This document shows positions 1 to 64,000 of a stretch of 64,000 nucleotides of DNA, piece by piece; within the stretch, counting starts at the first letter, position 1, and every line of letters starts with the position of its first letter. The notes beneath the pieces were generated by a model. The model did no database searches and was not told the origin of the DNA. It worked only from the letters and a program-made list of their open reading frames with translations. Source of the stretch: a virus. The stretch lies in the IMG/VR virus record IMGVR_UViG_3300043411_000715, positions 5,492 through 69,491 of that record; one strand, 5' to 3'. Position numbers and translations under genes: made by a program.

Positions 1-16
1 CGGGAGTATCACGTCA

Positions 17-364
17 TTGGTCGGCTATAGCCCTGACACACACAAAACAGTGCCAGCGCCGCCAGGCGAGATTGATTTGTGCTATTGGGATAACGGGGTG
101 CAGCACATGCCGCCACAGCCCAGCCCGCACCATCGGTTTGACTACATCACCAAAAATTGGGTGCTTGATGTGTCTACTGCTTGGGCTGTTGTGCGCCATA
201 AGCGCGACGCTCTGCTAATCCAGTCCGACTGGGTTGTTTTGCGCGCAGCCGACCGCAGCGAGCCAGTGCCGCCCGCGTGGTTGGCCTATCGCCAGGCGCT
301 GCGCGACGTGACCGAGCAGCAAGACCCGTTGAATATCGCCTGGCCGGTGGCGCCGGCGGCTTGA
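17..364 (+). CDS. Phage tail fibre assembly chaperone (true start may lie upstream of the window)
   Basis: C-terminal 'VRHKRDALLIQSDW...W.AYRQALRDVTEQ..P.NI.WP..P' pattern typical of tail assembly chaperones. Confidence 0.75.
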   Translation: MVGYSPDTHKTVPAPPGEIDLCYWDNGVQHMPPQPSPHHRFDYITKNWVLDVSTAWAVVRHKRDALLIQSDWVVLRAADRSEPVPPAWLAYRQALRDVTEQQDPLNIAWPVAPAA

Positions 365-379
365 AAATCTAGACCGCGC

Positions 380-399
380 CGATTCCCGCATGGCCCACT
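380..399 (+). promoter_or_regulatory. Late-gene upstream motif CGATTCCCGCATGGCCCACT (copy 1)
   Basis: Identical 20-mer at 39011-39030; variants at 41901 and 43157, all just upstream of virion genes. Confidence 0.6.
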
Positions 400-406
400 T
401 CAGGCC

Positions 407-805
407 ATGCCCCTGAGCTTTGACTTCGAGCGCATCGCCCGCTTTGTGAAAGAGCGCGTCCCGGTGGACGTGTGCGAGCGCATGCGGGCCTTCGGCTGGG
501 AGCGCGACGGGGTGCTGGTGGCCGGCGTGCTGGTGTACGGCTGGACGGGGCCGGCGGCCTGGATTCACGCGGCCGGCGACGGGCAATGGCTGACCCGAGG
601 CTTTGCCCGGACGGTGTTCGGCTACGTGTTCCGCGACATGGCCTGTGCGCGGCTGTTTGCCTGCGCCGAGGCATCCAACTCGAAATCCATCGCGTTCATG
701 GGGCGCCTGGGCTTCACTGTGGTCGGACGCCTGGACGGCGCGGCGCGCGACGGCGGCCCGATGCTGATCAATCAACTTCTCAAAGAGGACTGCAGCTATG
801 GGTAA
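407..805 (+). CDS. GNAT-family acetyltransferase (virion-module type)
   Basis: 'ACAEASNSKSIAFMGRLGFTVVGRL' GNAT C-terminal motif; located before ejection genes as in podoviruses. Confidence 0.75.
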   Translation: MPLSFDFERIARFVKERVPVDVCERMRAFGWERDGVLVAGVLVYGWTGPAAWIHAAGDGQWLTRGFARTVFGYVFRDMACARLFACAEASNSKSIAFMGRLGFTVVGRLDGAARDGGPMLINQLLKEDCSYG

Positions 806-1583
806 AGGCGCTGACGTTCCAGCTCCCGATCCGCGCTTGATCGACGCTCAGATCAAGAGCTTGGGTATTCAGGATCAGGCGATCCAGTACATGATCGACG
901 CATCGAAGGACATGGCGCCGCAACAGCGCCAGATGATGCAGGACTCGATCGACCGGTCGAAGGTGCTGTGGCAGCAGTCGCAGGAAGACCGCGAGTTCGC
1001 GCTGGGCAAGCGGGCGCAACTGGCGGGCATCCAGAACGCCATCGTGCGAGACGCCAATTCGTTCAACACCGAGGATCGGCGCGCCGAGCTGGCCGGCGAG
1101 GCCATGGGCGACGTGAACCAGGCGTTTGCCAATGCGCGCGGCCAGAGCCAGCGCGAAATGGCGCGCATGGGCGTGAACCCGAACGATGGCCGACAGGCGG
1201 CGATGAGCGGCCAGATGGCGGCCCAGCAGGCGCTGGGGCTGGCCACGGCCGGCAACAAGGCCCGTGTGCAGGCGCGCCAGGAGGGCTACCAGCTCACCGA
1301 CCGGGCCAACAACGTCTTGGCAGGCTACCCGTCGATGTCGGCCAGTTCGGTCGGGGTGGGTGCGGGCGTGGCCGGCATGGGGCAGCAGGCGCTGTCGCAG
1401 GGCCAGGCCGGCATTCTGGCCCCCAGTCAGGCGATTGTCAGCGGGGCCGGCGCAATGTCGGCCAATGCCGGCAACATCTGGGGCCAGCAGAACCAAGCCT
1501 ACCAGCAGGCGCAGCAGCAGGACGCGGCGGCTGGCGGCATGTTTGGCAGCGCCCTGGGGACCATCGGCATGATTGCGATGTGA
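798..1583 (+). CDS. Putative DNA ejection/internal virion protein
   Basis: MGKG..PAPDP N-terminus, Ala/Gln/Gly-rich helical sequence, Gly-rich hydrophobic C-terminus; position. Confidence 0.6.
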   Translation: MGKGADVPAPDPRLIDAQIKSLGIQDQAIQYMIDASKDMAPQQRQMMQDSIDRSKVLWQQSQEDREFALGKRAQLAGIQNAIVRDANSFNTEDRRAELAGEAMGDVNQAFANARGQSQREMARMGVNPNDGRQAAMSGQMAAQQALGLATAGNKARVQARQEGYQLTDRANNVLAGYPSMSASSVGVGAGVAGMGQQALSQGQAGILAPSQAIVSGAGAMSANAGNIWGQQNQAYQQAQQQDAAAGGMFGSALGTIGMIAM

Positions 1584-1584
1584 A

Positions 1585-2328
1585 ATGACGGCTCTTGAAA
1601 CAGCCGCCGAGGCATTCAACCGTCACACCCGAATCGCCTTCCAGTTCTCTGGTGGGCGCGATTCCACCGCTGCCCTGCACGTGCTGCGCCCGCTGTGGGA
1701 CAAGATGGCGATCTACACCCTGAACACGGGGGATGCGTGGCCTGAAACGCTTGGCGTCACGGCCGCCATGGAACAACTGGTTGGCCGGCCGTTCACGGTC
1801 ATCCGAAGCGACGCACCGACGTACTGGCGGGTCATGGGGAACCCCTCCGACGTGGTGCCGACCGGGCGCACGCCCATGGGTTTGCTGGTGAAGGATGGCG
1901 AGCCCATTTCTGATCGCTTTGCCTGCTGCACGGCCAACATCATGCGCCCGATGCACGAGCGCATGGCGGCGGACGGCATCACCCTGATCGTGCGCGGCAC
2001 GCGGGCGGCGGACTACGTGGTTCCTCCGGTGCTCTCGGGTGAGCGCGACGATCAATTCGAGTACCTGTACCCGATCGAAGACTGGTCGGATGCGCAGGTG
2101 GCCGAGTACATCGAGCATCACCAGCTTCCGGTGTCGCCGGTCTACGCCGCTGGCGCGCCGCACGGCAGCGACTGCCTGCACTGCACGGCCTGGTGGGACG
2201 ACGGCCGCCTGCCGTACCTGCGCGAGCACTACCCGGTGGCGTTTCAGCGGTTCGAGCGCCATGTTGCGCGCGTGCATGACGCGATCACCGAGCAATTCAA
2301 GCCACTGACCGAGGGGGCCAACTCATGA
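1585..2328 (+). CDS. PAPS-reductase-family protein
   Basis: PP-loop 'QFSGGRDS', 'NTG', 'CC', 'YPIEDWSDAQV..YI', 'DCLHC'. Confidence 0.85.
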   Translation: MTALETAAEAFNRHTRIAFQFSGGRDSTAALHVLRPLWDKMAIYTLNTGDAWPETLGVTAAMEQLVGRPFTVIRSDAPTYWRVMGNPSDVVPTGRTPMGLLVKDGEPISDRFACCTANIMRPMHERMAADGITLIVRGTRAADYVVPPVLSGERDDQFEYLYPIEDWSDAQVAEYIEHHQLPVSPVYAAGAPHGSDCLHCTAWWDDGRLPYLREHYPVAFQRFERHVARVHDAITEQFKPLTEGANS

Positions 2329-3797
2329 GTAGAGGTTTCAACAGCAATTTCCTTGCCGGCCTGGTGTCTGGCGGCCTGGGCACGTACCTGAAAATGAAGG
2401 ACGTGGAACGAGCCGACGCACGCGAGAAGCGCGAGCAGGAGGCGGCTGAATACCTGGCAGAGCAGCGTGGACGCGAGCGCACGCGCCAGCGAAACATCGA
2501 CGCGGCGATGGATGACTATGCGGCGATGGAGGGCTCGGGGCAGGTTCTGGACAAGAACGCCAGCGGGTTCTCGCCGTCGCAGGTGACGCAGCTCATGGGC
2601 CAAGGCGGACAGGCCGCGGTAGACGCCGAGGCCACCAAGATCGCCGATGCCGAGATGGCGGCCGGCGGCCCGCCCAGCAAGGTGTCGTCGATGATCCCGA
2701 ACTTTGCCGATCCGGGCGGCGCTCCGGCGCAGGGCGCGCCCACGGTGGCCATGCGCGACGCCACCAACGCGGACCGCATCGGCGGCCTGCAGCGCATTGC
2801 CCTGGCCTCGCGCGATGCCGGCGCCATCGAGCGCCTGGGGCAGGCGAGGATGCAAGCCAAGTACGGGCAGGAGGACATGGCCGCCGCCGCTGCCGTGATG
2901 AAAGACCCGACGGGACCGCAGGCGCAGGCGCTGGTCGGCCTGGTCAAGCAAAGCGTGCCGGGCGCCAGCCTGGACTTCGACAATACGACCGGCAACTTTG
3001 TCGGCTCGATCGGCAACAAGGCGGTGAATCTGTCGCCGGCCCAGCTTGGGCAACTGGCCGTGGCGCAGAACCAGTTCAGCCGCGCCGATCCGGCCGCGCT
3101 GCAAACCATCGCCGGGATCGACAAGGACTTGGCCGGCGCGGCTGCCGGGGCTTGGCAAACGCAGCTCAAGATGGCTGAGTTCGGGCAAAAGCAGAAGTAC
3201 CAGGGCGCGCAGATCACGCACATGCAGAACCAGGACGCGAACCAGGCGCTGACCGCTGGCGCGAATGCCGTGCACATGCAGCAGCAAACCGCCGACTTGC
3301 AGCGCAAGGCGGCCACGGAAGCCGAAACCCGCGGTGTGGTGGAGCGGCTGTACAAGGCCAAGAACCCGAACGCGAGCGACGACGAGGTAAAGGCGGCCGG
3401 CCTGCGCGTGATGGATGGCCTGGTGGACAAGAACGCGCCGGCCGAGGTGAAGTTGGCCAGCGCCATGGTGAAGTTCGGTGTTGCCCCCGACATGAAAACG
3501 GCGCTGGAGCGCTCCATGTCGAGCAAGGAAGCATCGCCCGACAAGCTGCGCGCCGATGTCTACAAGGCAGCGCTCACGGCCAATTTTGGCGACGCCAAGA
3601 AAGCGGAGGCGGTCGCCGATCAATTCATGGCGTACATGGCCCAGTTCGGCAAGCCGAGCACGTCCAACCCGCAAGCCGTCACGCCATCCAGCGTCACTGG
3701 CAGACGAACCGGGCCGACCGCCGGCGCCGTGGTGAGCGGATTCCGCTTCAAGGGCGGCAATCCGAATGACAAGGCCAACTGGGAACCTGCGAAGTAA
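2325..3797 (+). CDS. Putative ejection/internal virion protein
   Basis: 490-aa Ala/Gln-rich ORF with C-terminal 'GFRFKGGNPNDKANWEP' motif, directly before the giant gene. Confidence 0.6.
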   Translation: MSRGFNSNFLAGLVSGGLGTYLKMKDVERADAREKREQEAAEYLAEQRGRERTRQRNIDAAMDDYAAMEGSGQVLDKNASGFSPSQVTQLMGQGGQAAVDAEATKIADAEMAAGGPPSKVSSMIPNFADPGGAPAQGAPTVAMRDATNADRIGGLQRIALASRDAGAIERLGQARMQAKYGQEDMAAAAAVMKDPTGPQAQALVGLVKQSVPGASLDFDNTTGNFVGSIGNKAVNLSPAQLGQLAVAQNQFSRADPAALQTIAGIDKDLAGAAAGAWQTQLKMAEFGQKQKYQGAQITHMQNQDANQALTAGANAVHMQQQTADLQRKAATEAETRGVVERLYKAKNPNASDDEVKAAGLRVMDGLVDKNAPAEVKLASAMVKFGVAPDMKTALERSMSSKEASPDKLRADVYKAALTANFGDAKKAEAVADQFMAYMAQFGKPSTSNPQAVTPSSVTGRRTGPTAGAVVSGFRFKGGNPNDKANWEPAK

Positions 3798-3803
3798 AGG
3801 CGC

Positions 3804-6800
3804 GTGGACATGACCAACCCCTGGGAACAAGACTGGAGCGGCGCCGCGCCGCAGGCGAACGACAAAGCCCCTTGGGAGCAGGATTGGGGCAAGCCGTCCG
3901 ATGTGACCAAAGGCGGCGTGCTGGATACCGTGCGCGACTACACCCTGGCGGGCCTGAGCAAGGCGGGCCAAGGCAGTATGCAGGCGATCGCCGGCATGGC
4001 CGATACCGTGTCGGCGCCGGTGGCCAAGACGCGCGCCATGCTGACGGGCGCGGCGGCGCTGGCCGATCGCTGGCTCCCGGGCGACATCAACCCAACGTTG
4101 CAGGAGTTGGCGCAGGATGACGCCGCCGCGGCCGAGGCCAAGGCCCAGCAGAACGCCCTGAACAACCCGCTGGCGCGTGGGACGATGGCGTTGCGCGACG
4201 CCGCGCGCGAGCGCGGTCAGATGCTTCAGGACTTCGACAAGGAGTTCAACCCGGAGTTGGTGCGCCAGGAAGGGGAGATGTCCAAGGCGCAGGGCTTTTG
4301 GGAGAACGCCAAGGCCATCAAGGACAACCCGCTGGCGTTCTATGGCAACCTGATGCAATCGGCCCCTGCCATGGCGACCGGCATCGGGATGAGCAGCGGG
4401 GCCGCGCGCGCTGCTGGCGCGCTCGGCAAGGTTGCCGGCATGAGCGACGAGGCCGCGCTGGCGCTGGCCACGCGCAGCGCTGGCGCTGTCGGCACAGCTT
4501 CGGAGGCGGCGCTGTCTGGCAGTCAGGCGCGCGAGGGCATCCGATCCAACATCCTTGCAACGCCACATGCGCAGCTTGCCGAAAATTCGCCGCGCTATCA
4601 GGAGTTGATGTCGCAACCCGGCATGACGCCAGCGCTGGCGCGCGACACGCTGGCCAACGAGGTGAGCACGTCGGCGTCCTTGCTGACATCGGCGGCAACC
4701 GCGCTGGGATCGACTGTCACCAACCGGGTGTTCGGCAACCTGGAAGCGCAAATGATCGCCGGCAACAAGTTGGGCGCCAAGGACGCGCTGCTCAAGATGC
4801 CGGCCAAGGAAACGGCCGAGGAATCCGCCCAGGGGATGGGCGAGGACTATGTGCAGCATCGGGCGATGTTGCCGGCCGACAAGACCAACGCCTACGACCC
4901 GGGTGGCTCGTTTGTGCAGAACGCTGCGGCCGGCCTGGCCATGTCCGGGCCTGGGTCGGTGGGCGGCTACGCGCGCCAGCAGTACAACGCCTCGCGCGGG
5001 CTGAACCCGGACGGAACCAAGCCGGCGACCCCGCCTGCCGCGCCGCCGGCCGACGTGGCCATGGACATTCGATTCCCTGATGGCACGGTATCCAAAGACC
5101 CCGCTGGCGGCGCGTTCGACTACGCCAGGTATGACCAGTACCGCACAGCGCTGGAATCTGGCGGCCGGGCCGATGCCAAGAACCCGAACAGCTCGGCCAC
5201 CGGCCTGCACCAGTTCACCGAGGGCACGTGGCTGGCGATGGTCGAAAAAGCCAAGCCGGCCTGGGCCGAAGGCCTGAGCCGCGACCAAATTTTGGCCGCG
5301 CGTACCGATGCTGGCAAGTCCACCGAAATGGTGCGCGTGCTGGACAGCGAGAATTCCGCGCGCCTGCGGGCGGCCGGGCAGCCGGTGAACGAGCACACCC
5401 TGTACGCGGCGCACCACTTCGGCTCCGGCCGGGCCATCGACTTTGCCAAGGCGGGCGACGACGCGTTGATGAGCAACATCTTGTCGCCGTCGCAGATGCG
5501 GGCGAACCCGTACCTGGAAGGTCTGACCAAGGCGCAGGCGATTGCCAACTGGGACAGCCGCGCGGGCGGCGCGGCGCCCGCGGCAAGCCCAGCGACAAAG
5601 CCGGCGGCCGAAAGCGACATCGCCAGCACCGAAACCGACGCCGCGGCCGAGGCCCTACAGCCGCGCGAGGCCGCGGACGTGGACAAGGTGTCCGCGCTGG
5701 ACAAGCAGGCCCAGGCGCTGCAAAGCCGCTGGAACGACCTGAACAAGCCCGAGTACGGCCCCGCCTTCGACACCGAGCGGGCCGATTTGCAAAGCCAGAT
5801 CGCGGCGCTGCGCGGCGAGCGTGACCAGCTGGCCCGCGACTGGCCCAAACCCGAGTACGGCCACCCCACCAGCTTCGCCACCGAATCCGGCGTGCGGCTG
5901 GATGGCCGCTATGCGCTCGTGGATGCCGATGCGCTGGTGACCAGCCACAACTCGCTGCTGAACAAGAACGGCGCCTACCCGCAGGAGCTGCAGCCGCGCG
6001 AGCGTGACCGCGCCGCCAGCGAAGCGCAGATTTCGGGCATCGTCAACAAACTTGACCCGGCCCGCCTGGGCATGAGTGCGGATGCCGCCACTGGCGCGCC
6101 GATCATCGGCGCCGACGGCGTGGTGGAGTCGGGCAACGCCCGCACGATCGCCCTGATGCGCGCCTACGAGGCCAACGGCCAGAAGGCGGCCGAGTACCGC
6201 CAGTTCCTGAGCGACAACGCCAACCAGTTCGGCCTGAGCGCTGAGCAGGTGGGGGCGCTGAAGAACCCGGTGCTGGTGCGCGTGCGCGACACACCCGTGG
6301 ATCGTGCCGAGTTCGCGCGCCAGGCCAACGCCAGCACGGTGGCCGCCATGTCGCCGTCGGAGCAGGCGCGCTCGGACGCGCAGCGCATCGACAACATGGA
6401 GGACTTGACGCCCAACGACGATGGCGACTTTGCCACCTCGCGCGACTTCATCCGCCGCTTCATGGCGCGCCTGCCGATGACCGAGCAGGCCGGCATGGTG
6501 GATTCGTCGGGCGCGCTGTCCACGGCGGGCTACGCGCGCGTGCGCAATGCCGTTCTGGCCAAGGCCTACGGCGATTCGCCGGTGTTGCAGCGCCTGACCG
6601 AAAGCATGGACGACAACCTGCGCAACATCAGCAAGGCGCTGGTGATGGCGGCGCCCGAGGTGGCAAAAATGCGCAGCGCGATCGACGCGGGCGCGCGCTT
6701 CGACGTGGACATCACCCCTGACCTGATGGCTGCCGTGACCGAGCTGTCGCGCCTGAAAGACGCCGGCACCAGCGTGCAGGACGCCATCGCGCAGGTCGGC

Positions 6801-9800
6801 ATGTTCGGCGAATACTCGACCGAGGTCCGCGATCTGCTGCAATTCCTGGCCGACAACATCCGCCGGCCGCGGCGCATTGCCGATTTCGTGCGCGCCTACT
6901 ATGCTGCGCTGGATCAGGCCGGCGACCCCAACCAAGGCTCGCTCCTGGGCGAGAAGCAGCCGCCCGCCAAGGGCGATCTGATGACTGCCGCGCGCCAGGA
7001 CGCGCAAGGAGAACTGCTCGATGGCAATCCCGCAACCGCAACCCGATCCGCAGCAGATGCAGCGGGCGATCAAGGCCGTGCGCAAGCTGGCCCTGAAGGT
7101 CGAGTCCAGCGCCCGGATGAAGCGCGCCGTGGCCATGGCGATCAAGTCGATGGGCCTGCCCGATCCGAAGCCGCAGTAGACAAGCAGCCGTCGCCGACCG
7201 GTCAATGGCGCACCTTCCCGCCCGACATGGGCAGCCTGGGCATTCCGCGCGCCGAGATGCCGCAGATCAAGGGCGAGCATCGGGGAGCATTCATCCAGTT
7301 CCTGAAGGGCCGCGGCATCGAGGCCAGCGAGCAGCACGAGGTTGACGCTGCCAAACTCAAGCCGACGCAGGCCGAGTTCTCCATGGCCAAGGTCGAGGGG
7401 TTCCTGAAGAAGGGGCTCGGATCGGGTCGCTCCGTTCTGGTGTCGTCCGATGGCTACGTGCTGGACGGACACCACCAGTGGATGGCGCACGCCGTCGCCA
7501 ACCAGGACATCCCGGTCATCACCCTGAACGCGCCGATGCGTGAGCTGCTGGCGGTGGCGCACGAGTTCCCGAGTGTGCAGCGCAGCGAAGGCGCGGCCAA
7601 CGACCCGAACGCCAGCCGGCGCGAAGCGGTGCAGGACTTCAAGGCCGCCATGGCCGATCTGGCCGACATCGCCACCAAGTGGCAGCGCGCGGCCCTGGTG
7701 CCCGAGAAGGACGCCGATCTGATGCCAGTGCTGGCGCGGCTGTTCGATGCCGCCATCCGCATCGTGGGCACCGATCTGAAGGCGGCCACGCGCTGGGTGA
7801 AGGACCAGCTGCGCGCGAACCCGGCAACCAAGAAGCTGGTCAACAAGGTCGAGCCGATGAGCTTTCGCAAGGCGGCCGAGCAGGCGCTGGAGGCCATGAG
7901 CGAGCCACCGGCCCAGGGCGGGCTGTTCGACAGCCCGGAGCAGGCCAGCGAGGCGGTGCAGGGCGACATGTTCGGTCTGCCCGAGGCGCGGCCCTATGCG
8001 CAGTTGAGCGCGGACGAAAAGGCGGCGTTTGATCGGCGGCAGGGCATTCGAGCGTCGGATCGTGGGCGCGTCAGCGCGGCGAACTACGACACGGCGCGCG
8101 ACAACTACAGCCCGCCGGCGGTCGAATCGTTCATGCCCAAGGAGGCGCTGGCGGCGGCCGACAAGGTGATTGCCGAGCATCAGCCGGAAAAACGAAATGA
8201 TGCAGCGCCTGCGCTTAGTGTCGAAGATCGCGCACGCGCCGAGTCTTTGCTGGCACCGGTTCTGGCGAAGGCGGCCGAAGCGAAGGCTGAGTTCGATCAG
8301 AAAGTGATCGACATCGCCCAGCGCGTCGGAGCGCTGGGGCAGCAGTTGGCGCCTCTCAAGGGCCTGAAGCGCGGTGCCGAGAAGCTGGTCGAGGAAAAAT
8401 TCGACGTCGGTGGCATGAAGGACTTGCTGCGTTCGACGATCGTGGTGCGCAGCTACGCCGATGCCCAGGCCGTGGTGGATGCGATCGAGAGTGAGTTCAA
8501 GCTGCTGCGCGCGCCCAAGAACCGCACGGGCGACGTGCCGCTACGCGCCCAAGGCGAGGATGTGGCTCCAGAAGACCCGGCGAAGTACGCCGGCTACAGC
8601 GACATCATGGTCAACGTGGTGATGCCCAACGGCACGATCGCGGAAATCCAGATCAACACCCCCGACATGTTGGCCGCCAAGGGCGCGCAGGGGCACAAGC
8701 TATATGAGGTGCTTCGCGCTGAACCGAAAGGTAGCGCGACGTTTGACGTGGTGAATGCGGCGAGCCTGGCGTTTTACGCCGAGGCGCGGGCTGCGGCGAG
8801 AAATTCCTCTTCGGTCATGCGAGACCAGTCGGCTGGCCAGAACCCGTTGGCGGGTTTGAGCCCTTCCCAGGGGGCTTTCTCGTCAAGCCAGAACCGCTTG
8901 CCGTCCGGGAACTCGACATACGACCGCTCGATGCCGTCGCCGTCGGCGCGATCCATGCCGAAAACGCAGCCGGGCGGGAATTTGTCAGGGACTTTCATGG
9001 GTTCCTCCGATGCCTCCATTGTACCCGGCCAGGGCGCGGGACGCAGCGCCACTAGTGCAGCCGCGCAACAAAGTCAAGCGCAAAATCGCGCCTCGCGCAA
9101 CAATTCGCAGAACGACCTGTTTGGAGCCCAAGATGCCAGTGCTGAAGGAAACCGTCCGCCGGGCGATGCAGGCGCAGGCGCCGCAGCTGTACCGGCAACT
9201 GGAGCGCAGCGGCAAGCTGGCCAGCTTCGTGAAGGAGCAGGCGGACGCGCTGAACGCGGAAATCCACGACGCGGTGATGCAGCGGATGATGGAGCCCGAC
9301 ATGCAGGCGCTGCCCGATCTGGAGCGGCCCAAGCGGGCCGCGGCGCTGGATCAGGCGCACACCGAAATCGCGCTCGCGCAGATGGCGTTCCCGTCAGCCG
9401 AGACATCCCCGCCAAGTCCGGGCGAAACTACAGCTTCTCAGGCCCCGACGACCTGAGCTACACCGGCTCGTGGGCGAAGAAGGCCGAGGCCAACGTCGCC
9501 GCCGTCGAGCTGCTGCGCGACCTCATCGCCGACAAGCGCCAGGCCACGCCCGATGAACAGGCCGTGCTGGCCAAGTTCGTCGGCTGGGGCGCGTCGGAGC
9601 TGGCCAACAACCTGTTCGGCGACAAGCTGAACGCTCCGGCCCAGGCGCTGCGCGAGTACGAATCAGCCAGCAAGGAAATGGACAAGCTGGGCCGTGGCTC
9701 GTTGTCCAAGGGCGGACAGTACCGCGGCCAATATGCCGACCCGGGCTATTACCAGGCGGTGGGCGTGTTGCGCGCGGCGGGCAAAGTCGCCCCGCACGAG

Positions 9801-12800
9801 TTCCCGCCGAGCGTGACGCGGGCGCAGTTGGACGCGGCCAAGCCGGACGCGGGCGTGCAACGCTGGATCGCCCTGCGCGATCGCCTGAAGGTGGCGATGA
9901 CGCCGACTGAGTGGAAGGAAGCCGCGCGCACCACGCAGTACGGCCACTACACCAGCAAGGCGGTGGTGCAGTCCATGTGGGCGGCCATGCAGCGCATGGG
10001 CTTCAAGGGCGGCGCGGTGCTGGAGCCGGGCGCCGGCATTGGCGTGTTCCCGGGCCTGATGCCGGCCGACGTGGCGGCCAATTCGACCTACACCGGCATC
10101 GAGTACGACACCTTCACCGGCAACGTGCTCAAGCAGCTGATGCCCGACGAGCGCATCGTCATCGACGGCTATCAGAACGTGGCGCTGCCCAAGGACTTCT
10201 ACGACGTGGCGATCGGCAACCCGCCGTTCGCCTCGATGTCGGTGCTGAACGACAACGAGTACAAGCGCAACGCCTTCAAGCTGCACGACTACTTCTTTGC
10301 CAAGACGATCGATCGCGTAAAGCCGGGCGGCCTGATGGCCTTCGTCACCAGCCGCTACACCATGGACAAGCTGGACGACAAGGCGCGGGCCTACCTGGCC
10401 GAGCGCGCCGATCTGGTGGGCGCCATCCGCATGCCGCAAACGGCGTTCAAGCAGAACGCGGGCACCGAGGTGGTCACCGACGTGCTGTTTCTGCGCAAGA
10501 AGGTGCCGGGCGAAGTCTTCGAGCACGCGCAGCCCTGGGCCAAGTCCACGCCGATGCAGGTGGACGGCGAGAGTTACCCGGTCAACGAGTATTTCCACGC
10601 GCACCCCGAGATGGTGTTGGGCACGCACAGCAGCCGGGGCAGCATGCGGGCGGCCAACGAATACACGGTGCTGCCGGGCGAGGGCGACATCGAAGCCGCT
10701 TTTGCCAAGGCTGCGGCCACCTTGCCGGCCGACGTGTACCGCGCCGAGATCGGCAGCGCCGCGCAGGCCGCGCAGGTGCGCGAGATCGACTTCAATCCGA
10801 CGGCGAAGAAGGAAGGCAACTTCTACGTCACCGACAAGGGCGTGCTGATGCAGCGCGAAGGCGGCGCCGGCCTGCGCGTCGAGGGCTTGAAGCCGGCCGA
10901 CGAGGCGATCGTGAAGGCCTATGTGCCCCTGCGCGACGCCGTGAAGCAGGCCCAGTATGACCAGCTCAATGGTGGGCCTTGGGAGCAGTCCCTGGCCGCG
11001 CTGCAGGCGGCCTACAAGGCGTTCACCGACAAGCACGGCCCGCTGTTGCAGGCCAAGGCCTACACCGTCACGACGACCGAAACCGACCCGGAAACCGGCG
11101 AGGCGGTGAAGGTCAAGGACACCCGCTATCGGCACCCGCTGGAGGCGTTGCTGCGCTCCGACCCGGACGCCTACCTGACGCTGGCGCTGGAGCGCTTCAA
11201 CGAGGAAACCGGCCAGATCACGACCACGGACGCGCTCACCAAGCGCGTGCTGGAGGCGCCTGTGCACGCGCGGGTCGAGACGGTGCACGACGCGCTGCTA
11301 ACCTCGCTCAATGACCTGGGGCGGGTGGACATCGCGGCCGTGGCCCATGCCGTCGGCCTGTCGCAGAAGGACGCGATCGAGGCCATGGGCACGGCGATCT
11401 ACCAAGACCCGAGCGCGGGCTGGCAGATGGCTGACGAATACCTGTCGGGCAACGTGAAGAAGAAGCTGGCCGAGGCGCGCGCCGCGGCGCAGTCGGACGC
11501 CCGCTACGAGCGCAACGTTGCCGCGCTGGAAGCGGCGCAGCCGGCCCCGAAGACCCCGGCCGACATCAACGTCGGGCTGGGCATGAACTGGGTTCCGGCG
11601 CCGTTCTACGAACAGTTCCTGCACGACCTGGCCGGCACGACCGTGAGGGTCAACTTCAACACGGCGACGCGCGAATGGTCGGTGGAGAAGGTCGATGGAC
11701 ACAAGACCCCGGCGGCCATTGCCGACTGGGGCACGGGTGACCGCGACATTGCCGATTTGCTGGTGCACGCGCTCAAGGGCACGCCGATCGACATCTCGCG
11801 CACCGAGATCGCCGACGGCAGCAAGAAGACCGTGAAGGATCACGCGGCCACCGAGGCCGCGAACGAAAAACTCAAGGCGCTGCGTGAGCGGTTTGAGGGC
11901 TGGGTGTGGGAGAACCCCGAGCGCTCGGACAAGCTGGTGCAGCTGTACAACGACAAGTTCAACACCACGGTGCCGCGCCGCTTCGACGGCCGCCATCTGA
12001 CGCTGCCGGGCACGACCAGCACGGTCACGGTGTTCGATCACGTCAAGCGCGGGGCCTGGCGCATCATCCAGTCGGGCAACACCTATCTGGCCCACGCCGT
12101 TGGATCGGGCAAGACCTGGCAAATGGTGATCAGCGCCATGGAGCAAAAGCGCCTGGGGCTGATCAAGAAGCCCATGTTCGTGGTGCCCAACCACATGCTG
12201 CAGCAGTTCGCGTCGGAGTGGATGCAGCTGTACCCGGCCGCGCGCCTGATGGTGGCCGACGAGGAGAACTTTCACACCAACAACCGCCGCCGCTTCGTGT
12301 CGCGCGTGGCGCTGTCCGACCTGGACGGGGTGATCATCACCCAGTCGGCATTCAAGATTCTTGACCTGGCCCCCGAGTTCAAGGCCAAGATCATCCAGGA
12401 GCAGCTTGACCAGCTGGAGGCCTCGCTGCACGATGCCGATCCGAGCCTCAAGCCGGGGCAGAAGTCGCGCGATCCGACGGTCAAGCAGATTCAGGCCAAG
12501 ATCGAGAAGCTGGAAACCCGGCTGCAGGCGGCCATGTCGAGCGAGGGCAAGGACAAGAACGTCATGTTCGACGAGCTGGGCGTGGACATGCTGTACGTCG
12601 ATGAGGCGCACGGCTACCGCAAGCTGGACTACGCCACCTCGCGCAAGGTCAAGGGCCTGAGCAGCGACGGCAGCGCCATGGCCTTGGACATGTACGCCAA
12701 GGTGCGCTACCTTGCCGAGAAGAACCCCAAGCGCAATCTGGTGATGGCCTCGGGAACGCCCATCACCAACACGATCGCCGAGCTGTACAGCCTGCAGCGC

Positions 12801-15800
12801 TTCATGGCGCCCGAAGGCCTGGAGGAGCGCGGGCTGACCGACTTCGATTCCTGGGCCGCGCAGTACGGCCGCGAGGTGACGGCGCTGGAGGCCGGGGCCG
12901 ATGGCAAGTATTCCCCGGTGACGCGCTTTCAGCGCTTCGTGAACGTGGGCGACCTGACGATGGCGTTTCGCCAGTTCGCCGACGTGCTGACGGCCGATGA
13001 CTTGGCCGCGATCCTGGGCGACAAGCGGCCCAAGGTGAACACGGGCGCGCGCCAGTTGCTGCTGACGCCCAAGACCGATGGCTACCACGAGTACCAGAAG
13101 GTGCTGGCCGAGCGCACCGAGGCCTCGCGCAAGTGGCGTCCCAGCAAGGACGAGCCCAACAACCCCGACCCGATCATTGCCATCATCGGCGACGGCCGCC
13201 TGGCGGCGATCGACACGCGCTTTGTGACCCCGGGCGCGGGAAACGACCCGCAGTCCAAACTCAATCAGATGATCGACAAGCTGGTCGAGCGCTACAAGGA
13301 AACCGCGGTCAACACCTACATCGACAAGAAGACCGGCCAGCCCGAGCCCTTGAAGGGCGGCACGATGATGGTGTTCTCGGACATCGGCTTTGGCGATGGC
13401 GTTCGCCTGAACCGTGGCTTCGACACGCGCGCCTGGGTGAACAAGCGCCTGGCCGAGGCCGGCGTGGATATGAAGCAGGTCGCCTACATGAGCGACTACA
13501 AGGCGTCGGCGGACAAGCTCAAGCTGTTTCGCGACGTGAACGCCGGCAAGATTCGCATCCTGTTCGGCACGTCGAAGAACATGGGCACCGGCGTGAACGC
13601 GCAGCAGCGCCTGACGACGATCTTCCACCTGGACCCGACCTGGTATCCGGCCGACATCGAGCAGCGCGAGGGCCGCGCCGTGCGCCAGGGCAACAAGAAC
13701 CCGTCGGTCGATCTGTACGCCTTTGCCACCAAGGGCACCTACGACCAGAACATGTGGCAGATGATCGCCCGCAAGGCCGCGTTCATCGACCAGATCATGA
13801 CGGGCGACGGCAGCATCAACGAGGTCGAGGACGTGGATTCCGAGTCGAACTACTCGGTGCTGGCGGCGATGGTGGCCGACGATCCGCGCGTGCTGGAGCT
13901 GGCCGGGCAGGAAAACGAGGTCAAGCGCCTGGAGCGCCTGTATCAGGCCCACGAGACGCAGCGCCAGTCGTTCATCGACCGCTACCGGCAGGCCGAGTGG
14001 GCCGTCCAGGGTGCCGAGAAGTCCCTTCCTGCCGCCGAGGCCGCGGCCAAGAAGGCGCGCGACCTGAGCGGGGACAACTTCACGGCCAAGGTGGGCAAAG
14101 CCACCATCACCGAGCGCGCGAAGTTCGGTGAGGCGTTGATCGGCCAACTCAACGAATTGTCCGGGCGCGTGGTGACCGAACCTACGCCCGTGGGTGAGAT
14201 TGGCGGCATGCCGCTGGTGTTCCACGGCTCCAAGGTGGGCTCCGCGTTCAGCGCCTGGATCGAGCTGCAGGCCGGCGAGCCGATGAATCTCGTGTCCAAC
14301 CCGGGCGAGTCCCCGGCCGGCATCGCCATGCGCGCACAAAACGCCGTGGCCGCGGTGGCGCGCCGCCCCGACAAGCTGCGCGAGCGCATCGCCGAGCAGA
14401 AGGCGGTCATGGAGTCGATCAAGGATCGGCGCCAGGCGCCGTTCCCGATGGCGCAAATGCTGACGGACGCCCGCGCGCAGGTGCAGAGCCTGAAAGCCAC
14501 GCTGGCCGCCGAGGGCGCCGCCCAGGCCGAGCCGGCCGCCAACGTCCCAACGATGTCGCGGGGCGTGGCCGAGCAGGACGGCGCAGGCGTGAAGCTGGCC
14601 GACGTGCAAGCCATGGCCGATCGCGTGGCCGCGGCGCTGCCCAAGCTGCCGGGCGTCGAGGTGCTGCAGTCCACCCAGGATGCACCGCCGGCCCTGCTTG
14701 CCTACCTGGAGCAGCAGGGCGCCATGGATGACACCGAGGGCGCTTTCCACGACGGCAGCATCTACCTGTTCGCGGGCAACCTGGCAAGCATGGAGCGCGC
14801 CGAGCACGTGCTGGCCACGCACGAGGCGGGGCACGCCGGCCTGGCCGCGATCCTGGGCGCTGACCGCGCGCGGGTGATGCAGTCGCTGCTGAACCTGAAC
14901 GACGACCTGAACCGCCGCGCAAACGCCGTGGCCAAGCGCCTGAAGGTGCCGGTCACCACGGCCGTCGAGGAACTGCTGGTCGATGTGCCGCCGGCCGATC
15001 TGGTCAAGCTCAAGGGCTGGCGCCGGGTGGCCCACAAGGTGCAGCAATGGCTGGCGCGTTCGGGCTTCACGGCGCTGGCCGCTCGCATGGGCCGCTGGCT
15101 GGAGAGTCGGCTGTCAGACCAGCAGAAGGCGGACCTGCTGGCGGCCGAGCTGATGACGGCCGCGCGCGAGCACCTGGCCGGACGCAAGCCGGCCGTGCGC
15201 AGCATGGCCGCGGACGCACAGCAGCAATCCCGGTGGCTGAACAAGCAGGCCGCCCAGCGGGGCTACGAGAATGCCGACGCCATGGCGCTGGCCGACTTCG
15301 ACGGCCTGGAATCGCTGATGGCGCAGTGGCGCGGCAAGAACCCGGCGGCGGCGATGCTGGCGCGTCGCATCGTGCGCGACGGCTACCGCACGGTGAACGA
15401 TTCGGTGATCCCGGAGACGCCCGAGTACGATGGCAACTTGACGGGCGATCTGGCGCAAGTGCCCGCAGGCAAGACTGTCAAGGCGGGGCCGATTCGCCTA
15501 CCTGTTGGAGTTGCTGAGGGCGCGCATCGCGGACTTGGCATCGAGCACATGGCCGACAACACCAGACGCGACGCCACGCGCATGCCGAAAAAACAAACGG
15601 GAGACCTGGCCGAAGACCTGGTGCGGCAGGCGGTGGAAGTGCTGCGCGGAGTGAAAGAGGTTCACTACGACGGCAGCAAGTTCATATTCCCGAACCCGCT
15701 GATGAAGCAAGCCGTGGTGGCTGTGTGGCGTGGCGATCACTATTCGATCACGACCGTGCGACCGTACCGCAACGCTCAGAACTTGTGGGGGAATCCGGAG

Positions 15801-18800
15801 AAGGTGGGGCGCCTAACCTTCCCCACCCGTGACGCTGAAGCCACGTCACCTTCAATTGCTGTCGCCAAGGAATCTTCGCTTCACCCTGACCGCTTCGGGC
15901 TAGAAGTAGCCTCCGAACGCTTCGATTTTAACACCGACAAGCCAAAACCAGCAACTCAGGTTGTTGTCAAAAAGAAGCGGTCGATCCAGGTTCCTGATGG
16001 CGCGCCGCGCCTGAGCCGCGCCGGGGCGTTGCCATCGGCCGCTGCCGGCCAGCAGGCCCAGTTGACCCCGGCCGATCGTGCTGAGGTGCTGATCCAGAAG
16101 TCCGCCCGCACCGCGCAACCGCTGGACGCGGTGGCTCAGGCAATCACGCGCGCCACGGGCGTGGAATGGGCCGCCAAGAAGGTGGGCAGCGTCATCGCGG
16201 GCGCTCTGAACCGCTACACGCCCGAGTCGGTCAAGGCCGGGCTGGTCAGTGACTACGGGCTCGATCCGCGCGTGCGCGACGAGCGTGTGCTGATGCAGGC
16301 GCGCCAGCAGGTGCAGCTGCGCAAGGCCGGCGAGATGATCGACAGTCTGGCCAGCCTGACGCGCGAGGAGTCGGCGGCGGCCTACCGCTGGATGAACGAA
16401 ACCGACCCCGACAAGATCATCCGTGGCATGGACGAGCTGCCCGAAGGCAGCGCGGAGAAGCTGCAGGAAATCCAGCGCGTGATCGACAAGTTGTCGCAAG
16501 AGGCGGTGGACCTGGGCCAGCTGGATCAGCGCAGCTACGAGCGCAACAAGTTCGCCTACCTGCACCGCAGCTATGCCAAGCATGTGCTGGAGCCCAAGGG
16601 CGCGAAGGCGGCGCGGGCGCGCACCGTGGCCATCCTGGGCAACCAGTACAAGGGCCGCGGTACGACCGAAACCGTCGCCATGTCCATGGTGCGACAGACG
16701 GCGCCTGAGTGGTGGGACGTGGCGCGCAAGGCCGGTAAGGCCGATCCCAACCTGATCGGCAAGAAGCTGACGCGCTACGATCGCCTGGCGCCAAGCGGTG
16801 CCGGCACGCAGACGCTGCCGGGCATGGATGGGCGCAGCGATGGCCGGGTGCTGGAAACCGTGTACCTGCCGGCCGATCGCGCGGCGCCGAAGCAGTATGC
16901 CGAGTGGCGCAAGGGGGCCACCTTCGAGGTGCGCGATGTCAAGCGCGGCGACTTGACGCTATGGCGCGACTGGACCGCCGATGAGCGCCAGAAGATGGGC
17001 GAGATCGACGAGGCGCGCTTTGCCATCGCCAAGACCCTGCACGGCATGATTCGTGATGTCGAGGTCGGTCGGTTCTTGGGCTGGCTGTCGCGCACGCAGG
17101 CCAAGCCCACCGAAGCCCAATTGCCGGCCGGCGCGTCCATCGTGGATGCGTCGGAAAGCCTGCTACGCGCCTTCAAGCCGGGCGAATGGGTGAAGGTGCC
17201 CGAGACCACCATCGCTGGTACGGCGGTGAAGAAGTACGGCGAGCTGGCCGGAAAGTACGTCGAAGGGCCGGTGTGGAACGAGGTGCGCCAGGCGCTGCAC
17301 ACGGCGCAGGGCTTCGGCAAGGTGTACGGGGCCATCCTCAACGCCTGGAAGCTGTCAAAAACTGCGTTGTCGCCCACGGTTCACATGAACAACATCATGT
17401 CGAACTTTGTGATGGCCGACTGGCACGACGTGACGGCCGGGCACGTGGCCAAGGCGCTGCGGATCATCATGGGCGCCCACGATTCGACCAGTGTGCAGGG
17501 GATCATCGGTCTGGCTGGCAAGGGGATGAAGGCCGCCGCCGGCATGGCTGACCAGGACGCCGCGCGCGAGCTGGTGAAGCGCTACAAGGATTCCGGCGCC
17601 GAACTGGGCTCGTTTGTGGTCAACGAAACCATGAAGGCGCAGGTCGATCCGTTGCTGGCCGCCATGGAAGCCGAGCTGCGGGCCGATCCGAACTCGACGG
17701 CCGCGCAGGTTGGCGTCATGTCGGCCCTGCAACTGTTGCGCCAAGGCGAGGTGGGCGCAGCGGCGAAGGCGGCGGCCGGCGCGCAGGGCGTGCGTCAGGT
17801 GATCCGCGAGGGCGGGAACATGATCGACCTGTACCAGTCGGAGGACTCGGTGTTTCGCCTGGCGTCCTGGCTCAAGGCCAAGGAGGAAGGCAAGACCGAC
17901 ATTGAGGCCGGTCGGATCGCTCGCCATTCGTTCATGGACTACAACATCAACGCGCCCTGGGTGCAGGCGGCGCGCAAGACGGTGCTGCCGTTCATCTCGT
18001 ACACCTACCGCGCCGCGCCGATGCTGGCCGACATCGCCATGAACAAGCCGCACAAGATTCTGAAGTTGATGGCCGTGGCCGGGGCGATCGACCTGCTTGG
18101 ATCGCTGCTGGCAGGCGGCGGCGCGGACGACGACAAGGTGCGCAAGCTGCTGCCCAAGGAGAAGGCCGGCGGCGTGTGGGGCATGGTGCCCAAGTTGATC
18201 CGCATGCCGTGGAACGACAACAACGGCTCACCGGTGTTCCTGGACATCCGGCGCTGGGTGCCTATGGGCGACGTGTTCGACCTTGGTCAAGGCCACGCAG
18301 CCCTGCCGATTCCGCCGTCCCTGATGCCGGGCGGCCCGCTGGCGTTGGCTGGCGAGTTGATCGCCAACAAGTCGCAGTTCACCGGCAAACCGATTGTGCT
18401 GGAAACCGACACGGCCGGGCAAAAGGCCGGCAAGGTGGCTGATTTCGTGTACAAGTGGGCGGCGCCGAACGTGCTGGGCCTGCCTGGCAGCTACGCCACC
18501 ACCGGTGTGATCGACGCCGCCAAGGGTCGCACGGACGCCTTCGGGCGCGAGCGCAGCGTGGCCCAGGCCATCGCCTCGTCGATTGGCGTGAAGGCGGCAA
18601 GCTACCCGCGCGACATCCTGGAGCGCAACATCATCCTGGAGTCCAAGGGCAAGCAGGCCGAGTTGGAGCGCGGCATGCGGCAACTGGCGCGGCAGCGGTC
18701 AACGAACGCGATCAGCGACGCCGAGTTCGAGCGGGCCATTGGGGTGGAGCAGGGCAAACTGCGCAAGCTGCGGGAGGAGACGCAGGAGCGGCTGGAGGCT

Positions 18801-18815
18801 GGTCGGACGCACTGA
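3804..18815 (+). CDS. darB: Giant (5,003 aa) DarB-like polyvalent protein: SLT/lysozyme-like, ddrB-ParB-like, ParB-like, RelA/SpoT-like NTase, N6-adenine MTase, SNF2 helicase, HExxH metallopeptidase-like, PBECR-like RNase, LPD38-like C-terminus
   Basis: ESGG..A.NPNSSATGLHQF (~5150); ESGNARTIAL (~6130); LDGHHQW (~7460); KDLLRSTIVV/GYSDIMVNV/AEIQINT (8420-8660); VLEPGAGIG and NPPF (10020, 10220); AHAVGSGKT and VDEAH (12090, 12600); HEAGH (14820); GLGIEHM (15530). Confidence 0.9.
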   Translation: MDMTNPWEQDWSGAAPQANDKAPWEQDWGKPSDVTKGGVLDTVRDYTLAGLSKAGQGSMQAIAGMADTVSAPVAKTRAMLTGAAALADRWLPGDINPTLQELAQDDAAAAEAKAQQNALNNPLARGTMALRDAARERGQMLQDFDKEFNPELVRQEGEMSKAQGFWENAKAIKDNPLAFYGNLMQSAPAMATGIGMSSGAARAAGALGKVAGMSDEAALALATRSAGAVGTASEAALSGSQAREGIRSNILATPHAQLAENSPRYQELMSQPGMTPALARDTLANEVSTSASLLTSAATALGSTVTNRVFGNLEAQMIAGNKLGAKDALLKMPAKETAEESAQGMGEDYVQHRAMLPADKTNAYDPGGSFVQNAAAGLAMSGPGSVGGYARQQYNASRGLNPDGTKPATPPAAPPADVAMDIRFPDGTVSKDPAGGAFDYARYDQYRTALESGGRADAKNPNSSATGLHQFTEGTWLAMVEKAKPAWAEGLSRDQILAARTDAGKSTEMVRVLDSENSARLRAAGQPVNEHTLYAAHHFGSGRAIDFAKAGDDALMSNILSPSQMRANPYLEGLTKAQAIANWDSRAGGAAPAASPATKPAAESDIASTETDAAAEALQPREAADVDKVSALDKQAQALQSRWNDLNKPEYGPAFDTERADLQSQIAALRGERDQLARDWPKPEYGHPTSFATESGVRLDGRYALVDADALVTSHNSLLNKNGAYPQELQPRERDRAASEAQISGIVNKLDPARLGMSADAATGAPIIGADGVVESGNARTIALMRAYEANGQKAAEYRQFLSDNANQFGLSAEQVGALKNPVLVRVRDTPVDRAEFARQANASTVAAMSPSEQARSDAQRIDNMEDLTPNDDGDFATSRDFIRRFMARLPMTEQAGMVDSSGALSTAGYARVRNAVLAKAYGDSPVLQRLTESMDDNLRNISKALVMAAPEVAKMRSAIDAGARFDVDITPDLMAAVTELSRLKDAGTSVQDAIAQVGMFGEYSTEVRDLLQFLADNIRRPRRIADFVRAYYAALDQAGDPNQGSLLGEKQPPAKGDLMTAARQDAQGELLDGNPATATRSAADAAGDQGRAQAGPEGRVQRPDEARRGHGDQVDGPARSEAAVDKQPSPTGQWRTFPPDMGSLGIPRAEMPQIKGEHRGAFIQFLKGRGIEASEQHEVDAAKLKPTQAEFSMAKVEGFLKKGLGSGRSVLVSSDGYVLDGHHQWMAHAVANQDIPVITLNAPMRELLAVAHEFPSVQRSEGAANDPNASRREAVQDFKAAMADLADIATKWQRAALVPEKDADLMPVLARLFDAAIRIVGTDLKAATRWVKDQLRANPATKKLVNKVEPMSFRKAAEQALEAMSEPPAQGGLFDSPEQASEAVQGDMFGLPEARPYAQLSADEKAAFDRRQGIRASDRGRVSAANYDTARDNYSPPAVESFMPKEALAAADKVIAEHQPEKRNDAAPALSVEDRARAESLLAPVLAKAAEAKAEFDQKVIDIAQRVGALGQQLAPLKGLKRGAEKLVEEKFDVGGMKDLLRSTIVVRSYADAQAVVDAIESEFKLLRAPKNRTGDVPLRAQGEDVAPEDPAKYAGYSDIMVNVVMPNGTIAEIQINTPDMLAAKGAQGHKLYEVLRAEPKGSATFDVVNAASLAFYAEARAAARNSSSVMRDQSAGQNPLAGLSPSQGAFSSSQNRLPSGNSTYDRSMPSPSARSMPKTQPGGNLSGTFMGSSDASIVPGQGAGRSATSAAAQQSQAQNRASRNNSQNDLFGAQDASAEGNRPPGDAGAGAAAVPATGAQRQAGQLREGAGGRAERGNPRRGDAADDGARHAGAARSGAAQAGRGAGSGAHRNRARADGVPVSRDIPAKSGRNYSFSGPDDLSYTGSWAKKAEANVAAVELLRDLIADKRQATPDEQAVLAKFVGWGASELANNLFGDKLNAPAQALREYESASKEMDKLGRGSLSKGGQYRGQYADPGYYQAVGVLRAAGKVAPHEFPPSVTRAQLDAAKPDAGVQRWIALRDRLKVAMTPTEWKEAARTTQYGHYTSKAVVQSMWAAMQRMGFKGGAVLEPGAGIGVFPGLMPADVAANSTYTGIEYDTFTGNVLKQLMPDERIVIDGYQNVALPKDFYDVAIGNPPFASMSVLNDNEYKRNAFKLHDYFFAKTIDRVKPGGLMAFVTSRYTMDKLDDKARAYLAERADLVGAIRMPQTAFKQNAGTEVVTDVLFLRKKVPGEVFEHAQPWAKSTPMQVDGESYPVNEYFHAHPEMVLGTHSSRGSMRAANEYTVLPGEGDIEAAFAKAAATLPADVYRAEIGSAAQAAQVREIDFNPTAKKEGNFYVTDKGVLMQREGGAGLRVEGLKPADEAIVKAYVPLRDAVKQAQYDQLNGGPWEQSLAALQAAYKAFTDKHGPLLQAKAYTVTTTETDPETGEAVKVKDTRYRHPLEALLRSDPDAYLTLALERFNEETGQITTTDALTKRVLEAPVHARVETVHDALLTSLNDLGRVDIAAVAHAVGLSQKDAIEAMGTAIYQDPSAGWQMADEYLSGNVKKKLAEARAAAQSDARYERNVAALEAAQPAPKTPADINVGLGMNWVPAPFYEQFLHDLAGTTVRVNFNTATREWSVEKVDGHKTPAAIADWGTGDRDIADLLVHALKGTPIDISRTEIADGSKKTVKDHAATEAANEKLKALRERFEGWVWENPERSDKLVQLYNDKFNTTVPRRFDGRHLTLPGTTSTVTVFDHVKRGAWRIIQSGNTYLAHAVGSGKTWQMVISAMEQKRLGLIKKPMFVVPNHMLQQFASEWMQLYPAARLMVADEENFHTNNRRRFVSRVALSDLDGVIITQSAFKILDLAPEFKAKIIQEQLDQLEASLHDADPSLKPGQKSRDPTVKQIQAKIEKLETRLQAAMSSEGKDKNVMFDELGVDMLYVDEAHGYRKLDYATSRKVKGLSSDGSAMALDMYAKVRYLAEKNPKRNLVMASGTPITNTIAELYSLQRFMAPEGLEERGLTDFDSWAAQYGREVTALEAGADGKYSPVTRFQRFVNVGDLTMAFRQFADVLTADDLAAILGDKRPKVNTGARQLLLTPKTDGYHEYQKVLAERTEASRKWRPSKDEPNNPDPIIAIIGDGRLAAIDTRFVTPGAGNDPQSKLNQMIDKLVERYKETAVNTYIDKKTGQPEPLKGGTMMVFSDIGFGDGVRLNRGFDTRAWVNKRLAEAGVDMKQVAYMSDYKASADKLKLFRDVNAGKIRILFGTSKNMGTGVNAQQRLTTIFHLDPTWYPADIEQREGRAVRQGNKNPSVDLYAFATKGTYDQNMWQMIARKAAFIDQIMTGDGSINEVEDVDSESNYSVLAAMVADDPRVLELAGQENEVKRLERLYQAHETQRQSFIDRYRQAEWAVQGAEKSLPAAEAAAKKARDLSGDNFTAKVGKATITERAKFGEALIGQLNELSGRVVTEPTPVGEIGGMPLVFHGSKVGSAFSAWIELQAGEPMNLVSNPGESPAGIAMRAQNAVAAVARRPDKLRERIAEQKAVMESIKDRRQAPFPMAQMLTDARAQVQSLKATLAAEGAAQAEPAANVPTMSRGVAEQDGAGVKLADVQAMADRVAAALPKLPGVEVLQSTQDAPPALLAYLEQQGAMDDTEGAFHDGSIYLFAGNLASMERAEHVLATHEAGHAGLAAILGADRARVMQSLLNLNDDLNRRANAVAKRLKVPVTTAVEELLVDVPPADLVKLKGWRRVAHKVQQWLARSGFTALAARMGRWLESRLSDQQKADLLAAELMTAAREHLAGRKPAVRSMAADAQQQSRWLNKQAAQRGYENADAMALADFDGLESLMAQWRGKNPAAAMLARRIVRDGYRTVNDSVIPETPEYDGNLTGDLAQVPAGKTVKAGPIRLPVGVAEGAHRGLGIEHMADNTRRDATRMPKKQTGDLAEDLVRQAVEVLRGVKEVHYDGSKFIFPNPLMKQAVVAVWRGDHYSITTVRPYRNAQNLWGNPEKVGRLTFPTRDAEATSPSIAVAKESSLHPDRFGLEVASERFDFNTDKPKPATQVVVKKKRSIQVPDGAPRLSRAGALPSAAAGQQAQLTPADRAEVLIQKSARTAQPLDAVAQAITRATGVEWAAKKVGSVIAGALNRYTPESVKAGLVSDYGLDPRVRDERVLMQARQQVQLRKAGEMIDSLASLTREESAAAYRWMNETDPDKIIRGMDELPEGSAEKLQEIQRVIDKLSQEAVDLGQLDQRSYERNKFAYLHRSYAKHVLEPKGAKAARARTVAILGNQYKGRGTTETVAMSMVRQTAPEWWDVARKAGKADPNLIGKKLTRYDRLAPSGAGTQTLPGMDGRSDGRVLETVYLPADRAAPKQYAEWRKGATFEVRDVKRGDLTLWRDWTADERQKMGEIDEARFAIAKTLHGMIRDVEVGRFLGWLSRTQAKPTEAQLPAGASIVDASESLLRAFKPGEWVKVPETTIAGTAVKKYGELAGKYVEGPVWNEVRQALHTAQGFGKVYGAILNAWKLSKTALSPTVHMNNIMSNFVMADWHDVTAGHVAKALRIIMGAHDSTSVQGIIGLAGKGMKAAAGMADQDAARELVKRYKDSGAELGSFVVNETMKAQVDPLLAAMEAELRADPNSTAAQVGVMSALQLLRQGEVGAAAKAAAGAQGVRQVIREGGNMIDLYQSEDSVFRLASWLKAKEEGKTDIEAGRIARHSFMDYNINAPWVQAARKTVLPFISYTYRAAPMLADIAMNKPHKILKLMAVAGAIDLLGSLLAGGGADDDKVRKLLPKEKAGGVWGMVPKLIRMPWNDNNGSPVFLDIRRWVPMGDVFDLGQGHAALPIPPSLMPGGPLALAGELIANKSQFTGKPIVLETDTAGQKAGKVADFVYKWAAPNVLGLPGSYATTGVIDAAKGRTDAFGRERSVAQAIASSIGVKAASYPRDILERNIILESKGKQAELERGMRQLARQRSTNAISDAEFERAIGVEQGKLRKLREETQERLEAGRTH
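7021..7179 (+). CDS. Nested 52-aa ORF in the +1 frame of the giant gene (MAIPQPQPDPQQMQRAIKAVRKLALKVESSARMKRAVAMAIKSMGLPDPKPQ)
   Basis: AAGGAG shortly upstream of ATG 7021; codons mostly G/C-ending in this frame while the giant frame reads as an atypical linker; too short for the ORF track. Confidence 0.6.
   Translation: MAIPQPQPDPQQMQRAIKAVRKLALKVESSARMKRAVAMAIKSMGLPDPKPQ
8774..8998 (-). CDS. Nested antisense 74-aa protein (MKVPDKFPPGCVFGMD...EEEFLAAARASA) after the RelA/SpoT-like domain
   Basis: GGAGGA RBS (9003-9008) and TACAAT -10 (9018-9023) on the minus strand; globular aromatic/acidic composition; giant frame is Ser-rich here. Confidence 0.7.
   Translation of the reverse strand: MKVPDKFPPGCVFGMDRADGDGIERSYVEFPDGKRFWLDEKAPWEGLKPANGFWPADWSRMTEEEFLAAARASA
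9133..9456 (+). CDS. Nested 107-aa +1-frame protein, TnpV-reminiscent helical protein
   Basis: GGAG at 9123-9126; GC3-rich codons in this frame; 'PQLYRQLERSGKLASFV' resembles TnpV by eye; giant frame is R/G/A low-complexity here. Confidence 0.7.
   Translation: MPVLKETVRRAMQAQAPQLYRQLERSGKLASFVKEQADALNAEIHDAVMQRMMEPDMQALPDLERPKRAAALDQAHTEIALAQMAFPSAETSPPSPGETTASQAPTT
15797..15918 (-). ncRNA. Candidate antisense structured small RNA downstream of the PBECR-like domain
   Basis: Minus-strand TTGCTG-N18-TAAAAT with extended TG (15954-15925), three hairpins, last one GGTGGGG/CCCCACC; no evident ORF. Confidence 0.4.
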
Positions 18816-19110
18816 CCTCGATGGCCAGCGCCTGCTGGCCGTCCTGAGCCGCGACGGCGCGCCGGTGGCACACCACGACTTCAGCAAGCCAGCGCCGCCC
18901 GATCCAGGCAGTAATCCGGCGCGCTGGTGGCGAGGCCGCGCTTGATGCCAAGATGACGCGCCGCTGGTATCGCGCGGCGGCGCACATGTTGCGCGGCTGC
19001 GGCCGCATCACCACGGCTCGAATTGCCGAGAGCAAGGCGCGGCGGGCACGCAAAGGAGCATTCGATTGAGTACCAACAATGCCGATCTGAACTCGGCCAA
19101 CTTAGGAGCC

Positions 19111-19491
19111 ATGATGAACCACACCACTGAAACTGAAATCGCGGCCGCATCGACCGCAGAGCGCGTGACGCCTGCGGACATCGAGGCAGAGATTTCCAGC
19201 GAGCACTTCTTCACGGCGCGCGAGGGCCGTGCGGGCGCTCTTGAGTCCGACACCTACGTGGGCCGCGAGCGCCCCACCGCAGATAACTCCGACCTCCTGC
19301 CGCTGGAGCTGCTGACCTTCTGCGTCCTGGTGCTGCGCAACGGCTTCACCGTCACTGGCGAGAGTGCGTGCGTCAGCCCGGAGAACTTCAATGCCGAGAT
19401 TGGCCGTCGCGTCGCCCGCGAACACGCGGTCAACAAAATCTGGCCGCTGCTGGGATTTCGTCTGCGCGACAAGTTGGCGTCAAGGTCATGA
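19111..19491 (+). CDS. Phage Gp49/Gp66-family protein
   Basis: 'LTFCVLVLRNGFTVTGESACVSPENFNAEIGRRVARE.AVNKIWPLLG'; AGGAG RBS. Confidence 0.85.
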   Translation: MMNHTTETEIAAASTAERVTPADIEAEISSEHFFTAREGRAGALESDTYVGRERPTADNSDLLPLELLTFCVLVLRNGFTVTGESACVSPENFNAEIGRRVAREHAVNKIWPLLGFRLRDKLASRS

Positions 19492-19718
19492 GCACCCTGC
19501 AAGACTTCGGCGGCTACCTGGGCCGTGTGTTTGACGCCAAGACGCTGATCGCGCTGGCCCTGATCGGCTGCGCGACCTACCTCGCTTCGATCCGCATCCT
19601 TGACGCCGCCGCATGGGTGAGCATGTGCACCACCGTGGGCGCGTTTTGGGGCGTGGGTGCGGTGGCATCTTCGCCCAGTGGCATGCAGGCGCTGGCGAAA
19701 CTGGGAGGATCGAAATGA
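19488..19718 (+). CDS. Small two-TM membrane protein, holin-like
   Basis: 76 aa, two hydrophobic segments, upstream of spanins. Confidence 0.5.
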   Translation: MSTLQDFGGYLGRVFDAKTLIALALIGCATYLASIRILDAAAWVSMCTTVGAFWGVGAVASSPSGMQALAKLGGSK

Positions 19719-19798
19719 TCGACATCGGCGAATGGATCGACTGGGCCATCAGCATCTGGCTGCGCTGGATGATGGGTGTGCGGGAGCGGTGGGCATGA
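19715..19798 (+). CDS. Trp-rich 27-aa mini-peptide
   Basis: GGAGG RBS, ATGA overlaps at both ends, paralog at 52930-52986. Confidence 0.55.
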   Translation: MIDIGEWIDWAISIWLRWMMGVRERWA

Positions 19799-20004
19799 TC
19801 GTATTCGGAGCCATCCAGACCGGCGCTGACGGCAAGCAATACGGCGTACGCTACCTGCTCACGCGCGAGGAGCTGGCCGGGCTGCAGGCGGCCGGCCTGG
19901 TGGGCGAGGTCGAGCAGATCGACGGCATGCAAGCCGTGGCCGATGGCATCGTGGCGATGTACGAGCGCGAGGCGGTGCTGGCCTGCGGCGGGAGCGTGCA
20001 ATGA
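19795..20004 (+). CDS. Hypothetical protein (paralog of 52983-53201)
   Basis: Shared 'Y.VRYLLT..EL.GLQ.AGL.G...YEREA.L.CGGS.Q'. Confidence 0.7.
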   Translation: MIVFGAIQTGADGKQYGVRYLLTREELAGLQAAGLVGEVEQIDGMQAVADGIVAMYEREAVLACGGSVQ

Positions 20005-20291
20005 GCGCATGGAGCGTGACCGACGATGCCGCGATGCTGGATTACGGCACGGTGCCGGTGCGTGCACTGGCCCAGCGCCTGCGCCGCTCGATTGGCAAGG
20101 TGTACGACCGTGCGCGGACGCTTGGGCTGACGCGCAAATACCGTGGCGGAGAGCCATATGGAGGCACCATGAAGCCGAAGAAAACGCATGTGCGCTATCG
20201 CAGCGCGATCACTGGGCGCTGGGTGACCGAGGCCTACGCCAAGGCGCATCCCGCGACGACCGTGCGCCACATTATCAAGGGGGGCGTGTGA
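20001..20291 (+). CDS. Small HTH-like protein
   Basis: 'WSVTDDAAML.YGTVPVRALAQRLRRSIGKVYDRARTLGL'; similar gene at 53198. Confidence 0.6.
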   Translation: MSAWSVTDDAAMLDYGTVPVRALAQRLRRSIGKVYDRARTLGLTRKYRGGEPYGGTMKPKKTHVRYRSAITGRWVTEAYAKAHPATTVRHIIKGGV

Positions 20292-20860
20292 CCCTCAACT
20301 TGCTCCCTTGGTGGGCTTTTGCCGCCGCCGGCGCCGTGGCCGGTGCTCTGCTGGCCGGTGGCGTGCAGCAAACGCGCGTCAGCAATGCCAAGGCGGAACT
20401 GGCGCAGGTACGCGAGCAGCACGCCAAGGCCGTTGCCGACGCCGCGCTGGCCAAGGCTGCAGCCCACGCCCGCGCCCTCGAAATCGAGCGCGAGCTGACC
20501 GCGCGCGAGCAGGCCCTGCAAGCCACGATTGACAAGCAAGATCAGGATGCCCGACATGCTCAAGCCCAACACGCTGCTGACCGCGCTGCTGCCGCTGCTG
20601 CTGCTGACCGCCTGCGCGAGCAACTCGCCACTATCACCCGTGCCGCAAGTGCCGGTGCTCGTGTCCAAGCAGATTCAAATTCCAGAGCTGCCCGAGAGCG
20701 CGAAGCAGCCGACGCCACCACCCGAATGCTTGCCGAGCTGCTCGCAAGCGCTAGCGACCGAGCGGGAACGCTGGCTGTCTTTGCTGACGCCGCCCACGCC
20801 GCCGGCACAAGCTGCGAGCGCGCCTACACCAGTGCCCGCGAGGCCGTGACCGTACGCTGA
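20288..20860 (+). CDS. rz: i-spanin (Rz-like), copy 1
   Basis: N-terminal TM segment, coiled coil, C-terminal 'G..CERAY'; contains an embedded lipoprotein gene. Confidence 0.85.
   Translation: MTLNLLPWWAFAAAGAVAGALLAGGVQQTRVSNAKAELAQVREQHAKAVADAALAKAAAHARALEIERELTAREQALQATIDKQDQDARHAQAQHAADRAAAAAAADRLREQLATITRAASAGARVQADSNSRAAREREAADATTRMLAELLASASDRAGTLAVFADAAHAAGTSCERAYTSAREAVTVR
20547..20849 (+). CDS. rz1: o-spanin (Rz1-like lipoprotein) embedded in Rz
   Basis: Lipobox LTAC, Pro-rich, +1 frame inside Rz. Confidence 0.8.
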   Translation: MPDMLKPNTLLTALLPLLLLTACASNSPLSPVPQVPVLVSKQIQIPELPESAKQPTPPPECLPSCSQALATERERWLSLLTPPTPPAQAASAPTPVPARP

Positions 20861-20865
20861 TTTCG

Positions 20866-20939
20866 TACACTTGCACGGCGCTGGCGACGATGCCCTGCAG
20901 CTCGGCTGGGCTGAGTTGGATCATGGTGATGGCGGTCAT
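20866..20939 (-). pseudogene. Possible truncated excisionase-like/HTH gene start
   Basis: 'MTAITMIQLSPAELQGIVASAV' at the end of the early operon, then runs into antisense Rz sequence. Confidence 0.4.
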
Positions 20940-21211
20940 TTGTTGATCCTTCCATTAATCCAATTCGTCGCACCGGACTGCTTCTCAGCCGGTGAACCCT
21001 CAGTACCGGAGCCGAAATATTTGTTCGGGCTGCAGGTGAGCCAAATGACTCGCTCGGGTTCCACAATGATGTCGGTGACTCGCGTGCTCTTGTACCGCCA
21101 ATAAAACGCACGGCCGAGTCCATCAACATGAACCCTCGCAATGCCGTTGTCGGCGGCATTTGCCCATGCCACATAGTCGTACCCAAAGAAAAAATTGAGC
21201 AGCTTCCACAT
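20936..21211 (-). CDS. Hypothetical protein (lower GC)
   Basis: 91-aa ORF coupled in the leftward operon. Confidence 0.65.
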   Translation of the reverse strand: MWKLLNFFFGYDYVAWANAADNGIARVHVDGLGRAFYWRYKSTRVTDIIVEPERVIWLTCSPNKYFGSGTEGSPAEKQSGATNWINGRINK

Positions 21212-21237
21212 CGCTTATTTTTTCCCTTGGCCCTCGT

Positions 21238-21645
21238 TCAGGGGAAGTACAGCTTTGGTTCGCCCTCGATGACCACGACGACGTAGAAGTCGTCCGGGTC
21301 GCTCGTGGCGGCGCCGCTGTTGTGCTCGCTGGCCAGATGTTGCTGGGCGGCACGAGCGGCTTCGGCGGGTGAGTCGGCCTCGCCCTCCCAGAAGTAGTGC
21401 TCATGGCCGTAGTTGTTGGCGATGTGGTCGGGGTAAAGCAGGACGACGGTGTAGGTGTTCATGGTGTTGTGTAGCCTTAACTGAAATCGCTGTTCCCCCT
21501 GTGCTGCTGGGGCTGCGCCAGCAAGGGCAGCGCGCCCTTGGACTACCGTGTTGTGTCTCTCGCCAAAGTGCAATGCGTTGTGCTCTACGCATATCCACAG
21601 CGCCTCGCGCAGGGCATCCGCCCCAATGGGAGTTGTGTTAGGCAT
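21238..21645 (-). CDS. Hypothetical modular protein (possible internal start at 21462)
   Basis: N-terminal module shared with 55735-56010; GGAGG RBS. Confidence 0.6.
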   Translation of the reverse strand: MPNTTPIGADALREALWICVEHNALHFGERHNTVVQGRAALAGAAPAAQGEQRFQLRLHNTMNTYTVVLLYPDHIANNYGHEHYFWEGEADSPAEAARAAQQHLASEHNSGAATSDPDDFYVVVVIEGEPKLYFP

Positions 21646-21774
21646 TCGAGCCTCCGTGTATATAGGTTTTGCGCAGTGCGCTATGGGGTGGCTGATTTGG
21701 CGGCGCGGATGGTTGCGCTGCTCGGTCAGTCGATGCGTTTCGATGATGACGCGGGCGGGAGCGGCTGGAGGTGG

Positions 21775-22224
21775 TCATGATTCATCCCTTTTGCCGGCCC
21801 ACCAGTCCGCGCCTGGCGGGTGGTCGGCTTCGTATCCGGCTTCGATTGCGGCCTCGATGCCTTTGCGCAGCGCGTTTTTGCCTCCCAAGGCATTGCGCAG
21901 CGTTTTGAACGCCGCCTGCACCTTGTCGTTGTCGCGCTCCGTCATCCACAGCAGCCCGAGGGCCAGCAGAGCGGCGGATTCAATGTGCTGCAGGCGATGC
22001 AGGTCGATCTCCGCCTCTTGAACGCAGTCGTCGTCTCCACGAGATGCAGCGAAGCCGCGCAATACAGCCAGCTCGCGCTTCAACGGGCCGGGATGCAGGT
22101 CGAGCGCGATCTCATCGATGCGCGATCTGTCGCCCTTGGCATAGGCCAGCGCCAGCGGATAGTGACCAACGACGGTTCGTGAGCCGTCGGGATGCATCAC
22201 GCGCCAGACCGTGCTTTCAGCCAT
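21775..22224 (-). CDS. Hypothetical protein
   Basis: 149-aa ORF, AAGGAG RBS, overlaps neighbours. Confidence 0.7.
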   Translation of the reverse strand: MAESTVWRVMHPDGSRTVVGHYPLALAYAKGDRSRIDEIALDLHPGPLKRELAVLRGFAASRGDDDCVQEAEIDLHRLQHIESAALLALGLLWMTERDNDKVQAAFKTLRNALGGKNALRKGIEAAIEAGYEADHPPGADWWAGKRDES

Positions 22225-22615
22225 GCTTGGCTCCTTCCTTGGCTACGCGGGCGCGCAGGTATTTGACGGCCGCGTTATGGGCGTCCGCCACGTACTCCGC
22301 ATTAGGCATCCTCACGATTTCTGTCAGGGCGGCGATGTGCTTTGCGTCACAAGCATCCCCCTGTGCTGCTGGGGCGGGCGCTGCCTGGGTGGTGGGCGCG
22401 CGGCGGTTCCAGGCGGCGATTGCGCTTGCGCGGTCCTTGCCAACTCGCTCGATGGCGCGGCTTGGTTGGCCGGGTGTCGCCTCGCAATGGTGAAGCACGG
22501 AAACGCTTGAGGGCTCCCCGTACTTCATGCCCTGCCAAATGAGGCCATTCTCTCGAATGACTGTAGTGCCCGCTCCGCAAAACGGGCACGGCGCCAGGGT
22601 GTTGGTGTCAGTCAT
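22217..22615 (-). CDS. lar: Lar-family restriction alleviation protein with C-terminal extension
   Basis: 'LAPCPFCGA...AIAAWNRRA'. Confidence 0.75.
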   Translation of the reverse strand: MTDTNTLAPCPFCGAGTTVIRENGLIWQGMKYGEPSSVSVLHHCEATPGQPSRAIERVGKDRASAIAAWNRRAPTTQAAPAPAAQGDACDAKHIAALTEIVRMPNAEYVADAHNAAVKYLRARVAKEGAKHG

Positions 22616-23231
22616 TTGAGTCTTTCTGCGCATTGGTGCGGGAGGCGTCGATCTGTGAGTCGGTGAGAGGCATTCGCTCAGGCTGCGCGGGTTCTTCTTT
22701 GGGGGCGGCTGCGAGGGTAGATTGGATCGCCATCCAGGCGTCCAGTCCTTCGTTTGAGATTTGTTCGCACGCCTCAAGCATCATTTGCTCGTCGCCTTGA
22801 GCAGCCGTCTCTGCTTCAACCTTCATGCTGTTGATTGCTCTCTGAGCGCCGATTAACGCTTGAACCAGCGCCAGAGCACTCGATTCCAGATACACCGGCA
22901 CATCTCCGTCGAGCGCGCTCGGCCCGAACTTTGCACTTCGGAGTTGCGCGCCGTGCCCAGAGTGCAATCGACTAAGCTCATAAGCCGGCAGGTAGCCGAC
23001 TGGCCTGTCATAGATGCGGTCGCTGTCGTCTCGTGGCTCTGCCGGGTCTCCGGTCAATGCTGGCGGCTGTGCTGCGGTGGAGAGTGCCGCACGGCGAAGC
23101 TCTGCGCGCCACCAGTATTTGCCCGCGCCTTCCGGCGTTTCGCCGAATTGAAACCCGTTGAGAGGGCCGTCGCCCATCAGGAAATTGATGACGGTCTTGA
23201 GGTCAGGGGCGGCATTGGTGTTGGTGGTCAT
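22608..23231 (-). CDS. Hypothetical modular early protein
   Basis: Coupled ORF with Ala/Pro linkers separating modules. Confidence 0.7.
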   Translation of the reverse strand: MTTNTNAAPDLKTVINFLMGDGPLNGFQFGETPEGAGKYWWRAELRRAALSTAAQPPALTGDPAEPRDDSDRIYDRPVGYLPAYELSRLHSGHGAQLRSAKFGPSALDGDVPVYLESSALALVQALIGAQRAINSMKVEAETAAQGDEQMMLEACEQISNEGLDAWMAIQSTLAAAPKEEPAQPERMPLTDSQIDASRTNAQKDSND

Positions 23232-23449
23232 TCGTCGTTCTCCCAATAGCTCATGTCTTCATCTGCGACATCGTCAGGAGACTCCCAGTTATCGATATCA
23301 ATGCCATTGGATTTGGCCTGTTTATCCGCGCACGCGGCAGCAAAGTACGCAGCTATCTCTTGATCTAGTTCCCACGCGGTCATGTACCTTTTGGCGCATG
23401 CTTCGACCCACTGATCGCGCGTGAGAGCCGTGATGCTGGCTTCGGTCAT
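23228..23449 (-). CDS. Hypothetical acidic protein
   Basis: GAGG RBS; 'WESPDDVADEDMSYW' C-terminus. Confidence 0.65.
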   Translation of the reverse strand: MTEASITALTRDQWVEACAKRYMTAWELDQEIAAYFAAACADKQAKSNGIDIDNWESPDDVADEDMSYWENDE

Positions 23450-23475
23450 TCCTCGCCCCCATTGTGGGTGTGGTG

Positions 23476-25320
23476 TCATGCTGCCTCCAGCTCGCCGCGC
23501 ATGGCGTCGGTAGCGCACCGGACAATGGCCTGGCAAAGCTGCTCGAACTGAGACTGGCTGTACAACTTTGCGGCCTTCTTCGTCGCCAGCGGCTCGATGC
23601 CGAATTCGGCCAGGCCGGCTGCGCTGATGCTGATCGGGTGCAGGCGCTCGTTGATGGCGCCGAGGGTAAGGGTAGGAGCTTCATCGGCCGCATCGCCAGT
23701 TGCCGCAGCGTTAGCAATGCCAGCGGCCACAGGCGCGGCAGCGGTCGGTGCAGGTGCAATGGGCTTTCCCGGCGTGGCCTCTTTTTCTCGTTCGATCGCT
23801 TCCAGTGCTCGCGTTACGGCTGGTTTGGCGGCTTCGGCCAGGATTCGCTCGCGCCGAGCCGCTGCTTCGCGCTCGGCCGCTTCCGCTTGAGCCTTCTGTT
23901 GCTCCTCGGCCCGAATGCGCGCCCGCTCGGCTTCGGCCTTGGCCTCGGCGGCGGCATGGGCCTTGCGTTCTTCCTCCTGGCGGATGCGCTCGCGTTCGGC
24001 CTCGATGCGAGCCGCCTCGGCATCCACCCGCTTTTGCATCAGCAGCTCCAGCGTCTCGGCGTCCTTGTAGGCCAGCTCCTGCCGATCGGCAAAAAGGTGG
24101 GCGTACTGCGGCACGCTGTCCAGCGTTTTCAGGTTGTTGATGATCCGGATGGCGATGGTGTTGGCCTCGGCCCTGCCGGCGATCAGCGCGGCGGTCAGCT
24201 TGTCGTCGATGCTGGACAGGCTGCTCAGGCCCTTGATGGCCGCGCCGAAATCCGGCATGGGCACATTCAGGAGAACGCCCTTGATGTCCAGCTGGCAGGC
24301 GGCGACATGCTTGTCAAACGCCTGGCGCGCCGCCACGACTTTCTCGGTGCGGCGCGCGTCCTTCTCGGCCTTGACCAGCTTCTCGGTGGCCAGCCGGGTG
24401 GATCGTGCCAGCTCTTTCAGGTCGGCCACGGTGCGGCGCATTACTTCCACGTCGCTGATCTGCGCCAGTGCGCCGTCCTCGGCCTGGGCGAGCGCGTCCT
24501 CGGCTTTGCGCAGCGCCTTGCACGCGGCCTCAGCATCTGCGAACTGCTGATCGGTGGCGGGCCTGGCCGGGATGCGCTCGATGAATGCGCGCAGGGCCTG
24601 CCCGAAGGCGGGCAGGTTGCCGGCGACCGTGAGGGCGCCTTGCACCTGCACCACCACGGCGGGCAGGCTTTCCATGGGCGCGGCCACGGCCTGGGCGGGG
24701 CGCTCGGCTGCTGGGTTGTAGGCGGCTACGTCCTGCTCAAACTGCGCCCAGCCAGTAACCAGGCGCTGGCGCATATCGGGGTCTGGCGTGTACCAGCAGT
24801 GGCGCCCTTCGCTGATTTCGTCGCCGTCCAAACTTGCCGCCGTGAACAGGATGCGCTCGCAGCCCGAAACCATGGCCTGCTGCTCAAGCTGCGCACGATA
24901 GTGCTCGGGCAACTGGTGGCCGCTTTCCGGGATGCCGTCAAGTCGATTCGGGATGGCGTCGCGCAGCGCGGCGTTGAGTGTTTTGCACTCCCATGCTGTG
25001 TCGCCCTCGAATGTCAGGCCGTCGAAGCTGGCGCTGTACTTGCCATCGGCCAGCACCAGCGGGGCCAGTTCTTCACCGATGATCTGCTCGGCCAACGGGC
25101 GGGCAAGTGCCTCGATGCGGTGGCCATCGGCAAAGCGGCGCGCGGTGGCCGCGTCAATCTCGGCGTCAACGATGCCGGTGGCCACTTCGTGCAGCAGCGC
25201 TTGGCGGGTTTTGTAGGGGCTGCAGCCCAGCATGGCGGGGGCGTCGCTGGCGTTGAAGTGCTCGCGCCGGTGCTGGTGCCAGGCGGCACTGCCTTGTTCG
25301 TGGTTGATGACTTGTCGCAT
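23476..25320 (-). CDS. YqaJ/lambda-Exo-like recombination exonuclease with long coiled-coil C-terminus (copy 1)
   Basis: 'QGSAAWHQHR...ASDAPAMLG', 'ASFDG', 'WECK', 'QLEQQ'. Confidence 0.9.
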   Translation of the reverse strand: MRQVINHEQGSAAWHQHRREHFNASDAPAMLGCSPYKTRQALLHEVATGIVDAEIDAATARRFADGHRIEALARPLAEQIIGEELAPLVLADGKYSASFDGLTFEGDTAWECKTLNAALRDAIPNRLDGIPESGHQLPEHYRAQLEQQAMVSGCERILFTAASLDGDEISEGRHCWYTPDPDMRQRLVTGWAQFEQDVAAYNPAAERPAQAVAAPMESLPAVVVQVQGALTVAGNLPAFGQALRAFIERIPARPATDQQFADAEAACKALRKAEDALAQAEDGALAQISDVEVMRRTVADLKELARSTRLATEKLVKAEKDARRTEKVVAARQAFDKHVAACQLDIKGVLLNVPMPDFGAAIKGLSSLSSIDDKLTAALIAGRAEANTIAIRIINNLKTLDSVPQYAHLFADRQELAYKDAETLELLMQKRVDAEAARIEAERERIRQEEERKAHAAAEAKAEAERARIRAEEQQKAQAEAAEREAAARRERILAEAAKPAVTRALEAIEREKEATPGKPIAPAPTAAAPVAAGIANAAATGDAADEAPTLTLGAINERLHPISISAAGLAEFGIEPLATKKAAKLYSQSQFEQLCQAIVRCATDAMRGELEAA

Positions 25321-25331
25321 GGTGGTTCCTT

Positions 25332-26324
25332 TCAGGCGAAGCTGGCTTGGGTGTCTTCGTAGATTGCGGTGAGTTCCTGCCGATGCTGCGGGTTCTCGAC
25401 CGCGCCGATCAGGGTGGCGATCTCGTCCAGCTCATCCAAGTTGGCGGCGTTTTGCAGGCGCCCGGCCAGGCCGGCATAGGTGACGGTGGGCGCGGCCTCG
25501 GTCTTTGGCTGCACGTCCTGGACTTCATCGGCGGGCGGCACGGCCTTGACGGACAGCAGCCGGGCTTTCTGCTCTTCAGTGAAGGGCTCGCCTCGGGTGG
25601 CGGCGAAGTCGATGTAGTCCTTGGCGCTCTTGCGGCCCTGCTGGATGGTTTCAGCCCACTTTGGCAGGTTGTGGTCGAACTTGGCGGGGTCGTAGAACTT
25701 GACCGGTGCGGGTGCTGGCTGCACCACGTCAGCCGGCCCCATGTGCTTCTCGGTCGCATCAACGATGCGCTCGGCCTCGTCCTGGTCGTAGATGCCGCCA
25801 TAGCCGAAGGCCAGGCGAGCGCACTGGATCATGGACTTGTGACGCAGGAAACGCTTGGTGTGCGTCTGCCAGGGGCCGGTCACCTCGCCGTACTTGCCCT
25901 TGAAGGGCGCGCGGTACACCTCGTCCAGGTATTCGCGCACCACAATGGGCCGGCTGCGGTCCTTGCGGTAGATGTGGCACTCGATCCACTCGGGCGCTGG
26001 CTTGCCACCGGGCATCGTCACAAGTTTGTCGGCGTGGTGAAACTCGATGCCGTCGAACTGAGGATGCGAGTTGATGATGCGGCTCCAGCCGTCCACCCCG
26101 ACCACGGGCACGATGCCGTTGTTCTTGTCGGGGAAGGCATAGATTTCCTTCGTCCAGGGGTTGAGGCCGTACTGATTGGCCACCACCAGCAGCGCGGTCA
26201 TTTGCGCGTCGGTCACTTCGCCCTTGAAGGCGGTGGCCTTTAGGGTTTCAATCAGACCTTCGCCGTCGCCCATGTCGAGTTTGGTGGCGAGGGTTTGGGT
26301 GAGGGTGGTGAGGGCGTTGGTCAT
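25332..26324 (-). CDS. bet: Phage recombination protein Bet (lambda-like ssDNA annealing protein)
   Basis: 'LVVANQYGLNPWTKEIYAFPDK..GIVPVVGVDGWSRIIN.HPQFDG', 'RFLRHK..IQCARLAFG'. Confidence 0.92.
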   Translation of the reverse strand: MTNALTTLTQTLATKLDMGDGEGLIETLKATAFKGEVTDAQMTALLVVANQYGLNPWTKEIYAFPDKNNGIVPVVGVDGWSRIINSHPQFDGIEFHHADKLVTMPGGKPAPEWIECHIYRKDRSRPIVVREYLDEVYRAPFKGKYGEVTGPWQTHTKRFLRHKSMIQCARLAFGYGGIYDQDEAERIVDATEKHMGPADVVQPAPAPVKFYDPAKFDHNLPKWAETIQQGRKSAKDYIDFAATRGEPFTEEQKARLLSVKAVPPADEVQDVQPKTEAAPTVTYAGLAGRLQNAANLDELDEIATLIGAVENPQHRQELTAIYEDTQASFA

Positions 26325-26337
26325 GATGTTTCCTTGG

Positions 26338-26550
26338 TCATTTGTGCCCACTGGCCGCCAGCAGCGCCAGCGCCTGGGCTTGGTGGATTTTGGCCCGAGC
26401 CTGTTGCTGGGCGTCGCGCAGGTCGGCGGCGGTGTCCTGCAGCGCCTCGGTGTCGCTGGGGCCGGGCATCAGCCACATCCCCAGCACAAACGCCAGCACG
26501 CACAGAATCAGGGTGAGCCAGACGGCCCAGTGGTCGGCGCGCTCGGTCAT
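26338..26550 (-). CDS. Small membrane protein (paralog of 60582-60788)
   Basis: One TM segment; near-identical copy in early region 2. Confidence 0.7.
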   Translation of the reverse strand: MTERADHWAVWLTLILCVLAFVLGMWLMPGPSDTEALQDTAADLRDAQQQARAKIHQAQALALLAASGHK

Positions 26551-27164
26551 GGCTTGATCCTCTTGAATTCGACGATCCATACCCATGGATTGGCGTCCCA
26601 TGAGCCGGGGCCGTTGATGGACTGCCAAAGCGCCTGGAAGTCGCAGCGCGGCGTAGCACGGCGCATTTCATCCAGGATGGCGGATACCCCCTCGGCAAGC
26701 GCATCCGCTTCGCTGATGTCCTGCAGCCGCTCCACGCGCACGCCAGTCACCTCAAGGGTTATGCGGCTGGCCCAGCGGGGCATGTGGATGCTGGGGCGCC
26801 ATCGGGGCGGAGGTTCGTGGCCCTCCGGAACTGTGGCGGCGTATTCGATCCAGCCACGCGACGGATGCGGCTCGGTCATGATTCGCAGGGCAAGTTCGTT
26901 GCCGTCGATGGCCTGCCAAGTCTCACGCACCCACAGCTGATCGCCGGGCGCCCCGTAGGGGCACTCGGCCAAGATTCTTTCGCGCGCATTCGGCCACAGC
27001 CAGAAGCCGTCGCCTTGGCGCTTTTTGAATCCCAGCATGTTGCCGATCTGCTCAATGTTGCGGCGCTCGGGCTGCGGCTTCACAACCCGCCGCGTTTGAC
27101 TCTTCGATCCGCTCAGGATTGCTCTGACCATCGGCGCGGAAAACAAAATTGGCCTTTCACGCAC
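26547..27164 (-). CDS. ASCH/PUA-like phage protein
   Basis: 'RPILFSAPMVRAIL.G.K.QTRR', 'WRPSIHMPRWASRITLE', 'NPWVWIVEF'. Confidence 0.85.
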   Translation of the reverse strand: MRERPILFSAPMVRAILSGSKSQTRRVVKPQPERRNIEQIGNMLGFKKRQGDGFWLWPNARERILAECPYGAPGDQLWVRETWQAIDGNELALRIMTEPHPSRGWIEYAATVPEGHEPPPRWRPSIHMPRWASRITLEVTGVRVERLQDISEADALAEGVSAILDEMRRATPRCDFQALWQSINGPGSWDANPWVWIVEFKRIKP

Positions 27165-27203
27165 GGCGGGCCTCCTGAGATTGATGGGGGCAAACGCCGC
27201 CGT

Positions 27204-27341
27204 TCATGGCAGCGCCCTCCAGCGAGGCCCCAGCGCGCGCACCTGGCGAACCCACTGACGGATGTTGTGACGCTGGGTGTGGCGCGGCGTGAGGTCGTTG
27301 CAAAACAGGCGGCGGGCCTGGGTCAAGCGGGTGGTGTTCAT
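27204..27341 (-). CDS. Small basic hypothetical protein
   Basis: AGGAG RBS, ATGA coupling. Confidence 0.55.
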   Translation of the reverse strand: MNTTRLTQARRLFCNDLTPRHTQRHNIRQWVRQVRALGPRWRALP

Positions 27342-27613
27342 TCGATCGACTCCTGAACGTAGGTTTTCAGACGCAGCAGGGCGCGCACGCCGGGCGCGCA
27401 GGTGGCCAGCTGGGCATTGGCCTCTTGCCAGGCGCGCGCCTCGCCCCGCAGGTCGCCGCTGCGCCAGGTGGCGCAGTCCAGCATCTCCAGCGTGAGGTTG
27501 ATGTCGTCGGCGGCGGCCATGGCATCGGGGTGGCCGCAGCTGGCGGTGGCCAGCAGCACGTTGACGGTGCGCGCCGCACGGTCGGCCAGCCAGGCGCGGT
27601 GCAGGGCGCTCAT
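27338..27613 (-). CDS. Hypothetical protein
   Basis: N-terminus 'MSA.HRAWLAD.A' shared with 61671-61889. Confidence 0.65.
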   Translation of the reverse strand: MSALHRAWLADRAARTVNVLLATASCGHPDAMAAADDINLTLEMLDCATWRSGDLRGEARAWQEANAQLATCAPGVRALLRLKTYVQESIE

Positions 27614-27819
27614 CAGAACTCCTGGTGTTGAAGTTCGAGGCGCTCGGCCTCACGCTGGCGCCGCTGCTCGTACAGCTCGGTGCGCCGGTTGAAAAACTGC
27701 GGGTCGCGCGCCGGGCCGGCCAGGTAGCGGTCGGCTTCCAGTAGCTGCGCTTCGGTGAAGGCGTCGGGTGGCGCGAATGGCGCAAGCGCGGCGGCGAAGG
27801 CGGGGTGCAGGTTGTTCAT
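27613..27819 (-). CDS. Hypothetical protein
   Basis: 'MN.LHPAF.AALAPFAPP' shared with 61886-62095. Confidence 0.65.
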   Translation of the reverse strand: MNNLHPAFAAALAPFAPPDAFTEAQLLEADRYLAGPARDPQFFNRRTELYEQRRQREAERLELQHQEF

Positions 27820-27829
27820 CTCCATCTCC

Positions 27830-28204
27830 TTAATTGAGCGTGCTGTAACCACGGCCAGACATGCAGCGCAGCACCACGGCGCGCTGGTTTGCCTCGCCTG
27901 CGCCAGCTCCTTGCAGCCCACCAGCGACAGCTCCTGCAGCAGCCCAGCGGCCATGCCCACCGCCGCCCAGGATGGCGCTCAGCACGCCCATGACAATTGC
28001 GCCGCCCACCGCGCCCGCGACAGCGCCGTCACCAGCGCCTGCCGCGCGCTGGGCGTACTGCTGGCAATCAGCCAGGTCTTGCTCGTACACGCCTATGCGC
28101 GTGCCGGTGTCGACCATGGGGCGGTAGTTCGCGCCTCCGGGTGATGTGGCGCAGCCGGCCAGCAGGGCGATGGCTGCGGCAGCGGCGATGGTTTTGATCC
28201 GCAT
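27830..28204 (-). CDS. Glycine-zipper lipoprotein (copy 1)
   Basis: Lipobox LAGC, Gly-zipper, 'CMSGRGY'. Confidence 0.85.
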   Translation of the reverse strand: MRIKTIAAAAAIALLAGCATSPGGANYRPMVDTGTRIGVYEQDLADCQQYAQRAAGAGDGAVAGAVGGAIVMGVLSAILGGGGHGRWAAAGAVAGGLQGAGAGEANQRAVVLRCMSGRGYSTLN

Positions 28205-28410
28205 CTGTCTCTCCTTGATTGGTTGATGGTCCCCGTCTTTCCGGGGTGTCACCACTGAGTTCCCATGTCCCTGGCCGGTGGTTGGCCGCGGTTAGCGCTG
28301 CATGGTGGAGGGCAAGATCGGCTGTAGGCTCGCCGCTTGCATGAGCAGGGTTTCCACCCTGTGCCTACTCTCACAAATCGTTGGCCCCGGCACTGCCGGG
28401 GAGTGGGGGG

Positions 28411-28593
28411 TTACAGCGCGGCTTTGGCCTTGCGCCGCACTTCGGGATTGGTGTCCAGCATGGACGGCTTGCCGATGCGCTTGGCATGTTTTTCATGCGG
28501 CGGTGCCAGCCGGTCCCACGCCTCCATCACAAGGTCGGCGTACTTGCGCCTATCGTTCTGCTTACGGCGTGCGGCGAGATCCGTGACTTTCAT
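28411..28593 (-). CDS. Small basic hypothetical protein (paralog of 62831-63010)
   Basis: Shared 'KRIGKPS.LDT.P.VRRKAK.AL'. Confidence 0.7.
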   Translation of the reverse strand: MKVTDLAARRKQNDRRKYADLVMEAWDRLAPPHEKHAKRIGKPSMLDTNPEVRRKAKAAL

Positions 28594-28874
28594 GCCGCCA
28601 CCAGCCGCTGCGGGCTCCAGCCGTTGCGCTCCTTCCATGCGGCAGATGCGCTGGCGCGCTTGCCGATGGACAGCACGGCATCAGGACTGAGCTTGTGGCG
28701 CTTGCCTTGGTACACCTGGCGCATCAGCTTCGATGCGCAGATGCAGCCGACGTTGAATTCCTCGCCGTGCTCATTCGTGACAGCCACGGCGCGCGTGAGA
28801 TTCGTTTTGCCGCAGCAGTCGCAGACCGGGTAGTCCGTGCTGCCAGTGACCGTGAAAGACTGGCCTTCGATCAT
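28590..28874 (-). CDS. Zn-binding hypothetical protein, first clear gene of leftward operon 1
   Basis: CDCC..CIC motifs; AGGAGA RBS; paralog at 63007-63300. Confidence 0.75.
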   Translation of the reverse strand: MIEGQSFTVTGSTDYPVCDCCGKTNLTRAVAVTNEHGEEFNVGCICASKLMRQVYQGKRHKLSPDAVLSIGKRASASAAWKERNGWSPQRLVAA

Positions 28875-29295
28875 TTATCTCTCCTGTGTGTGGTGGGGGT
28901 TGAAAACCTCAGCCGCCTGTCACGCGGCTCAGGTTTTGCCCCTGTTCCCAGGGGCTTCGCGGACATCACCCGGCGTTGCCGGCTCCCGCTGCCCACTGGC
29001 TGGGCTTTGCTGATCAACATCAGTGCCGTGTCCACGCGACTTCCAATCCCCACCTGGGGCAGTCGCGTTCCACCGGCTTGCTGCTCTAGGCTGCCGGCCC
29101 CATCACCCGCTGCTCTCGTCGCGGTTCACGCCCTGCCATCAGAGGCCCGGGAAGTTGGCTTTTTAAGGATCGTCGGGCTCGGCTCGATCGCTTGGCCCGG
29201 TGCCGCTTCGGAGAACATCTCCTGCACCCCCTCCCGCTTCCGCTCGGTTCGCCCCGGTATCGCTAGGGCTGGGTGGTTTTGCTGCGTTAGGGTGT

Positions 29296-29393
29296 AATGT
29301 AAGCGCGCTAACGCAATCTGTCAAGTGCGCTAACCGAATAATTTAAAATTCACTGTCAGTGTGCTTGCGCATTGACTGTAAGGGTGCTAACAT
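29296..29393. promoter_or_regulatory. Back-to-back sigma70 promoters pL1/pR1 with operator-like repeats
   Basis: Minus: TTGACA(29324-19)-N17-TACATT; plus: TTGCGC(29365-70)-N17-TAACAT; repeats GTAAGCGCGCTAAC, TCAAGTGCGCTAAC, GTAAGGGTGCTAAC. Confidence 0.8.
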
Positions 29394-29401
29394 AGGCGCC
29401 C

Positions 29402-29620
29402 ATGAGAAAGCAACAAGCCATCAACTTGCTTGGCGGGTCGGTATCCGGGGCGGCTGAAGCCATAGGCGTCAACAGTCAGGCTATATCGCAATGGCCCGAC
29501 GATCTGCCGCGACGTCTGGTTGACCGCGTGATCGCCGCGCTCGTCCGCCTTGGGAAAGATATTCCAGACGAATTGCGCACCACCCCCACCCCCCAAGAGA
29601 CAAGCGGGGAGGTGACGTAA
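29402..29620 (+). CDS. cro: Cro-like repressor
   Basis: 'MRKQQAINLLGGSVSGAAEAIGVNSQAISQWPD'. Confidence 0.85.
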   Translation: MRKQQAINLLGGSVSGAAEAIGVNSQAISQWPDDLPRRLVDRVIAALVRLGKDIPDELRTTPTPQETSGEVT

Positions 29621-29673
29621 GTGCCCACCCAACAAGTTGACTCCAGCGTCGGGCACCAACCCGCCGTGGTTTG

Positions 29674-29705
29674 CCCGCTGGCCTTCGGGCCGGTGGGCTT
29701 TTTTG
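29674..29705 (+). terminator. tR1-like intrinsic terminator
   Basis: GC stem with TTCG loop followed by a T run. Confidence 0.7.
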
Positions 29706-29719
29706 CAAAGGATTGGTCG

Positions 29720-30220
29720 ATGCAGATTCCACTCGGTCACGGGCGTTTTGCTGAGATTGATGAAGACGTTTTTTGCTTGGTACAGCAATACAAGTGGCGT
29801 CTTCTCGGTGGCCCGAATGCACGCTGGCATTACGCCGCCGCCACCACAAACAATAACGGCAAGCGTTCCGTTGTGCTGATGCATCGGCTCATCGCAGGAG
29901 CTGGAGCTGGAAGCGTCGTTGACCACGCGGACGGAGATGGTCTGAATAACAGACGATCGAATATCCGGGTTTGCACGCACGCAGAGAACATGAGAAATAG
30001 GTCTGTTGCATCGTCGAACGCGCTTGGAATTCTCAATGTTTATGCAGAGACTCGTTTGAACCGATCGACTCTCTATGTGGTTCAGGTAGTAACGAACGGG
30101 GAGAGGGTTCGCCGTCGTTTTAAGAGCATGGATGACGCAATTCGCGCTGCGCAGCGCATGCGTGCCGAAGCCCATGGCGAGTTTGCAACACATCAGTTCC
30201 GCACAACGCGATTTTCCTAA
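29720..30220 (+). CDS. HNH homing endonuclease (HNH-AP2-like)
   Basis: 'MHRLI...VVDHADGDGLNNRRSNIRVCTHAEN..N'; lower GC. Confidence 0.9.
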   Translation: MQIPLGHGRFAEIDEDVFCLVQQYKWRLLGGPNARWHYAAATTNNNGKRSVVLMHRLIAGAGAGSVVDHADGDGLNNRRSNIRVCTHAENMRNRSVASSNALGILNVYAETRLNRSTLYVVQVVTNGERVRRRFKSMDDAIRAAQRMRAEAHGEFATHQFRTTRFS

Positions 30221-30223
30221 GCC

Positions 30224-30436
30224 ATGGCCGAAAAAACAGAGTTGCGCTTTGAGATGTCCGCATCTGAGTTGGCCGTGCTCGATGGCTACTGCAACGCGAC
30301 GGGTCGCGCGCGCACCGACGTAATGCGCGAGATGCTGGCCAAGTGGAGCGCTGAAAAGCTGCATGAGTCCACTGTGATTTGCCGCGTGGCGGGCGTCAAT
30401 CCGCTGGCAGCGGACTCCTTTGGAGCGGACTCCTGA
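30224..30436 (+). CDS. Ribbon-helix-helix/CII-like regulator
   Basis: 'TELRFEM...LAVLDGYC.A.GR.RTDVMRE.L'; position after cro. Confidence 0.6.
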   Translation: MAEKTELRFEMSASELAVLDGYCNATGRARTDVMREMLAKWSAEKLHESTVICRVAGVNPLAADSFGADS

Positions 30437-30762
30437 TGGGCGGGCGCGATGTGTTCGGCTGGCAGCTTTCTCAGTTGCGCCGCATGGCCGGCGATGCATA
30501 TCAGCGCCGCCCGCGCATTGCCTTCAACCCCAAGCCGGCCGGCTCGATGCAGCACGGCTCTTACACGCACCGCGCGCTGCTGGTGCTGCGCGAGGCCCGC
30601 GGCAACTGGATCAGCTATGGCGAGCTGCTGGAGCGCATGGGCGAGCGCAAGGGCCGGTCAATTCACTGGGCGCTGGCGCTGCTCATCGAGCGGGGCTCGA
30701 TCGAGTGCTCGAACGCCGACTGCCGCAATCCGCGATACGCGATGTACCGAGCGAAGGGGTGA
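30436..30762 (+). CDS. Hypothetical winged-helix-like protein
   Basis: Coupled ORF. Confidence 0.6.
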   Translation: MGGRDVFGWQLSQLRRMAGDAYQRRPRIAFNPKPAGSMQHGSYTHRALLVLREARGNWISYGELLERMGERKGRSIHWALALLIERGSIECSNADCRNPRYAMYRAKG

Positions 30763-30766
30763 CTGC

Positions 30767-30997
30767 ATGAGCACCGAACCAAAAACATTGTCACCGGCCG
30801 ATCAGGAGCGCGAGCTGCGCATCCAGGCCGAGGGCTTGCTGATGCAAGCCGAGATGCTGGCCTGGGAGCGCACGGGATACCTTGGCGCGCGTGCTGGGGC
30901 GGACTATCACCGCATGCGCATGGAGCAGCTGATTGCCGAGCGATCGCCGGAGGCGGTGGCGCGGATGGAAGACGCGAGGGGGCTGCCTCATGCGTGA
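30767..30997 (+). CDS. Hypothetical protein
   Basis: Coupled ORF. Confidence 0.6.
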   Translation: MSTEPKTLSPADQERELRIQAEGLLMQAEMLAWERTGYLGARAGADYHRMRMEQLIAERSPEAVARMEDARGLPHA

Positions 30998-31793
30998 CTA
31001 CGGCAAGGTCTACAGCACGTTCTGGTCAAGCCAGACGACGGGCAGCATGTCGGACGACGCAAAGCTGCTGGCCCTGTACCTGATGAGCTGTCCTCACAGC
31101 ACCATCGCGGGCGTGTTCCGGTTGCCCGATGGGTATGTTTCGGAAGACCTCGGTTGGCCTTTGGAAAGGGTTGCGAAAGGGTTTGCGGAACTGTTCGACA
31201 ATGGTTTCGCCAACCGTTGCGAAACCACGAAATGGGTGTGGATTCGCAAGCATTTGGAGTGGAACAAACCGGAAAACCCGAACCAGCGCAAGTCGGCCGC
31301 CAAGATTGCCCTGTCGATACCCATCGAATGCGGATGGAAGCGTGAGTTCATGCGGGTTTGCGGCGAAGTGCTCGCTCTCCCATCTGTCGATGAACCGAAC
31401 CCTTCCGAAACCCTTCCGAAAGGGTTTCGTAACCAGGAACAGGAACAGGAACAGGAACAGGAAGAAGGTAGCGCCGACCTCTTGGTCGAGGTCGCCGCCG
31501 ACGTTCCGCCGCCGGTCGCAGTCGCGCTGATCCCGCTGAACGACGGAACCGAGTTCTCGGTGACGGAGGCGATGGTGGCCGAGTGGGATCAGGCGTTTCC
31601 GGCGGTGGACGTGCCGCAGAAGCTGCGCGAAATCCGGGCATGGTGCCTGGCGAATCCCGGACGACGAAAAACGCGCCGTGGCGTTGCGGCGTTCATAAAC
31701 CGCTGGCTGGGCAAGGAGCAGGACTCGGGGCGCGGTGCGTTTGCGCGCCCGCTGGCCGCCCAGCAGGACTCCGCGCTTGGGAGCTTTGTCTGA
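30990..31793 (+). CDS. Phage replication initiator (O-like)
   Basis: 'MRDYGKV...FW..AKLLALYLMSCPH'; internal iteron-like repeats; precedes the helicase. Confidence 0.8.
   Translation: MRDYGKVYSTFWSSQTTGSMSDDAKLLALYLMSCPHSTIAGVFRLPDGYVSEDLGWPLERVAKGFAELFDNGFANRCETTKWVWIRKHLEWNKPENPNQRKSAAKIALSIPIECGWKREFMRVCGEVLALPSVDEPNPSETLPKGFRNQEQEQEQEQEEGSADLLVEVAADVPPPVAVALIPLNDGTEFSVTEAMVAEWDQAFPAVDVPQKLREIRAWCLANPGRRKTRRGVAAFINRWLGKEQDSGRGAFARPLAAQQDSALGSFV
31164..31466. repeat. Iteron-like repeats (GAAAGGGTT/AACCCTT) and (CAGGAA)n: probable replication origin
   Basis: GAAAGGGTTGCGAAAGGGTT at ~31164; AACCCTTCCGAAACCCTTCCGAAAGGGTT at ~31398; CAGGAA tandem 31434-31463. Confidence 0.6.
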
Positions 31794-32194
31794 TGAGCCT
31801 GGACGCCCTGCGCTCGATCCGACGCCAGCGGCTGCGCCCGCCGGAAGTTTTCCTGGTGACGCGCGAATGCCCGCGGCCCGACTGGCGCTGGAAGCGGGAC
31901 GACCCGCAGGCGCTGTGGCTGTCGCCGCGGCGCGACCTGCGCGCCTACGACCTGCGCGCGATCGTCGGCCTGCCGGTGACGGCGCTGGTGGGCGACTTGG
32001 AGCGCGAGCGGACGGGCGTGGTCGATGTCGTGGCGGAGGCCGGCGGGGTGCTGGTGGGCGTGGCCGATGCGTTCCGCGCCGAGGTGACGGACGCGCATCC
32101 GTGGGCCAGATACGCCGATTTGCTGGGGCCGGACTGGCGCGCCCAGGTGGCGCCGGTGCTGCTGGCTTTTCACTATTGTTTTTGGAGCAACTGA
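31793..32194 (+). CDS. Hypothetical protein
   Basis: Coupled ORF between initiator and helicase. Confidence 0.6.
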   Translation: MSLDALRSIRRQRLRPPEVFLVTRECPRPDWRWKRDDPQALWLSPRRDLRAYDLRAIVGLPVTALVGDLERERTGVVDVVAEAGGVLVGVADAFRAEVTDAHPWARYADLLGPDWRAQVAPVLLAFHYCFWSN

Positions 32195-32195
32195 C

Positions 32196-33182
32196 GTGGA
32201 ATTTTTGACCGACGAGATGATCGATTTCCGCCTGTACGAGGAGGAAACGGACACCCAGCAGCGGGTCAAGCCGGCCGCGGTGTGGGTGGCCGAGCTGATC
32301 GAGAACCTGCGCAACCCGCCCCAGCGTGCGCGGCATCAGGTGCTGCCGTGGGCCAAGACGCACGGGTTGATCCAGTTTCGCCCCGGCGAGGTGACGCTGT
32401 GGGGCGGGGCGAACGGTGCGGGCAAGAGCCTGATCACGGGGATGGTGGCGCTGAACCTGATTGCGCAGGACCAGCCGGTGTGCATGGCCAGCTTCGAGAT
32501 GAAGCCGCGCAAGACCATCGAGCGCATGGCCCGGCAGTGGAGCGGGTTCGACCAGAAAAACCCGAGGTTTGCCGGCGGTGATGCGGCCACGCGCCAGATG
32601 ATCGACGTGTACGAGCAGTTCCGCGACTGGTCGAGCACGCTGTTTTTGTACGACCAGCAGGGCACCGTGACGGCGAAAAAAGTGGCTTCGGTGGTGCGCT
32701 ACTGCGCCACGGAAAAAGGGGTGAAGCACTTCTTCATCGATTCGCTGATGAAGTGCGTGGCTGGCGAGGACGACTACAACGGCCAGAAGGCGTTTGTCGA
32801 CGAGCTGACGGCCATCGCCCGCGACCACGAGATGCACATCCACCTGGTGCACCACATCCGCAAGCCGGCCGATGAAAGCCACAAGCCCAGCAAGTACGAC
32901 TACAAGGGCACGGGCGCGATCACGGATCAGGTGGACAACGTGATCAGCGTCTGGCGCAACAAGGCCAAGGAACGCAAGTTGGCCGAGAACAAGCACGTCG
33001 AAGTCAACGAGCCGGACACCCTGCTGATCTGCGACAAGCAGCGCAACGGCGAGTGGGAGGGATCGATCGGCTTGTGGTTCGACAAGGCCAGCCAGCAGTA
33101 CCTGGGCAACGAAGGGGACGAGCCGCTGGTGCTGTATCGCTCCGCGCGCAGCACCGCACCGTCCTACGACCCGGATTTTTGA
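32196..33182 (+). CDS. SF4 (DnaB/T7 gp4-like) replicative helicase
   Basis: Walker A GANGAGKS, 'FFIDSL', 'HLVHHIRK', 'KQRNG'. Confidence 0.9.
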   Translation: MEFLTDEMIDFRLYEEETDTQQRVKPAAVWVAELIENLRNPPQRARHQVLPWAKTHGLIQFRPGEVTLWGGANGAGKSLITGMVALNLIAQDQPVCMASFEMKPRKTIERMARQWSGFDQKNPRFAGGDAATRQMIDVYEQFRDWSSTLFLYDQQGTVTAKKVASVVRYCATEKGVKHFFIDSLMKCVAGEDDYNGQKAFVDELTAIARDHEMHIHLVHHIRKPADESHKPSKYDYKGTGAITDQVDNVISVWRNKAKERKLAENKHVEVNEPDTLLICDKQRNGEWEGSIGLWFDKASQQYLGNEGDEPLVLYRSARSTAPSYDPDF

Positions 33183-33222
33183 CCCGATCCCAAACCACCC
33201 ATCCCCCACCACCCAAGGAGCC

Positions 33223-33912
33223 ATGAGCATGAACCCGAAACCCGAATTTGCTTTCCGCACCACGACCGACGTGATGCTCACGTCCGTGAACTTCCGCAAG
33301 GAGCTGCACGGCGACGAGCACGTGCAGGCCGTTGATTTGACGATGGGCGTGGACGTGCCCAACACGCTGCTGGACACGATCCAGCCGGGCCTGCGTGAGG
33401 CGCTGTACTGGAACCAGGATGCCGAGGCCGGCCAGGCCGCCATCGATGGCGTTGACGCCACGCTGCCGAACCTGCGCTTTCCGCGCCTGAACGGCGGCAA
33501 GTTCGCCCTGGACGACAAGAAGAACAAGCTGGCGGGCTACGAGCTTGAGGTCGAGTACGGCCTGAACGACGTTCGCAGCCGGATGCAGTTCGACTGCTGC
33601 AAGGTGGCCAAGCGCACGATCGAGACCAAGGAGGGCGGCACGGTGCACCTGAGCTGGCAGGTGCAGTACAGCGGCGACCGGCTGGATCAGGAGACCTGCG
33701 GCAAGCTGGCGCTGCTGGAGCAGGACTTGATCGCGATCGTTCTGATTCCGCCGGTGGTGGCGGTGGAAGACGAGCCCGAGGCGAAGCCGGAGAACCCGCT
33801 GTACATGGGTGAGGACGAGGAAGCCGAGGCGACGGCGGAAGACCTGTTCATCGCCGGCGAGCCGAGCGACGAGGACGCGCAGGCGGCGGCGCTGGAAGCG
33901 GACGCGCGGTGA
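33223..33912 (+). CDS. Conserved phage hypothetical protein with acidic tail
   Basis: AAGGAG RBS; 229 aa. Confidence 0.75.
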   Translation: MSMNPKPEFAFRTTTDVMLTSVNFRKELHGDEHVQAVDLTMGVDVPNTLLDTIQPGLREALYWNQDAEAGQAAIDGVDATLPNLRFPRLNGGKFALDDKKNKLAGYELEVEYGLNDVRSRMQFDCCKVAKRTIETKEGGTVHLSWQVQYSGDRLDQETCGKLALLEQDLIAIVLIPPVVAVEDEPEAKPENPLYMGEDEEAEATAEDLFIAGEPSDEDAQAAALEADAR

Positions 33913-33916
33913 GTCG

Positions 33917-34372
33917 ATGATCGTTCTGATCCTTCCGTACCCGATTTCGGCCAACCGCTACTGGCGCCCGGTCAACTTGGGCAAGCACATCAGCATCGTG
34001 CCGACCAAGGAGGCCAGGCAGTACCGGGAGCAGGTGGGCTGGATCGCGCGCGGCGCGGGCGCGAAAGCGCCGCTGCAGGGCCGGCTGGCGGTCGATCTGA
34101 AGCTGTACCCGAACCGGCCGCAGGACTGGCGAACCCGCCAGCGCAAGTTCGGGGCGGCGTGGGACGACAGCGTGCAGTGCATCGACCTGACCAACGCCGA
34201 GAAGGTGCTGATGGACGCCCTGAACGGCGTGGCCTTCAACGATGACAAGCAGGTGCGCCGCTACACCGCCGAGCGGATGGAGCCGGACGAGCGCGGTGCG
34301 CGCGTGGTGCTGACGATTCAGGCGATTGCCGAGCCGGCGGCGCAGCGGGAGCTGGAGGTTGAGGCGCAATGA
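33917..34372 (+). CDS. rusA: RusA-family Holliday junction resolvase
   Basis: 'LPYPISANRYWR', 'DLTNAEKVLMDAL...DDKQV'. Confidence 0.88.
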   Translation: MIVLILPYPISANRYWRPVNLGKHISIVPTKEARQYREQVGWIARGAGAKAPLQGRLAVDLKLYPNRPQDWRTRQRKFGAAWDDSVQCIDLTNAEKVLMDALNGVAFNDDKQVRRYTAERMEPDERGARVVLTIQAIAEPAAQRELEVEAQ

Positions 34373-34593
34373 CCACCCAAGCCTTTGCCGCCCGCATGGG
34401 GCCGACCATCAAGGCGCTCGCCGCCGTGAAGACCAAGCACTGTGCGCCGCCCACCTACCGCCCGGCCGGGCCGGTGTCCGGCCACATGGCTTGCCCGCGT
34501 TGTGGCAGCCGCCTGAGCTACACCGTGGACGCGGATGGGCTGTCCAGCGGGCGCTGCGTGGCGGCGGGTTGTGTCCGGTGGAGCCTGACGTGA
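34369..34593 (+). CDS. Small Zn-ribbon protein
   Basis: CPRC...C..GC..W. Confidence 0.65.
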   Translation: MTTQAFAARMGPTIKALAAVKTKHCAPPTYRPAGPVSGHMACPRCGSRLSYTVDADGLSSGRCVAAGCVRWSLT

Positions 34594-34742
34594 CCTTGAT
34601 TCTTGTCCCGCCCGGGCGCGGCAACTGGAGCCAGACCATGGTGCAGATCACCGGCCGCCGCGCGGCGCCGCTGTTCTTCAAGGTGGGCGCCATGTTCGAG
34701 CTGGGCGGGCGGATGTTCCGCATCGCAAAGGTGCTGCCATGA
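34590..34742 (+). CDS. Small hypothetical protein
   Basis: GTGA/ATGA coupling to both neighbours. Confidence 0.5.
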   Translation: MTLILVPPGRGNWSQTMVQITGRRAAPLFFKVGAMFELGGRMFRIAKVLP

Positions 34743-35209
34743 GCAAGGTCACCCTGATCAAGGACGAGACGGGCAAGCTGCGTGGCGTCGACCCGGCGCA
34801 TCAGCGGGCTTGGGCCAAGTTCAAAAAGCAGATGACCGATCTGCCGGTTGGCCAGACGCTTGGCTTTTCCTACCGGATGCCGCGCGCGCCGGCGCACCAC
34901 CGCAAGTTTTTCGCGCAGATGAATGCGCTGCTGGATCGAACCGAGGCGTTCGGCGACCTGGACAAGCTGAGGTACTGGGTCACGATGGGCGCTGGCTATT
35001 TCGACCTGGTGCCGGGCTTTGACGGCAAGCCCAACGCGATCCCGAAAAGCATCGACTTTGAAAGCCTGGACGAGGCCGAGTTCTCGGAGCTGCACCGGGC
35101 GGCGGATGAATTCCTGATGACCGAGCGCGCGGTGCGTATCTTGTGGCCGCACCTGCACGCGGCCAATGGCCTGGGTATGGCAGAGGCGCTGATTCGGGAG
35201 TTCATGTGA
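34739..35209 (+). CDS. DUF1367-like (nin-region) protein
   Basis: 'PR...HHRKFFA', 'GAGYFD', 'PKSIDF..LDE.EF'. Confidence 0.75.
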   Translation: MSKVTLIKDETGKLRGVDPAHQRAWAKFKKQMTDLPVGQTLGFSYRMPRAPAHHRKFFAQMNALLDRTEAFGDLDKLRYWVTMGAGYFDLVPGFDGKPNAIPKSIDFESLDEAEFSELHRAADEFLMTERAVRILWPHLHAANGLGMAEALIREFM

Positions 35210-35490
35210 GCACCAAGGCCGAACACCAGCACATGGGACGGGTGGCCGCGCTGGGCTGCTACCTGTGCCGGGAGCTGGGCCACGGCCCCACGCCGGCGCA
35301 GGTGCACCACGTGCGCGAAGGGCTTGGCATGGGGCAACGCGCCAGCAACTGGCTGACGGTGCCGCTGTGCGACCGCCATCACGCAAATTCGAGCCCGGAC
35401 GGCTGGCACGGCCAGCGGCTGGCATGGAAGCAGGCCGGGCGCGACGAGATGGACGCCTTGGCCGACACGATCATGAGGTTGATGAAGTGA
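35206..35490 (+). CDS. Ref/DUF968-like HNH recombination nuclease
   Basis: 'VAALGCYLC...AQVHH...GMGQRAS...PLC..HH'. Confidence 0.8.
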   Translation: MSTKAEHQHMGRVAALGCYLCRELGHGPTPAQVHHVREGLGMGQRASNWLTVPLCDRHHANSSPDGWHGQRLAWKQAGRDEMDALADTIMRLMK

Positions 35491-35810
35491 AGAACGATCC
35501 GAATTACTACGGCTTTCCGGGCGGGCGCCCGAAGTGGCCGTTTGCCCGCGTAGCGAAGCCAAAGCCCGAGCCGGTCACGGCACCAACGGTGCGACATGGC
35601 ATGGCCATCTTGCGCTTGGTGTCGGGCGGGGCGGACACGCTGCGCACGATTGCGCCAGGGCTGGGCATGCAGCGGGCCGATTCGGCGATGGGGCTCATTG
35701 CTGCCCTTGATCGTGACGGGTACATCACCCGAACGCGCAACGATGGCCGCAATGAGCGGGTGATGAGCCTGACGCAGAAGGGCCGCAAGGCGCTGGAGGC
35801 AAATCCATGA
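35487..35810 (+). CDS. Winged-helix (MarR-like) protein
   Basis: 'L.RDGYITR...DGR...SLTQKGR'. Confidence 0.65.
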   Translation: MKNDPNYYGFPGGRPKWPFARVAKPKPEPVTAPTVRHGMAILRLVSGGADTLRTIAPGLGMQRADSAMGLIAALDRDGYITRTRNDGRNERVMSLTQKGRKALEANP

Positions 35811-36256
35811 AGCCCAGGCGCCGCAAATTCAGCGGCTGCTCCCCGGTGGAGCGGGCCATCATCGCCCAGCAGTGGGAGGACACGGCGGTGCGGGCGCGCA
35901 TCCACGCCTTGATCGGCCAGGACTCGGATCAGTTCGTGAGTGCGGCCGGGAGAGTGTTGTTCGTGGTACTTGGCGCGCTGCTGATCGAGCAGATCGACCC
36001 CGACATGGTGGAGGTGCGCATCGTGCGTGGGGCCTGCAACGCGCTGATCGAGCAGGCGGGCGAGCCGCGCATCGACCCGCAGCGGCGGGCGTCGATCCGC
36101 GCCGGGCTGGAGGCGGCTGGGCAACTGCTGGCGGTGCTGCCGCGCAAGGCGCGCGTGGATGCGGCGGTGGACCTGCGGGACAAGCTGGATCGCGGCGATG
36201 TGTGGGCGAGCGACTACCAGGCGCTGCTGGGCCGGGTTGAAGGGAGCGCCGCATGA
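35807..36256 (+). CDS. Hypothetical protein
   Basis: Coupled ORF. Confidence 0.65.
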   Translation: MKPRRRKFSGCSPVERAIIAQQWEDTAVRARIHALIGQDSDQFVSAAGRVLFVVLGALLIEQIDPDMVEVRIVRGACNALIEQAGEPRIDPQRRASIRAGLEAAGQLLAVLPRKARVDAAVDLRDKLDRGDVWASDYQALLGRVEGSAA

Positions 36257-36507
36257 GCTGTGAGCACTGCGCGAGCGCCCAAAAGGATGCCGACTGGGCC
36301 GGATACCAGGCCCGGTGCCGGGGCTGCCAGGTGCGTGCCCTGGCCAATGGGCCGGCGTTCTTCGAGTCGGCGCGGGCGCACAAGATCACACCGGCCTACC
36401 GCGGCGCGCTGGAAAAACTGTTTGGCGCGGACTGGCAGGCGTCGCATCGGGAGGTGCGGGCGGAGTTTGAGCGTTTGCAGGCGATGAAGAATGGGGGCGC
36501 AGCGTGA
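36253..36507 (+). CDS. Cys-containing hypothetical protein
   Basis: CxxC twice; coupled. Confidence 0.65.
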   Translation: MSCEHCASAQKDADWAGYQARCRGCQVRALANGPAFFESARAHKITPAYRGALEKLFGADWQASHREVRAEFERLQAMKNGGAA

Positions 36508-36953
36508 AGCAGTCCGAAACCGAAACCCGCAATCTTGGAATCCGGGTGCCGACGGTGCGGGGCGATCGCTCGCGCGGGGCATCTGGCCTGGCGCGGGCCG
36601 GGAAGAGCAGGCGATCGAAGCACGCGAACATCCCTGTGATCGACCCGGTGTACGGCCGCTTCGATTCGAAGTGGGAGCATGCCTGCTGGATGAAGCTGGT
36701 GGCGCGCCAAAAGGCCGGTGAGATTTCCGAGTTGGAGCGCCAGGTTCCTTTCGAGCTGGTTCCGGCGCAGGTGGCGCCGATCAGCGGCAAGAAGGTGCGG
36801 CCGTCGCACTACATTGCCGACTTCGTGTTTGCCGAGAATGGCCGGCTTCGGGTACTGGACGCCAAGGGGCAGCGCACCGATCACTACAAGGACAAGTGGA
36901 AGCAGATGCTGCACGTGCACGGGATCGAGGTTGAGGAGTTGTCGAAGAAATGA
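36504..36953 (+). CDS. DUF1064-like PD-(D/E)xK nuclease
   Basis: 'FDSKWE...LERQVPFEL...YIADFV...DAKG'. Confidence 0.8.
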   Translation: MKQSETETRNLGIRVPTVRGDRSRGASGLARAGKSRRSKHANIPVIDPVYGRFDSKWEHACWMKLVARQKAGEISELERQVPFELVPAQVAPISGKKVRPSHYIADFVFAENGRLRVLDAKGQRTDHYKDKWKQMLHVHGIEVEELSKK

Positions 36954-37408
36954 CCGCAAAGCTGACGCCAAAGCAGCGCGCCTTTGTCTCCGAGTACGTC
37001 GTGGACAAGAACGGCGCGCAGGCCGCGATCCGGGCGGGTTACAGCGCGGCCGCAGCAAAGGAACAGGCGGCGCGCCTGTTAACGAAAGCTAACATTCAAG
37101 CGGCCGTCTCAGAATTGCTTGAAAAAGCCGCCCAACGGACGGAATGGACGTTCGATCACTGGATTCAAAGGCTGGGCGAGGAGGCCAATGATTTCTCTGA
37201 AATGGCCAGCCACTCGGCGCGGATTGGTGCGCTCAAGGAGATTGGCAAGGCGCTCGGGCACTATGCCGAGGACAACAGCCAAAAGGGAAGGGCGCAGGCC
37301 GAGGCGTTCAAGTCCATGCTGGGCTCGATGTTCGCGGCTGGCGCGCAAGCGATCGTGAAGCCGGCCGCCGATGCCGCGACCTACAACAAGGACGGCGATG
37401 ACGACTGA
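36950..37408 (+). CDS. terS: Terminase small subunit
   Basis: 'LTPKQRAFVSEYVVDKNGAQAAIRAGYS'. Confidence 0.92.
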   Translation: MTAKLTPKQRAFVSEYVVDKNGAQAAIRAGYSAAAAKEQAARLLTKANIQAAVSELLEKAAQRTEWTFDHWIQRLGEEANDFSEMASHSARIGALKEIGKALGHYAEDNSQKGRAQAEAFKSMLGSMFAAGAQAIVKPAADAATYNKDGDDD

Positions 37409-38999
37409 CGCCGCTTGGGCCGAGGAAATGGTCGCCAAGTTCGGCGATGCCAGCATCCGCCTGGCGTCGCTCTACAAGATCGTGACCAAGGGGGAGTCGC
37501 CCGAGGATGGCCTGGTGGTCACGTTCCGGCCGAACTTGGCCCAGCGCCGGTTTCTGCGGCGCTTGTGGTCGCGCAACATCATCTTGAAAGCCCGCCAGCT
37601 TGGCTTCTCGACGTTGGCCTGCATCCTGTGGCTGGATACGGCCCTGTTTTCTGCCGACCCGATTGCCTGCGGCATCGTGGCGCAGGACAAGGACGCGGCC
37701 GAGAAGCTGTTTCGCAAGGTGACGTTTGCCTACGACAACCTGCCGGCCGAGCTGCGCCAGCACGCGGCGCTGGCCAAGCGCACCGAGTCGGAGGTCGTGT
37801 TCGCGCACAACGGCGCCAGCATCCGCGTGGCCACGTCGATGCGTTCGGGCACGATCCACCGGCTGCATGTGTCGGAGTTCGGCAAGATCGGGGCCAAGTA
37901 CCCGATGAAGGCCAAGGAGGTCATCACCGGCTCCATTCCGGCCGTTCCGATGGAGTCGGGCATCGTCATCATCGAGTCCACCGCCGAGGGCGCGAGCGGG
38001 CGTTTCTACGACATGAGCATGGCGGCCAAGAAGCTGATGGACACGCCGGGCCATGTGCTGAACCCGCGCGAGTACCGCATGCACTTCTACCCGTGGTGGC
38101 AGGAGCCCGGCTACACGCTGCCCGCCGACGCGGTGCGACTGGATGAGACGGACGCGGCCTACTTCGCCAAGATCGAGGGCGAGCTGGGGCGCCGGCTCGC
38201 ACCGGAGCAGAAGGCCTGGTACGTGGCGACGCTGCGCGCCGACTTCGCGGGCGAGCGGCCTTTGATGTGGCAGGAATTCCCCAGCACGATCAATGAGCCG
38301 TTTCAGGTGTCCACCGATGGCGTGTACTTCGCCAAGCAGCTGACCATGGCCAGGCAGCAGGGGCGTATTGGCGCGCTGCCGATCGAGACGGGCGTGCCGG
38401 TCAACTCGTTTTGGGACTTGGGGATCAACGACAACATGGCGATCTGGCTGCACCAGCGGGTGGGCCTGCAAAACCGGTTCATCGGCTTCAAGAAGGAGAG
38501 CGGCGAGCCGCTGTCGCACTTCTCGCGCTGGCTGATCGAGTGGGCCAACACGCACGGGGCCACGTTCGGCGCTCACTTTCTGCCGCATGACGCCGGAGTC
38601 AAGCGCATGGGCCTGCACCCGGATTTGAACCAGTCGGTCGAGGATATGCTGCGCGAGCTGATGCCGGGGCACCGATTCGAGATCGTCCCGCGTGTCACGT
38701 CGGTGCTGGCCGGGATTCAGGCGACGCGTGAGGCGTTCGCGTCGGCCTGGATCGACGAAGACCGCTGCGCCGAGGGACTGGCCGACCTGAGCATCTACCG
38801 CAAGCAGTGGGACGACAAGCGCGGCACTTGGAAGGACGCGCCGTTCCATGGCCCGGAGTCCGACAGCGCGGACGCCTTTCGCCAGTGGGGGCAGGTGGTG
38901 GCCGCGGGCGGACAGTTCGCCGCGTCGGTGGCAAAGCCGGTGAGCAGCGGCGGCAGTCGCTGGCGCGCCAAGCGTCGCGGCTCCGGGATGGCTGTGTAG
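37398..38999 (+). CDS. terL: Terminase large subunit
   Basis: 'ILKARQLGFST', 'LHVSEFG', 'IESTAEG', 'WDLG', 'LPHDA', 'ADAFR'. Confidence 0.93.
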   Translation: MTTDAAWAEEMVAKFGDASIRLASLYKIVTKGESPEDGLVVTFRPNLAQRRFLRRLWSRNIILKARQLGFSTLACILWLDTALFSADPIACGIVAQDKDAAEKLFRKVTFAYDNLPAELRQHAALAKRTESEVVFAHNGASIRVATSMRSGTIHRLHVSEFGKIGAKYPMKAKEVITGSIPAVPMESGIVIIESTAEGASGRFYDMSMAAKKLMDTPGHVLNPREYRMHFYPWWQEPGYTLPADAVRLDETDAAYFAKIEGELGRRLAPEQKAWYVATLRADFAGERPLMWQEFPSTINEPFQVSTDGVYFAKQLTMARQQGRIGALPIETGVPVNSFWDLGINDNMAIWLHQRVGLQNRFIGFKKESGEPLSHFSRWLIEWANTHGATFGAHFLPHDAGVKRMGLHPDLNQSVEDMLRELMPGHRFEIVPRVTSVLAGIQATREAFASAWIDEDRCAEGLADLSIYRKQWDDKRGTWKDAPFHGPESDSADAFRQWGQVVAAGGQFAASVAKPVSSGGSRWRAKRRGSGMAV

Positions 39000-39010
39000 G
39001 TTGCTCCCCG

Positions 39011-39030
39011 CGATTCCCGCATGGCCCACT
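39011..39030 (+). promoter_or_regulatory. Late-gene upstream motif (copy 2)
   Basis: Identical to 380-399. Confidence 0.6.
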
Positions 39031-39055
39031 CGCCCGGTCAACTTCCGGGCCTGCC

Positions 39056-39466
39056 ATGGGAATCACAATCAACACCGCCAAGGCGCACAAGTGGCGCGCC
39101 AATGGTGAAGTCACGCAACTGCTGACCTGGGTCAACGGCGAACGCGCCATGGTGCTGCTGGCGACGCACCGCAAGGGCTCGCCGTGGTACGTGCTCATGG
39201 ATTCGGCCGCGTGGGAATGCCTGCAGCCGCAGGGGCTGGCGGCCAAAGCCGTGAAGGCGGCTGAGGTGCTGGGCCTGGATGGCGGCGCCGCGCACATCGG
39301 CGGGATGATCGAATCCTGGCTGGATGACCTGGTGACGATGCCGAGCGCGCCCGAGGCCGAGCTGTCGAAGGCAACCTATGGCCAGCTGATCGCCAGGGCC
39401 GACGGCCAGATGATCGGTGGCGAGGAGCTGCGCGTGCCGGTGCGGGAGGGCGCAAGCTATGGCTGA
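39056..39466 (+). CDS. Hypothetical protein preceding portal
   Basis: 136-aa ORF overlapping the portal start. Confidence 0.7.
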   Translation: MGITINTAKAHKWRANGEVTQLLTWVNGERAMVLLATHRKGSPWYVLMDSAAWECLQPQGLAAKAVKAAEVLGLDGGAAHIGGMIESWLDDLVTMPSAPEAELSKATYGQLIARADGQMIGGEELRVPVREGASYG

Positions 39467-41882
39467 GAACACGCGCGACGGCTGGCCGGATGGCAAATTC
39501 GACGGCACAGGGAACTCCAACACCATGCCGGCAATGACGGACAAGGCGCACGCGCTGGACAGCGAAGAGATGCAGCGCCTGCATTCCAAGCTGCTGTCCT
39601 GGTACTACACCGAGCGCGACCTGCAGGCCGAGAACCGCTCAGAGATGGAAATCGACGCCGGTTTCTACGACGGCATGCAGTGGGACCCGGAGGATGCGGC
39701 CATCTTGCGCGAGCGTGGCCAGATGCCGCTGGTGTACAACGAAATTGCGCCGATGGTGGACTGGATGATCGGCACGGAGCGGCGCACGCGGCTGGACTGG
39801 AAAATCCTGCCGCGCACCGAGGATGACCTGCAAGCAGCCGATGTCAAGACGGCCGGGCTGAAGTACCTGAGCGATGCCAATGCCATGCCGTTTGTGCAGT
39901 CGCAAGCGTTCGCCGAGGCCATGAAGGCTGGCCTGGGCTGGATCGATACGGGCCTGCGCGACGACCCGACGCAGGAGCAAATCTACGTCGAGTATGAGGA
40001 CTGGCGCCGGGTGCTGCACGACAGCCGGGGATCGCAAAAGCTGACGCTGGATGATGCGCGCTATGTTTTTCGCTGGCGCCGCGTCGATCTGGATGTGGCC
40101 CTGGTGATGTTCCCGCACCGCGCCGCGCAGCTGGAGCGCGCGGCCGACGACATGCTGGCGCTGAACGACCTGGACGACGACGAGCCGCAGGGATGGGGTG
40201 GGCCGTGGGATGGCTACAACAACGCCCGCCAGCGCATCGCCGGGCGAACCAGCGTGAGCGGGGTCGATGCCAGCCACACGCGGCGCATGGTCAAGCTGAT
40301 TGAGTGCCAGTACCGCATGCCAGCCAAGACCAAGATCGTGGCCAGCGGGACCTTCCAAGGGGCCATCGTTGGGCCTGGTGATGCGATCCTGGCCGAAGCG
40401 GTTGCAGCTGACCCGACGCTGACCCTGATCGACAAGGTGATGATGCGCGTGCACACTGCGATCTTCACCGAGGGCGACATGATCGCCCATGGAATCAACG
40501 CCTACCGCCACAACCGATTCAGTCTGGTGCCGATCTGGTGCTATCGGCGCTCGAAGGACCGGATGCCTTATGGGATGGTGCGGCGCGTGCGCGACATCCA
40601 GCAGGACATGAACAAGCGCGCCAGCAAGGCGATGTTCCTGCTGAACTCGAACCAGGTGATCATGGACGAGCAGGCGGTCGATGACATCGACGTGCTGCGC
40701 GAGGAGGTGGCGGCGCCCGATGGCGTGATCATCAAGAAGGCCGGCAAGGAGCTGGTGATTCGGCGCGACAGCGAAGCGGCCAACGGACAGATCGAGATGA
40801 TGGGTCTGGCGGCCCAGTCGATCCAGAAGTCGGCCGGCGTGGCGCAGGAGAACCTGGGCCGGCAGACCAACGCCGTCTCGGGAGAGGCCATCAAGGCGCG
40901 CCAGAACCAGGGAAGCGTCGTCACGACCGAGCCGTTCGACAACCTGCGCCTGGCAAAGCAGGCCATCGGCCAGCGCGTGCTCTCGCTCATGGAGCAATTC
41001 ATGACGGAGGAAAAGACGCTGCGCATCACGGGCTCCAAGGACGCGATCGACTGGGTGAAGGTCAACGTGCTGGAGGTCGGCCCGGACGGCCAGGTGCGGG
41101 TGATGAACGACATCACGGCCAGCATCGCCGATTTCGTGGTGTCCGAGCAGGACTACGCCGGCACGCTGCGCCAGGTGATGTTCGACTCGATCAACGGCAT
41201 GGCGCAGAAGGTGACGCCCGACGTGGGCCTGCGGCTGCTGACGATCGCCATGGAGTTCAGCGACCTGCCCAACAAGGACGAAATCGCCAACGCGTTCCGG
41301 CGCATCACCGGCGAGGCCGATCCCAACAAGAGGCTCACGCCCGAGGAGCAGCAGCAGGCCGCGCAGCAGCAGCAGGCGCAGCAAGAGGCCATGGAGTTGC
41401 AGCGCCAGACCGCCATGGCCACCCTGGCTGAGGCGCAGGCCAAGGCGCGCCACATCAACGCCCAGGCCGCCGAGCTCGAGGCCCGCGTCGGCACCGCGCC
41501 ACCCACCGGCAACCCCGAGGCCGATCAGGCCATGCAGGGGCAGATGCAGGAATCCATGAAGGCCCGAGCGGCCGCGGCGGACACGATCGACACCCTGAAT
41601 GAGCGCATCGGCAAGCTGACCGCCGATCTGACGGCTGCACGCACGCAGGCCGACAGCAGCGTGCAGGTGGCGCGCATCAACGCCGACGCTCAGGAGCGGG
41701 TGGCCAAGATCAAGGCGGCCAGCGACGACATTCTGGACGCCCTGCAGGAGCGCATCGACAACGCCCTGCGCGCGGTGAACGAGACGATCAAGGCCGAGGC
41801 TGACAAGCGCGAGCGAGGGTTTGCCGCGCTCAACGAGAAGGTGACTGGCGCTGCCAAGAAGCCCACGGCGGACAAGCCCTGA
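39459..41882 (+). CDS. Portal protein (P22-like, long C-terminal coiled coil)
   Basis: 'FYDG.QW...L..RGQ.PLVYN.I', 'SGEAIKARQ.QG'; after terminase. Confidence 0.88.
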   Translation: MAENTRDGWPDGKFDGTGNSNTMPAMTDKAHALDSEEMQRLHSKLLSWYYTERDLQAENRSEMEIDAGFYDGMQWDPEDAAILRERGQMPLVYNEIAPMVDWMIGTERRTRLDWKILPRTEDDLQAADVKTAGLKYLSDANAMPFVQSQAFAEAMKAGLGWIDTGLRDDPTQEQIYVEYEDWRRVLHDSRGSQKLTLDDARYVFRWRRVDLDVALVMFPHRAAQLERAADDMLALNDLDDDEPQGWGGPWDGYNNARQRIAGRTSVSGVDASHTRRMVKLIECQYRMPAKTKIVASGTFQGAIVGPGDAILAEAVAADPTLTLIDKVMMRVHTAIFTEGDMIAHGINAYRHNRFSLVPIWCYRRSKDRMPYGMVRRVRDIQQDMNKRASKAMFLLNSNQVIMDEQAVDDIDVLREEVAAPDGVIIKKAGKELVIRRDSEAANGQIEMMGLAAQSIQKSAGVAQENLGRQTNAVSGEAIKARQNQGSVVTTEPFDNLRLAKQAIGQRVLSLMEQFMTEEKTLRITGSKDAIDWVKVNVLEVGPDGQVRVMNDITASIADFVVSEQDYAGTLRQVMFDSINGMAQKVTPDVGLRLLTIAMEFSDLPNKDEIANAFRRITGEADPNKRLTPEEQQQAAQQQQAQQEAMELQRQTAMATLAEAQAKARHINAQAAELEARVGTAPPTGNPEADQAMQGQMQESMKARAAAADTIDTLNERIGKLTADLTAARTQADSSVQVARINADAQERVAKIKAASDDILDALQERIDNALRAVNETIKAEADKRERGFAALNEKVTGAAKKPTADKP

Positions 41883-41961
41883 AACGACCCTGGCGCCGCG
41901 CGATTCCAGCATGGCACCTTCCGATTTCCCCCAACCCTGAACCGATACAGGAGTGATTGAA

Positions 41962-42969
41962 ATGGCTGCTGACACCGAAAAGACCACCGGCATTTCCGCC
42001 GAAGAAGCGCACGCTCGCTCGCTCATGACGCCCGAGGAGCTGGAGATCATGGACTCCGGCCTGGGCGACGATGAGGATTCCGCCGAAGATCGCGATGACG
42101 GAGACGAAGACGAAATCGTCATCGTGGATCACAAGAAGGCCAAGGCCGACGAGAAAGAAGAAGACGGCGACGAGGATGATGAGGCCGATGACGAAGAGCC
42201 AGCGGAAGACGACGAGACAAAGGACGCCGCGGGCGCCGACGATGGCAGTGGCGACGGTACCGAAGATCCCAGCGATGCCCCTGCGCCGAAGCCGACCTAT
42301 GTCCTGCCCGAGGATCATCAGGCGCGCCGCGAGGCCTTGGACATCCGGTTTGCCGAACTGGAAACCAAGTTCGACGAGGGCGACATCCAGCGCGCCGAAT
42401 ATGCCGCCGAGAACCGCAAGCTCATGCGCGAACAGGCCGATCTCGATCGTGAGCAGATGCGCGCCGATACGGCGCTCGATGCCTATCAAGCGCGCGTGTC
42501 AGCCATGTGGAAGGATGCGTTCGACAAGCACATGGCCTGGGCAGCCACGGCCGAGGGCGGTGGCGTGAAGTACGGCCCGAGCGAGTCGCTGCGCGTCCTG
42601 CTCGGCGCTGAGGCCGACAAGATCGCCGGCGCGAACCCGAATCTGGCCCCGGCCGCCGTGTGGCGTCAGGCCGACGCCGCGGTGCGCGAAAGTCTGGGCC
42701 TGAACATGCCGGCGCCAGGCCAGGCCGCAGTCAAGCCAACCGTGGATGACGCGGCAGCGAAGCAGGCCAAGGCCGACAAGGCCAAGGCGCGCACGCAAGA
42801 CAAGTCGCAGGTACCGCAGAACCTGGGCGGCGTCACCGGTGAGTCGGCCGAATCGGATGTGAGCGGCAACGAGTTCGCCTACCTGGACAAGCTGCAGGGC
42901 GAGGCGTTCGAGGCGGCGTTCGCCAAGCTGTCGCCGGCCAAGCGCGAAGCCTACATGGCGATGGAATGA
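41962..42969 (+). CDS. Capsid scaffolding protein
   Basis: Highly acidic N-terminus, coiled coil, between portal and capsid. Confidence 0.7.
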   Translation: MAADTEKTTGISAEEAHARSLMTPEELEIMDSGLGDDEDSAEDRDDGDEDEIVIVDHKKAKADEKEEDGDEDDEADDEEPAEDDETKDAAGADDGSGDGTEDPSDAPAPKPTYVLPEDHQARREALDIRFAELETKFDEGDIQRAEYAAENRKLMREQADLDREQMRADTALDAYQARVSAMWKDAFDKHMAWAATAEGGGVKYGPSESLRVLLGAEADKIAGANPNLAPAAVWRQADAAVRESLGLNMPAPGQAAVKPTVDDAAAKQAKADKAKARTQDKSQVPQNLGGVTGESAESDVSGNEFAYLDKLQGEAFEAAFAKLSPAKREAYMAME

Positions 42970-43178
42970 CGCACACCGTGCGCCTGATCGACCTGCGTCC
43001 CGGCGATGCCGTCTCCGTGACCGGTGAAGCCCGGATCGAGGTCGTCCACAAGTCGGGGCGCGTGACCCGGCTGCGCATCACCGCGCCGCCCGAGGTTGTG
43101 ATCTGGCAGCACGGCGGCCTGGCCAACGATGCGCTGATGCGCGAGCTTGTGAAGTCCGAATCCCGCATGCCCCAATAG
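42966..43178 (+). CDS. Small CsrA-fold-like protein
   Basis: 'LRPGDAVSV.G...IEVV..SG..TRLRITAPPEV.I' resembles CsrA beta strands. Confidence 0.5.
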   Translation: MTHTVRLIDLRPGDAVSVTGEARIEVVHKSGRVTRLRITAPPEVVIWQHGGLANDALMRELVKSESRMPQ

Positions 43179-43243
43179 CGCTGCCCGCATGGAGCGCATG
43201 AGTGCCCTGACGGTTGGAATCCATCAACCCACAGGAGTAATTC

Positions 43244-44359
43244 ATGGCTCGTACCATCGTCGGGGTCAACGACCCCAAAGCAGTCAAGAAGTACAGCGCC
43301 GCACTGGCGCTGGACGCATCGCAGAAGGCCTACTGGAACGGCCGCTTCATGGGCTCCGGCGCCAATGCCGAGGTGCCGCTGCAGGTCCACACGGACCTGG
43401 AGCAGGACGCCGGTGAGGAGATCAAGTACGACCTGCTGGCCGAGCTGCGCATGGAGCCGGTCGAAGGTGACGACATCCTCGAAGGCAAGGAAGAAAACCA
43501 GCGCTTCTACACCGACTCGGTGTACGTCGATCAGGCCCGTTGTGGCGTGAATACCGGCGGGCGCATGACGCGCAAGCGCACGATTCACAACCTGCGCGAG
43601 AAGGCCAAGCGCCAGCAGTCGGGCTGGTGGGCGCGCTTCTTCGATGAGCTGGTGTTCATCTACCTGAGCGGCGCGCGCGGAGTGAACGACAACTTCATCA
43701 CCCGCCTGGGCTACGCCGGCCGTGCCGGCAACACCCTGGTAACGGCGGACACGAACCACTACTTCTGCGGTGGCTCGGCAACGGCGTTCAACAACATCGC
43801 CGCGGGCGACAAGATGGACCTGGCGCTGATTGACAAGCTGGTGACCCGCGCTGAAACGCAAGGTGGCGGCGCGACTGATGTACCGGTGCTGCAGCCGTGC
43901 ATGGTGGATGGCGAGGAGCACTTCGTGTTCGTCATGCACAAGTTCCAGGAGGACGACCTGCGCAAGGCCAGCGGCGGCAACACGTGGCTGGACATCCAGA
44001 AGGCACTGGCCACGGCGATCGGCCGCCAGAGCCCGATCTTCAAGGGTGGCTTGGGCATGTACCGCAACGTGATCCTGCACTCGCACCGCAACGTGATCCG
44101 CTTCAACAACGCGGGCTCTGGCTCCAACGTCGAGGCCGCGCGCTCCCTGTTCCTGGGCGCACAGGCTGGCGTGGTGGCTTTCGGCTCGCCCGGCACCGGC
44201 ATGCGCTTCGACTGGAACGAGGAAACCCGCGACAACAACAACATGGTTGTCATCTCCACGTCGAGCATTTTCGGCGTGAAGAAAACCACCTATGTGACCG
44301 AGGCGGGCGCGCAGGACTTTGGCCTGTTCACCGCGGACACGGCGGCGGCCAGCCGCTGA
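43244..44359 (+). CDS. Major capsid protein (N4-gp56/DUF4043 type)
   Basis: 'MARTIVGVNDPKAVKKYS', 'LFLGAQA', position, AGGAG RBS. Confidence 0.9.
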   Translation: MARTIVGVNDPKAVKKYSAALALDASQKAYWNGRFMGSGANAEVPLQVHTDLEQDAGEEIKYDLLAELRMEPVEGDDILEGKEENQRFYTDSVYVDQARCGVNTGGRMTRKRTIHNLREKAKRQQSGWWARFFDELVFIYLSGARGVNDNFITRLGYAGRAGNTLVTADTNHYFCGGSATAFNNIAAGDKMDLALIDKLVTRAETQGGGATDVPVLQPCMVDGEEHFVFVMHKFQEDDLRKASGGNTWLDIQKALATAIGRQSPIFKGGLGMYRNVILHSHRNVIRFNNAGSGSNVEAARSLFLGAQAGVVAFGSPGTGMRFDWNEETRDNNNMVVISTSSIFGVKKTTYVTEAGAQDFGLFTADTAAASR

Positions 44360-44422
44360 TGAACCACAGACCGGCGGTCAGCCGGTCTGGTCACATCAAC
44401 CCATCATCTTCGGAGAACCATC

Positions 44423-44875
44423 ATGACTTTCGCAAGCAAAAACGACGTCATCAGCAACCGCGTGCCGGCGCCCACCCCGGCTGACTGCGACCTGACCATT
44501 CCGGCCTTCACGCAGAACTGCGTGACTGCCGACTCGGCGCTCAACAACGTCGGAGTCATCGGCATCCTGCCCGCCGGCTACCTGCCCAAGTTCGCCAGCG
44601 TCGATTCGCTGGCCGGCCTTGGCGGTTCTGCGGCGGTGTCTGTGGGTGTGCTCAATGCCGCGGGCACCGACATTTCGACGGCTGCCGAGGATGGCGGGGC
44701 GGCCTGGCTGACGGCCCAGTCGGTCGGCAGTGCGGCTGTTGGCTCCATCACGCGCACAGCGGCCATGGCCAAGGTCAAGCGCTCGAACGTCGATCGCAAG
44801 ATCGCCGTCAAGTTCACGACCGCAGGTTCTGCGGCTGGCGATCTGACGCTGAACCTTGCCTACAGCGCGAACTGA
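44423..44875 (+). CDS. Capsid decoration/cement-like virion protein
   Basis: Ala/Gly/Val-rich 150 aa directly after the capsid gene. Confidence 0.6.
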   Translation: MTFASKNDVISNRVPAPTPADCDLTIPAFTQNCVTADSALNNVGVIGILPAGYLPKFASVDSLAGLGGSAAVSVGVLNAAGTDISTAAEDGGAAWLTAQSVGSAAVGSITRTAAMAKVKRSNVDRKIAVKFTTAGSAAGDLTLNLAYSAN

Positions 44876-44894
44876 TTTTCAGCAGCAGCGACTT

Positions 44895-44933
44895 GGGGTT
44901 GGCGCGGCAAAGCGCTCTGCCGGCCCCTTTTTT
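44895..44933 (+). terminator. Intrinsic terminator
   Basis: GGGGTTGGC...GCCGGCCCC followed by a T run. Confidence 0.6.
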
Positions 44934-44947
44934 GAACGGAGAACGAT

Positions 44948-45268
44948 ATGCGTCTACTGACCGAACTTCCCCCGCGCGTCGATGGTGTTGTGTTGCTGCA
45001 GGGCTCGCGCGAGTACGAATTCAAGCCCGCCGCTGATGGCCTGGCCTGCGACATCGAGGACGAGGCCGACTTGGCGCTGGCGCTGGGCTCTGGCAACTTC
45101 TACCCGGCTGACAAAGCCGATGAGAAGCGTGCCATGGAAATTGCCGAAGACACGGGCGAGGACGACCTGGACGACGACCTGGCAAGCGACGAAAACGCTC
45201 CGCCGATCGAGGGCAAAACCGAACCCAAGCCAAAGCGCAAATACACCAAGCGGGCGCCCACCGAGTAA
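44948..45268 (+). CDS. Hypothetical protein
   Basis: GGAG RBS; 106 aa. Confidence 0.7.
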   Translation: MRLLTELPPRVDGVVLLQGSREYEFKPAADGLACDIEDEADLALALGSGNFYPADKADEKRAMEIAEDTGEDDLDDDLASDENAPPIEGKTEPKPKRKYTKRAPTE

Positions 45269-45271
45269 GCC

Positions 45272-45883
45272 ATGCGCCAGCTTTCCGACTTGTACCCGAT
45301 GATCGTGCCGCACGTGCCGGGGGCGCCTGACCCACTGATTCGTGCGCACTGCGCGCTGGCGGCTCGCCAGCTGTGCAGCGATCTGCGCTGCTGGTCGGAG
45401 TGGCTGGAGCCAGTGCTGGCTCAAGGGCCGGGCACGGAATACGACATGGATGCGCCGATGGGCGCGAACATCATCCTGGTCGAGCGCGTCACGATCGACG
45501 GCAAGGACGACCGCCTGGCGTCTTGGCGCACCTACAAGAACGATCCTTCCGTGGCCGGCGGCGACATGCTGGTGCCAACGTCGCACGTGGCGTTCCAGAT
45601 CGGCAGCAGCGTGCCGGCCGGCTCCGAGATCCGCTTGCGCGTGGTGCTGGAGCCCACACGCGACGCGACCGCGCTGCCCGATCACGTGCTCGATCTGTAC
45701 GGCGAAACCATCGCCAACGGCACCATCGCGTCCTTGATGCTGCTGCCAGGCCAGCCCTTCAGCAACCCACAAATGGCCGGTGTCTATGGCGGCGCCTTCG
45801 CCCAAGCTGTGGCGGGCTCCCACGCGCGCGAATGGCGCTCGCGCACGAACGTGACGCCGCGCACGCGGCCGACGTGGTGCTGA
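45272..45883 (+). CDS. Head-tail adaptor-like virion protein
   Basis: 'VPGAPDP.I...AA..LC', 'IA.GT.A.LM..P.QP.SNP'. Confidence 0.65.
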   Translation: MRQLSDLYPMIVPHVPGAPDPLIRAHCALAARQLCSDLRCWSEWLEPVLAQGPGTEYDMDAPMGANIILVERVTIDGKDDRLASWRTYKNDPSVAGGDMLVPTSHVAFQIGSSVPAGSEIRLRVVLEPTRDATALPDHVLDLYGETIANGTIASLMLLPGQPFSNPQMAGVYGGAFAQAVAGSHAREWRSRTNVTPRTRPTWC

Positions 45884-45884
45884 C

Positions 45885-46544
45885 ATGACGATTGCGGCCT
45901 CCAGAATCATTGCCGACTGCCAGCGCGAGCTGCAGGACGAGGACGGCGTGCGCTGGCCAGCCGCCGAGCTGGTGGGCTACCTGAACGATGGCCAGCACCT
46001 GACGGTTACCTTGAACCGCGGCGCCTCGGCAAAGAACGACGTTCTGACCCTGGTCGAAGGCGTGGAACAGCAGGCTCCAGCCGGCGTGGCCGAGGTCATG
46101 GACGTGCTGACCAACGTCGATGGGCGCAAGCGTGCCGTTCGGCAGGTGGCCCGCTCGATGCTGGATGCCTGCGAGCCGGGGTGGATGGCCAAGACGCCGG
46201 CGGGCGAGGTCGCGCACTTCATGAAGGATGCGCACCTGCCCACGCAGTTCGAGGTCTATCCGCCCGCGCGCGCCGGCGTACGCGTGCTGTGCAAGCTGTC
46301 CATGGAACCGGTCGATGTCGCGCTGCCGGCCGGCCCGACTGCCGCCGCGGTGCTGGGCGACGTGTCCCTGCGCGACGAATTCATTGAGCCGCTGCGCAAC
46401 TACGTGCTGTATCGCGCTTGGTCGAAGGACGCTGAGTACGGCGGCAATGCCGCGCTCGCGCAGGCGCACTACGCGCTTTTCAATGCCGCGCTGGGAGCCG
46501 ATGTCGCGGCGGCCACCACGGCAAACACCAAATCCCCCGCTTAA
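45885..46544 (+). CDS. Head-tail adaptor/tail protein (DUF6682-like)
   Basis: 'LQD.DGVRW...EL..YLNDG', 'YVLYRAWSKDAE'. Confidence 0.7.
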   Translation: MTIAASRIIADCQRELQDEDGVRWPAAELVGYLNDGQHLTVTLNRGASAKNDVLTLVEGVEQQAPAGVAEVMDVLTNVDGRKRAVRQVARSMLDACEPGWMAKTPAGEVAHFMKDAHLPTQFEVYPPARAGVRVLCKLSMEPVDVALPAGPTAAAVLGDVSLRDEFIEPLRNYVLYRAWSKDAEYGGNAALAQAHYALFNAALGADVAAATTANTKSPA

Positions 46545-46560
46545 CCACTGGAGCCCACCC

Positions 46561-46995
46561 ATGATTTCCAACGCCTTCGCCAACGATCTGCTGAAGTTGA
46601 TCTTCAACGCCACCAGCATCTCGAACCTGGCCGACAACGCCGGCTCGTCGCCGTTGACCAACCTGTATATCGCGCTGCACACAGCCGATCCTGGCGCCGC
46701 CGGCAACCAAAGCACCAGCGAGGTGAACTACACCGGCTATGCGCGCCTGTCGGTGGCGCGAGGCGCTGGCGGCTTCACGATCACGTCCAACGTCATGAAC
46801 CCGGCCGCGACGATGGAGTTCGGCGAAATGACCGCCGGCACAACGCAGACTGCCACGCACATGACCATCGGCACGGCGACGAGCGGCTCCGGCAAGGTGC
46901 TGTTTCGCTTCACGATCTCGCCATCAATCTCCCTCCAGGTCAATACCGTTCCGCGTCTGCGCACCACGACGACCCTGACCGCTGTCACGAGCTGA
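46561..46995 (+). CDS. Tail-associated virion protein
   Basis: 'LYIALHTADPG..G.Q.TSEV.Y.GYAR'. Confidence 0.7.
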   Translation: MISNAFANDLLKLIFNATSISNLADNAGSSPLTNLYIALHTADPGAAGNQSTSEVNYTGYARLSVARGAGGFTITSNVMNPAATMEFGEMTAGTTQTATHMTIGTATSGSGKVLFRFTISPSISLQVNTVPRLRTTTTLTAVTS

Positions 46996-47000
46996 TTGGC

Positions 47001-48014
47001 ATGTCGGCCCTGGCGGAATTTGCACTGGCCGAGATCGGGGATGCCGAGCTGGCGCTTGACAGCCGTTGGTACGCCGATATTGCAGCCGCATCCAGCCCGT
47101 TGTTCACGGCTTCGGCTAGTGGTGGGCGGGTTGTGTACGCGAGCGCCAGTGCGTCGCTCGGCGTGGCAGAACAGGATCACGTCTCGCGCGTGGTCACGCA
47201 GCCGGCAACGGCGGATGCAACGTTCTATGCCAGCGCTGGCGGACAGTTGATCGCCAATATCGACCCAAAACAGAACTGGGTCTGGACGCCGGCCGCCGAT
47301 GGATCGCGCGCCCTGTTGTCGGGCGGCACGGCCAGCCTGAGCTTTACGGCCGATGCCGTGCCGGTGGGCGATGGGATTTTTGGCGTTGCCAGTTGGGCCT
47401 GGTCGAGTTCAGCCGTCGGCCAGGCGTTCGCCAACGGTGTCGGAGCGACCAGCTTGAGCTTTTCTGCGGTGCCAAGCATGCAGTCGATAAGCAATGCCGC
47501 CGGCCTGGCTTCGCTGTTTTGGTCTGGTGCGAGTAGCGGCGGCGCGGCGCAGATGCGCGTCGGGTACGCCGAGTTCGGCTTCGGATCGCAGGCGCAGGCG
47601 CAATCGTGGAGATGGCTGGACGCTGGCGCAAGCTGGAGCTTTGCGGCCATCGGCGTACTGCAGGCCCGTCGCAGCGCGGCAGGGGCGGCGGCCATGGGTT
47701 GGACTCAACAAGGGCGGCTTGACGCGAAGACGTTTTTGCCGAGCCAGGCCGCCGCAGAAGCTCTGTTTCTGACCGGGGCTGGCAGCGGCATGGTGGCCGG
47801 TATCAACGCCTTCGCCCCCGTGGGGTTTTCGGCTACCGCCCGCATCAACACAGTTCAGTCCTCGCAGGGGCTGGCATCGCTGCTGTTCGAGACGATCGGC
47901 AAGCCGGGCGGCGCGCTGTTCACCAGCCTGCTGCGCGCGCGCGAGGGCTTTGTCGTGCCGGCCGCGCAAGAGGCCTGGCGCGTTGCGCCCGACCCTGAAT
48001 TGGAGGATGTGTGA
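47001..48014 (+). CDS. Ala/Gly/Ser-rich repetitive virion (fibre-like) protein
   Basis: Periodic aromatic residues in small-residue repeats. Confidence 0.6.
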   Translation: MSALAEFALAEIGDAELALDSRWYADIAAASSPLFTASASGGRVVYASASASLGVAEQDHVSRVVTQPATADATFYASAGGQLIANIDPKQNWVWTPAADGSRALLSGGTASLSFTADAVPVGDGIFGVASWAWSSSAVGQAFANGVGATSLSFSAVPSMQSISNAAGLASLFWSGASSGGAAQMRVGYAEFGFGSQAQAQSWRWLDAGASWSFAAIGVLQARRSAAGAAAMGWTQQGRLDAKTFLPSQAAAEALFLTGAGSGMVAGINAFAPVGFSATARINTVQSSQGLASLLFETIGKPGGALFTSLLRAREGFVVPAAQEAWRVAPDPELEDV

Positions 48015-48313
48015 TGGCCCTCGTTGGCAAGGACACCAAGCAGCCCGACGAGGTGCTGGATTGGGATGTGGATTTTGGCGACTGGATGCGCCCAGGCGAC
48101 ACCATCGACATGGTGACGGCCAGCGTGCGCGTGCTCTCCGGCCCGGACACCACGCCATTGATTGTGGATCAGGTGCAGAACACGACGACGCTATCCAAAG
48201 TGTGGCTGTCCGGCGGCGCCAGCGGCGCCAAGTACCGCGTCGAGCTGGAAGTGCGTACCGTCGCCGGGCGCGTGAAAGAGGCCGAGTTCGACATTGCGGT
48301 AAAGGAGACTTGA
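48014..48313 (+). CDS. Fibre-tail adaptor-like protein
   Basis: 'KQPDEVLDWDVDF.DW', 'VWLSGG..G..Y.V...T..GR'. Confidence 0.7.
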   Translation: MALVGKDTKQPDEVLDWDVDFGDWMRPGDTIDMVTASVRVLSGPDTTPLIVDQVQNTTTLSKVWLSGGASGAKYRVELEVRTVAGRVKEAEFDIAVKET

Positions 48314-48314
48314 G

Positions 48315-49238
48315 ATGGCGCAGAAATTTGCCAACGCCGCGCGAGCCGCCTTGAGCGCTGGCATTGCCGCTGGCGACACCACGCTAACTTTGGATGATGG
48401 CGCGGACTTCCCGGAAGCGACGGTTGGCACTGGCGCGCTGTCTTCGGGCGACTGGTTCAAGATCGTGCTGCAGGACACGTCCGGCATCGAGATTTGCTAC
48501 GTCCGCACGCATGCCGTGGCGACGACGCCAAACACCCTAAGCAACGTGATGCGCGGGCAGGAGGGCACGACGGCGCGGGCTTTCTCGGCTGGGTCGGTGG
48601 TTGGCCTGCGCATGACGGCGGCCGACATCGACAAGCTGGCCGGGATCGAAGCCGGCGCGCAGGTCAACACGGTTTCCAGCGTGGCCGGCAAGACCGGTGC
48701 CGTGACGTTGACCAACACCGACGTGGGCGCCGCTCCCGTCAACACCACCCTGACCGACGCCGCCGCAGCCAGCACCTTGCCTGCCACCACGTCAACGGCC
48801 CTGACGGCGCTGCTGCAGACCGTGCGCGACTGCCTCAAATGGCTGCTGGCAAACACCCTGCAGCTGTCGGGCGCGCAAACCGCAGCCGGCGTCAAAACCT
48901 TCAGCGACCGCAGCGTGCACGCCGGGGCCTACACGCCCAGCCTGACGCCTGCGCACAGCGCCACGCCGACGTTTGATTGCGCGGCCAGCAACTCGTTTGA
49001 GCCAGGCGTAATGACGTCCAACGTGACGTCCCTCACGATGTCCAACCCAGTGGCAGGCCAGACCGTGCAAATCATCCGCAAGCAAGACTCCACGGGCGGG
49101 CGCACGCACGCCGTGCCCAGCGGGGCCAAGATCGACGGCAGCATCAACACCGGGGCCAACCGGGTGAGCATCCTCGTGATGACGTACTACGGGGCTGGGT
49201 CGATGTGGATTGGCAACTGGCTTCAAATCCCAGCCTAG
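48315..49238 (+). CDS. Tail fibre/spike protein
   Basis: 'RGQEGTTARAF', 'VSSVAGKTGAVTL', 'QD.TGGRT'. Confidence 0.75.
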   Translation: MAQKFANAARAALSAGIAAGDTTLTLDDGADFPEATVGTGALSSGDWFKIVLQDTSGIEICYVRTHAVATTPNTLSNVMRGQEGTTARAFSAGSVVGLRMTAADIDKLAGIEAGAQVNTVSSVAGKTGAVTLTNTDVGAAPVNTTLTDAAAASTLPATTSTALTALLQTVRDCLKWLLANTLQLSGAQTAAGVKTFSDRSVHAGAYTPSLTPAHSATPTFDCAASNSFEPGVMTSNVTSLTMSNPVAGQTVQIIRKQDSTGGRTHAVPSGAKIDGSINTGANRVSILVMTYYGAGSMWIGNWLQIPA

Positions 49239-49250
49239 GAGGGCAAACGA

Positions 49251-49856
49251 ATGCCACGAGGAATTTACATCAGAACGCCGGAATACAGGCAGAAGCTGCG
49301 TGACGCTTGGTATTCGAGCGACAAGTGCGCTGCGCATATCAAGACTTTGGCCCAAGCGTCTCAAACGCCAGAGGCCAACGCCAAGAGGTCGGTGTCTCTC
49401 AAAAAAACCCTTAGCACACCAGAGGCCAGAAAGATCAAGTCAGATGCTGCGACTGGGCGCCAAGTTAATGACCACACAAGGGAAAAAATTCGCCGCGCAC
49501 TCACCAAGTTGACGCCAGATCAAAGGGCCGCAAATAAACGCGTTACCAGAATTTTCTCGAACCAGCTTCGGAGAATTCTAAAAAAGATGAGCATCAGGAA
49601 GAGCGCAACCGCAGAGCAAATCCTTGGCTACACGCGGGGCCAGCTTAAGCGACACCTTGAAGCGCAGTTTCGGGCGGGTATGTCATGGGAGTCCGGAGGG
49701 TTCCACGTTGACCACATAAAGCCCGTCGCAGCGTTTTTGCGCGAAGGCGTTACCAATCCAGCGGTCATTCACGCACTAGACAACTTGCAAATTCTGACGC
49801 CGCACGAAAACTTAACGAAATCAGACAAGTTCCCGTTTCTACAGGTGCCGGCATGA
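49251..49856 (+). CDS. HNH homing endonuclease with NUMOD-like N-terminus
   Basis: 'HLEAQF..GMSWE...FHVDHIKP...HALDNLQ.L...ENL.K'; low GC. Confidence 0.85.
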   Translation: MPRGIYIRTPEYRQKLRDAWYSSDKCAAHIKTLAQASQTPEANAKRSVSLKKTLSTPEARKIKSDAATGRQVNDHTREKIRRALTKLTPDQRAANKRVTRIFSNQLRRILKKMSIRKSATAEQILGYTRGQLKRHLEAQFRAGMSWESGGFHVDHIKPVAAFLREGVTNPAVIHALDNLQILTPHENLTKSDKFPFLQVPA

Positions 49857-50443
49857 GCTTCGCTGTTAGACCCATTGGGCTTTACAAGGGCATGCGCTGG
49901 GAGTACGTCGGCGCGGGCGCGCTGGCGTCTGGCACGGACACCGTTACGGTCAATTTCCCGACCACGGCGCAGGCTGGTGATCTGGCGGTGTTTTGCGGCT
50001 CTGTCAAGTACTCTGGATCGCCGCCATCGGGCTGGACGCTGATTGCGTCGGGCTCGACGCAGCAGGCGTACAAGGTTTGCGCAGGCGGCGAAACGTCAAC
50101 AACGTTCACCTCAAACATATTGTCGGGCGTGGGCCAAATCCTTCTGTTCCGACCGTCGGGCGGCGCTGCGTCCTTGTACGACGGCAAAACAGACAACCCC
50201 ACCGCCAATCGCAGCATGAGCGCGGGCGCTTCACCATCGGTGATCGTGGCCATCGGCAACAACACAGGATCGGTAGCGTCGTGGAGCCCGACCCTGCCGG
50301 GCTCGTGGAGCGTGGTGCAAAACCGTAGCACAAGCCCTGCCCTGTACGTGGCCTGGCGCTTGATGGAGCCGGGCGAATCGACCGGCACGATGTACCTGGG
50401 CGTAAATGGCCGCCAAACCTTCGGCATCTGGGGCATCACATGA
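49853..50443 (+). CDS. Putative tail fibre tip/receptor-binding protein
   Basis: 'QAGDL', 'PPSGWTLI'; Ser/Gly/Thr beta-rich. Confidence 0.55.
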   Translation: MSFAVRPIGLYKGMRWEYVGAGALASGTDTVTVNFPTTAQAGDLAVFCGSVKYSGSPPSGWTLIASGSTQQAYKVCAGGETSTTFTSNILSGVGQILLFRPSGGAASLYDGKTDNPTANRSMSAGASPSVIVAIGNNTGSVASWSPTLPGSWSVVQNRSTSPALYVAWRLMEPGESTGTMYLGVNGRQTFGIWGIT

Positions 50444-50958
50444 CGCTGCACCTCCTGCGCCTGCACCTCATGCAATCGCGCCCAGTGCGCCGCTGGTGCG
50501 CCCTGCGCGCCCGAGCGGCCCGTTGGCTGTTCGGCACGCCCACAACGGTGCTGGAGGTGCTCAATGCCGGCCTGCTGCTGGTGTGGGCGCTGGCCGTGCT
50601 CGATGACCGGCTGATCGCGCTGCCGCTGTACTCGACGGCCTTCCGGCTGTACGAGTCGAGTTGGGCCAATGAAGCGGTGTCCGCCGTGTTCTTTGTCGCG
50701 CTGCTCTTCGCCCTGACCGGCATCCGCCGCCACGGGGGCCGCTATGACGTGCTGGCCGGCTACGCGCTGCAGCTCAGCGCCTTGTTGTGGACATGCGTGG
50801 CCGCGAACTTCCTCGGTGCTTACCCGCCGCTGAACACCGGCGCGGTGGCCTATGCGCTGATCGCGCTGATGTGCTGGACATGCGGATGCCACTTGTGGAC
50901 GCGCGGGAAGATGTGTCGCCGCGCGCGCAAGCGTGCGGGCGAGGTGGGGCGTGAATGA
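50440..50958 (+). CDS. Four-TM membrane protein in the lysis cassette
   Basis: Four hydrophobic segments. Confidence 0.65.
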   Translation: MTLHLLRLHLMQSRPVRRWCALRARAARWLFGTPTTVLEVLNAGLLLVWALAVLDDRLIALPLYSTAFRLYESSWANEAVSAVFFVALLFALTGIRRHGGRYDVLAGYALQLSALLWTCVAANFLGAYPPLNTGAVAYALIALMCWTCGCHLWTRGKMCRRARKRAGEVGRE

Positions 50959-51353
50959 CGCTCGATCAGTTCCTGCGGTCCACCGTGCAACTGGCCATCG
51001 CGGGCGCGCTGGTGGGCGGGCTGCGTGCGGGGGTGATGAGCTGGCGCAAAAACGGCAAGGCGCGAGCCGTGTCGGATGCGCTGATCGGCGTGGTGTTCGC
51101 CGTGGGCATGGCCGACTGGCTGACCCCGCCAAGCTACCCCAAGCTGGCCGCGCTGATCGGCCTGCTGGCCGGCACCACTGGGGCGCGGGCGCTGGATGCT
51201 GCAAGCGAGCTGGTGCCCGAGTTTGTGCGCGAACTGGCGCTGGGGTGGGCACGCAAGATCACCGGGGGCAGTGGGCAGCGTCCGCAGTGGCAGCCACCCA
51301 CTGCCCCGCCGCGTGGGCGCTTCACACGGGACGAGGATCGCAATGACCGCTGA
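50955..51353 (+). CDS. Holin-like membrane protein
   Basis: Three TM segments, charged C-terminus, directly before the endolysin. Confidence 0.7.
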   Translation: MTLDQFLRSTVQLAIAGALVGGLRAGVMSWRKNGKARAVSDALIGVVFAVGMADWLTPPSYPKLAALIGLLAGTTGARALDAASELVPEFVRELALGWARKITGGSGQRPQWQPPTAPPRGRFTRDEDRNDR

Positions 51354-51945
51354 ACAATGGCGCGCTGCGCTGCTGCAACTGGGCGTCATCACCATGGCTG
51401 CTGACGAGTGGGCGCCTGTGTTTGCCGACGAGATGCCGCGCATGGGGCCGCGCACCACGGCGCACTTTGTCTCGCAGGTGTTGCACGAGTCGGGTGGGCT
51501 GCGCTACCTGGCCGAGAACCTGAACTACAGCGCGGAGCGCCTGTGCGCGGTATGGCCCAAGCGCTTTCCGAACGCTGACCGCGCCAGGCCCTACGCCCAC
51601 AACCCCGAAAAGCTGGCCAATTACGTCTACGCCGGGCGCATGGGCAACATCGATCCCGGCGACGGCTGGCGCTATCGCGGGCGCGGCCTGATCCAGATTA
51701 CCGGGCGCGACAACTACGCGCTGGTGCAAGAGCTGACCGGCCTGCAAACGCTGGACGATCCCGACTTGCTGTGCGAGCCCGGGCCGGCGTTGCTGTCGGC
51801 GCTGGCGTGGTGGGGCGAGTCGGTGCCCGACGCCGAAAACCTGAGCGTGGAGCAGGTGACGCGCCGCGTGAATGGCGGCACGAATGGCCTTGACGACCGG
51901 CGCCGATTGTTTGAGCGCGCGCTGCGCGTGTTGGAGGACGCATGA
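51343..51945 (+). CDS. Endolysin, glycoside hydrolase family 19
   Basis: 'HFVSQVLHES', 'ENLNYS', 'YRGRGLIQITGRDNY', 'VTRRVNGG.NGL.DR'. Confidence 0.92.
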   Translation: MTAEQWRAALLQLGVITMAADEWAPVFADEMPRMGPRTTAHFVSQVLHESGGLRYLAENLNYSAERLCAVWPKRFPNADRARPYAHNPEKLANYVYAGRMGNIDPGDGWRYRGRGLIQITGRDNYALVQELTGLQTLDDPDLLCEPGPALLSALAWWGESVPDAENLSVEQVTRRVNGGTNGLDDRRRLFERALRVLEDA

Positions 51946-52667
51946 CATACACCATCATCTGCATCATCGCCGCAATCCTGCTCGTGCCGGCCATCATGGC
52001 CGCGCTGCAATTCGCCTCGGCCCTCTACACGCGCACCGCCGAGCGCACCGTGCGCGACTCCGGCATGCCCGATGCCGACCAGGCCGCGTGCATGGACAGC
52101 ATGGACCTTGCCCGCGAGCGCGAGCTGCCGGTGATCTTCTACGACTGCATCGCGCCGATCTTGATGCTGCTGGTGCTGCCCTTCGTGCCACGCAGCGCGA
52201 ACAAGCTGCCTAGCTGGCTGCGCAAGTGGGACAACAACATCTCAATCAACGGCGACTCGGGCGGCGTGCTGATGCCCGATGGATCGTGGGTGGGCTACTA
52301 CGACGTGCCGGACTGGGAGGCCGTGAAGGGCTACCCGCAAGTCAGCTACGACGATCCATCCTATGGCGGCGATGCCTACTACGCGCGCGGCCATCATCCG
52401 CGCTCATTCTGGGCGCGCTACGTCTGGCTTGGCTGGCGCAACCGCGCCACGCAGGCCAGCTTCGACGTCGGCATCGACAGCAGTGCGCCCATCGTCACCG
52501 CAGCCGAAGGCGACGGCTGGCGCATCCGCCGCTCCGGTGACCTGTGGGAAGTGTTCAGTCATCGGAGTTGGCTGCGCTGCTATTACGGCTGGAAGGTGTA
52601 TGAGGCGCCAGGCCGCGTGCGGCCTGTGTGCATCGGATTCAGTTTTCGCAAAAGGGACGAGCCATGA
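51942..52667 (+). CDS. Membrane-anchored hypothetical protein
   Basis: N-terminal TM; 'WARYVWLGWRNRA'. Confidence 0.7.
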   Translation: MTYTIICIIAAILLVPAIMAALQFASALYTRTAERTVRDSGMPDADQAACMDSMDLARERELPVIFYDCIAPILMLLVLPFVPRSANKLPSWLRKWDNNISINGDSGGVLMPDGSWVGYYDVPDWEAVKGYPQVSYDDPSYGGDAYYARGHHPRSFWARYVWLGWRNRATQASFDVGIDSSAPIVTAAEGDGWRIRRSGDLWEVFSHRSWLRCYYGWKVYEAPGRVRPVCIGFSFRKRDEP

Positions 52668-52927
52668 TCCGACTTGCATCCATCCTCTTTGCGCTGCTGA
52701 CCGCGTGCGTGCTGCTGCTGGCCGCAAGCCAGCCCGCGCACGCCAGCGGCGCGCCAATCGACCTTTTCGACGTCATTAAAGGGCTTTCCCAACGGATTTT
52801 CGTTGAAAAGCCGCCAGAACCCGAAATGACGCCCGATCAGCGGCGCGAGTGGCTGGATCAAGAGCGGGCGTATCGCGCGCAGCAGGCCGCATCAAAGGCG
52901 CAAGCCGCATCGGAGGCAAATCCGTGA
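52664..52927 (+). CDS. Secreted hypothetical protein
   Basis: Signal peptide ending AHA. Confidence 0.6.
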   Translation: MIRLASILFALLTACVLLLAASQPAHASGAPIDLFDVIKGLSQRIFVEKPPEPEMTPDQRREWLDQERAYRAQQAASKAQAASEANP

Positions 52928-52929
52928 CC

Positions 52930-52986
52930 ATGCTTGACTTTTGGGACTGGTGCATCAGCACCTGGCTGGCGTGGTGGTGCGCATGA
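52930..52986 (+). CDS. Trp-rich 18-aa mini-peptide (MLDFWDWCISTWLAWWCA)
   Basis: Same position and pattern as 19715-19798. Confidence 0.5.
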   Translation: MLDFWDWCISTWLAWWCA

Positions 52987-53201
52987 GCGAGTTCAAGGTT
53001 TGGAGCGCACCCATCACCGGGCGCGATGGACACACCTACGCGGTGCGCTACCTGCTGACCGACGCGGAGCTGACTGGACTGCAATCGGCCGGCCTGATCG
53101 GCGATGCCGACGAGGTTGTCGGCCTGCAGCACGCGGCCGATTGTGTGGTGGCGCAGTACGAGCGCGAGGCCATGCTGGTCTGCGGTGGGAGCATGCAATG
53201 A
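52983..53201 (+). CDS. Hypothetical protein (paralog of 19795-20004)
   Basis: Sequence similarity and synteny. Confidence 0.7.
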   Translation: MSEFKVWSAPITGRDGHTYAVRYLLTDAELTGLQSAGLIGDADEVVGLQHAADCVVAQYEREAMLVCGGSMQ

Positions 53202-53419
53202 AGCCAGAGCGACGTGGTGGACGACGCAATTTCTGGACGGCCATCGACGACCAAATCCTGCGCGACGGCTTTGACACCATGACGCTGGCCGAGCTGTGCC
53301 GCAAGCTGGGCCGTAAACCCAGCGCCGTGGCGGCGCGCGCCGGCGTGTTGGGGCTTGAGCCGCATGGCGAGTGCGGCGTGCAGGCGCTGCAGCGGGCGTG
53401 GTTCGGGGCGGCGCAATGA
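53198..53419 (+). CDS. Small HTH-like protein
   Basis: 'WTAIDDQILR...TLAELCRKLGRKPSAVAARAGVLGL'. Confidence 0.65.
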   Translation: MKPERRGGRRNFWTAIDDQILRDGFDTMTLAELCRKLGRKPSAVAARAGVLGLEPHGECGVQALQRAWFGAAQ

Positions 53420-53943
53420 CCCTCAACATCCTGCCCTGGTGGGCCTACGCCGCCGCTGGCGCCGTGGCCGGCGCGCTGCTGGCCGGTGGGCTGCAGCAGG
53501 CGCGGGTGAGCAATGCCAAAGCCGAGCTGGCGCACGAGCAGGTCATCCGCGCCACCCTGCAGGCCGACATTGCAGCGGCATCCGACAAAGCCCGAGCCGA
53601 TGTCGATATCGCCAGGCAGGCCAAAGCTGATGCCGTGGCCGCCGTGGACACAAAATCTCAAAAGGAGCTGGCCGATGCCCACAAAGAAAATGACCGCCTG
53701 CGCGCTGTTGTTCGCATCTCTGCTGACAGCTTGCGCATCCTCGGCGCCAGTTGTCCAGGCCCCGCCGATCCTGTGCCCGCCGCCGCCAGCGCCAGCGGCG
53801 TGGGCGATGCAGCCCCCCAGCTTGATGCAGGCGTTCGAGAAAATATTCTCGATCTCCGCGCCGCCGTGACCGAGGCCGAGGCAACGATCAAATACCTGCA
53901 GGGCTACGCGCGCGCAGTGGCCCAGCCGTCAAGCAATCCTTGA
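53416..53943 (+). CDS. rz: i-spanin (Rz-like), copy 2
   Basis: TM plus coiled coil, 'IKYLQGY'. Confidence 0.85.
   Translation: MTLNILPWWAYAAAGAVAGALLAGGLQQARVSNAKAELAHEQVIRATLQADIAAASDKARADVDIARQAKADAVAAVDTKSQKELADAHKENDRLRAVVRISADSLRILGASCPGPADPVPAAASASGVGDAAPQLDAGVRENILDLRAAVTEAEATIKYLQGYARAVAQPSSNP
53675..53869 (+). CDS. rz1: o-spanin (Rz1-like lipoprotein)
   Basis: AAGGAG RBS, lipobox LTAC, 'CPPPPAPAAWAMQPP'. Confidence 0.85.
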   Translation: MPTKKMTACALLFASLLTACASSAPVVQAPPILCPPPPAPAAWAMQPPSLMQAFEKIFSISAPP

Positions 53944-53951
53944 CAGCTCAA

Positions 53952-53991
53952 ACCCGGCAAAGCCTCACGGTTTTGTCGGGTATATTTTTTT
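53952..53991 (+). terminator. Terminator ending the late operon
   Basis: ACCCGGCAAAGCC/GGTTTTGTCGGGT stem followed by a T run. Confidence 0.65.
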
Positions 53992-53993
53992 GC

Positions 53994-54022
53994 TTGCGCC
54001 GGTGCAGAATCTGCCCCATAAT
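53994..54022 (+). promoter_or_regulatory. Sigma70 promoter of moron-like operon
   Basis: TTGCGC-N17-CATAAT preceded by a T-rich UP-like tract. Confidence 0.65.
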
Positions 54023-54105
54023 ACAGCCATGCAATCGAAAAAGGTTGCACCCGGCGCCAGGCGGAACCTGGCTTCACTGCCGCACAGGCAGCACAGGAGA
54101 GAAAA

Positions 54106-54252
54106 ATGTGGCAAATCGAACAATATAGCACCGGGAAAGTGATGACAAATACTTTCTTCGAAACGGATCAGTGTGGGCGCTTCATTGAGCTGGTTGCACA
54201 CATAACGGGCATTCCAGTGGAAGACCTGGACGCGGTTTTTATTGTCTGCTGA
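54106..54252 (+). CDS. 48-aa hypothetical protein
   Basis: AGGAGA RBS; MWQIEQYSTGK... Confidence 0.55.
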   Translation: MWQIEQYSTGKVMTNTFFETDQCGRFIELVAHITGIPVEDLDAVFIVC

Positions 54253-54267
54253 TGTGGTAGGCGCGCC

Positions 54268-54639
54268 ATGAAAATCCCACTCAACGAAATCTCAACTAAT
54301 GGGCTCCTGCGACTTCTGAACGATGTGGCGGCGGAGCTTCATTCACGTCACGACTTTGCCCCACAGGACAAAAAGAAGCCAGCCGTCGCGCAGCCAGACA
54401 AAGCAATGGCCGCGCTGCTGGATGCGCCCGATGCGGACGACGCCGATTTCTGTCTCATGATCGCAGCCCGCATCAGAGGTGGCGGCTACGTCAAAGCCCA
54501 CGAGCGCGAGCGGGTGGCTGCCATCGCTCAAGACTATCCGCTGTGGGTGCGCCGCCAGGGCCTGCCCACGGTGCATAACGCTGGAGCTTGGCAGCGCTCT
54601 ACAGTAAGTGCCAGCGCGCCACGCGCGAGGGCGCGATGA
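54268..54639 (+). CDS. Hypothetical protein
   Basis: 123-aa ORF in the moron operon. Confidence 0.65.
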   Translation: MKIPLNEISTNGLLRLLNDVAAELHSRHDFAPQDKKKPAVAQPDKAMAALLDAPDADDADFCLMIAARIRGGGYVKAHERERVAAIAQDYPLWVRRQGLPTVHNAGAWQRSTVSASAPRARAR

Positions 54640-55082
54640 AGTACCGCATCTTCATCGACGACAATCCAGCCGGGGCAACCGATTGGTTGCCCATCGCACA
54701 GGCCGCATGGCACCGTGCCTGCCGCGACCGTCATGCTGCCCAGCACGGTGGCGATGCTGTTCTGATGATCGACGGCCGCATCGTCGCGTCCGTGCAGCCT
54801 CGAACCGGCGAGGGCCACCCGTGGCCGGTGCGCGATGATCGCGTGATCGGTACGCGTGACATCGCCGCAGCCGTGCAGCAGCTCGCGCGCATCGCTGGCG
54901 TTTCGCAAGCGCAACTGGCCGACGAGCTAACCGTCATGGGCTTGCCAACCGCGCCCGCGCGGCTCAAAAGCATTGCGTCGCAAGAGACGGGCCGCCGTAC
55001 ACACGCAAGCGCGGCGGAAATCGTCGCGCTGTGCTATGCGGCAATCGCGGCACTCAAAAAGAGTTTCAATGACCCCCGCTGA
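54636..55082 (+). CDS. Hypothetical protein with HTH-like C-terminus
   Basis: 'GVSQAQLADEL'; coupled. Confidence 0.65.
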   Translation: MKYRIFIDDNPAGATDWLPIAQAAWHRACRDRHAAQHGGDAVLMIDGRIVASVQPRTGEGHPWPVRDDRVIGTRDIAAAVQQLARIAGVSQAQLADELTVMGLPTAPARLKSIASQETGRRTHASAAEIVALCYAAIAALKKSFNDPR

Positions 55083-55269
55083 CCTGCGCGCCTGGCGTGC
55101 TGCCATGTTCTTGACGCAGCAGCAGGCCGCCGAGGCGCTGGGCGTGTCCCTGCGCACGGTCAAGTCGTGGGAGGCGGGCTTTGCCGCGCCGCCGGCATTC
55201 CTGGCGCTGGCCTGCGCGGCGCTGGCCGCTGGGCTGGGGCCGTGGGTGGATCAATGGTCATCCTCCTGA
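55069..55269 (+). CDS. XRE-family HTH protein
   Basis: 'LRAWRAAMFLTQQQAAEALGVSLRTVKSWEAG'. Confidence 0.85.
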   Translation: MTPADLRAWRAAMFLTQQQAAEALGVSLRTVKSWEAGFAAPPAFLALACAALAAGLGPWVDQWSSS

Positions 55270-55312
55270 GGCCACGGCTCGCGCTTGTCCCTGCGCTGGC
55301 GGGATCGGCGGC

Positions 55313-55738
55313 TCATGATTGCGGCTCCCAGGACCACCTATCCGGGTCGATTTGTGGCGGCTCCCACCCCTCGATCAGCCCATCGGCGCCGATCTTCATG
55401 ATGATGTAGTCGCCGTAGGCGGGCTCGCTGACGCCCAGCAGGTCAGGCACGTAGCCCGACATCTCGGCTACAACCCTTTTGCCATCGAGTAGCTCGTATT
55501 CGCCGGCGTCGCACACCTTGTAGTAAATGTCCGCCGTCGTCCCTTCGGGCCAGTCGCGCACGCGGCCGGTATCCAGCTCGATGATCGGCATCCAGCAGTC
55601 ACCGAAGCGCAGCGGGATCAGCGCGCCGTCCGTGTCTTCAACACCGTTTACCGTGGCATCTTCCCAATGGCGGACTTCCGCCGTGATGCCGATGGCGGTG
55701 ACCTCGATTTCCTTAGTGATTTGTGCTGTGATTTTCAT
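55313..55738 (-). CDS. Conserved phage hypothetical protein
   Basis: 'VRHWEDATVNGVED', 'YKVCDAG.Y', 'YGDYIIM.I..DG.I.GW'. Confidence 0.75.
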   Translation of the reverse strand: MKITAQITKEIEVTAIGITAEVRHWEDATVNGVEDTDGALIPLRFGDCWMPIIELDTGRVRDWPEGTTADIYYKVCDAGEYELLDGKRVVAEMSGYVPDLLGVSEPAYGDYIIMKIGADGLIEGWEPPQIDPDRWSWEPQS

Positions 55739-56010
55739 GCTTCGCCTCCTTCCTTGGCTGCGCGGGCGCGCAGGTATTTGACGGCCGCGTTATGGGCGTC
55801 CGCCACGTACTCCGCATTGGGCATCCTCACGATTTCTGTCAGGGCGGCGATGTGCTTTGCGTCACAAGCATCCCCCCGTGCTGCTTGGGCTGCGCCAGCA
55901 AGGGCAGCGCGCCCTTGGACTACCGTGTTGTGGGTCTCGCCGAAGTGCAATGCGTTGTGCTCTACGCATATCCACAGCGCCTCGCGCAAGGCACCTCGAA
56001 AATCAGCCAT
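55735..56010 (-). CDS. Chimeric hypothetical protein (two modules found in separate genes of early region 1)
   Basis: AAGGAG RBS; near-identity to ~21500-21610 and ~22230-22365. Confidence 0.7.
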   Translation of the reverse strand: MADFRGALREALWICVEHNALHFGETHNTVVQGRAALAGAAQAARGDACDAKHIAALTEIVRMPNAEYVADAHNAAVKYLRARAAKEGGEA

Positions 56011-56338
56011 TGCTCTCTCCTTGTGCGCTGCGGGCGGCGTCGATGATCGAATCGACCTCATCGGCTGGCGCGCAGCGCAACCAATAAAATACGTCTGTGC
56101 TATCCCAGGTCTTGTATTTCTTGAGATACCGATACCGCGCGGCATCCTCCGCATCCTGAGATGCTGGCGCAGCAGGTTGGGTCGGGCTTTCGGCTTTCCT
56201 CTGGATGTAGGCTTGCAGCCACGCGTCCACGTAGGCGCGCATCTGGTCGGCGGTGTAGAGATAAACCTCGTCGAGGAAAGACTCTTGAACCAACATGAAA
56301 TGTGCCGGCAGCTCGGGGTATTGTTTGTTGTCGGTCAT
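56003..56338 (-). CDS. Hypothetical protein
   Basis: 'LYTADQMRAY', 'DAARYRYL' phage modules. Confidence 0.7.
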   Translation of the reverse strand: MTDNKQYPELPAHFMLVQESFLDEVYLYTADQMRAYVDAWLQAYIQRKAESPTQPAAPASQDAEDAARYRYLKKYKTWDSTDVFYWLRCAPADEVDSIIDAARSAQGESNG

Positions 56339-56589
56339 CCTGATTTCGTCCTTGGTTGAATCTCCGTCGCCTGCCAGATCGGCTGCTGGATGCGCTCAAA
56401 AGTGATGACGCGCTTCATGCCCAATTTCGCCAGCGTGGCGTCACTCGGGGATGATTTTTCGCCGGTGGATAGTCGGAACAGGTAGCTCGATTCGATGCCG
56501 ATTGCTTTTGCGGCGGCGCGCACAGAGCCGTGGGTGTTGATCAGTTCGCCGACGCGTGTACGTATGGGGTCGCTGCTGCCCTCGGTCAC
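56335..56589 (-). CDS. HTH DNA-binding protein
   Basis: 'HGSVRAAAKAIGIESSYLFRLSTGEKSSPSDATLAKLG'. Confidence 0.75.
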   Translation of the reverse strand: MTEGSSDPIRTRVGELINTHGSVRAAAKAIGIESSYLFRLSTGEKSSPSDATLAKLGMKRVITFERIQQPIWQATEIQPRTKSG

Positions 56590-56969
56590 GCCTGCTCCTT
56601 TGCTGGCTCCATTTCGTCCCCGATGATTCCCTCAAAAGCATCAAGTGCGTCATTCCAGACCGACATATCGACCATCATTGCCAGTCCATCAGGGCCTTCA
56701 ATTTCCTCTCCGCTGTGGAACATGGCGGCGATGGTGTTCAGGGCGCCGTCTGCTGGCGGCTGTGCTGCGGTGGAGAGGGCAGCGAGGATCGCGTCGGCCA
56801 ATTCAGGGGGCGTGTCGGACTCGCCCACGTCATCAAAGTCGTCCTGACTCATCGTGCCGAAGTTCCACGCTTCCCAGACGCGCAAGCAGCGGTAGGTGCC
56901 GCTCAGATGTTCAGCAATCATGTCGATCAGCTTTTCGCGCAGGGCGGCGTTGGGGTGGGGTGTGGTCAT
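56586..56969 (-). CDS. Hypothetical protein
   Basis: 'C.RVWEAW..GTMSQDDF' module. Confidence 0.7.
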   Translation of the reverse strand: MTTPHPNAALREKLIDMIAEHLSGTYRCLRVWEAWNFGTMSQDDFDDVGESDTPPELADAILAALSTAAQPPADGALNTIAAMFHSGEEIEGPDGLAMMVDMSVWNDALDAFEGIIGDEMEPAKEQA

Positions 56970-57208
56970 TTGATCAGCTCCGTGCGTTCAAAAAAATTGC
57001 AGCCGTCCCAGTCGGGTGGCGGCTCTGCTGGGCGCAGCAGGCCGTGAGCAAGAGCAATGTCTTGCAACTCACCGCCATCAATGCCGCCTTCGGGCCAGGC
57101 CTGCATCACCTCTTTTGTAAATGCGAGCAGTTGGTCGCGCTGCGCCGTGACGCATTGCTTGCAGTCGCATGCCGGGTCGTGACCATGAATGCCGGCGTCA
57201 GCGGTCAT
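56966..57208 (-). CDS. Hypothetical protein
   Basis: 'IDGGELQDIALAHGLL' module; GGAGG RBS. Confidence 0.65.
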   Translation of the reverse strand: MTADAGIHGHDPACDCKQCVTAQRDQLLAFTKEVMQAWPEGGIDGGELQDIALAHGLLRPAEPPPDWDGCNFFERTELIK

Positions 57209-59043
57209 GCTGCCTCCTCTTGGCGCGCTTCATTGGCCAAGCAGGCGACCTGCTCCAAATGACCCGTCAGTTTTTGTAGCAACTCGTGGAATTGCGCGGA
57301 CGAATACAGTTTGGCCTTCTTCGTCGCCAGCGGCTCGATACCGAATTCGGCCAGGCCAGCCGCGCTCACGCTGATCGGGTGCAGGCGCTCGTTGATGGCG
57401 CCGAGGGTCAGGGTGGGCGCGTCATCGGCTGCACTTCCAACTGCCGCAACGGGAGCAATGCCAGCGGCCACAGGCGCGGCAGCAATCGGGGCAGGTGCAA
57501 GGGGCTTTCCCGGCGTGGCCTCTTTTTCTCGTTCGATCGCTTCCAGTGCTCGCGTTACGGCTGGTTTGGCGGCTTCGGCCAGGGTTCGCTCGCGCTGAGC
57601 CGCTGCTTCGCGCTCGGCCGCTTCCGCTTGGGCCTTCTGTTGCTCCTCGGCCCGAATGCGCGCCCGCTCGGCTTCGGCCTTGGCCTCGGCTGCGGCCTGG
57701 GCTTTTCGTTCTTCCTCTTGTCGGATGCGCTCACGCTCGGCCTCGATCCGCGCCGCTTCCGCATCCACCCGCTTTTGCATCAGCAGCCCCAGCGTCTCGC
57801 CGTCCTTGTAGGCCAGCTCCTGCCGGTCGGCAAACAGGTGGGCGTAGGCGGGCACGCTGTCGAGCGTTTGCAGGTTGTTGATGATCCTGGACGCCAAAGT
57901 GTTGACCTCTGCTTGGCTCGAAATCAGCGCGTCAGTCAGCTTGTCGTCGATGCTGGCCAGGCTGCTAAGGCCCTTGATGGCCGCGCCAAAGTCAGGCATA
58001 GGCACATTCAAGCGCACGCCTTTGATGTCCAATTGGCAGGCCGCAACATGCTTGTCAAACGCCCGGCGCGCCGCCATGACTTTCTCGGTGCGGCGCGCGT
58101 CTTTCTCTGCTTTGACCAGCTTCTCGGTCGCAAGTCGGGTTGACCGCGCCAGATCCTTGAGGTCGGCAACGGTGCGGCGCATCAGTTCGACGTCGCTTAT
58201 CTGCGCGAGGGCTCCATCTTCGGCCTGGGCCAGCGCGTCCTCGGCTCGCTTGAGGGCCTTGCACGCAGCCTCGGCATCCGCGAACTGCTGATCGGTGGCG
58301 GGCCTGGCCGGGATGCGGGCAATGAAGTCACGCAGGGCCAAACCAAAGGCGTCGAGGTTGCCGCCCACGGTCAGGGCACCTTGCACCTGCACCACCACGG
58401 CGGGCAGGCTTTCCATGGGCGCGGGCGTGACCGGGGCCGGGCGGTCTTCGGGGACGTAGGCGGCGAGGTCGGAGGCGAATTGATCCCAGCCCGCAATCAG
58501 GCGCGACACCTTCTCAGGGCTCGTTTCGTACCAGCAATGCACGGTGCGTTCAGGCGTGCCGTCGGAGCATGTGAACAAACACCGACTCGCCCCACTGACC
58601 AGCAACTGCTGATCCATTTGGATCGTGTAGTGCTCTGGCAGATCACCGGTTTTCACCGCTTCGGACAACTCTTGGTTCCACAACTTTGTTTCCCAAACGA
58701 TGTCGTTTTCCATGGTGATGCCATCCATGCTCGCAAGCAAAGCAAGACCGTCCACATCGGCAGTCATCGTCAACGGAGCCAGTTCTTCCCCGATGATTTT
58801 TTCGGCCAGGGGTCGCGCCGAACGTTCGGCTTGATGCCCGCGATCAAAACGAGCTTGAGTTGCGTCGTCTGGCTCTTTGGTAATGCCGGTGGCTTTTTGG
58901 TGCAGCAGGTCGGCTCGACTGACATACCTGCTCATCCCTAAGGCGGCGGGGGCCTCAGACGCCGTGAAGCGGCTACCACGCAGCTTTCTCCAATCATCAG
59001 ACCCTTGCGTGACAGGGTGAATCTCTCTGGTTTGAATATTCAT
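57205..59043 (-). CDS. YqaJ-like exonuclease (copy 2)
   Basis: 'QGSDDW...TASEAPAALG', 'ASMDG', 'WETK'; C-terminal half near-identical to copy 1. Confidence 0.9.
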   Translation of the reverse strand: MNIQTREIHPVTQGSDDWRKLRGSRFTASEAPAALGMSRYVSRADLLHQKATGITKEPDDATQARFDRGHQAERSARPLAEKIIGEELAPLTMTADVDGLALLASMDGITMENDIVWETKLWNQELSEAVKTGDLPEHYTIQMDQQLLVSGASRCLFTCSDGTPERTVHCWYETSPEKVSRLIAGWDQFASDLAAYVPEDRPAPVTPAPMESLPAVVVQVQGALTVGGNLDAFGLALRDFIARIPARPATDQQFADAEAACKALKRAEDALAQAEDGALAQISDVELMRRTVADLKDLARSTRLATEKLVKAEKDARRTEKVMAARRAFDKHVAACQLDIKGVRLNVPMPDFGAAIKGLSSLASIDDKLTDALISSQAEVNTLASRIINNLQTLDSVPAYAHLFADRQELAYKDGETLGLLMQKRVDAEAARIEAERERIRQEEERKAQAAAEAKAEAERARIRAEEQQKAQAEAAEREAAAQRERTLAEAAKPAVTRALEAIEREKEATPGKPLAPAPIAAAPVAAGIAPVAAVGSAADDAPTLTLGAINERLHPISVSAAGLAEFGIEPLATKKAKLYSSAQFHELLQKLTGHLEQVACLANEARQEEAA

Positions 59044-59546
59044 TTCGTTGCTCCGTGGTTTGCGTGGAATCCAAGGCCATCTTCTGCCTTGATCCTCGCG
59101 TGGCGCGCATCGGACAGGCTTTTGAAATAACCGATGTGCCTGGTCTTTCTCTCGCTTCTGACCTGTACGCACCATGCTTTTGCGTGCGGCGCCCAGTGCA
59201 CGCCGTTGATGCCGGATTTATTCCTTGAGTCGCGTGACCTGTTCTTTCTATTTCCAGACCTGGTAACCAACCTCAGGTTTTGAATCCTGTTGTTGGATGG
59301 GTTGTGGTCGATATGGTCTATTTCCATATCATCAGGAATTTGGCCTACAGCGAACATCCACGCGAGACGGTGCGCGTAGTGCCGTTCAGCATTGATCGTG
59401 ATTGACACGTACCCATCCGAGCGCGTGCACCCAGCTTCCGCCCCGGCGCGCGCCGAGCGCCCTTTTTTGTTTACAAGCCAAGTGAAACGGCCAGACGTTG
59501 CGTCGTATGAAAGCGCTGTTCTGATGTGATCCATATCTATCGCCAT
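59040..59546 (-). CDS. HNH homing endonuclease (HNH-AP2-like) between bet and exo
   Basis: 'AHRLAW...IDHIDHNPSNNRIQNLR', 'GFHANHG'; absent at the equivalent site in copy 1. Confidence 0.9.
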   Translation of the reverse strand: MAIDMDHIRTALSYDATSGRFTWLVNKKGRSARAGAEAGCTRSDGYVSITINAERHYAHRLAWMFAVGQIPDDMEIDHIDHNPSNNRIQNLRLVTRSGNRKNRSRDSRNKSGINGVHWAPHAKAWCVQVRSERKTRHIGYFKSLSDARHARIKAEDGLGFHANHGATK

Positions 59547-59557
59547 GGCGATTCCTT

Positions 59558-60565
59558 TCAGGCGAAGCTGTCCTGGGCGTCGCTGTAAATTTCAGCCAGT
59601 TCCTGCCGATGCTGCGGGTTCTCGACCGCGCCGATCAGGGTGGCGATCTCGTCCAGCTCGTCTAGGCTGGCTGCGTTTTGCAAACGCCCGGCCAGATTGG
59701 CATAGGTGACGGTGGGCGCGGCCTCGTTCTTGGGCTGCACGTCCTGCACCTCGTCGGCCGGCGGCGCGGCTTTTATGGACAGCAGCCGGGCCTTTTGCTC
59801 TTCGGTGAAGGGCTCGCCACGGGTAGCGGCGAAGTCGATGTAGTCCTTGGCGGTCTTGCGTCCGGTCTGGATCGTGTCGGCCCACTTGGGCAGGTTGTGG
59901 TCGAACTTGGCGCCGTCGTAGAACTTGGGCTGGGCGATGGCCTGCGGCACCATTTGCACCTCGCCCGCGTCCAGCGTCTTGCCTTCCATTTCGTCGGCCG
60001 TTGGCTGGCTGCCGACTTCGGGGAACGCCTTGCGCAGCGCCTGGGCTTCTGCGCATTTTGCGATCTGGCCGTAGGGGCGCTTCGTCCACATGGCATTGGG
60101 CGCGATGCTCTTTTCCTTGCCGCCCTTGATAGCGTAGTTCTCTTTCCAGAACTCCTTGGCGGTGAACTCGACGACCTCACCCGTGGGCAGGCGGCGCTTG
60201 ACACTGACGCGGCACCAGGCCGGGAAGGTGATGGATTGGCCGCCCAGGGTTTCGGTCGTGTCCGGGCCGAAATCGGGCTCGGAGACGCCTGCGCATTCAC
60301 CGGAGCGCGCGGCCTGCGTGCGGTGCAATCCGACGCCCGGCATGATGACGTCGCGCATTACGCCGGCCTTGCTGTCCCACATGGGGACGATGTGCACGGG
60401 CTTTTGCATCGGATCGAGCCCAGACGCCTTGCAGTAGCCGAGAACCATCTTGATGCTGGCCGGCGATGCGCCGGGGTAGAGGCTTGATTGCAGAACCTGC
60501 ATCAGCTCCTGCTCGTCCATTTGCAGGGCCGGCAGGCGGGGTTCGTGCTTGACGATGTTGCTCAT
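59558..60565 (-). CDS. bet: Bet/RecT-family ssDNA annealing protein (different subfamily from copy 1)
   Basis: 'YCKASGLDPMQKPVHIVPMWD', 'W.KRPYGQIAKCAEAQALRKAFP'. Confidence 0.88.
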   Translation of the reverse strand: MSNIVKHEPRLPALQMDEQELMQVLQSSLYPGASPASIKMVLGYCKASGLDPMQKPVHIVPMWDSKAGVMRDVIMPGVGLHRTQAARSGECAGVSEPDFGPDTTETLGGQSITFPAWCRVSVKRRLPTGEVVEFTAKEFWKENYAIKGGKEKSIAPNAMWTKRPYGQIAKCAEAQALRKAFPEVGSQPTADEMEGKTLDAGEVQMVPQAIAQPKFYDGAKFDHNLPKWADTIQTGRKTAKDYIDFAATRGEPFTEEQKARLLSIKAAPPADEVQDVQPKNEAAPTVTYANLAGRLQNAASLDELDEIATLIGAVENPQHRQELAEIYSDAQDSFA

Positions 60566-60581
60566 GGTTTTCCTCGTTTGG

Positions 60582-60788
60582 TCATTTGTGCCCACTGGCC
60601 GCCAGCAGCGCCAGCGCCTGGGCTTGGTGGATTTCGGCGCGCGCCTGCTGCGGGGCTTCTTGCAAATCGGCAGCGGTGTCCTGCGCGGCTTCGGTTTCGC
60701 TGGGGCCGGGCATGAAAACCACGCTCAGCACAAACGCCAGCACGCACAGGATCAAGGTGAGCCAGACGGCCCAGTGGTCACGGCTCAT
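60582..60788 (-). CDS. Small membrane protein
   Basis: Paralog of 26338-26550. Confidence 0.7.
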   Translation of the reverse strand: MSRDHWAVWLTLILCVLAFVLSVVFMPGPSETEAAQDTAADLQEAPQQARAEIHQAQALALLAASGHK

Positions 60789-60922
60789 GGCTTGCGCTCC
60801 TTCGGCACCGGCCAGCCGGCGCGGCGCATCCGCTCGTGCTGGCGCTGGCGAAAGGCTTCCAGCCCGCCATGGTCGCGCAGGCCGGTTCGCTTGACTGGGT
60901 AAAGTGGGCGGACGGTGTTCAT
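60785..60922 (-). CDS. Small basic hypothetical protein
   Basis: GAGGT RBS, coupled. Confidence 0.5.
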   Translation of the reverse strand: MNTVRPLYPVKRTGLRDHGGLEAFRQRQHERMRRAGWPVPKERKP

Positions 60923-61674
60923 GCGGCCACCTCGGCAGGTTGCGTTTCCTTGGCAGCCCACAGCCTGGCGTGACACGCGACCAACTCCAGCGCGGCGGCG
61001 TACTCCTGCGCGTGCTCGTTGTCGCCGTGCTCATCTTTTAGGGCGGCGCGGAACTTATCGACCGAGCCGAAAAAGCACCCGGTTTGCAGGTACACGCCAG
61101 CGTCCGTCAGGTAGGCCAAAAAGTAGTCGGCGCGCGATCCAATCGGGCCCATCGTCATGATGGGGCGCGTTCCGACTAATTTTTTGCCGTCCAGTTTTGC
61201 CCCGCGCAGTTTTGCCCCGCGCAGGTCGGCCACTTCCATTTTGGCCCCGTCCAGTTCGACCCCGTCCAGGTTGGCACCGTCCAGGTAGGCCCCGTCCAGG
61301 TAGGCCCCGCGCAAATTGACCCCTTCCAGGTTGGCCCCGCGCAAGTTGACCCCTTCCAGGTTGGCCCCTTCCAGGTTGGCCCTGCGCAAATTAGCTCCAT
61401 CCAGATTAGCCCCGCCCAAATAGACACCGCCCAGATTGGCCCCACACAAATTGGCCCCGCGCAGGTTGACCCCTTCCAGGTTGGCCCCATCCAGATTAAC
61501 CCAGCTCAGGTTGACCCCTTCCAGGTTGGCCCCGCGCAGGTTGGCTCCGCACGCCACAGCGGTCTCCAGCGCCGCCAGCATCGCAAGCCCGCTTGCCTGC
61601 TGCTCTGCGGTGGGCTGGTATTCAAGCAGCACTGCATCGGTGTAACGGTGCCTGATCGTGATATTGTCGGTCAT
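60919..61674 (-). CDS. Pentapeptide-repeat protein
   Basis: More than 20 (A/V)(N/Y)LxG repeats encoded by 15-bp tandem repeats; C-terminal 'TGCFFG' domain. Confidence 0.92.
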   Translation of the reverse strand: MTDNITIRHRYTDAVLLEYQPTAEQQASGLAMLAALETAVACGANLRGANLEGVNLSWVNLDGANLEGVNLRGANLCGANLGGVYLGGANLDGANLRRANLEGANLEGVNLRGANLEGVNLRGAYLDGAYLDGANLDGVELDGAKMEVADLRGAKLRGAKLDGKKLVGTRPIMTMGPIGSRADYFLAYLTDAGVYLQTGCFFGSVDKFRAALKDEHGDNEHAQEYAAALELVACHARLWAAKETQPAEVAA

Positions 61675-61889
61675 GCTTGCTCCTTTTTTTGGCTGTTGAG
61701 CTCACGCGCCAGCCGGCGCTCGTTGTTGATGCTGCGCAGGCGCGCGGCGGCTTGGGTGACTGCCGGGGCCGGGTTGGCCCAGGCGTCCAGCTCTTGGTTG
61801 ATGCCGGCGCAGTGCCGGGCGTCGTGCGCAGCGGTGGCGCGCAGCTTGTCGGCCTGGTCAGCCAGCCAGGCGCGGTGCTGGGCGCTCAT
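61671..61889 (-). CDS. Hypothetical protein
   Basis: N-terminus paralogous to 27338-27613. Confidence 0.6.
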   Translation of the reverse strand: MSAQHRAWLADQADKLRATAAHDARHCAGINQELDAWANPAPAVTQAAARLRSINNERRLARELNSQKKEQA

Positions 61890-62095
61890 TTGCGCCACCC
61901 CCATTCGTCCTGGTGCTGAATCTGCTGATCCAGATCGCGTTCGGCAGCCAGTTGCGTCAGGCGCTCGGCCTTGTTGACGTTGCGGGCGCGGTCGGCTTCG
62001 AGCAGATCGGCCTCGCTGATGATTCGATGGACTTCGGACTGCGGTGGCGCGAATGGCGCAAGCGCGGCGGTGAAGGCGGGGTGCAGTTTGTTCAT
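61886..62095 (-). CDS. Hypothetical protein
   Basis: N-terminus paralogous to 27613-27819. Confidence 0.65.
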   Translation of the reverse strand: MNKLHPAFTAALAPFAPPQSEVHRIISEADLLEADRARNVNKAERLTQLAAERDLDQQIQHQDEWGWRK

Positions 62096-62105
62096 ATCCG
62101 TCTCC

Positions 62106-62486
62106 TTAATTGAGCGTGCTGTAACCACGGCCAGACATGCAGCGCACAACCACGGCGCGCTGATTGGCCTCGCCTGCGGCAGCGCCCGACAAGCCGCCAC
62201 TGATTGCCCCTGCAGCAGCCCAGCGGCCATGCCCGCCGCCGCCAAGCACGGCCGACAGCAGGCCAATGACGATGGCGCCGCCCACCGCGCCGGCTGCGGC
62301 GCCTTCACTGGCTCCTGCAACGCGCTGAGCGTAGGACTGGCACTCGGCCAGGTCTTGCTCGTACACGCCTATGCGCGCGCCGGTGTCGACCATGGGCGCG
62401 TAATTCGCACCGCCTGGTGCGGTGGCGCAGCCGGCAAGCAGCGCTGCTGCGAGCGCGGCTGCTACAGCTTTGGTGCTGTTGCTCAT
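62106..62486 (-). CDS. Glycine-zipper lipoprotein (copy 2)
   Basis: Lipobox LAGC; high similarity to 27830-28204. Confidence 0.85.
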   Translation of the reverse strand: MSNSTKAVAAALAAALLAGCATAPGGANYAPMVDTGARIGVYEQDLAECQSYAQRVAGASEGAAAGAVGGAIVIGLLSAVLGGGGHGRWAAAGAISGGLSGAAAGEANQRAVVVRCMSGRGYSTLN

Positions 62487-62788
62487 GCTGCACCGCCTTT
62501 TGCCTTGGTGATTGCAGCGCGGGCCGCACCGATGGCGGCGTCGGTAACGTCGTTGCGGTGCGCTGGCAGATAGCCGATCAAGGCCATATATGCCGTTTCC
62601 AACGCTGCAAGCAGTTCGGGCGCTGCGGCGATCAGGCGGGCATCCGCCTCCTTGAATTCGCCTGCGCAATCGAGCCGGTGCGTCCGCTGGCCGTTCTGAG
62701 CCGTGAACATGACGACGTGGCCGCCATCGTGCACGGCGAGCTTTTTGAAGTGCCACGGCGCTGGCGTGTGTGCTGCTTTCTGCTCCAT
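62483..62788 (-). CDS. Hypothetical phage protein
   Basis: 'HTPAPW...ADARLIAAAPELLAALE'. Confidence 0.8.
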   Translation of the reverse strand: MEQKAAHTPAPWHFKKLAVHDGGHVVMFTAQNGQRTHRLDCAGEFKEADARLIAAAPELLAALETAYMALIGYLPAHRNDVTDAAIGAARAAITKAKGGAA

Positions 62789-62830
62789 CCTGTCTCTCCT
62801 TGGTGACGGCGGCGTTCAGGCCGGGCGGGG

Positions 62831-63010
62831 TTACAGAGCCGACTTGGCCTTGCGGCGCACATCGGGATCGGTGTCCAGCGTTGATGGTTTGCCAACGCGC
62901 TTGGCTTGCTTTTCGCCAGGGTTCAATCGCTCCCAGGCACCCATTACTAGGGCTGTGTACTTTGCGTGCTCCGCAGCCTTGCGGCGGGCTTTGAAGTCTG
63001 TTACTTTCAC
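62831..63010 (-). CDS. Small basic hypothetical protein
   Basis: Paralog of 28411-28593. Confidence 0.7.
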   Translation of the reverse strand: MKVTDFKARRKAAEHAKYTALVMGAWERLNPGEKQAKRVGKPSTLDTDPDVRRKAKSAL

Positions 63011-63300
63011 GCCGCCACCAGTTGGAAGCTGTGCGATCCGTAGCCGTTGCGCTCCTTCCATTCCTTGCTGGCACTGGCCGCCTTGCCAATGGAAATCACG
63101 GCGGCAGTGCTGAGCTTCACTTTCTTACCCTGGTAGCGCTGGCGCAGCACCTTGGAAGCGCAGATACAGCCCACGTTGAACTCTTCGCCACACTCGTTGC
63201 GAACCATCACCGCGCGGGTCAGATTGCTCTTGCCACAGCAGTCGCACACTGGGTAGTCGCTGGTGCCTGCAACGGTGAATGTTGTGCCTTGAATTGCCAT
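63007..63300 (-). CDS. Zn-binding hypothetical protein, first gene of leftward operon 2
   Basis: Paralog of 28590-28874. Confidence 0.75.
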   Translation of the reverse strand: MAIQGTTFTVAGTSDYPVCDCCGKSNLTRAVMVRNECGEEFNVGCICASKVLRQRYQGKKVKLSTAAVISIGKAASASKEWKERNGYGSHSFQLVAA

Positions 63301-63344
63301 CCTGTCTCTCCTGTTGGCCGCCCGGTGTGGGTGGCATGGGGAGA

Positions 63345-63483
63345 ATTATGCACTGCCGCATGAGCATAGTCAAGCGAGAGTGCATTGTTCCGATGCGAAA
63401 CCGTATGATTTATTGCAACAACAAGTAACAGGTGGCCGATGGCAGGCGAGGCACTTGCGTATAACGATGCGTTGGCGCATAAT
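63345..63483. promoter_or_regulatory. Back-to-back sigma70 promoters pL2/pR2 with ATGC-N6-GCAT operators
   Basis: Minus: TTGACT(63373-68)-N17-CATAAT; plus: TTGCGT(63455-60)-N17-CATAAT; ATGCACTGCCGCAT, ATGCGAAACCGTAT, ATGCGTTGGCGCAT. Confidence 0.8.
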
Positions 63484-63489
63484 CGCATC

Positions 63490-63705
63490 ATGAGCCAAAT
63501 TAAAGACGCTTTGACAGCACTTCGGCGCACCATGTCGCAGGCCGAGATTGCCCGCGCCATCGGCGTGAACCAGTCGCGCATCTCACGTTGGGAAGCGGGC
63601 GATGTTGCCAGCGGAGCAGAGGCCGCAGCAAAGCTGATCGCTCTGGCAGACAAGAAGACCGCAGACGCATCGCCCGAACTCGCCTCCAACACGGGGGCTG
63701 CGTAA
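63490..63705 (+). CDS. cro: Cro-like HTH repressor (copy 2, dissimilar to copy 1)
   Basis: 'MSQAEIARAIGVNQSRISRWEAG'; first gene after pR2. Confidence 0.8.
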   Translation: MSQIKDALTALRRTMSQAEIARAIGVNQSRISRWEAGDVASGAEAAAKLIALADKKTADASPELASNTGAA

Positions 63706-63847
63706 GTGCTTCTCCTCCGCCATGCCAAGCGAATCGCCCATGACTCCGGGCGCGGCGCGGCTTTGCCCGGCTTGTACAGCGGGTCTTTCTATTCTGCGCG
63801 TAGCGTGCGCAAAGCGATGGGGCCGATTGAGTCCCCAAAAAGCGAAA

Positions 63848-63873
63848 ACCCGCTGCGCAAACAGCGGGCTTTC
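63848..63873 (+). terminator. Terminator-like hairpin
   Basis: CCCGCTG-cgcaaa-CAGCGGG followed by CTTTCT. Confidence 0.5.
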
Positions 63874-63898
63874 TAACCAAACTAGCCATTGAAAGGGA

Positions 63899-64000
63899 AT
63901 GACTGTGGCTGATGTGATTTTAGGCTATGACGACTATGTGCGGCGCAAGCTGGCACTGGTCATTCGTGAGGGCTTGTCCGCAAAGCCCAAAGAGTGCGGC
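63899..64000 (+). CDS. 5' part of an ORF running off the window (possibly helicase/methylase)
   Basis: 'YDDYVRRKL...GL' start resembles phage SNF2/methylase N-termini. Confidence 0.4.
   Translation, partial: MTVADVILGYDDYVRRKLALVIREGLSAKPKECG

Follow-up and report, generated by a model that had tools for sequence, protein, structure and literature searches.

We asked whether a 15-kb viral gene for a giant polyvalent protein also encodes separate small proteins within its inter-domain linkers, and whether these proteins neutralize the neighboring domains. The analyzed DNA is a stretch of 64,000 nucleotides (the window) that forms part of a 69.5-kb virus record. Comparison with related loci indicates that three nested genes (n1, n2, and n3) are very probably real and selected. 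We also consider it probable that the locus encodes a giant virion-type protein with three dual-coding linkers, in which n2 is a probable immunity protein.

The giant gene (3804..18815, plus strand) encodes 5003 aa in a single uninterrupted frame, in agreement with the original prediction that the 15-kb frame stays open throughout. In relatives on sufficiently long contigs, the gene is likewise an unbroken ORF of 4500-5200 aa. The ddrB-ParB domain (D1; 5889..6287, aa 696-828) matched Pfam PF18763 well above its cut-off (126.6 bits; cut-off 27.6). The alignment of relatives showed a second domain in the main frame (D2; 7227..7598), whose name, ParB-like nuclease-type, is a reading of its DGHHQW motif; D2 was used as the search anchor and yielded 143 related loci. 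A RelA/SpoT-like nucleotidyltransferase domain (D4; 8085..8777) was recognized by profile comparison with the PDB and by Pfam RelA_SpoT. It is followed by a methylase-helicase module recognized by Pfam (D5; 9457..13700, end approximate). Within D5, an Eco57I-type MTase (10194-10412; 27.6 bits, cut-off 25.3) lies upstream of SNF2/Helicase_C; Helicase_C scored 25.4 bits against a cut-off of 23.5, and SNF2-rel scored 24.6 bits, slightly below its cut-off of 24.9. All of these domains lie on the plus strand. The methylase, the helicase, and further effector domains are thus carried on one polypeptide, as in DarB-like proteins. For phage JC1, the virion proteins identified by mass spectrometry include gp69, a DarB-like relative (PMC9144972); by analogy, the giant product may be packaged in the virion and injected.

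The three small ORFs lay exactly where they had been predicted, each in an inter-domain linker: n1 (7021..7179, plus strand, 52 aa) after ddrB-ParB, n2 (8774..8998, minus strand, 74 aa and a stop) after RelA/SpoT, and n3 (9133..9456, plus strand, 107 aa) before the methylase. Both n1 and n3 are in the +1 frame. Such ORFs alone are not unusual; n1-n3 are 3 of 60 ORFs of at least 40 aa in 6900-16000, and many off-frame ORFs within conserved domains likewise find "homologs". The comparative evidence nevertheless lifts n1-n3 above chance ORFs. When the fetched loci were translated in six frames and their ORFs searched with jackhmmer, n1 was recovered from 29 loci and n2 and n3 from 23 each, counting the window. 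Every nested copy was inside the largest (giant) ORF, and its relative frame was constant.

The initiation signals were conserved together with the ORFs. An SD-like AAGGAG (7006..7011, plus strand) is located 9 nt upstream of the n1 start, GGAGG (9004..9008, minus strand) precedes n2, and GGAG (9123..9126, plus strand) precedes n3. An aligned ATG with an SD-like motif was present in 28/29 loci for n1, 22/23 for n2, and 20/22 for n3, compared with 4202 of 37162 ATG triplets (11.3%) in the giant ORFs as background, the choice of start codon being biased toward candidates having an SD. Codon usage was also informative. The codon-position GC signal switched from the main to the +1 frame at approximately 6984-7223 and 9054-9443, where GC at nested position 3 reached 0.92-0.94 (main-frame average GC3, 0.86), and GC was highest at nested position 3 in all 26 n1 and all 20 n3 sequences. 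The proposed shift of codon bias to the nested frame was therefore confirmed for n1 and n3. It did not hold for n2, whose third codon positions coincide with those of the main frame across strands, leaving the GC signal ambiguous (0.60/0.70/0.64).

Selection on the nested frames was assessed in the homologs. BLOSUM scores per site, from alignments guided by the nested frame, were higher in the nested than in the main frame for n1 (2.15/1.04), n3 (1.89/1.25), and n2 (2.05/1.69). Among independent pairs, changes that were synonymous for the nested gene but altered the main-frame residue outnumbered those of the opposite kind by 105:47 for n1, 39:23 for n2, and 98:80 for n3. These results support the expected constraint on the nested frames; the asymmetry is weak for n3, and small for n2 because its wobble positions are common to both frames. 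None of the 26 distinct n1 sequences and none of the 20 distinct n3 sequences interrupts the main frame, whereas for an open frame synonymous resampling gave a chance of 0.16 and 0.05 per sequence, respectively, indicating that both frames over n1 and n3 are under selection. Over n2, main-frame openness was uninformative (chance 0.95). The nested genes thus have the features of overprinted genes: two open frames in all homologous loci, selection on both (weak for n2), and initiation signals of their own.

The original prediction also implied that each nested ORF co-occurs with its adjacent domain. For n1, which encodes a small helical protein, the ddrB-ParB domain D1 precedes the gene in 29/29 loci, including one with a different domain order (L091). 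For n3, the ORF itself or a related TnpV-like ORF lies upstream of the methylase module. The n3 product is a helical protein that probably belongs to the TnpV family: 14/19 members of the n3 family matched Pfam TnpV (PF14198) at E values up to 0.01 (best 4.1e-08), one homolog carries the NCBI name "TnpV protein", and the window copy gave no direct match and is linked solely through the family profile. Its predicted structure had a pLDDT of 78.5, with residues 90-106 below 50. The DNA for the last ~20 residues of n3 also encodes, in the main frame, the conserved beginning of the methylase module; part of the n3 conservation is therefore a by-product of this main-frame motif. For n2, co-occurrence held in most loci. 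In 21/23 D4 loci, n2 adjoins D4, the two being 0-33 nt apart; the other two are a case truncated where its contig stops and a weak, partial match. n2 is also present without D4 in L017 and L106, where the predicted co-occurrence fails. The D4-n2-n3 block is relocated in L021, L023, and L024, and the nested genes keep fixed domain neighbors despite changed domain order.

The pairing of n2 with D4 carries the candidate antidote function. In the profile comparison with the PDB, the closest solved relative of D4 was Tas1 (6ox6_A, E 3.9e-14). Pfam RelA_SpoT (PF04607) matched 15/17 members of the D4 family at E values up to 0.1 (best 8.8e-07), and the window copy scored 20.9 bits (E 0.00044), below the gathering cut-off of 27. 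Homology of D4 to RelA/SpoT (RSH) nucleotidyltransferases is thus supported at the sequence level, and the window copy falls outside formal Pfam membership. The n2 fold was predicted with confidence (pLDDT 81.7, pTM 0.71), and n2 had no sequence relative in the PDB and no fold match to PDB chains. The predicted n2-D4 complex scored 0.80 (runs 0.58, 0.80, and 0.90), whereas the best of three controls scored 0.02; at least 81% of contacts agreed between runs, and the partner pLDDT was at least 81. This mark was reached by 58/80 solved complexes and 2/110 mismatched pairs, counts that apply only approximately here since our own alignments were used. As n2 lacks a PDB relative or fold match, the score is unlikely to arise from likeness to a solved complex. 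Of the 39 columns conserved in D4, 14 lie in the predicted interface (Fisher p 0.0007), suggesting that n2 binds the conserved catalytic face of D4. n2 and D4 also show the adjacency and co-occurrence of a toxin-immunity pair. The idea of a domain acquired as a cassette with its cognate inhibitor is supported, at the level of models, for n2, through its Tas1-like neighbor and the predicted complex over the catalytic residues. We lean toward n2 being the neutralizer of D4 as a putative toxin domain.

Expression of n2 may be independent of the giant gene. A -10-like hexamer, TACAAT (9018..9023, minus strand), was found upstream of n2, and in our reading of the aligned upstream regions, TAnnnT occurs in 20/20 and a preceding TGn in 15/20 distinct regions. 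Antisense transcription of n2 would oppose late transcription of the giant gene. Its orientation would fit lysogenic expression better than the supply of an antidote during virion production.

Independent signals had been proposed at four places, and conserved ATG and SD motifs support three of them, n1-n3. The fourth, an antisense promoter with hairpins at 15797..15954 (minus strand), gained no support as a functional element. This linker contains local hairpins and one extended -10-like motif, TGTTAAAAT, at 15933-15925 (minus strand); TGNTANNNT has just 11 matches across the 64 kb, of which this is one. A sigma-70 scan and Rfam gave no match in the segment, its folding energy was no better than that of shuffles (z -0.19 and +0.21), and no homolog of the segment was found in any fetched locus searched.

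We propose that each of the three linkers holds an older small gene whose start codon, ribosome-binding site, and codon bias have been retained, and that the giant frame reads through it as a low-complexity linker. When GC3 is close to 0.9, stops are scarce in the frame that trails a real gene by one base. Because n1 and n3 are on the same strand in the +1 frame, they would be translated by internal initiation on the mRNA of the giant gene. n2 would be transcribed from its own conserved -10 promoter within the n2-n3 spacer, and its product is predicted to cap the catalytic cleft of D4, a domain of the Tas1-like toxic alarmone-synthetase type. Cells carrying the phage would be protected; the antidote would be left behind at packaging, and the injected giant protein would act in naive cells. 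n3 may be the partner of the methylase-helicase module and n1 that of the ddrB-ParB domain, and the likely origin is fusion of adjacent effector genes across their small companion genes. The fuller version, in which every linker gene is a cognate neutralizer or handler (n1 of ddrB-ParB, n2 of the Tas1-like synthetase, n3 of the methylase-helicase) and the companions persist, after fusion of the effector genes across them, as overprinted genes in the +1 frame or in an antisense frame with matching wobble positions, we regard as doubtful. If true, the TnpV family would gain its first function, and an "effector with embedded antidote" would be a general architecture in the polyvalent proteins of these phages, one that would extend to at least four more families of nested ORFs in related giant genes.

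The nested genes could also be expressed without being antidotes, acting as assembly or packaging helpers, regulators, or moron-like lysogeny genes (e.g., for superinfection exclusion) in tolerant linkers; we hold this to be possible, at rather low probability. It would suit the TnpV family of n3, which has no known inhibitor role, and n1, whose family shows only a weak likeness to HEAT repeats (7/26 members). n2 has its own opposite-strand promoter motif, as morons do, and persists without D4 in two loci. The Dar system of P1 needs several small helper proteins for packaging, which also counts for helpers here. DdrA, DdrB, Hdf, and Ulx are named as required in PMC9144972. However, n2 is predicted on the catalytic face of D4 with a score far above the controls and adjoins D4 in nearly all D4 loci, and each nested gene has a fixed domain neighbor despite altered domain order, which argues against this reading.

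It is improbable that n1-n3 are mere remnants of small genes engulfed by gene fusion, now unexpressed and unselected. The nested codon bias does look older than that of the giant frame in those stretches, TnpV proteins also occur as free-standing genes, and the records of Bcep22 and Ralstonia phage UAM5 annotate no gene inside the giant gene. Nevertheless, although identity in the flanking domains is no more than 40-60%, 20-29 loci retain intact ORFs with an ATG and SD at the aligned position. Conservation is also higher in the nested than in the main frame, and the fold of n2 was modeled with confidence.

It is very improbable that the locus is a series of separate genes in place of one for a giant protein, with a long frame open merely because high GC makes stops rare. 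At 66% GC, the opposite strand of the giant gene does hold off-frame ORFs of 841-1249 aa. Yet no segment is ended by a stop in any relative, the segments flanking each nested gene always share one frame, and in wastewater contig variants, +1 and -1 indels occur in pairs, so that the frame is regained; the openness of the main frame over n1 and n3 and the detection of the DarB-like protein in JC1 virions argue likewise. Programmed +1 frameshifting from the giant frame into n1 and n3, giving truncated isoforms, is the least probable reading: the +1 frame ends in stops and is open 36 nt and 273 nt before the respective ATGs, but the aligned starts retain their ATG and SD, and antisense n2 is left unexplained.

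The giant protein resembles the known polyvalent proteins of phages and conjugative elements, such as P1 DarB and Bcep22 gp75, in being giant and multi-domain; it combines ddrB-ParB, methylase, SNF2-type helicase, and RelA/SpoT domains. RelA/SpoT is listed among polyvalent-protein domains by Iyer et al. 2017 (PMC5512222). In that article, "overlapping", "TnpV", "alternative reading", and "immunity protein" do not occur, and "nested" and "embedded" are used only for a hairpin structure and peptidase domains. We found no prior description of this nested layout. An n3-like ORF is nevertheless present in the +1 frame of Bcep22 gp75 and of the giant gene of Ralstonia phage UAM5. P1 iddB is comparable as an annotated opposite-strand ORF inside ddrB, a Dar-system gene with a ddrB-type domain; it showed no similarity to n1-n3, and its sequence looks like an off-frame translation.

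Rz1 inside Rz is a similar case of a complete small gene contained in the +1 frame of a larger gene; this arrangement is annotated in the Bcep22 record and described for JC1 (PMC9144972). Unlike Rz/Rz1, three genes share one host gene here, one of them antisense, and they are located in inter-domain linkers where the host frame is low-complexity, each tied to its neighboring domain. TnpV (PF14198) is a small transposon-encoded protein, whereas n3 is nested in a phage gene. Tas1-Tis1 consists of a (p)ppApp-synthetase toxin and its immunity protein, and toxic small alarmone synthetases likewise form toxin-antitoxin pairs. D4-n2 resembles this system in that Tas1 is the nearest solved relative of D4 and a small adjacent product is predicted over the catalytic cleft. 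However, n2 resembles no PDB chain in sequence or fold, and hence not Tis1. Moreover, the putative toxin is a domain of a giant virion-type protein, and its partner is encoded antisense within a linker of the same gene rather than by a downstream, co-directional gene.

The giant gene (3804-18815, + strand) is a single open frame of 5003 aa (~540 kDa), and its product is, judging by its sequence, a DarB-like polyvalent protein in which Pfam recognized ddrB-ParB (aa 696-828), Eco57I-type methylase, SNF2-related, ResIII and Helicase_C domains. The window spans bases 5492-69491 of a virus record (69,491 bp) rated 100% complete, and its GC content is ~66%. The relatives are phages and prophages of ~55-70 kb, mostly from Burkholderiales, Pseudomonas and other Proteobacteria, and the closest named phage is Ralstonia phage UAM5 (genus Gervaisevirus). 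A near-identity DNA search with the giant gene returned a 622-bp match in UAM5, a 64-bp match in two Methylocella plasmids and no others. We used 143 fetched related loci, designated by L numbers, as the comparative set.

Four elements with their own expression signals had been proposed to lie inside the giant gene, with the codon bias moving to the nested frame at the three ORFs among them. ORFs n1 (7021-7179, +1 frame), n2 (8998-8774, antisense) and n3 (9133-9456, +1 frame) were recovered at exactly the predicted coordinates, each with an SD-like motif. In the frame plot, the third-position GC signal shifted from the giant frame to the +1 frame at ~6984-7223 and ~9054-9443; GC in the giant frame averaged 0.67/0.47/0.86 at codon positions 1/2/3, and nested position 3 reached up to 0.92-0.94 in the displaced stretches. 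The giant frame is low-complexity and rich in G/A/R/D/Q in both stretches, and the nested frames read as ordinary proteins. The shift in codon bias was thus confirmed for n1 and n3, where GC3 leaves the giant frame, but not for n2, on which the GC3 test is silent because an antisense ORF shares its third positions with the giant frame. ORFs of at least 40 aa numbered 60 in 9 kb; nested-size ORFs are thus common in this DNA. Homology of an off-frame ORF was not accepted as evidence by itself, since among the 218 off-frame ORFs of the giant gene in the window many also match relatives; off-frame ORFs within conserved domains do so too. Neither the presence of an ORF nor plain similarity is proof; therefore, comparative tests were run.

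An iterated profile search of the six-frame ORFs of the fetched loci detected n1 (29 loci), n2 (23) and n3 (23), each count including the window. All matches were inside the largest ORF of the locus and in a constant relative frame, which was +1 for n1 and n3 and wobble-matched antisense for n2. An aligned ATG preceded at 3-12 nt by an SD-like 4-mer was observed in 28/29 (n1), 22/23 (n2) and 20/22 (n3) loci, compared with 11.3% of all ATG triplets in giant ORFs. Where several starts were candidates, preference went to those with an SD motif; for n2, the chosen start was the model-predicted one in all 23 loci. Using alignments guided by the nested frame, the BLOSUM score per site over the same nucleotides was 2.15 in the nested frame vs 1.04 in the giant frame for n1, 1.89 vs 1.25 for n3 and 2.05 vs 1.69 for n2. 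Changes that were silent in the nested frame and replacing in the giant frame outnumbered the reverse in phylogenetically independent pairs (n1, 105 vs 47; n2, 39 vs 23; n3, 98 vs 80). In addition, GC peaked at nested position 3 in 26/26 n1, 20/20 n3 and 14/20 n2 sequences.

The same stretches might be read as a chain of separate genes, in which case the giant frame would be open by chance. When the nested protein was kept and its codons were redrawn from the usage of the locus itself, the chance of an open giant frame per sequence was 0.16 for n1 and 0.05 for n3; the observed counts of distinct sequences with an open giant frame were 26/26 and 20/20, respectively. The corresponding chance for n2 was 0.95, making the resampling uninformative for this ORF. 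The flanks of every nested gene were in one common frame in all relatives. Moreover, wastewater variant contigs carried paired +1/-1 indels, separated by a few bases, that kept the frames (window 7069/7074, 7186/7191 and 9127-9132). The stretch was present in 20 wastewater sequencing runs, 3 of them recorded as RNA; the four runs examined are assembled contigs, which show presence and variants, not transcription, strand or ends. The openness of the giant frame relative to chance, the single flank frame and the frame-restoring indels rule out a chain of separate genes and indicate that the nested stretches are truly dual-coding. On this judgement, the reading of the nested ORFs as relics was also rejected. 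By these sequence comparisons, the giant frame is under selection too.

The original prediction was that the nested elements encode cognate inhibitors or regulators of the adjacent domains, as candidate antidotes. This interpretation was supported in part, most strongly for n2 through its adjacency to the RelA/SpoT-like domain D4, the match of D4 to Tas1 and a predicted complex. D4, which precedes n2, matched RelA_SpoT in 15/17 members, and its profile matched the solved toxin Tas1 (E 3.9e-14). The 3' end of n2 and the end of D4 were separated by 0-33 nt in 21/23 D4 loci; of the two loci without an adjoining n2, one is cut by the contig end and the other has a weak partial match. The Hydrogenophaga intermedia S1 prophage (L084) is a lysogenic example in which n1, D4 and n2 are all present. 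The D4-n2-n3 block precedes D2, a putative ParB-like nuclease-type domain, in L021, L023 and L024, instead of following domain D3. Immunity genes sometimes occur as orphans, and n2 without D4 (L017 10687-10899 and L106 10345-10602) resembles such an orphan; the segments upstream of these two copies showed no Pfam match.

The n2 members matched no Pfam family, and their 79 homologous clusters are unnamed or called 'hypothetical protein' at source. The model of n2 consists of five strands and a helix (pLDDT 81.7, pTM 0.71); no fold or sequence match was found in PDB and BFVD (fold search E <=0.001), and the Atlas search gave no usable match. The predicted D4-n2 complex passed with a score of 0.80 (runs 0.58, 0.80 and 0.90), and the best of three controls scored 0.02; contact agreement among the runs was at least 81%, with a partner pLDDT of at least 81. 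The mark for complexes is reached by 58/80 solved complexes and 2/110 mismatched pairs, and is rough here since our own alignments were used. The predicted n2 interface on D4 includes K100, R104, K108, R124, Y179, Q197, K207, G211, H212, K213, Y215, E216 and R219, which we take to be catalytic-cleft residues of the RelA/SpoT motifs. Of the 39 conserved D4 columns, 14 fall in this interface, which comprises 39 of 243 residues (Fisher p 0.0007).

Upstream of n2, the window contains a -10-like motif, TACAAT (9023-9018, antisense). Inspection of the alignment by eye showed TAnnnT ~19 nt before the n2 ATG on the antisense strand in 20/20 distinct aligned sequences, with TGn ahead in 15/20. The general promoter scan missed this -10 because it also demands a -35. 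Just upstream of the -10, also by eye, a short inverted repeat (GGCGC..GCGCC) was seen at 9024-9045 of the window, and ATCCG..CGGAT-type inverted repeats were seen at the aligned positions of relatives; these repeats could be an operator. We suggest that n2 is a separately transcribed gene, the predicted product of which probably blocks the neighbouring toxin-type domain D4, and which may protect lysogens, producers or both.

The window n1, n2 and n3 proteins showed no significant match to Pfam and PHROGs. n1 is a small helical protein with weak likeness to HEAT_2 in Pfam (7/26 members), and it was preceded by ddrB-ParB (D1) in 29/29 loci, including L091, in which the order is D2-D1-n1; the ddrB-ParB segment occurred in 38 loci in total. 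Pfam TnpV was matched by 14/19 members of the n3 family, and one of the 45 n3-homologous protein clusters in a large collection is named 'TnpV protein' by NCBI. The n3 model is helical and confident at residues 1-88, with a disordered tail, over which the giant frame enters the conserved beginning of the methylase module; the PDB fold search yielded no match at E <=0.001. L018, L020, L083 and L115 have n3 but no n2 ahead of the methylase module, and in six further loci this position is taken by another +1-frame family, which is related to n3 (hhalign probability 93%). n3-like, TnpV-like ORFs were also present in the +1 frame of Bcep22 gp75 (L146 17248-17658; hmmsearch E 3.6e-15) and of the UAM5 giant gene (L145 11405-11797; hmmsearch E 3e-10), although both records annotate nothing inside the giant gene. 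Profile searches did not find n1 or n2 in Bcep22 and UAM5, and tblastn with n2 or n3 as a single query sequence matched no GenBank phage.

In a displaced-GC3 scan of 104 giant ORFs, n1 and n3 were the two largest families, and further candidate +1-frame families with a protein-like reading were found inside related giant genes. These include a 129-aa family that follows ddrB-ParB in five 'D2-D1' loci lacking n1, a 69-87-aa family located ahead of D2 in nine loci and a 60-76-aa family in ten loci. Members of the further families, one of which is the n3-related family ahead of the methylase module, are located at L025 11157-11480, L039 6365-6754, L028 9384-9647 and L019 14793-15023; four representatives of such families had no Pfam match. 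All ORFs of the 15 largest families were in the +1 frame. This prevalence fits arithmetic: the giant first position falls on the nested GC-rich third, so that giant-frame stops are rarer. In the phage P1 record, iddB is annotated inside ddrB on the opposite strand (L147 26577-26975), and Ulx is downstream of darB; the first 48 kb of P1 contained no n1-n3 relatives, and iddB had no similarity to n1-n3.

The fourth proposed element, an antisense promoter with hairpins at 15954-15797, is unsupported: the promoter scan and Rfam gave no match, and folding was no better than that of shuffles. Hence, n1, n2 and n3 stood among the four elements and this one did not. None of the fetched loci had a counterpart of the ~15500-16000 segment, and homology to relatives resumed at ~16010-16070, at the start of the common C-terminal module. 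An extended -10-like motif, TGTTAAAAT (15925-15933, - strand), occurs in the linker unique to this phage; it is one of only 11 matches to TGNTANNNT in 64 kb, vs 18.7 in shuffles. The module at 15400-16000, previously called a PBECR-like domain, precedes the common C-terminal region, lacks a counterpart in the fetched loci and shows a weaker GC3 signal; the phage may have acquired it recently.

Genes that lie within other genes go unreported by gene callers. Should the nested genes be expressed, the annotation of published genomes of such phages is incomplete, and it would be explained how a phage can keep a toxin-type domain in one of its structural proteins and not poison its own cell. Expression would also point to a route to giant multi-domain proteins, namely fusion across small genes via a frame that is nearly stop-free at high GC. 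The three families, each represented by 20-29 divergent copies in a single constant frame relation, provide a clean natural set for studying dual-coding constraints.

In the parts consulted of the founding polyvalent-protein paper (PMC5512222), the terms 'overlapping', 'TnpV', 'alternative reading' and 'immunity protein' are absent; those of the JC1 paper (PMC9144972) report two predicted opposite-strand terminators inside the DarB-like gene and describe no nested genes. In our literature search, mostly of non-subscription texts, no account of nested genes within polyvalent or DarB-like genes was found. The nearest known arrangements are Rz1 inside Rz, a gene within a gene, and P1 iddB as annotated inside ddrB. 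Toxin-immunity pairs such as Tas1-Tis1 are also close. Overlapping genes and toxin-immunity pairs are known as kinds, and the nested arrangement described here appears to be new.

Follow-up and report, generated by a model that had tools for sequence, protein, structure and literature searches.

A candidate immunity gene nested antisense within the RelA/SpoT-bearing giant ORF of a phage

The DNA analysed here (the window) is a stretch of 64,000 nucleotides from a phage, with a GC content of 0.649. It carries a giant ORF, and inside this, on the opposite strand and directly behind a RelA/SpoT-like domain, lies a small ORF of 74 codons, here named anti74. The question raised by this locus is whether anti74 is a gene at all and, if it is, whether its product inhibits the domain, as a first-pass annotation of the sequence had proposed. 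The features discussed are listed in Table 1.

Table 1. Features of the giant ORF and of the genes embedded in it.
Feature	Position	Strand	Basis or remark
Giant polyvalent ORF, 5003 aa, DarB-like	3804..18815	+	phrog_10089 (DarB-like) match, E 0 and 1.1e-150
Tas1-like RelA/SpoT nucleotidyltransferase domain of the giant protein, 194 aa	8190..8771	+	Profile match to Tas1, conserved motifs
Giant-frame linker, Ser/Gly/Ala-rich, reading through both embedded genes	8772..9456	+	Kept open
anti74, embedded antisense gene, 74 aa + TAA, candidate immunity protein	8774..8998	-	ORF, signals, selection, fold
Shine-Dalgarno (SD) GGAGGA of anti74	9003..9008	-	4 nt ahead of ATG; SD core in 38/40 unique loci
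-10-like hexamer TACAAT of anti74	9018..9023	-	TAnnnT in 39/40 unique loci
GGAG, SD-like, of the TnpV-like gene	9123..9126	+	6 nt ahead of ATG; SD-like core in 21/24 relatives
'alt', second embedded gene, 107 aa + stop, TnpV-like, divergent from anti74	9133..9456	+	+1 frame of giant ORF

The giant ORF and its RelA/SpoT-like domain

The giant ORF contains a ddrB-ParB module, the RelA/SpoT-like domain, an Eco57I-type methylase and a SNF2-type helicase, and its product has no cysteine. Phage-type polyvalent proteins with DdrB-ParB, methylase, SNF2 and RelA/SpoT modules are described in the main text of Iyer et al., 2017 (PMC5512222), where they are interpreted as being co-injected with the DNA, and the product of the giant ORF is of the same class. 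The words 'antisense', 'overlapping', 'TnpV' and 'linker' do not occur in that main text, which describes neither an immunity partner nor a nested gene.

The motifs K..KR.AEK, KDLLRSTIV, GYSDI and EIQI, noted in the first-pass annotation, are all found in the giant ORF within the domain. In an alignment of 13 domain sequences, K57, K65, D78, R81, G135, Y136, E152, Q154 and H169 (domain numbering) are invariant, with R61 and D138 shared by at least 90% of the sequences. The domain has the basic patch, the Asp/Arg, the Gly-Tyr and the Glu-x-Gln, which we take to be the catalytic motifs of RelA/SpoT synthetases. A profile of the same 13 sequences, run against solved chains, matches 6ox6_A (E 9.7e-14, profile positions 20-157), and gives an E of 0.093 for 3l9d_A, a putative GTP pyrophosphokinase. 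The former is Tas1, a (p)ppApp-synthetase effector of Pseudomonas aeruginosa with its own immunity protein, and is the closest solved relative of the domain. Pfam RelA_SpoT is matched at E≤0.01 by 10 of the 13 aligned relatives, the best at 3.7e-6. The RelA/SpoT-like identity proposed earlier is thus borne out by the Tas1 match and the catalytic motifs, with the reservation that the window's own copy reaches 21.5 bits (E 2.9e-4, profile positions 9-108 of 113), below the Pfam gathering cut-off of 27 bits.

Tas1 is an enzyme of the RelA/SpoT type and is toxic; it is delivered by a type VI secretion system, not by a virion, and a small cognate protein neutralises it. From its likeness to Tas1, the domain is assumed here to be a candidate toxin. 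Of the two activities suggested for it previously, alarmone synthetase and tRNA pyrophosphokinase, the first is the more likely, in the form of (p)ppApp synthesis.

Anti74 as a putative partner of the domain

The start and stop codons of anti74 reported in the first-pass annotation are correct (ATG 8998-8996 and TAA 8776-8774 on the minus strand), as are the positions of GGAGGA and TACAAT and the 74-residue product, and the domain ends 3 nt before the stop codon. Five database proteins resemble anti74; they are 72-75 residues long and 59-86% identical to it. Loci with anti74 were found in viral (7), metagenomic (19) and MAG (4) sequences, and with a profile made from 40 anti74 sequences, 83 of 1.84 billion cluster representatives are matched at E≤1e-3; the majority are small proteins that align from residue 1.

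Conservation beside homologous RelA/SpoT domains had been set beforehand as the test by which an inhibitory role could be refuted. In a search starting from the domain, 35 of the 56 viral loci that bear it have a relative of anti74 immediately behind it on the other strand, and these 35 include all 32 of the best domain matches. The other 21 loci are missed by the anti74 HMM; most of them have a different small antisense or convergent gene at this place, often with the same -10/SD layout, and the profile link between these ORFs and anti74 is weak (hhalign probability 35.7%). Starting from anti74, the domain is adjacent in 22 of 26 loci, and two of the four exceptions have no room for it on the contig. 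Stand-alone copies of anti74, with neither an intact domain nor a giant ORF, are found in loci L014, L024 and L085, and by analogy they resemble orphan immunity genes. Judged from translations, the neighbours of the L014 copy are a Rha-like protein and an XRE-type HTH protein, and those of the L024 copy are AlpA-like and primase-like proteins.

The first-pass annotation considered the product to look globular, and AlphaFold2, run with 13 sequences, indeed generates a confident prediction (pLDDT 87.3, pTM 0.76) of five strands followed by a C-terminal helix. The ESM Atlas's own model of the protein is poor (pTM 0.36), and its features gave no usable match. Searches of Pfam, PHROGs, PADLOC and NCBIfam found no family for anti74, and tblastn found nothing in the collections of phage and plasmid records. 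A profile of 13 anti74 sequences had no hits at E≤1 in the copy of the PDB used, which may or may not include IapK and Tis1 chains, and Foldseek found no match to the predicted fold at E≤0.001 (best E 0.32 in the PDB and 0.086 in BFVD). Since no solved protein is alike by sequence or by fold, anti74 cannot be tied to Tis1 or to IapK.

The domain was also modelled in complex with anti74, as the earlier annotation had suggested. The median ipSAE of three runs is 0.77, a mark reached by 58 of 80 solved complexes and by 2 of 110 mismatched pairs, and the best of three controls gave 0.00. The runs share at least 62% of their contacts, with a partner pLDDT of at least 89. On the domain, the modelled contacts include residues 52-61, 64-65, 78, 81, 133, 136, 138 and 154, which are invariant or near-invariant columns; on anti74 they include residues 40-43 and 56-61. 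Anti74 is therefore predicted to sit over the conserved active-site cleft of the domain, which speaks for binding without demonstrating it; part of the score may come from the predictor having memorised RelA/SpoT toxin-immunity complexes that are already solved.

It could be argued that anti74 is a real gene with some other role, as a chaperone for the assembly or packaging of the giant protein, as a regulator, or as an unrelated moron. Its reality is well supported, whereas its function rests on its position and on the complex model; it resembles no known immunity family, and the TnpV-like gene beside it offers no functional clue. However, in loci L005-L008 anti74 stays directly after the domain even though the downstream architecture of the giant protein differs, and the modelled interface falls on the catalytic cleft, with the controls scoring 0.00. 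The stand-alone copies point both ways: those of L014 and L024 lie in regulatory or replication regions, but in L014 and L085 all that remains of the domain next to anti74 is its 3' tail, as in orphan immunity cassettes. We judge a role other than inhibition to be unlikely, though by no means far-fetched.

Coding evidence for anti74 and for the giant frame

The third codon positions of the antisense frame coincide with those of the giant frame, an arrangement in which open frames often arise by chance at high GC. The same minus strand has chance ORFs of 541-1249 aa, so that an open antisense frame is not in itself significant here: given the giant protein, the probability that it is open is 0.04-0.81 per locus. 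This would suit a shadow ORF that makes no protein, its conservation coming from a functional giant-frame peptide or from regulation of the giant gene by an antisense RNA or promoter. The evidence that rises above chance is comparative, and comes from start signals, a frame test and substitution classes.

The ATG is present in all 40 unique loci. The -10-like box is 12-24 nt from the ATG in the 39 loci that have it, and takes the form TGnTAnnnT in 28 of the 40. In 36 of the 40 the composite motif runs exactly to the ATG, and it does not occur elsewhere on that strand in 289,277 nt. The window's copy lacks the TGn and a -35 element, and its GGAGGA is just 4 nt from the ATG; a consensus promoter scan of 8400-9600 found no promoter-like sites, and on paper the window's own promoter looks weak. 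Contigs from four metatranscriptome runs cover 6000-12000 evenly, although contigs show neither strand nor level and the libraries possibly contain DNA. The stretch is present in 20 public runs.

Codon-position variability and the openness of an ORF are each too weak to choose between frames, and for this reason six-frame and substitution-class tests were used. In the six-frame test the antisense frame has the top blastp score in 27 of 28 locus pairs, and in the control over the RelA region the giant frame is top in 28 of 28. For 40 close pairs, substitutions that are silent in anti74 but change the giant protein (0.413 per site) occur at about the doubly silent rate (0.456), while those that change anti74 and are silent in the giant frame are depleted (0.183). 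The same holds for 16 independent pairs (0.452 against 0.279, Fisher p 0.0034), and the RelA control region has the mirror-image pattern (0.689 against 0.310); all these rates are raw proportions with no multiple-hit correction, from loci related to one another. By these comparisons anti74 is under purifying selection, and can be taken as a genuine protein-coding gene nested antisense in the giant ORF. Together with the retention of the ATG, SD and -10 in 36-39 of 40 loci, the confident fold, and the persistence of anti74 where the giant ORF is gone, this leaves the shadow ORF very improbable. One stretch of DNA would thus serve two genes.

The sense frame over anti74 was described in the first-pass annotation as Ser-rich filler, and it does contain 21.1% Ser, compared to 5.5% in the whole giant protein. 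This part of the giant frame evolves almost neutrally, like a Ser-rich linker. It nevertheless stays open across anti74 in 38 of the 40 unique loci. With the anti74 protein and the local codon usage taken as fixed, an open frame would be expected in 16.0 of 37 loci, and all 37 have one.

The linker also reads through the second embedded gene. TnpV (PF14198) is matched at E≤1 by 17 of 21 aligned relatives of this gene, the best at 2.5e-7, with the window's copy unmatched; NCBI lists one relative under the name 'TnpV protein', and PF14198 is given on 13 of the 109 hits listed. Given the TnpV-like protein, the probabilities that the giant frame is open in seven loci are 0.256, 0.051, 0.0003, 0.064, 0.0047, 0.034 and 0.004, and all seven are open. 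It is hardly credible, then, that the giant ORF is really two genes flanking an ordinary two-gene cassette with the frame between them open by chance, even though the high GC lowers the number of stop codons and in some relatives the domain-bearing ORF stops 87-516 nt past the domain, because the frame is kept open against these odds and at a GC as low as 0.536.

Comparison with known systems and implications

On the basis of these observations, we consider anti74 to be a genuine nested antisense gene whose product most likely serves as cognate immunity protein against the Tas1-like RelA/SpoT domain, with a probability of roughly 0.7. The original suggestion of a small inhibitor gene antisense to the domain is thus supported by conservation, purifying selection, the predicted fold and the active-site model.

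For the expression of anti74, its binding and neutralisation of the domain, the product of the enzyme and the timing, we infer the following. P1 DarB is carried into the next host, and the giant protein would likewise be made late and carried over. There, as its likeness to Tas1 suggests, the domain would pyrophosphorylate adenine nucleotides and so drain ATP. Anti74 would be transcribed from its own -10/SD unit within the giant ORF, and its product would, as modelled, cover the donor and acceptor nucleotide cleft and hold the domain inactive, be it in the cell that produces it or in any other with the cassette. The giant frame would only read through the complement of anti74, as a disordered Ser-rich linker. 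No match to Phage_integrase or rve transposase was found anywhere in the 69.5-kb record, and a role for anti74 in protecting lysogens is therefore unsupported by this record.

ToxSAS are small stand-alone toxins, encoded in an operon with an antitoxin. The pairing with toxSAS made in the first-pass annotation holds insofar as a RelA/SpoT-fold toxin has a small protein as its (candidate) inhibitor. It does not hold in other respects: the closest relatives are polymorphic-toxin/immunity pairs (Tas1; MuF-Apk2/IapK), the candidate toxin is here a module of a 5003-residue ORF, and its partner is encoded on the other strand behind a separate -10/SD. The locus also differs from Tas1 in that the gene for the immunity candidate lies antisense within the ORF that bears the toxin-like domain. 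In pore-forming colicin operons, too, the immunity gene runs against the toxin transcript under a separate promoter, as is putatively the case for anti74, but it sits between coding regions and not within one. In lambda, Rz1 lies entirely within Rz, on the same strand and in the +1 frame; the TnpV-like gene resembles Rz1 in this, while anti74 differs in being on the opposite strand. We know of no nested antisense immunity gene, and none was found in the literature searched.

The MuF-Apk2 proteins, as presented in the extracts of PMC12226406 used here, are phage polymorphic toxins that end in a RelA/SpoT-type (p)ppApp synthetase domain and have the immunity genes IapK and Aph1; IapK inhibits by occluding the acceptor nucleotide site. 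The likeness lies in a phage-borne toxin part followed by two small genes, and anti74 is modelled as occluding in a similar way. According to the same extracts, the immunity genes there follow the toxin gene, whereas here the giant ORF continues over both small genes, one of which is on the other strand, and the second is TnpV-like and not a hydrolase.

The arrangement probably arose by fusion: as a graded series of relatives suggests, a gene ending in the toxin domain would have been joined to genes downstream of it, with a convergent immunity gene in between. More generally, we tentatively propose that read-through of whole neighbouring genes, on either strand, is how giant polyvalent phage proteins grow, and that the swallowed genes, here those for immunity and TnpV, live on in the linker. 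If so, the 'disordered linkers' of polyvalent proteins would be a hiding place for functional genes that annotation discards, and a toxin module with its antidote inside its own coding sequence could not be separated from it by recombination.

What is new here is a candidate immunity gene nested antisense in a toxin-bearing ORF, a variant of toxin-immunity organisation. Protein-coding genes that are truly nested antisense in other genes are few in bacteria and phages, and a matter of dispute. For anti74 the comparative evidence is unusually clean, comprising start signals, a substitution pattern reversed with respect to a control in the same gene, a predicted fold and stand-alone copies. It suggests how an injected toxin module may be carried safely, with the antidote encoded in the same DNA, and how polyvalent proteins may be built up, through read-through fusions that span the genes in between; nested partners of this kind would be systematically missed by gene callers. 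The 194-residue domain and its 74-residue partner would provide a compact pair for the inhibition of a (p)ppApp-type toxin by a protein unlike the known immunity families.

The giant reading frame and its nested genes

The first-pass annotation had placed a small minus-strand ORF, with its own SD and -10 box, beside a RelA/SpoT-like domain, and on re-reading the sequence the coordinates of all three were found to be exact. The ORF encodes a candidate immunity protein, here called anti74, and is nested antisense in a giant ORF. The virus record, of which the window forms part, is 69.5 kb long and carries terminase, portal, virion protein and spanin genes. Comparison with PHROG assigns the giant ORF to the "DarB-like antirestriction" family (E 0 and 1.1e-150), and its further modules include ddrB-ParB, an Eco57I-type methylase and SNF2/helicase. 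It is a phage-type polyvalent protein of the class described by Iyer et al. (2017, PMC5512222), the available text of which lists RelA/SpoT among the modules of such proteins.

The giant protein contains no cysteine, and fragments of 1931–3580 aa from seven of its relatives contain 0–5. Sequence near-identical to 8500–9600 of the window is found in wastewater RNA-seq and metatranscriptome runs from seven studies, and the phage or its close kin are therefore common in wastewater. Contigs from metatranscriptome runs cover the region evenly, which gives no guide to expression.

Features of the window and of related loci (L numbers)
Sequence	Feature	Position	Strand	Remarks
Window	PAPS-reductase-like gene	1573–2328	plus	phrog_424, E 2.4e-33; two genes upstream of giant ORF; adjoins virion structural protein gene
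Window	Giant ORF	3804–18815	plus	5003 aa; contains anti74 locus
Window	RelA/SpoT-like domain	8190–8771	plus	Within giant ORF
Window	anti74 ORF	ATG at 8998, TAA 8776–8774	minus	Translates to the 74-aa peptide of the first-pass annotation
Window	anti74 SD, GGAGGA	complement of 9003–9008	minus	4 nt before ATG
Window	anti74 -10-like box, TACAAT	complement of 9018–9023	minus	
Window	Terminator-like hairpin	9098–9076	minus	T-rich tail; between the two nested genes
Window	TnpV-like gene	9133–9456	plus	+1 frame of giant ORF; 107-aa helical protein; divergent from anti74
L014	Stand-alone anti74	474–698		Domain tail alone left; apparent phage regulatory region
L024	Stand-alone anti74	333–557		Beside AlpA-like and primase-like genes (from reading translations)
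L085 (Silanimonas MAG)	Domain remnant, anti74, TnpV-like gene	3634–4401		Ordinary separate genes
L075, L077, L079	Other small gene			Convergent, not overlapping domain-bearing ORF
L070	Other small gene			Overlaps 3' end of domain-bearing ORF
L071–L073, L076	Other small gene			Within C-terminal extension
L060, L062, L064–L066, L069, L074, L078	Other small gene			Within continuing giant ORF

Relatives, expression signals and selection

GC-rich genes throw long shadow ORFs in the antisense frame that shares their third codon positions. Anti74 shares its third codon positions with the giant frame, ORFs open by chance, 541–1249 aa long, occur on the same strand, and synonymous resampling gives a probability of 0.04–0.81 per locus that the antisense frame is open, given the giant protein. 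Because this frame is often open by chance, the case for anti74 was built on comparison with its relatives.

A protein search found five relatives of 72–75 aa with 59–86% identity, and DNA scans added 7 viral, 19 metagenomic and 4 MAG loci. An HMM matched anti74 in 61 of 83 sources; removal of three copies with another start codon left 58, representing 40 unique loci, which are akin to one another, so that locus counts are not counts of independent events. A TAnnnT box lies 12–24 nt upstream of the ATG in 39 of the 40, in the form TGnTAnnnT in 28, and an SD core is present in 38. The composite of box, SD and ATG terminates precisely on the anti74 start codon in 36 loci, and has no other occurrence in the 289,277 nt of anti74 strand scanned. 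The giant-frame residues across the box vary (IV, TV, SV, TL, IL). The window's own putative promoter is the weakest copy, without TGn or a -35 element, and a promoter consensus scan of 8400–9600 found none.

The terminator-like hairpin stands upstream of the anti74 -10 box, where it could insulate the gene against antisense read-through. The anti74 profile also matches many short stretches in long repeat proteins (P0115 and others), for example 21 within one protein of 1425 aa; these are probably a repeat motif resembling FPDGxxF, not homology.

In six-frame blastp of eight loci, the antisense frame scored highest over anti74 in 27 of 28 pairs (its scores sum to 1860, those of the giant frame to 1490); over the RelA control the giant frame was top in all 28. 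Expressed as raw proportions per site in 40 close pairs, differences that change the giant protein and are silent in anti74 amount to 0.413 and doubly silent ones to 0.456, against 0.183 for those that change anti74 and are silent in the giant frame. The RelA control region is the mirror image (0.689 vs 0.310). When each sequence is used once (16 pairs), the values are 0.452 vs 0.279, with an odds ratio of 2.15 (Fisher p 0.0034). Giant-protein residues therefore drift freely over anti74, and it is the 74-aa protein that is conserved. The giant frame is nevertheless open across anti74 in 38 of 40 unique loci, where 16.0 of 37 would be expected when the anti74 protein sequences and the codon usage of the region are taken as given, and here it is 21.1% Ser, against 5.5% in the whole giant protein. 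In this stretch the giant frame is selected for continuity alone, as a linker.

The second nested gene occurs in 22 of the 40 unique loci, in the +1 frame every time; an SD-like core precedes it in 21 of 24 relatives, the window copy has its own SD, and a TATACT-like box is found in 11 of the 24. Its frame is more constrained than the giant frame (0.302 vs 0.169, 14 pairs), the control region favouring the giant frame (0.503 vs 0.252). Given the TnpV-like protein, the probabilities of an open giant frame at seven loci are 0.256, 0.051, 0.0003, 0.064, 0.0047, 0.034 and 0.004, and it is open in all seven. Pfam TnpV is matched by 17 of 21 relatives (best E 2.5e-7), with no match to the window's own copy; 109 database proteins match the TnpV-like profile, one of them named "TnpV protein" by NCBI. 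AlphaFold2 models the protein with pLDDT 81.8.

The RelA/SpoT-like domain and modelled binding

The domain is a weak match to Pfam RelA_SpoT (E 2.9e-4), its 21.5 bits falling below the cut-off of 27, and 10 of 13 aligned relatives match at E ≤ 0.01. A profile built from these 13 has Tas1 (6ox6_A), a toxin of solved structure, as its first hit (E 9.7e-14) and a putative GTP pyrophosphokinase as its second (E 0.093). Invariant in the alignment are K57, K65, D78, R81, G135, Y136, E152, Q154 and H169, numbered within the domain.

AlphaFold2, run with 13 sequences, predicts for anti74 five strands and a C-terminal helix (pLDDT 87.3, pTM 0.76); Atlas's own model is poor (pTM 0.36). Fold searches of PDB and BFVD gave no relatives, and the 13-sequence profile matched no solved chain in PDB. 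The model of the complex with the domain scored 0.77, the best of three controls scoring 0.00; in calibration, 58 of 80 solved complexes attained the mark that it passes, as did 2 of 110 mismatched pairs, counts that apply roughly here since our own alignments were used. Runs share at least 62% of contacts, with partner pLDDT of at least 89. The modelled contacts on the domain (52–61, 64–65, 78, 81, 133, 136, 138 and 154) are conserved catalytic columns of the 13-sequence alignment. The model supports a predicted binding of anti74 to the domain. The predictor's memory of solved RelA/SpoT toxin complexes could account for part of the pass. The predicted capping follows the same mode as that of IapK on Apk2, as given in the available text of PMC12226406.

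Linkage, history and proposed role

A domain-led search gave 56 viral loci. An opposite-strand anti74 relative lies directly 3' of the domain in 35, including all 32 best matches, and mostly a different small gene occupies this position in the remaining 21. Several of these other genes have a -10/SD layout like that of anti74; any homology to it is conjectural (hhalign probability 35.7%). In L070–L079 the RelA/SpoT-like domains are divergent, and the small antisense or convergent ORFs after them, at about 2900–3300 in each, end in a Ser/Asp-x-x-x-Phe helix motif. The arrangements of these other genes are graded, from convergent without overlap to complete nesting in the giant ORF.

In L005–L008 the architecture further downstream is different, and the anti74 module still adjoins the domain. 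The three stand-alone copies are all outside any giant ORF; two of them retain just the 3' tail of the domain, and these cassettes look like orphan immunity cassettes produced by recombination. On the basis of these arrangements, a convergent immunity gene may have been swallowed when a gene ending in the toxin fused with the genes downstream.

The first-pass annotation proposed an inhibitor of a virion-delivered enzyme, and we likewise infer that the domain is toxic and that anti74 rescues from it. To go by its similarity to DarB and by where its gene lies, the giant protein would be synthesised late and then injected. The Tas1-like module, to judge from its match, would synthesise (p)ppApp and drain ATP. 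Anti74 would have an expression unit of its own, with a short leader, within the giant gene and, as modelled, would cap the catalytic cleft in the cell where the giant protein is produced, or in any other that carries the cassette. A search of this virus record for integrases and rve transposases found none, so a role as lysogen protector is unsupported for it.

The literature searched, which included the available text of PMC5512222, PMC12226406 and PMC3482391, yielded no account of an immunity gene lying antisense within the ORF of its own toxin; the words "antisense" and "overlapping" are absent from the main text of the first. The RelA/SpoT toxin module, the small immunity protein and nested genes are each of a known kind. 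What is new is the nested antisense arrangement and the candidate immunity family itself.

Follow-up and report, generated by a model that had tools for sequence, protein, structure and literature searches.

A putative TnpV-like gene nested out of frame within a giant DarB-like phage gene

The window, which is the whole 64,000-nt stretch of virus DNA that was analysed (IMG/VR record IMGVR_UViG_3300043411_000715), carries a giant stop-free open reading frame (ORF) coding for a DarB-like polyvalent protein (Table 1), to our knowledge among the largest phage proteins. Its upstream part matches ddrB-ParB (Pfam, E = 2.7e-37) and, weakly, a RelA/SpoT-like domain, and its downstream part encodes an N6-methyltransferase (MTase) followed by an SNF2-type helicase. 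Pfam scores exceeded the cut-offs for Eco57I MTase (27.3 bits, cut-off 25.3) and Helicase_C (24.9 bits, cut-off 23.5), SNF2-rel_dom fell slightly below its own (23.8 bits, cut-off 24.9), and an NPPF motif is visible in the giant-frame translation. With N6-adenine MTase and SNF2/DEAD-type helicase modules in one polypeptide, the gene is of the same kind as darB of phage P1 and the genes for the giant proteins of phages Bcep22, BcepIL02, DC1, JC1 and Gervaise, which share an N6-MTase and an SNF2-type helicase within a very large protein. Its DNA also resembles the 'DarB-like antirestriction' genes of Burkholderia phage DC1 and of Ralstonia phages. The giant protein of JC1, gp69, is present in virions, where it was detected with 51 unique peptides and 15.61% coverage in a table that covers annotated proteins only (PMC9144972, Table 6).

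Table 1. Positions of the features described in the text, numbered from the first nucleotide of the window.
Feature	Position	Strand	Basis and remarks
Giant stop-free ORF (5,003 codons), DarB-like polyvalent protein gene	3804..18815	+	ORF list, Pfam, DNA similarity; first-listed start is GTG
Second embedded ORF (74 aa + stop)	8774..8998	-	ORF and sequence; antisense to the giant frame, third codon positions coincide
Spacer between the two embedded ORFs	8999..9132	.	Giant frame open throughout; lengths, GC, alignment
Shine-Dalgarno GGAG of the embedded gene	9123..9126	+	Sequence; 6 nt to the ATG at 9133
Embedded TnpV-like gene	9133..9456	+	107 aa + TGA (9454-9456), +1 to the giant frame; translation, codon-phase GC, homologues, family tests, AlphaFold2
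Start of the conserved MTase module, giant frame	9426..10595	+	Asn-Tyr motif from 9426; alignment; start-codon scan

A second reading of the DNA is found just ahead of the MTase module, where a small ORF is contained entirely in the giant one, sharing its strand but not its frame, as Rz1 does inside Rz. It has translation-start signals of its own: the GGAG-N6-ATG described in the original prediction was confirmed in the sequence, and in the giant frame the same GGAG forms part of Gly and Ala codons within a Phe-Gly-Ala stretch. The contrast that had been drawn between G/C-ending codons in the small frame and a low-complexity giant frame also held, since GC by small-ORF codon phase reached 0.83-0.97 at the third position and 0.27-0.53 at the second between 9155 and 9365, whereas the giant frame over 9133-9420 is low-complexity sequence rich in Gly, Ala, Arg and Asp. 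From about 9425 onwards the codon-phase GC took on the giant-frame pattern (third position 0.80-0.97). The composition thus assigns 9133 to about 9390 to the small ORF and the DNA from about 9420 to the giant frame, a switch of frame that falls about 40 nt before the small-ORF stop. The last 10 codons of the small ORF overlap the conserved N-terminal motif of the MTase. Its placing just before the methyltransferase domain is accurate, with this overlap, for the window, and does not extend to three relatives (L010, L011 and L027) in which about 1 kb of giant-frame sequence separates the small ORF from the MTase match.

Over the embedded ORF, the giant-frame residues comprise 19.8% Gly, 13.4% Ala, 11.5% Arg and 9.2% Asp, with Phe, Tyr, Trp, Met and Cys together below 1%. 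A start-codon scan of the giant frame found no ATG, GTG or TTG between 9133 and 9564, and these codons were likewise absent from the giant frame across the small ORF in 33 of 58 non-redundant copies. Judged by these sequence statistics, the giant frame would be translated straight through the small ORF as a hydrophilic linker that is free of aromatic residues, has a high content of Gly, Ala, Arg and Asp, and connects the upstream ParB-like modules with the N6-methyltransferase/SNF2-helicase (DarB-like) module. By the same measure, the small frame appears to be a complete gene, with its own Shine-Dalgarno (SD) sequence and ATG, for an acidic helical protein of the TnpV family of about 85 residues with a predicted disordered tail.

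Relatives were collected by MTase homology (98), and the best 80 of the 98 loci were used. A homologous +1 ORF was found at the same place in all of these best 80 of 98 viral loci, 75 by HMM and 5 by eye, one of the latter being cut at the locus end; all 75 HMM-positive plus-strand ORFs are +1 relative to the MTase frame. The claim of overprinting in the +1 frame of a giant gene was thereby upheld, as was the conservation of that frame in related phages on which the claim hinged. No stop interrupts the MTase frame back to the beginning of the locus in any HMM-positive locus except L061, where one lies upstream of the ORF. Across 58 non-redundant small ORFs, including loci with a GC content of 0.36-0.54, the giant frame contained 0 stops, against 119.9 expected from codon context or 168.1 expected from the background -1-frame rate, totals that overstate independence because the loci are mutually related. 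Furthermore, 54 of the 58 small ORFs start with ATG, and GGAG, GAGG or AGGA was present at -18..-4 in 40, compared with 12.6% at random positions and 9.2% ahead of the other ATGs in the +1 frame; the remaining 18 starts lack this simple SD motif. The length of the small-ORF tail ranges from about 0 to 40 residues. The embedded ORF is present in the IMG/VR copies of Bcep22, BcepIL02 and DC1, of which the first two match the RefSeq stretches exactly and the third agrees with RefSeq across the 600 bases examined. The embedded gene is absent from all four RefSeq phage records checked, which list the giant CDS alone.

The pattern of substitution was examined in pairs of close relatives. In 71 close pairs, variation in the small frame at codon positions 1, 2 and 3 was 0.186, 0.172 and 0.266, respectively. 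The second position of the small frame is the third of the giant frame, and it is the least variable; the pattern is therefore the opposite of that left by coding in the giant frame alone. Amino-acid difference in 58 close pairs was lower for the small frame (0.245) than for the giant frame (0.332). Dividing third-position change by the average of positions 1 and 2 gave 1.48 for the small frame, compared with 2.62 for the MTase next to it. By this ratio, purifying selection on the small frame is modest. With 0 stops in the giant frame, and with both homology and a codon-position pattern in the small one, the segment 9133..9456 is likely to be read in two frames, both of which appear to be kept by selection. 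A sequencing frameshift or a pseudogene was ruled out by the universal layout and by the length of the protein, as 4 of the 5 database homologues of the window's small protein also have 107 aa. An intron or other RNA element was ruled out by a search of 8000-10200 against Rfam, which gave 0 matches at E <= 1. Also considered was a Leu-Phe motif of clamp-binding type immediately ahead of the embedded start; it was dropped because only 8 of 58 phage loci have it.

The embedded ORFs belong to a TnpV-like family by profile comparison of their sequences. The likeness to TnpV that had been seen by eye proved correct for the family and did not extend to the window's copy taken alone: 27 of the 58 embedded ORFs matched PF14198 (TnpV) at E <= 0.01, the best at 4.1e-08, while the window protein (P0001) returned no TnpV match even at E <= 10, below the gathering score of 27 bits, and had DUF4527 (E = 0.0099) as its sole Pfam match. 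A 62% identical homologue of it (P0007) scored 27.7 bits against the TnpV cut-off of 27. Comparison by hhalign of the 58-member profile with five plasmid TnpV homologues, three named 'TnpV protein' and two 'hypothetical protein' by PGAP, gave a probability of 93.5% and an E-value of 2.4e-07 over 88 columns, and the family signal is recognisable at 14-37% pairwise identity. The best Atlas match was a TnpV cluster (0.89), which we take as a lead only. A profile search of 1.84 billion representatives recovered 1,136 proteins at E <= 0.001; among the 150 matches listed, lengths ranged from 81 to 408 aa, mostly about 85-140 aa, and none was giant. These matches fit a small stand-alone protein of about 100-130 aa, many of them coming from short contigs with little context information. 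NCBIfam returned no TnpV model or other match for any of the 58 members, and PHROGs matched only 2 of them. Searches by tblastn with the window's small protein found no match at E <= 1 in phages and plasmids, and those with P0020 found nothing in phages.

AlphaFold2 predicted five helices for the window's small protein (mean pLDDT 88.0), with a helical core at residues 2-83 (about 9136-9381) and a low-confidence tail from residue 86. Foldseek found no match to this model in the PDB at E <= 0.001, and the highest Z in a wide VIA-align search was 6.2, no more than noise for helical models; neither a DNA-binding fold nor a known anti-restriction fold was recognised in these searches. The family is acidic, with a median pI of 4.97 and a net negative charge in 51 of 58 members.

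Upstream of the TnpV-like ORF lies a second embedded ORF on the minus strand. A minus-strand GGAGG (9008..9004) precedes its ATG (8998..8996) by 5 nt, and its GC1 exceeds its GC2, as fits minus-strand coding. Homologous minus-strand ORFs were found in 16 further loci (14 starting with ATG, 1 with TTG and 1 with GTG), most of them with a GGAGG- or GAGG-type motif upstream. The loci with this antisense ORF form a subclade that includes the window. The giant frame had 0 stops over the antisense ORFs, against 31.5 expected; the substitution pattern did not separate the two frames (amino-acid difference 0.513 vs 0.541). AlphaFold2 modelled the antisense product with a mean pLDDT of 87.4 and a pTM of 0.76, and Foldseek found no match to this model in the PDB at E <= 0.001. 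In relatives, the promoter-like spacer between the two embedded ORFs measures 71-89 nt, is AT-rich and contains a pair of conserved -10-like hexamers, one per strand; the window's spacer is 134 nt long, is not AT-rich, and has a diverged right-hand hexamer. A simple sigma-70 scan of 8500-9700 returned 0 promoters.

The association with an MTase-helicase extends beyond phages. In all seven actinobacterial plasmid records inspected, a TnpV gene (named 'TnpV protein' by PGAP) stands directly before a large homologous gene of helicase type (1,600-1,830 aa), annotated as 'helicase-related protein' or 'putative helicase' in five and as 'hypothetical protein' in two; the one plasmid helicase compared was 34% identical to the window's module over 1,078 aa. 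A serine-recombinase gene is found directly upstream of TnpV in two plasmid records. Across Actinomycetota, the long frame is open through TnpV and on into the MTase-helicase in 69 of 71 loci, with HMM E-values down to 1e-172. In 31 non-redundant loci, counted after exclusion of L155 and L166 (not open) and of four loci cut by contig ends, the long frame had 0 stops against 86-88 expected. An upstream long-frame ATG is present in 26 of these 31 loci, and in most of the 26 it opens a conserved N-terminal peptide of 26-30 residues that begins upstream of TnpV. RefSeq/PGAP records give the plasmid helicase gene a later TTG or GTG start, which removes this peptide together with part of the N-terminal MTase motif.

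The plasmid genes do not have the upstream domains of the phage type, and their MTase-helicase frame nevertheless reads through the whole TnpV gene; therefore, the nesting is older than the phage fusion. This speaks against the part of the original prediction that had a stand-alone gene overprinted when upstream domains were fused to the phage gene. Rather, the phage lineage would have put extra modules in front of an MTase-helicase gene that was already nested. A look for free-standing homologues upstream of DarB-type MTase-helicases had also been proposed. TnpV genes do precede the helicases on the seven plasmids, but they are nested there, and the genes that are free-standing, seven of seven examined in Clostridia, adjoin no MTase-helicase. 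Conversely, the MTase-helicase of a Roseomonas plasmid is without TnpV, the small gene upstream of it not being TnpV-like, and no frame of P1 positions 9001-31000, around darB and ddrB, holds a TnpV-like ORF. MTase-helicases without TnpV thus exist, and the enzyme has no universal need of such a partner. A tblastn search of plasmids with the copy from L073 found nothing.

Rz1 lies in the +1 frame of Rz, and that pair offers a close parallel: as here, a complete small gene is contained in a larger one on the same strand and has its own ribosome-binding site. The Rz1 of Lessievirus was assigned to the embedded class in the paper describing JC1 (PMC9144972). Rz1 and Rz products act together, whereas the partnership and expression proposed here are predictions. 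Unlike Rz, the host gene encodes a virion protein of giant size (more than 4,500 residues). Unlike Rz1, the embedded gene has family members that stand alone. A further difference is that the overprinting frame encodes a disordered linker, and plasmids from another phylum have the same nesting. TnpV itself (PF14198), known from Tn4451-type transposons and plasmids, resembles the embedded gene in its length (about 80-130 aa), its profile and its carriage by mobile elements. Phage P1 differs from the window in having a small helper gene, ulx, downstream of darB. P1 also has an internal antisense gene, iddB, but this is not related to the antisense ORF described here.

The layout also recalls the orfA/orfB pair of IS3, in which a small upstream ORF overlaps a long ORF in the -1 frame. 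A programmed -1 frameshift would have ribosomes start at 9133 and slip near 9390-9450 to yield a TnpV-MTase-helicase fusion. The geometry, the switch of coding signature ahead of the small-ORF stop and an MTase module with no canonical start codon nearby all agree with this, but an X-XXY-YYZ heptamer was found in the last 100 nt of only 3 of 58 loci, different in each and conserved in none, and the window's ORF contains none. Nor would slippage require the giant frame to be open, let alone conserved, across the ORF and far upstream, where stops numbered 0 against 120-168 expected; a tail of variable length and the absence of an Rfam element add to the case, and we consider a frameshift extremely improbable. 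We give just as little credence to the notion that translation is limited to the giant frame and that the small ORF is the relic of a captured TnpV gene left open by chance or compositional bias. Alternative frames are often open in high-GC DNA, the window's copy has no significant Pfam TnpV match, and deposited annotations give the giant CDS alone. On the other hand, the ORF, its ATG and its SD motif (found in about 10% of controls) are still present in loci with a GC content as low as 36-54%, the family signal survives great divergence, the second codon position of the small frame is the least variable, and a confident fold is predicted from the alignment.

Two other explanations accept the nested gene as real. 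TnpV of Tn4451 was 'postulated to be involved in excision' from its likeness to lambda Xis, as cited in a paper on C. difficile elements (PMC3158075), and a recombinase gene next to TnpV on two plasmids would suit a factor that binds DNA and directs a recombinase or the processing of a mobile element's DNA. Against such a factor, the family is acidic, not basic, no recombinase adjoins the gene in the window or the phage loci, where it sits inside a virion-protein gene, and no DNA-binding fold was recognised. Moreover, the recombinase TnpX alone suffices for the excision of Tn4451, and we hold an Xis-like role to be very unlikely. A less remote proposal makes the nested gene an independent passenger coding for an anti-defence or host-directed effector, such as a decoy for a restriction or defence protein. 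The acidity of the family, the anti-restriction annotation of the host gene, MTase-helicases that do without a TnpV-like ORF, an apparent promoter of its own in a subclade and clostridial TnpV genes with no MTase-helicase nearby would all fit. This remains an unlikely reading, as strict linkage to the MTase-helicase (80/80 phage loci, the best 80 of 98, and 69/71 actinobacterial loci) is hard to explain without a functional tie, and fold searches gave no similarity to known anti-restriction folds.

We met no demonstrated function for the TnpV family in the literature consulted. Because the small ORF and the MTase-helicase are inseparable across two phyla of hosts, a role as partner is the most likely one: gene linkage suggests, at a strength somewhat short of probable, that the small protein acts on or with the MTase-helicase in its assembly, its packaging or the control of its activity. 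The chaperone or regulator of the original prediction is likewise a hypothesis. As with Rz1 inside Rz, ribosomes would use the internal site for independent initiation, and infected cells would make both the giant virion protein and a free TnpV-like protein. Nesting would guarantee that the partner and the MTase-helicase are inherited and expressed together.

A bolder version of this partnership, which is possible but doubtful, takes 700 bp in the linker of the giant, injected anti-restriction protein (8774-9456) as a three-way coding hub. From it would come a disordered tether, the TnpV-like protein (sense, +1) and, in antisense, a beta-sheet protein of about 74 residues. An internal back-to-back promoter within the ORF would drive both small genes, and the TnpV-like protein would be an ancient and obligate partner with a gating role, which, for example, keeps the MTase-helicase inactive or export-competent until DNA entry. 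The origin of the linker would lie in translation through a pre-existing gene, the long frame being the overprinting one, and the layout would have spread between actinobacterial plasmids and proteobacterial podophages.

Few nested out-of-frame genes are known in phages, and most are short-range. Here, the nested layout is conserved in every relative sampled, namely the best 80 of the 98 viral loci, together with 69 of 71 actinobacterial loci, and gene callers that forbid overlaps will go on missing the small gene or shortening the large one. The locus would also be a natural case of a disordered linker encoded by read-through of another gene. Finally, the nested gene may offer a handle on the control or packaging of DarB-like anti-restriction enzymes, and its place in front of the MTase-helicase provides a first genomic-context clue for the uncharacterised TnpV family.

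GC content by codon phase follows the frame of the giant DarB-like gene up to about position 8740 (0.8-0.97 at third positions, 0.33-0.53 at second positions), adopts the frame of the small embedded ORF between 9155 and 9365 (0.83-0.97 and 0.27-0.53, respectively) and returns to the giant frame from about 9425. The signal at the small ORF is unambiguous, and the embedded +1 ORF with a GGAG-N6-ATG start claimed in the original prediction is real, more firmly so than could be known at the time. Across this ORF the giant frame encodes a low-complexity peptide rich in Gly, Ala, Arg and Asp, and no ATG, GTG or TTG is found in that frame from 9133 to 9564; the conserved N-terminal motif of the methyltransferase (MTase) module begins at 9426. 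On the 5' side of the small ORF, a ParB domain of the ddrB type (E 2.7e-37) is present in the giant frame, and a further, weak match is RelA/SpoT-like. Downstream, the giant frame encodes an Eco57I-type N6-methyltransferase, a SNF2/ResIII-type helicase and a Helicase_C domain.

Coordinates of the features discussed, as window positions unless a plasmid locus (L092-L099) is named
Feature	Location	Strand	Remarks
Giant stop-free frame	3804-18815	+	5,003 codons
Antisense ORF	8774-8998	-	74 codons; GGAGG at 9008..9004, 5 nt before ATG
Spacer between embedded starts	8999-9132		134 nt, not AT-rich
Shine-Dalgarno GGAG of small ORF	9123-9126	+	six bases 5' of ATG
Small (TnpV-like) ORF	9133 (ATG) to 9454-9456 (TGA)	+	107 codons, +1 to giant frame
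Late-start annotations	L092 5895-6357, L094 5838-6435, L097-L099		Micrococcaceae plasmids

The window derives from a 69,491-base IMG/VR virus record rated complete by CheckV. Public phage DNA resembles it weakly, in one short stretch matched by 23 records at 60-80% identity, which belongs to giant genes annotated as 'DarB-like antirestriction' in Burkholderia phage DC1 and many Ralstonia phages. ARAGORN revealed no tRNA genes at window positions 1-64000, the first 5.5 kb of the record lying outside the window; a serine tRNA is described for Bcep22-like phages in sections of the JC1 paper (PMC9144972).

Relatives were gathered from viral contigs using the MTase N-terminus as bait, without the small ORF, and the best 80 of 98 were retained as loci, each with at most 2.5 kb of upstream sequence. 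An HMM built from the window's small ORF and its first homologues matched a plus-strand ORF in 75 of the 80 loci; most of these ORFs end where the MTase starts, and all 75 are in the +1 frame relative to the MTase. The MTase frame is devoid of stops back to the start of the locus in every one of these except L061, in which the stop is located upstream of the small ORF. The five remaining loci, one of which is interrupted by a contig end, contain the same +1 ORF with the family pattern visible by eye. A frameshift error joining the small ORF and the giant frame is excluded by comparison with these relatives. Among the loci are IMG/VR copies of Bcep22 and BcepIL02, both identical to the corresponding RefSeq stretches, and of DC1, which agrees with RefSeq across the 600 bases compared; at this place, RefSeq annotates the giant CDS alone for DC1, Gervaise, Bcep22 and BcepIL02. 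In L010, L011 and L027 (about 1500-2500 in these three), and also in L022 and L030, the embedded ORF and the MTase match are separated by about 0.5-1 kb of additional giant-frame sequence; hence, the position of the embedded gene identifies a linker rather than the exact boundary of the MTase.

After dereplication at 80% identity, 58 non-redundant small ORFs remained. Not a single giant-frame stop occurs over them, against 119.9 expected from the frequency of T-ending small-frame codons in harmless contexts, or 168.1 if the -1-frame stop rate in the remaining parts of these giant genes is applied. This absence holds in loci with a GC content of 0.36-0.54, for which 5-11 stops each are expected. 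Furthermore, 54 of the 58 ORFs start with ATG, and GGAG, GAGG or AGGA is present at -18 to -4 in 40 of them, compared to control rates of 12.6% at random positions and 9.2% at other ATGs in the +1 frame. In several loci a small-frame stop lies 0-4 codons 5' of the ATG, making entry by frameshifting out of the giant frame unlikely; a -1 slippery heptamer occurs in the last 100 nt in only 3/58. The giant frame itself has no canonical start across the ORF in 33/58 loci and an ATG in only two, a scarcity indicating that the MTase module is not separately started.

Per-site differences at small-frame codon positions 1, 2 and 3 were 0.186, 0.172 and 0.266 in 71 moderately close pairs, and 0.127, 0.093 and 0.288 over 300 codons of the neighbouring single-coding MTase. 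Position 2 of the small frame, which is position 3 of the giant frame, is thus the least variable, leading us to reject giant-only coding. For 58 close pairs, the amino acid difference was 0.245 in the small frame and larger, 0.332, in the giant frame. Judged from these stop counts and substitution patterns, both frames are under selection.

The likeness to TnpV stood at the level of the family, with 27 of 58 members matching PF14198 at E ≤ 0.01, but not for the window's copy, which has no significant Pfam match of its own. A database homologue, P0007, 62% identical to the window's protein, scored 27.7 bits for TnpV against a gathering threshold of 27, and the family profile matched five plasmid TnpV homologues, three of which PGAP names 'TnpV protein', with 93.5% probability. 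Searching 1.84 billion representatives with the profile gave 1,136 proteins at E ≤ 0.001; among the matches listed, nearly all are 81-194 aa long and none is a giant fusion. AlphaFold2, run on the 58-sequence alignment, confidently predicted a helical domain (mean pLDDT 88.0; helices at residues 2-15, 17-26, 29-52, 55-58 and 65-83). The low-confidence tail from about residue 86 overlaps the MTase N-terminus and ranges from about 0 to 40 residues in relatives. The family is acidic (median pI 4.97, 51/58 members net negative), and no solved structure resembling the model was found. Another homologue, P0006 (100 aa), is identical to the window's protein over roughly the first 66 residues and wholly divergent thereafter, and looks like a frameshifted variant or a contig assembly error.

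A TnpV-positive representative used as query matched 17 Micrococcaceae plasmid records. In the seven inspected, a TnpV gene lies directly 5' of a large helicase-type gene, annotated as 'helicase-related protein' or 'putative helicase' in five and 'hypothetical protein' in two. The six full-length products are 1,606-1,829 aa long, the Citricoccus one being shorter, and one that was compared with the window's module shares 34% identity over 1,078 residues. RefSeq/PGAP places the start of these genes at a TTG or GTG 3' of TnpV, so that a conserved peptide of about 26-30 residues at the N-terminus is lost, together with some of the MTase N-terminal motif. The helicase frame nevertheless runs open through the entire TnpV gene back to an upstream ATG, preceded by GGGGGAG in 4/7 records, and encodes the conserved peptide followed by Gly/Arg/Glu/Pro-rich sequence over TnpV. 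This long form was already present in the 2006 annotation of pTC2 (CP000476, 1129..6618). No TnpV accompanies the MTase-helicase of a Roseomonas plasmid, whose N-terminal peptide is similar and whose linker spans just some 50 residues.

Scanning genomes with the TnpV alignment from the plasmids yielded 80 loci, 78 of them evaluable. Of 71 Actinomycetota loci, 69 (all but L155 and L166) have an open -1 frame over the whole of TnpV, and in nearly all 69 this frame leads into an MTase-helicase, with HMM E-values down to 1e-172. After removal of both exceptions and of four loci cut by contig ends, 31 non-redundant loci remained, with no long-frame stops against 86-88 expected; an upstream long-frame ATG is present in 26/31, followed in most by the conserved peptide. 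In contrast, TnpV genes are free-standing in all seven Clostridia loci (GC 0.25-0.36), with no MTase-helicase in any frame within 2.5 kb, showing that TnpV is elsewhere a free-standing family. The nested form marks one MTase-helicase lineage common to actinobacterial plasmids and these podophages. The original prediction of an ancestral stand-alone gene overprinted by fusion in the phage needs correcting, since nesting, on this distribution, is older than that fusion. Two scan loci on contigs titled Vibrio cholerae strain 35D (L123 and L132) contain an Arthrobacter-type TnpV/MTase-helicase locus with 63% and 62% GC, one of them giving match figures identical to those of an Arthrobacter contig, and are probably a contaminant in that assembly.

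A second ORF is embedded on the opposite strand just upstream of the TnpV-like ORF. Codon-phase composition over 8774-8998 fits a minus-strand gene, first-position GC exceeding second-position GC, and homologous minus-strand ORFs of 67-99 aa occupy the corresponding position in another 16 viral loci (14 ATG, one TTG and one GTG start), most with an upstream GGAGG- or GAGG-type motif. Five database proteins are 72-75 aa long, and the alignment of 22 sequences has nine invariant columns. AlphaFold2 gave a confident five-strand sheet with a helix (mean pLDDT 87.4, pTM 0.76); no PDB fold match to this model and no Pfam family for the ORF were found. Third codon positions coincide with those of the giant frame in 17/17 loci, where no giant-frame stop was observed against 31.5 expected; the substitution pattern alone fails to separate the two frames. 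We consider this ORF probably real. Likewise, ddrB of phage P1 contains an annotated internal antisense gene, iddB (L101 26577-26975), whose sequence does not resemble that of the antisense ORF in the window.

In 16 relatives (among L008-L033), an AT-rich spacer of 71-89 nt separates the two embedded starts, with a GC content of 0.38-0.56 compared to 0.54-0.66 for the loci. Read by eye, a -10-like TAT(A/G)NT hexamer faces the TnpV-like ORF in 16/16, and most have TGTA(G/C)C, which reads as a -10-like hexamer on the opposite strand; this arrangement resembles a back-to-back promoter within the giant ORF. In the window, the right-hand hexamer has diverged, a simple promoter scan of the spacer found none, and on the minus strand (9098..9078) a hairpin precedes a run rich in T.

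TnpV is described as a transposon protein with a postulated Xis-like role in excerpts of PMC3158075, and TnpV-bearing elements were found inserted in snf2 genes of ICEs according to parts of PMC9815147. Literature pairing TnpV with helicases contained nothing bearing on nesting, judged by titles; the main text of the polyvalent-protein survey (PMC5512222) has 0 occurrences of the terms 'TnpV', 'overlap' or 'frameshift', and sections of the JC1 paper on DarB and on embedded and overlapping genes (PMC9144972) mention no internal gene.

The small frame has start signals; the long frame has none nearby, so that its translation must come in from upstream. Initiation at the internal site would presumably be independent and yield a free TnpV-like protein beside the giant protein. 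The embedded Rz1 inside Rz in this phage group, reported in part of PMC9144972, is a precedent for such initiation. Because of the strict linkage across distant hosts, we tentatively suggest, at somewhat less than even chances, that the small protein acts on the MTase-helicase or together with it. MTase-helicases without TnpV exist, however, and the leading functional alternative to such a partnership is that the protein serves in anti-defence independently. For the giant protein, the peptide over the ORF (Gly 19.8%, Ala 13.4%, Arg 11.5%, Asp 9.2%; aromatic residues, Met and Cys nearly absent) and the rarity of T at small-frame third positions (5%) indicate that its frame is held open and hydrophilic and is otherwise loosely constrained, which is what a disordered tether would require.
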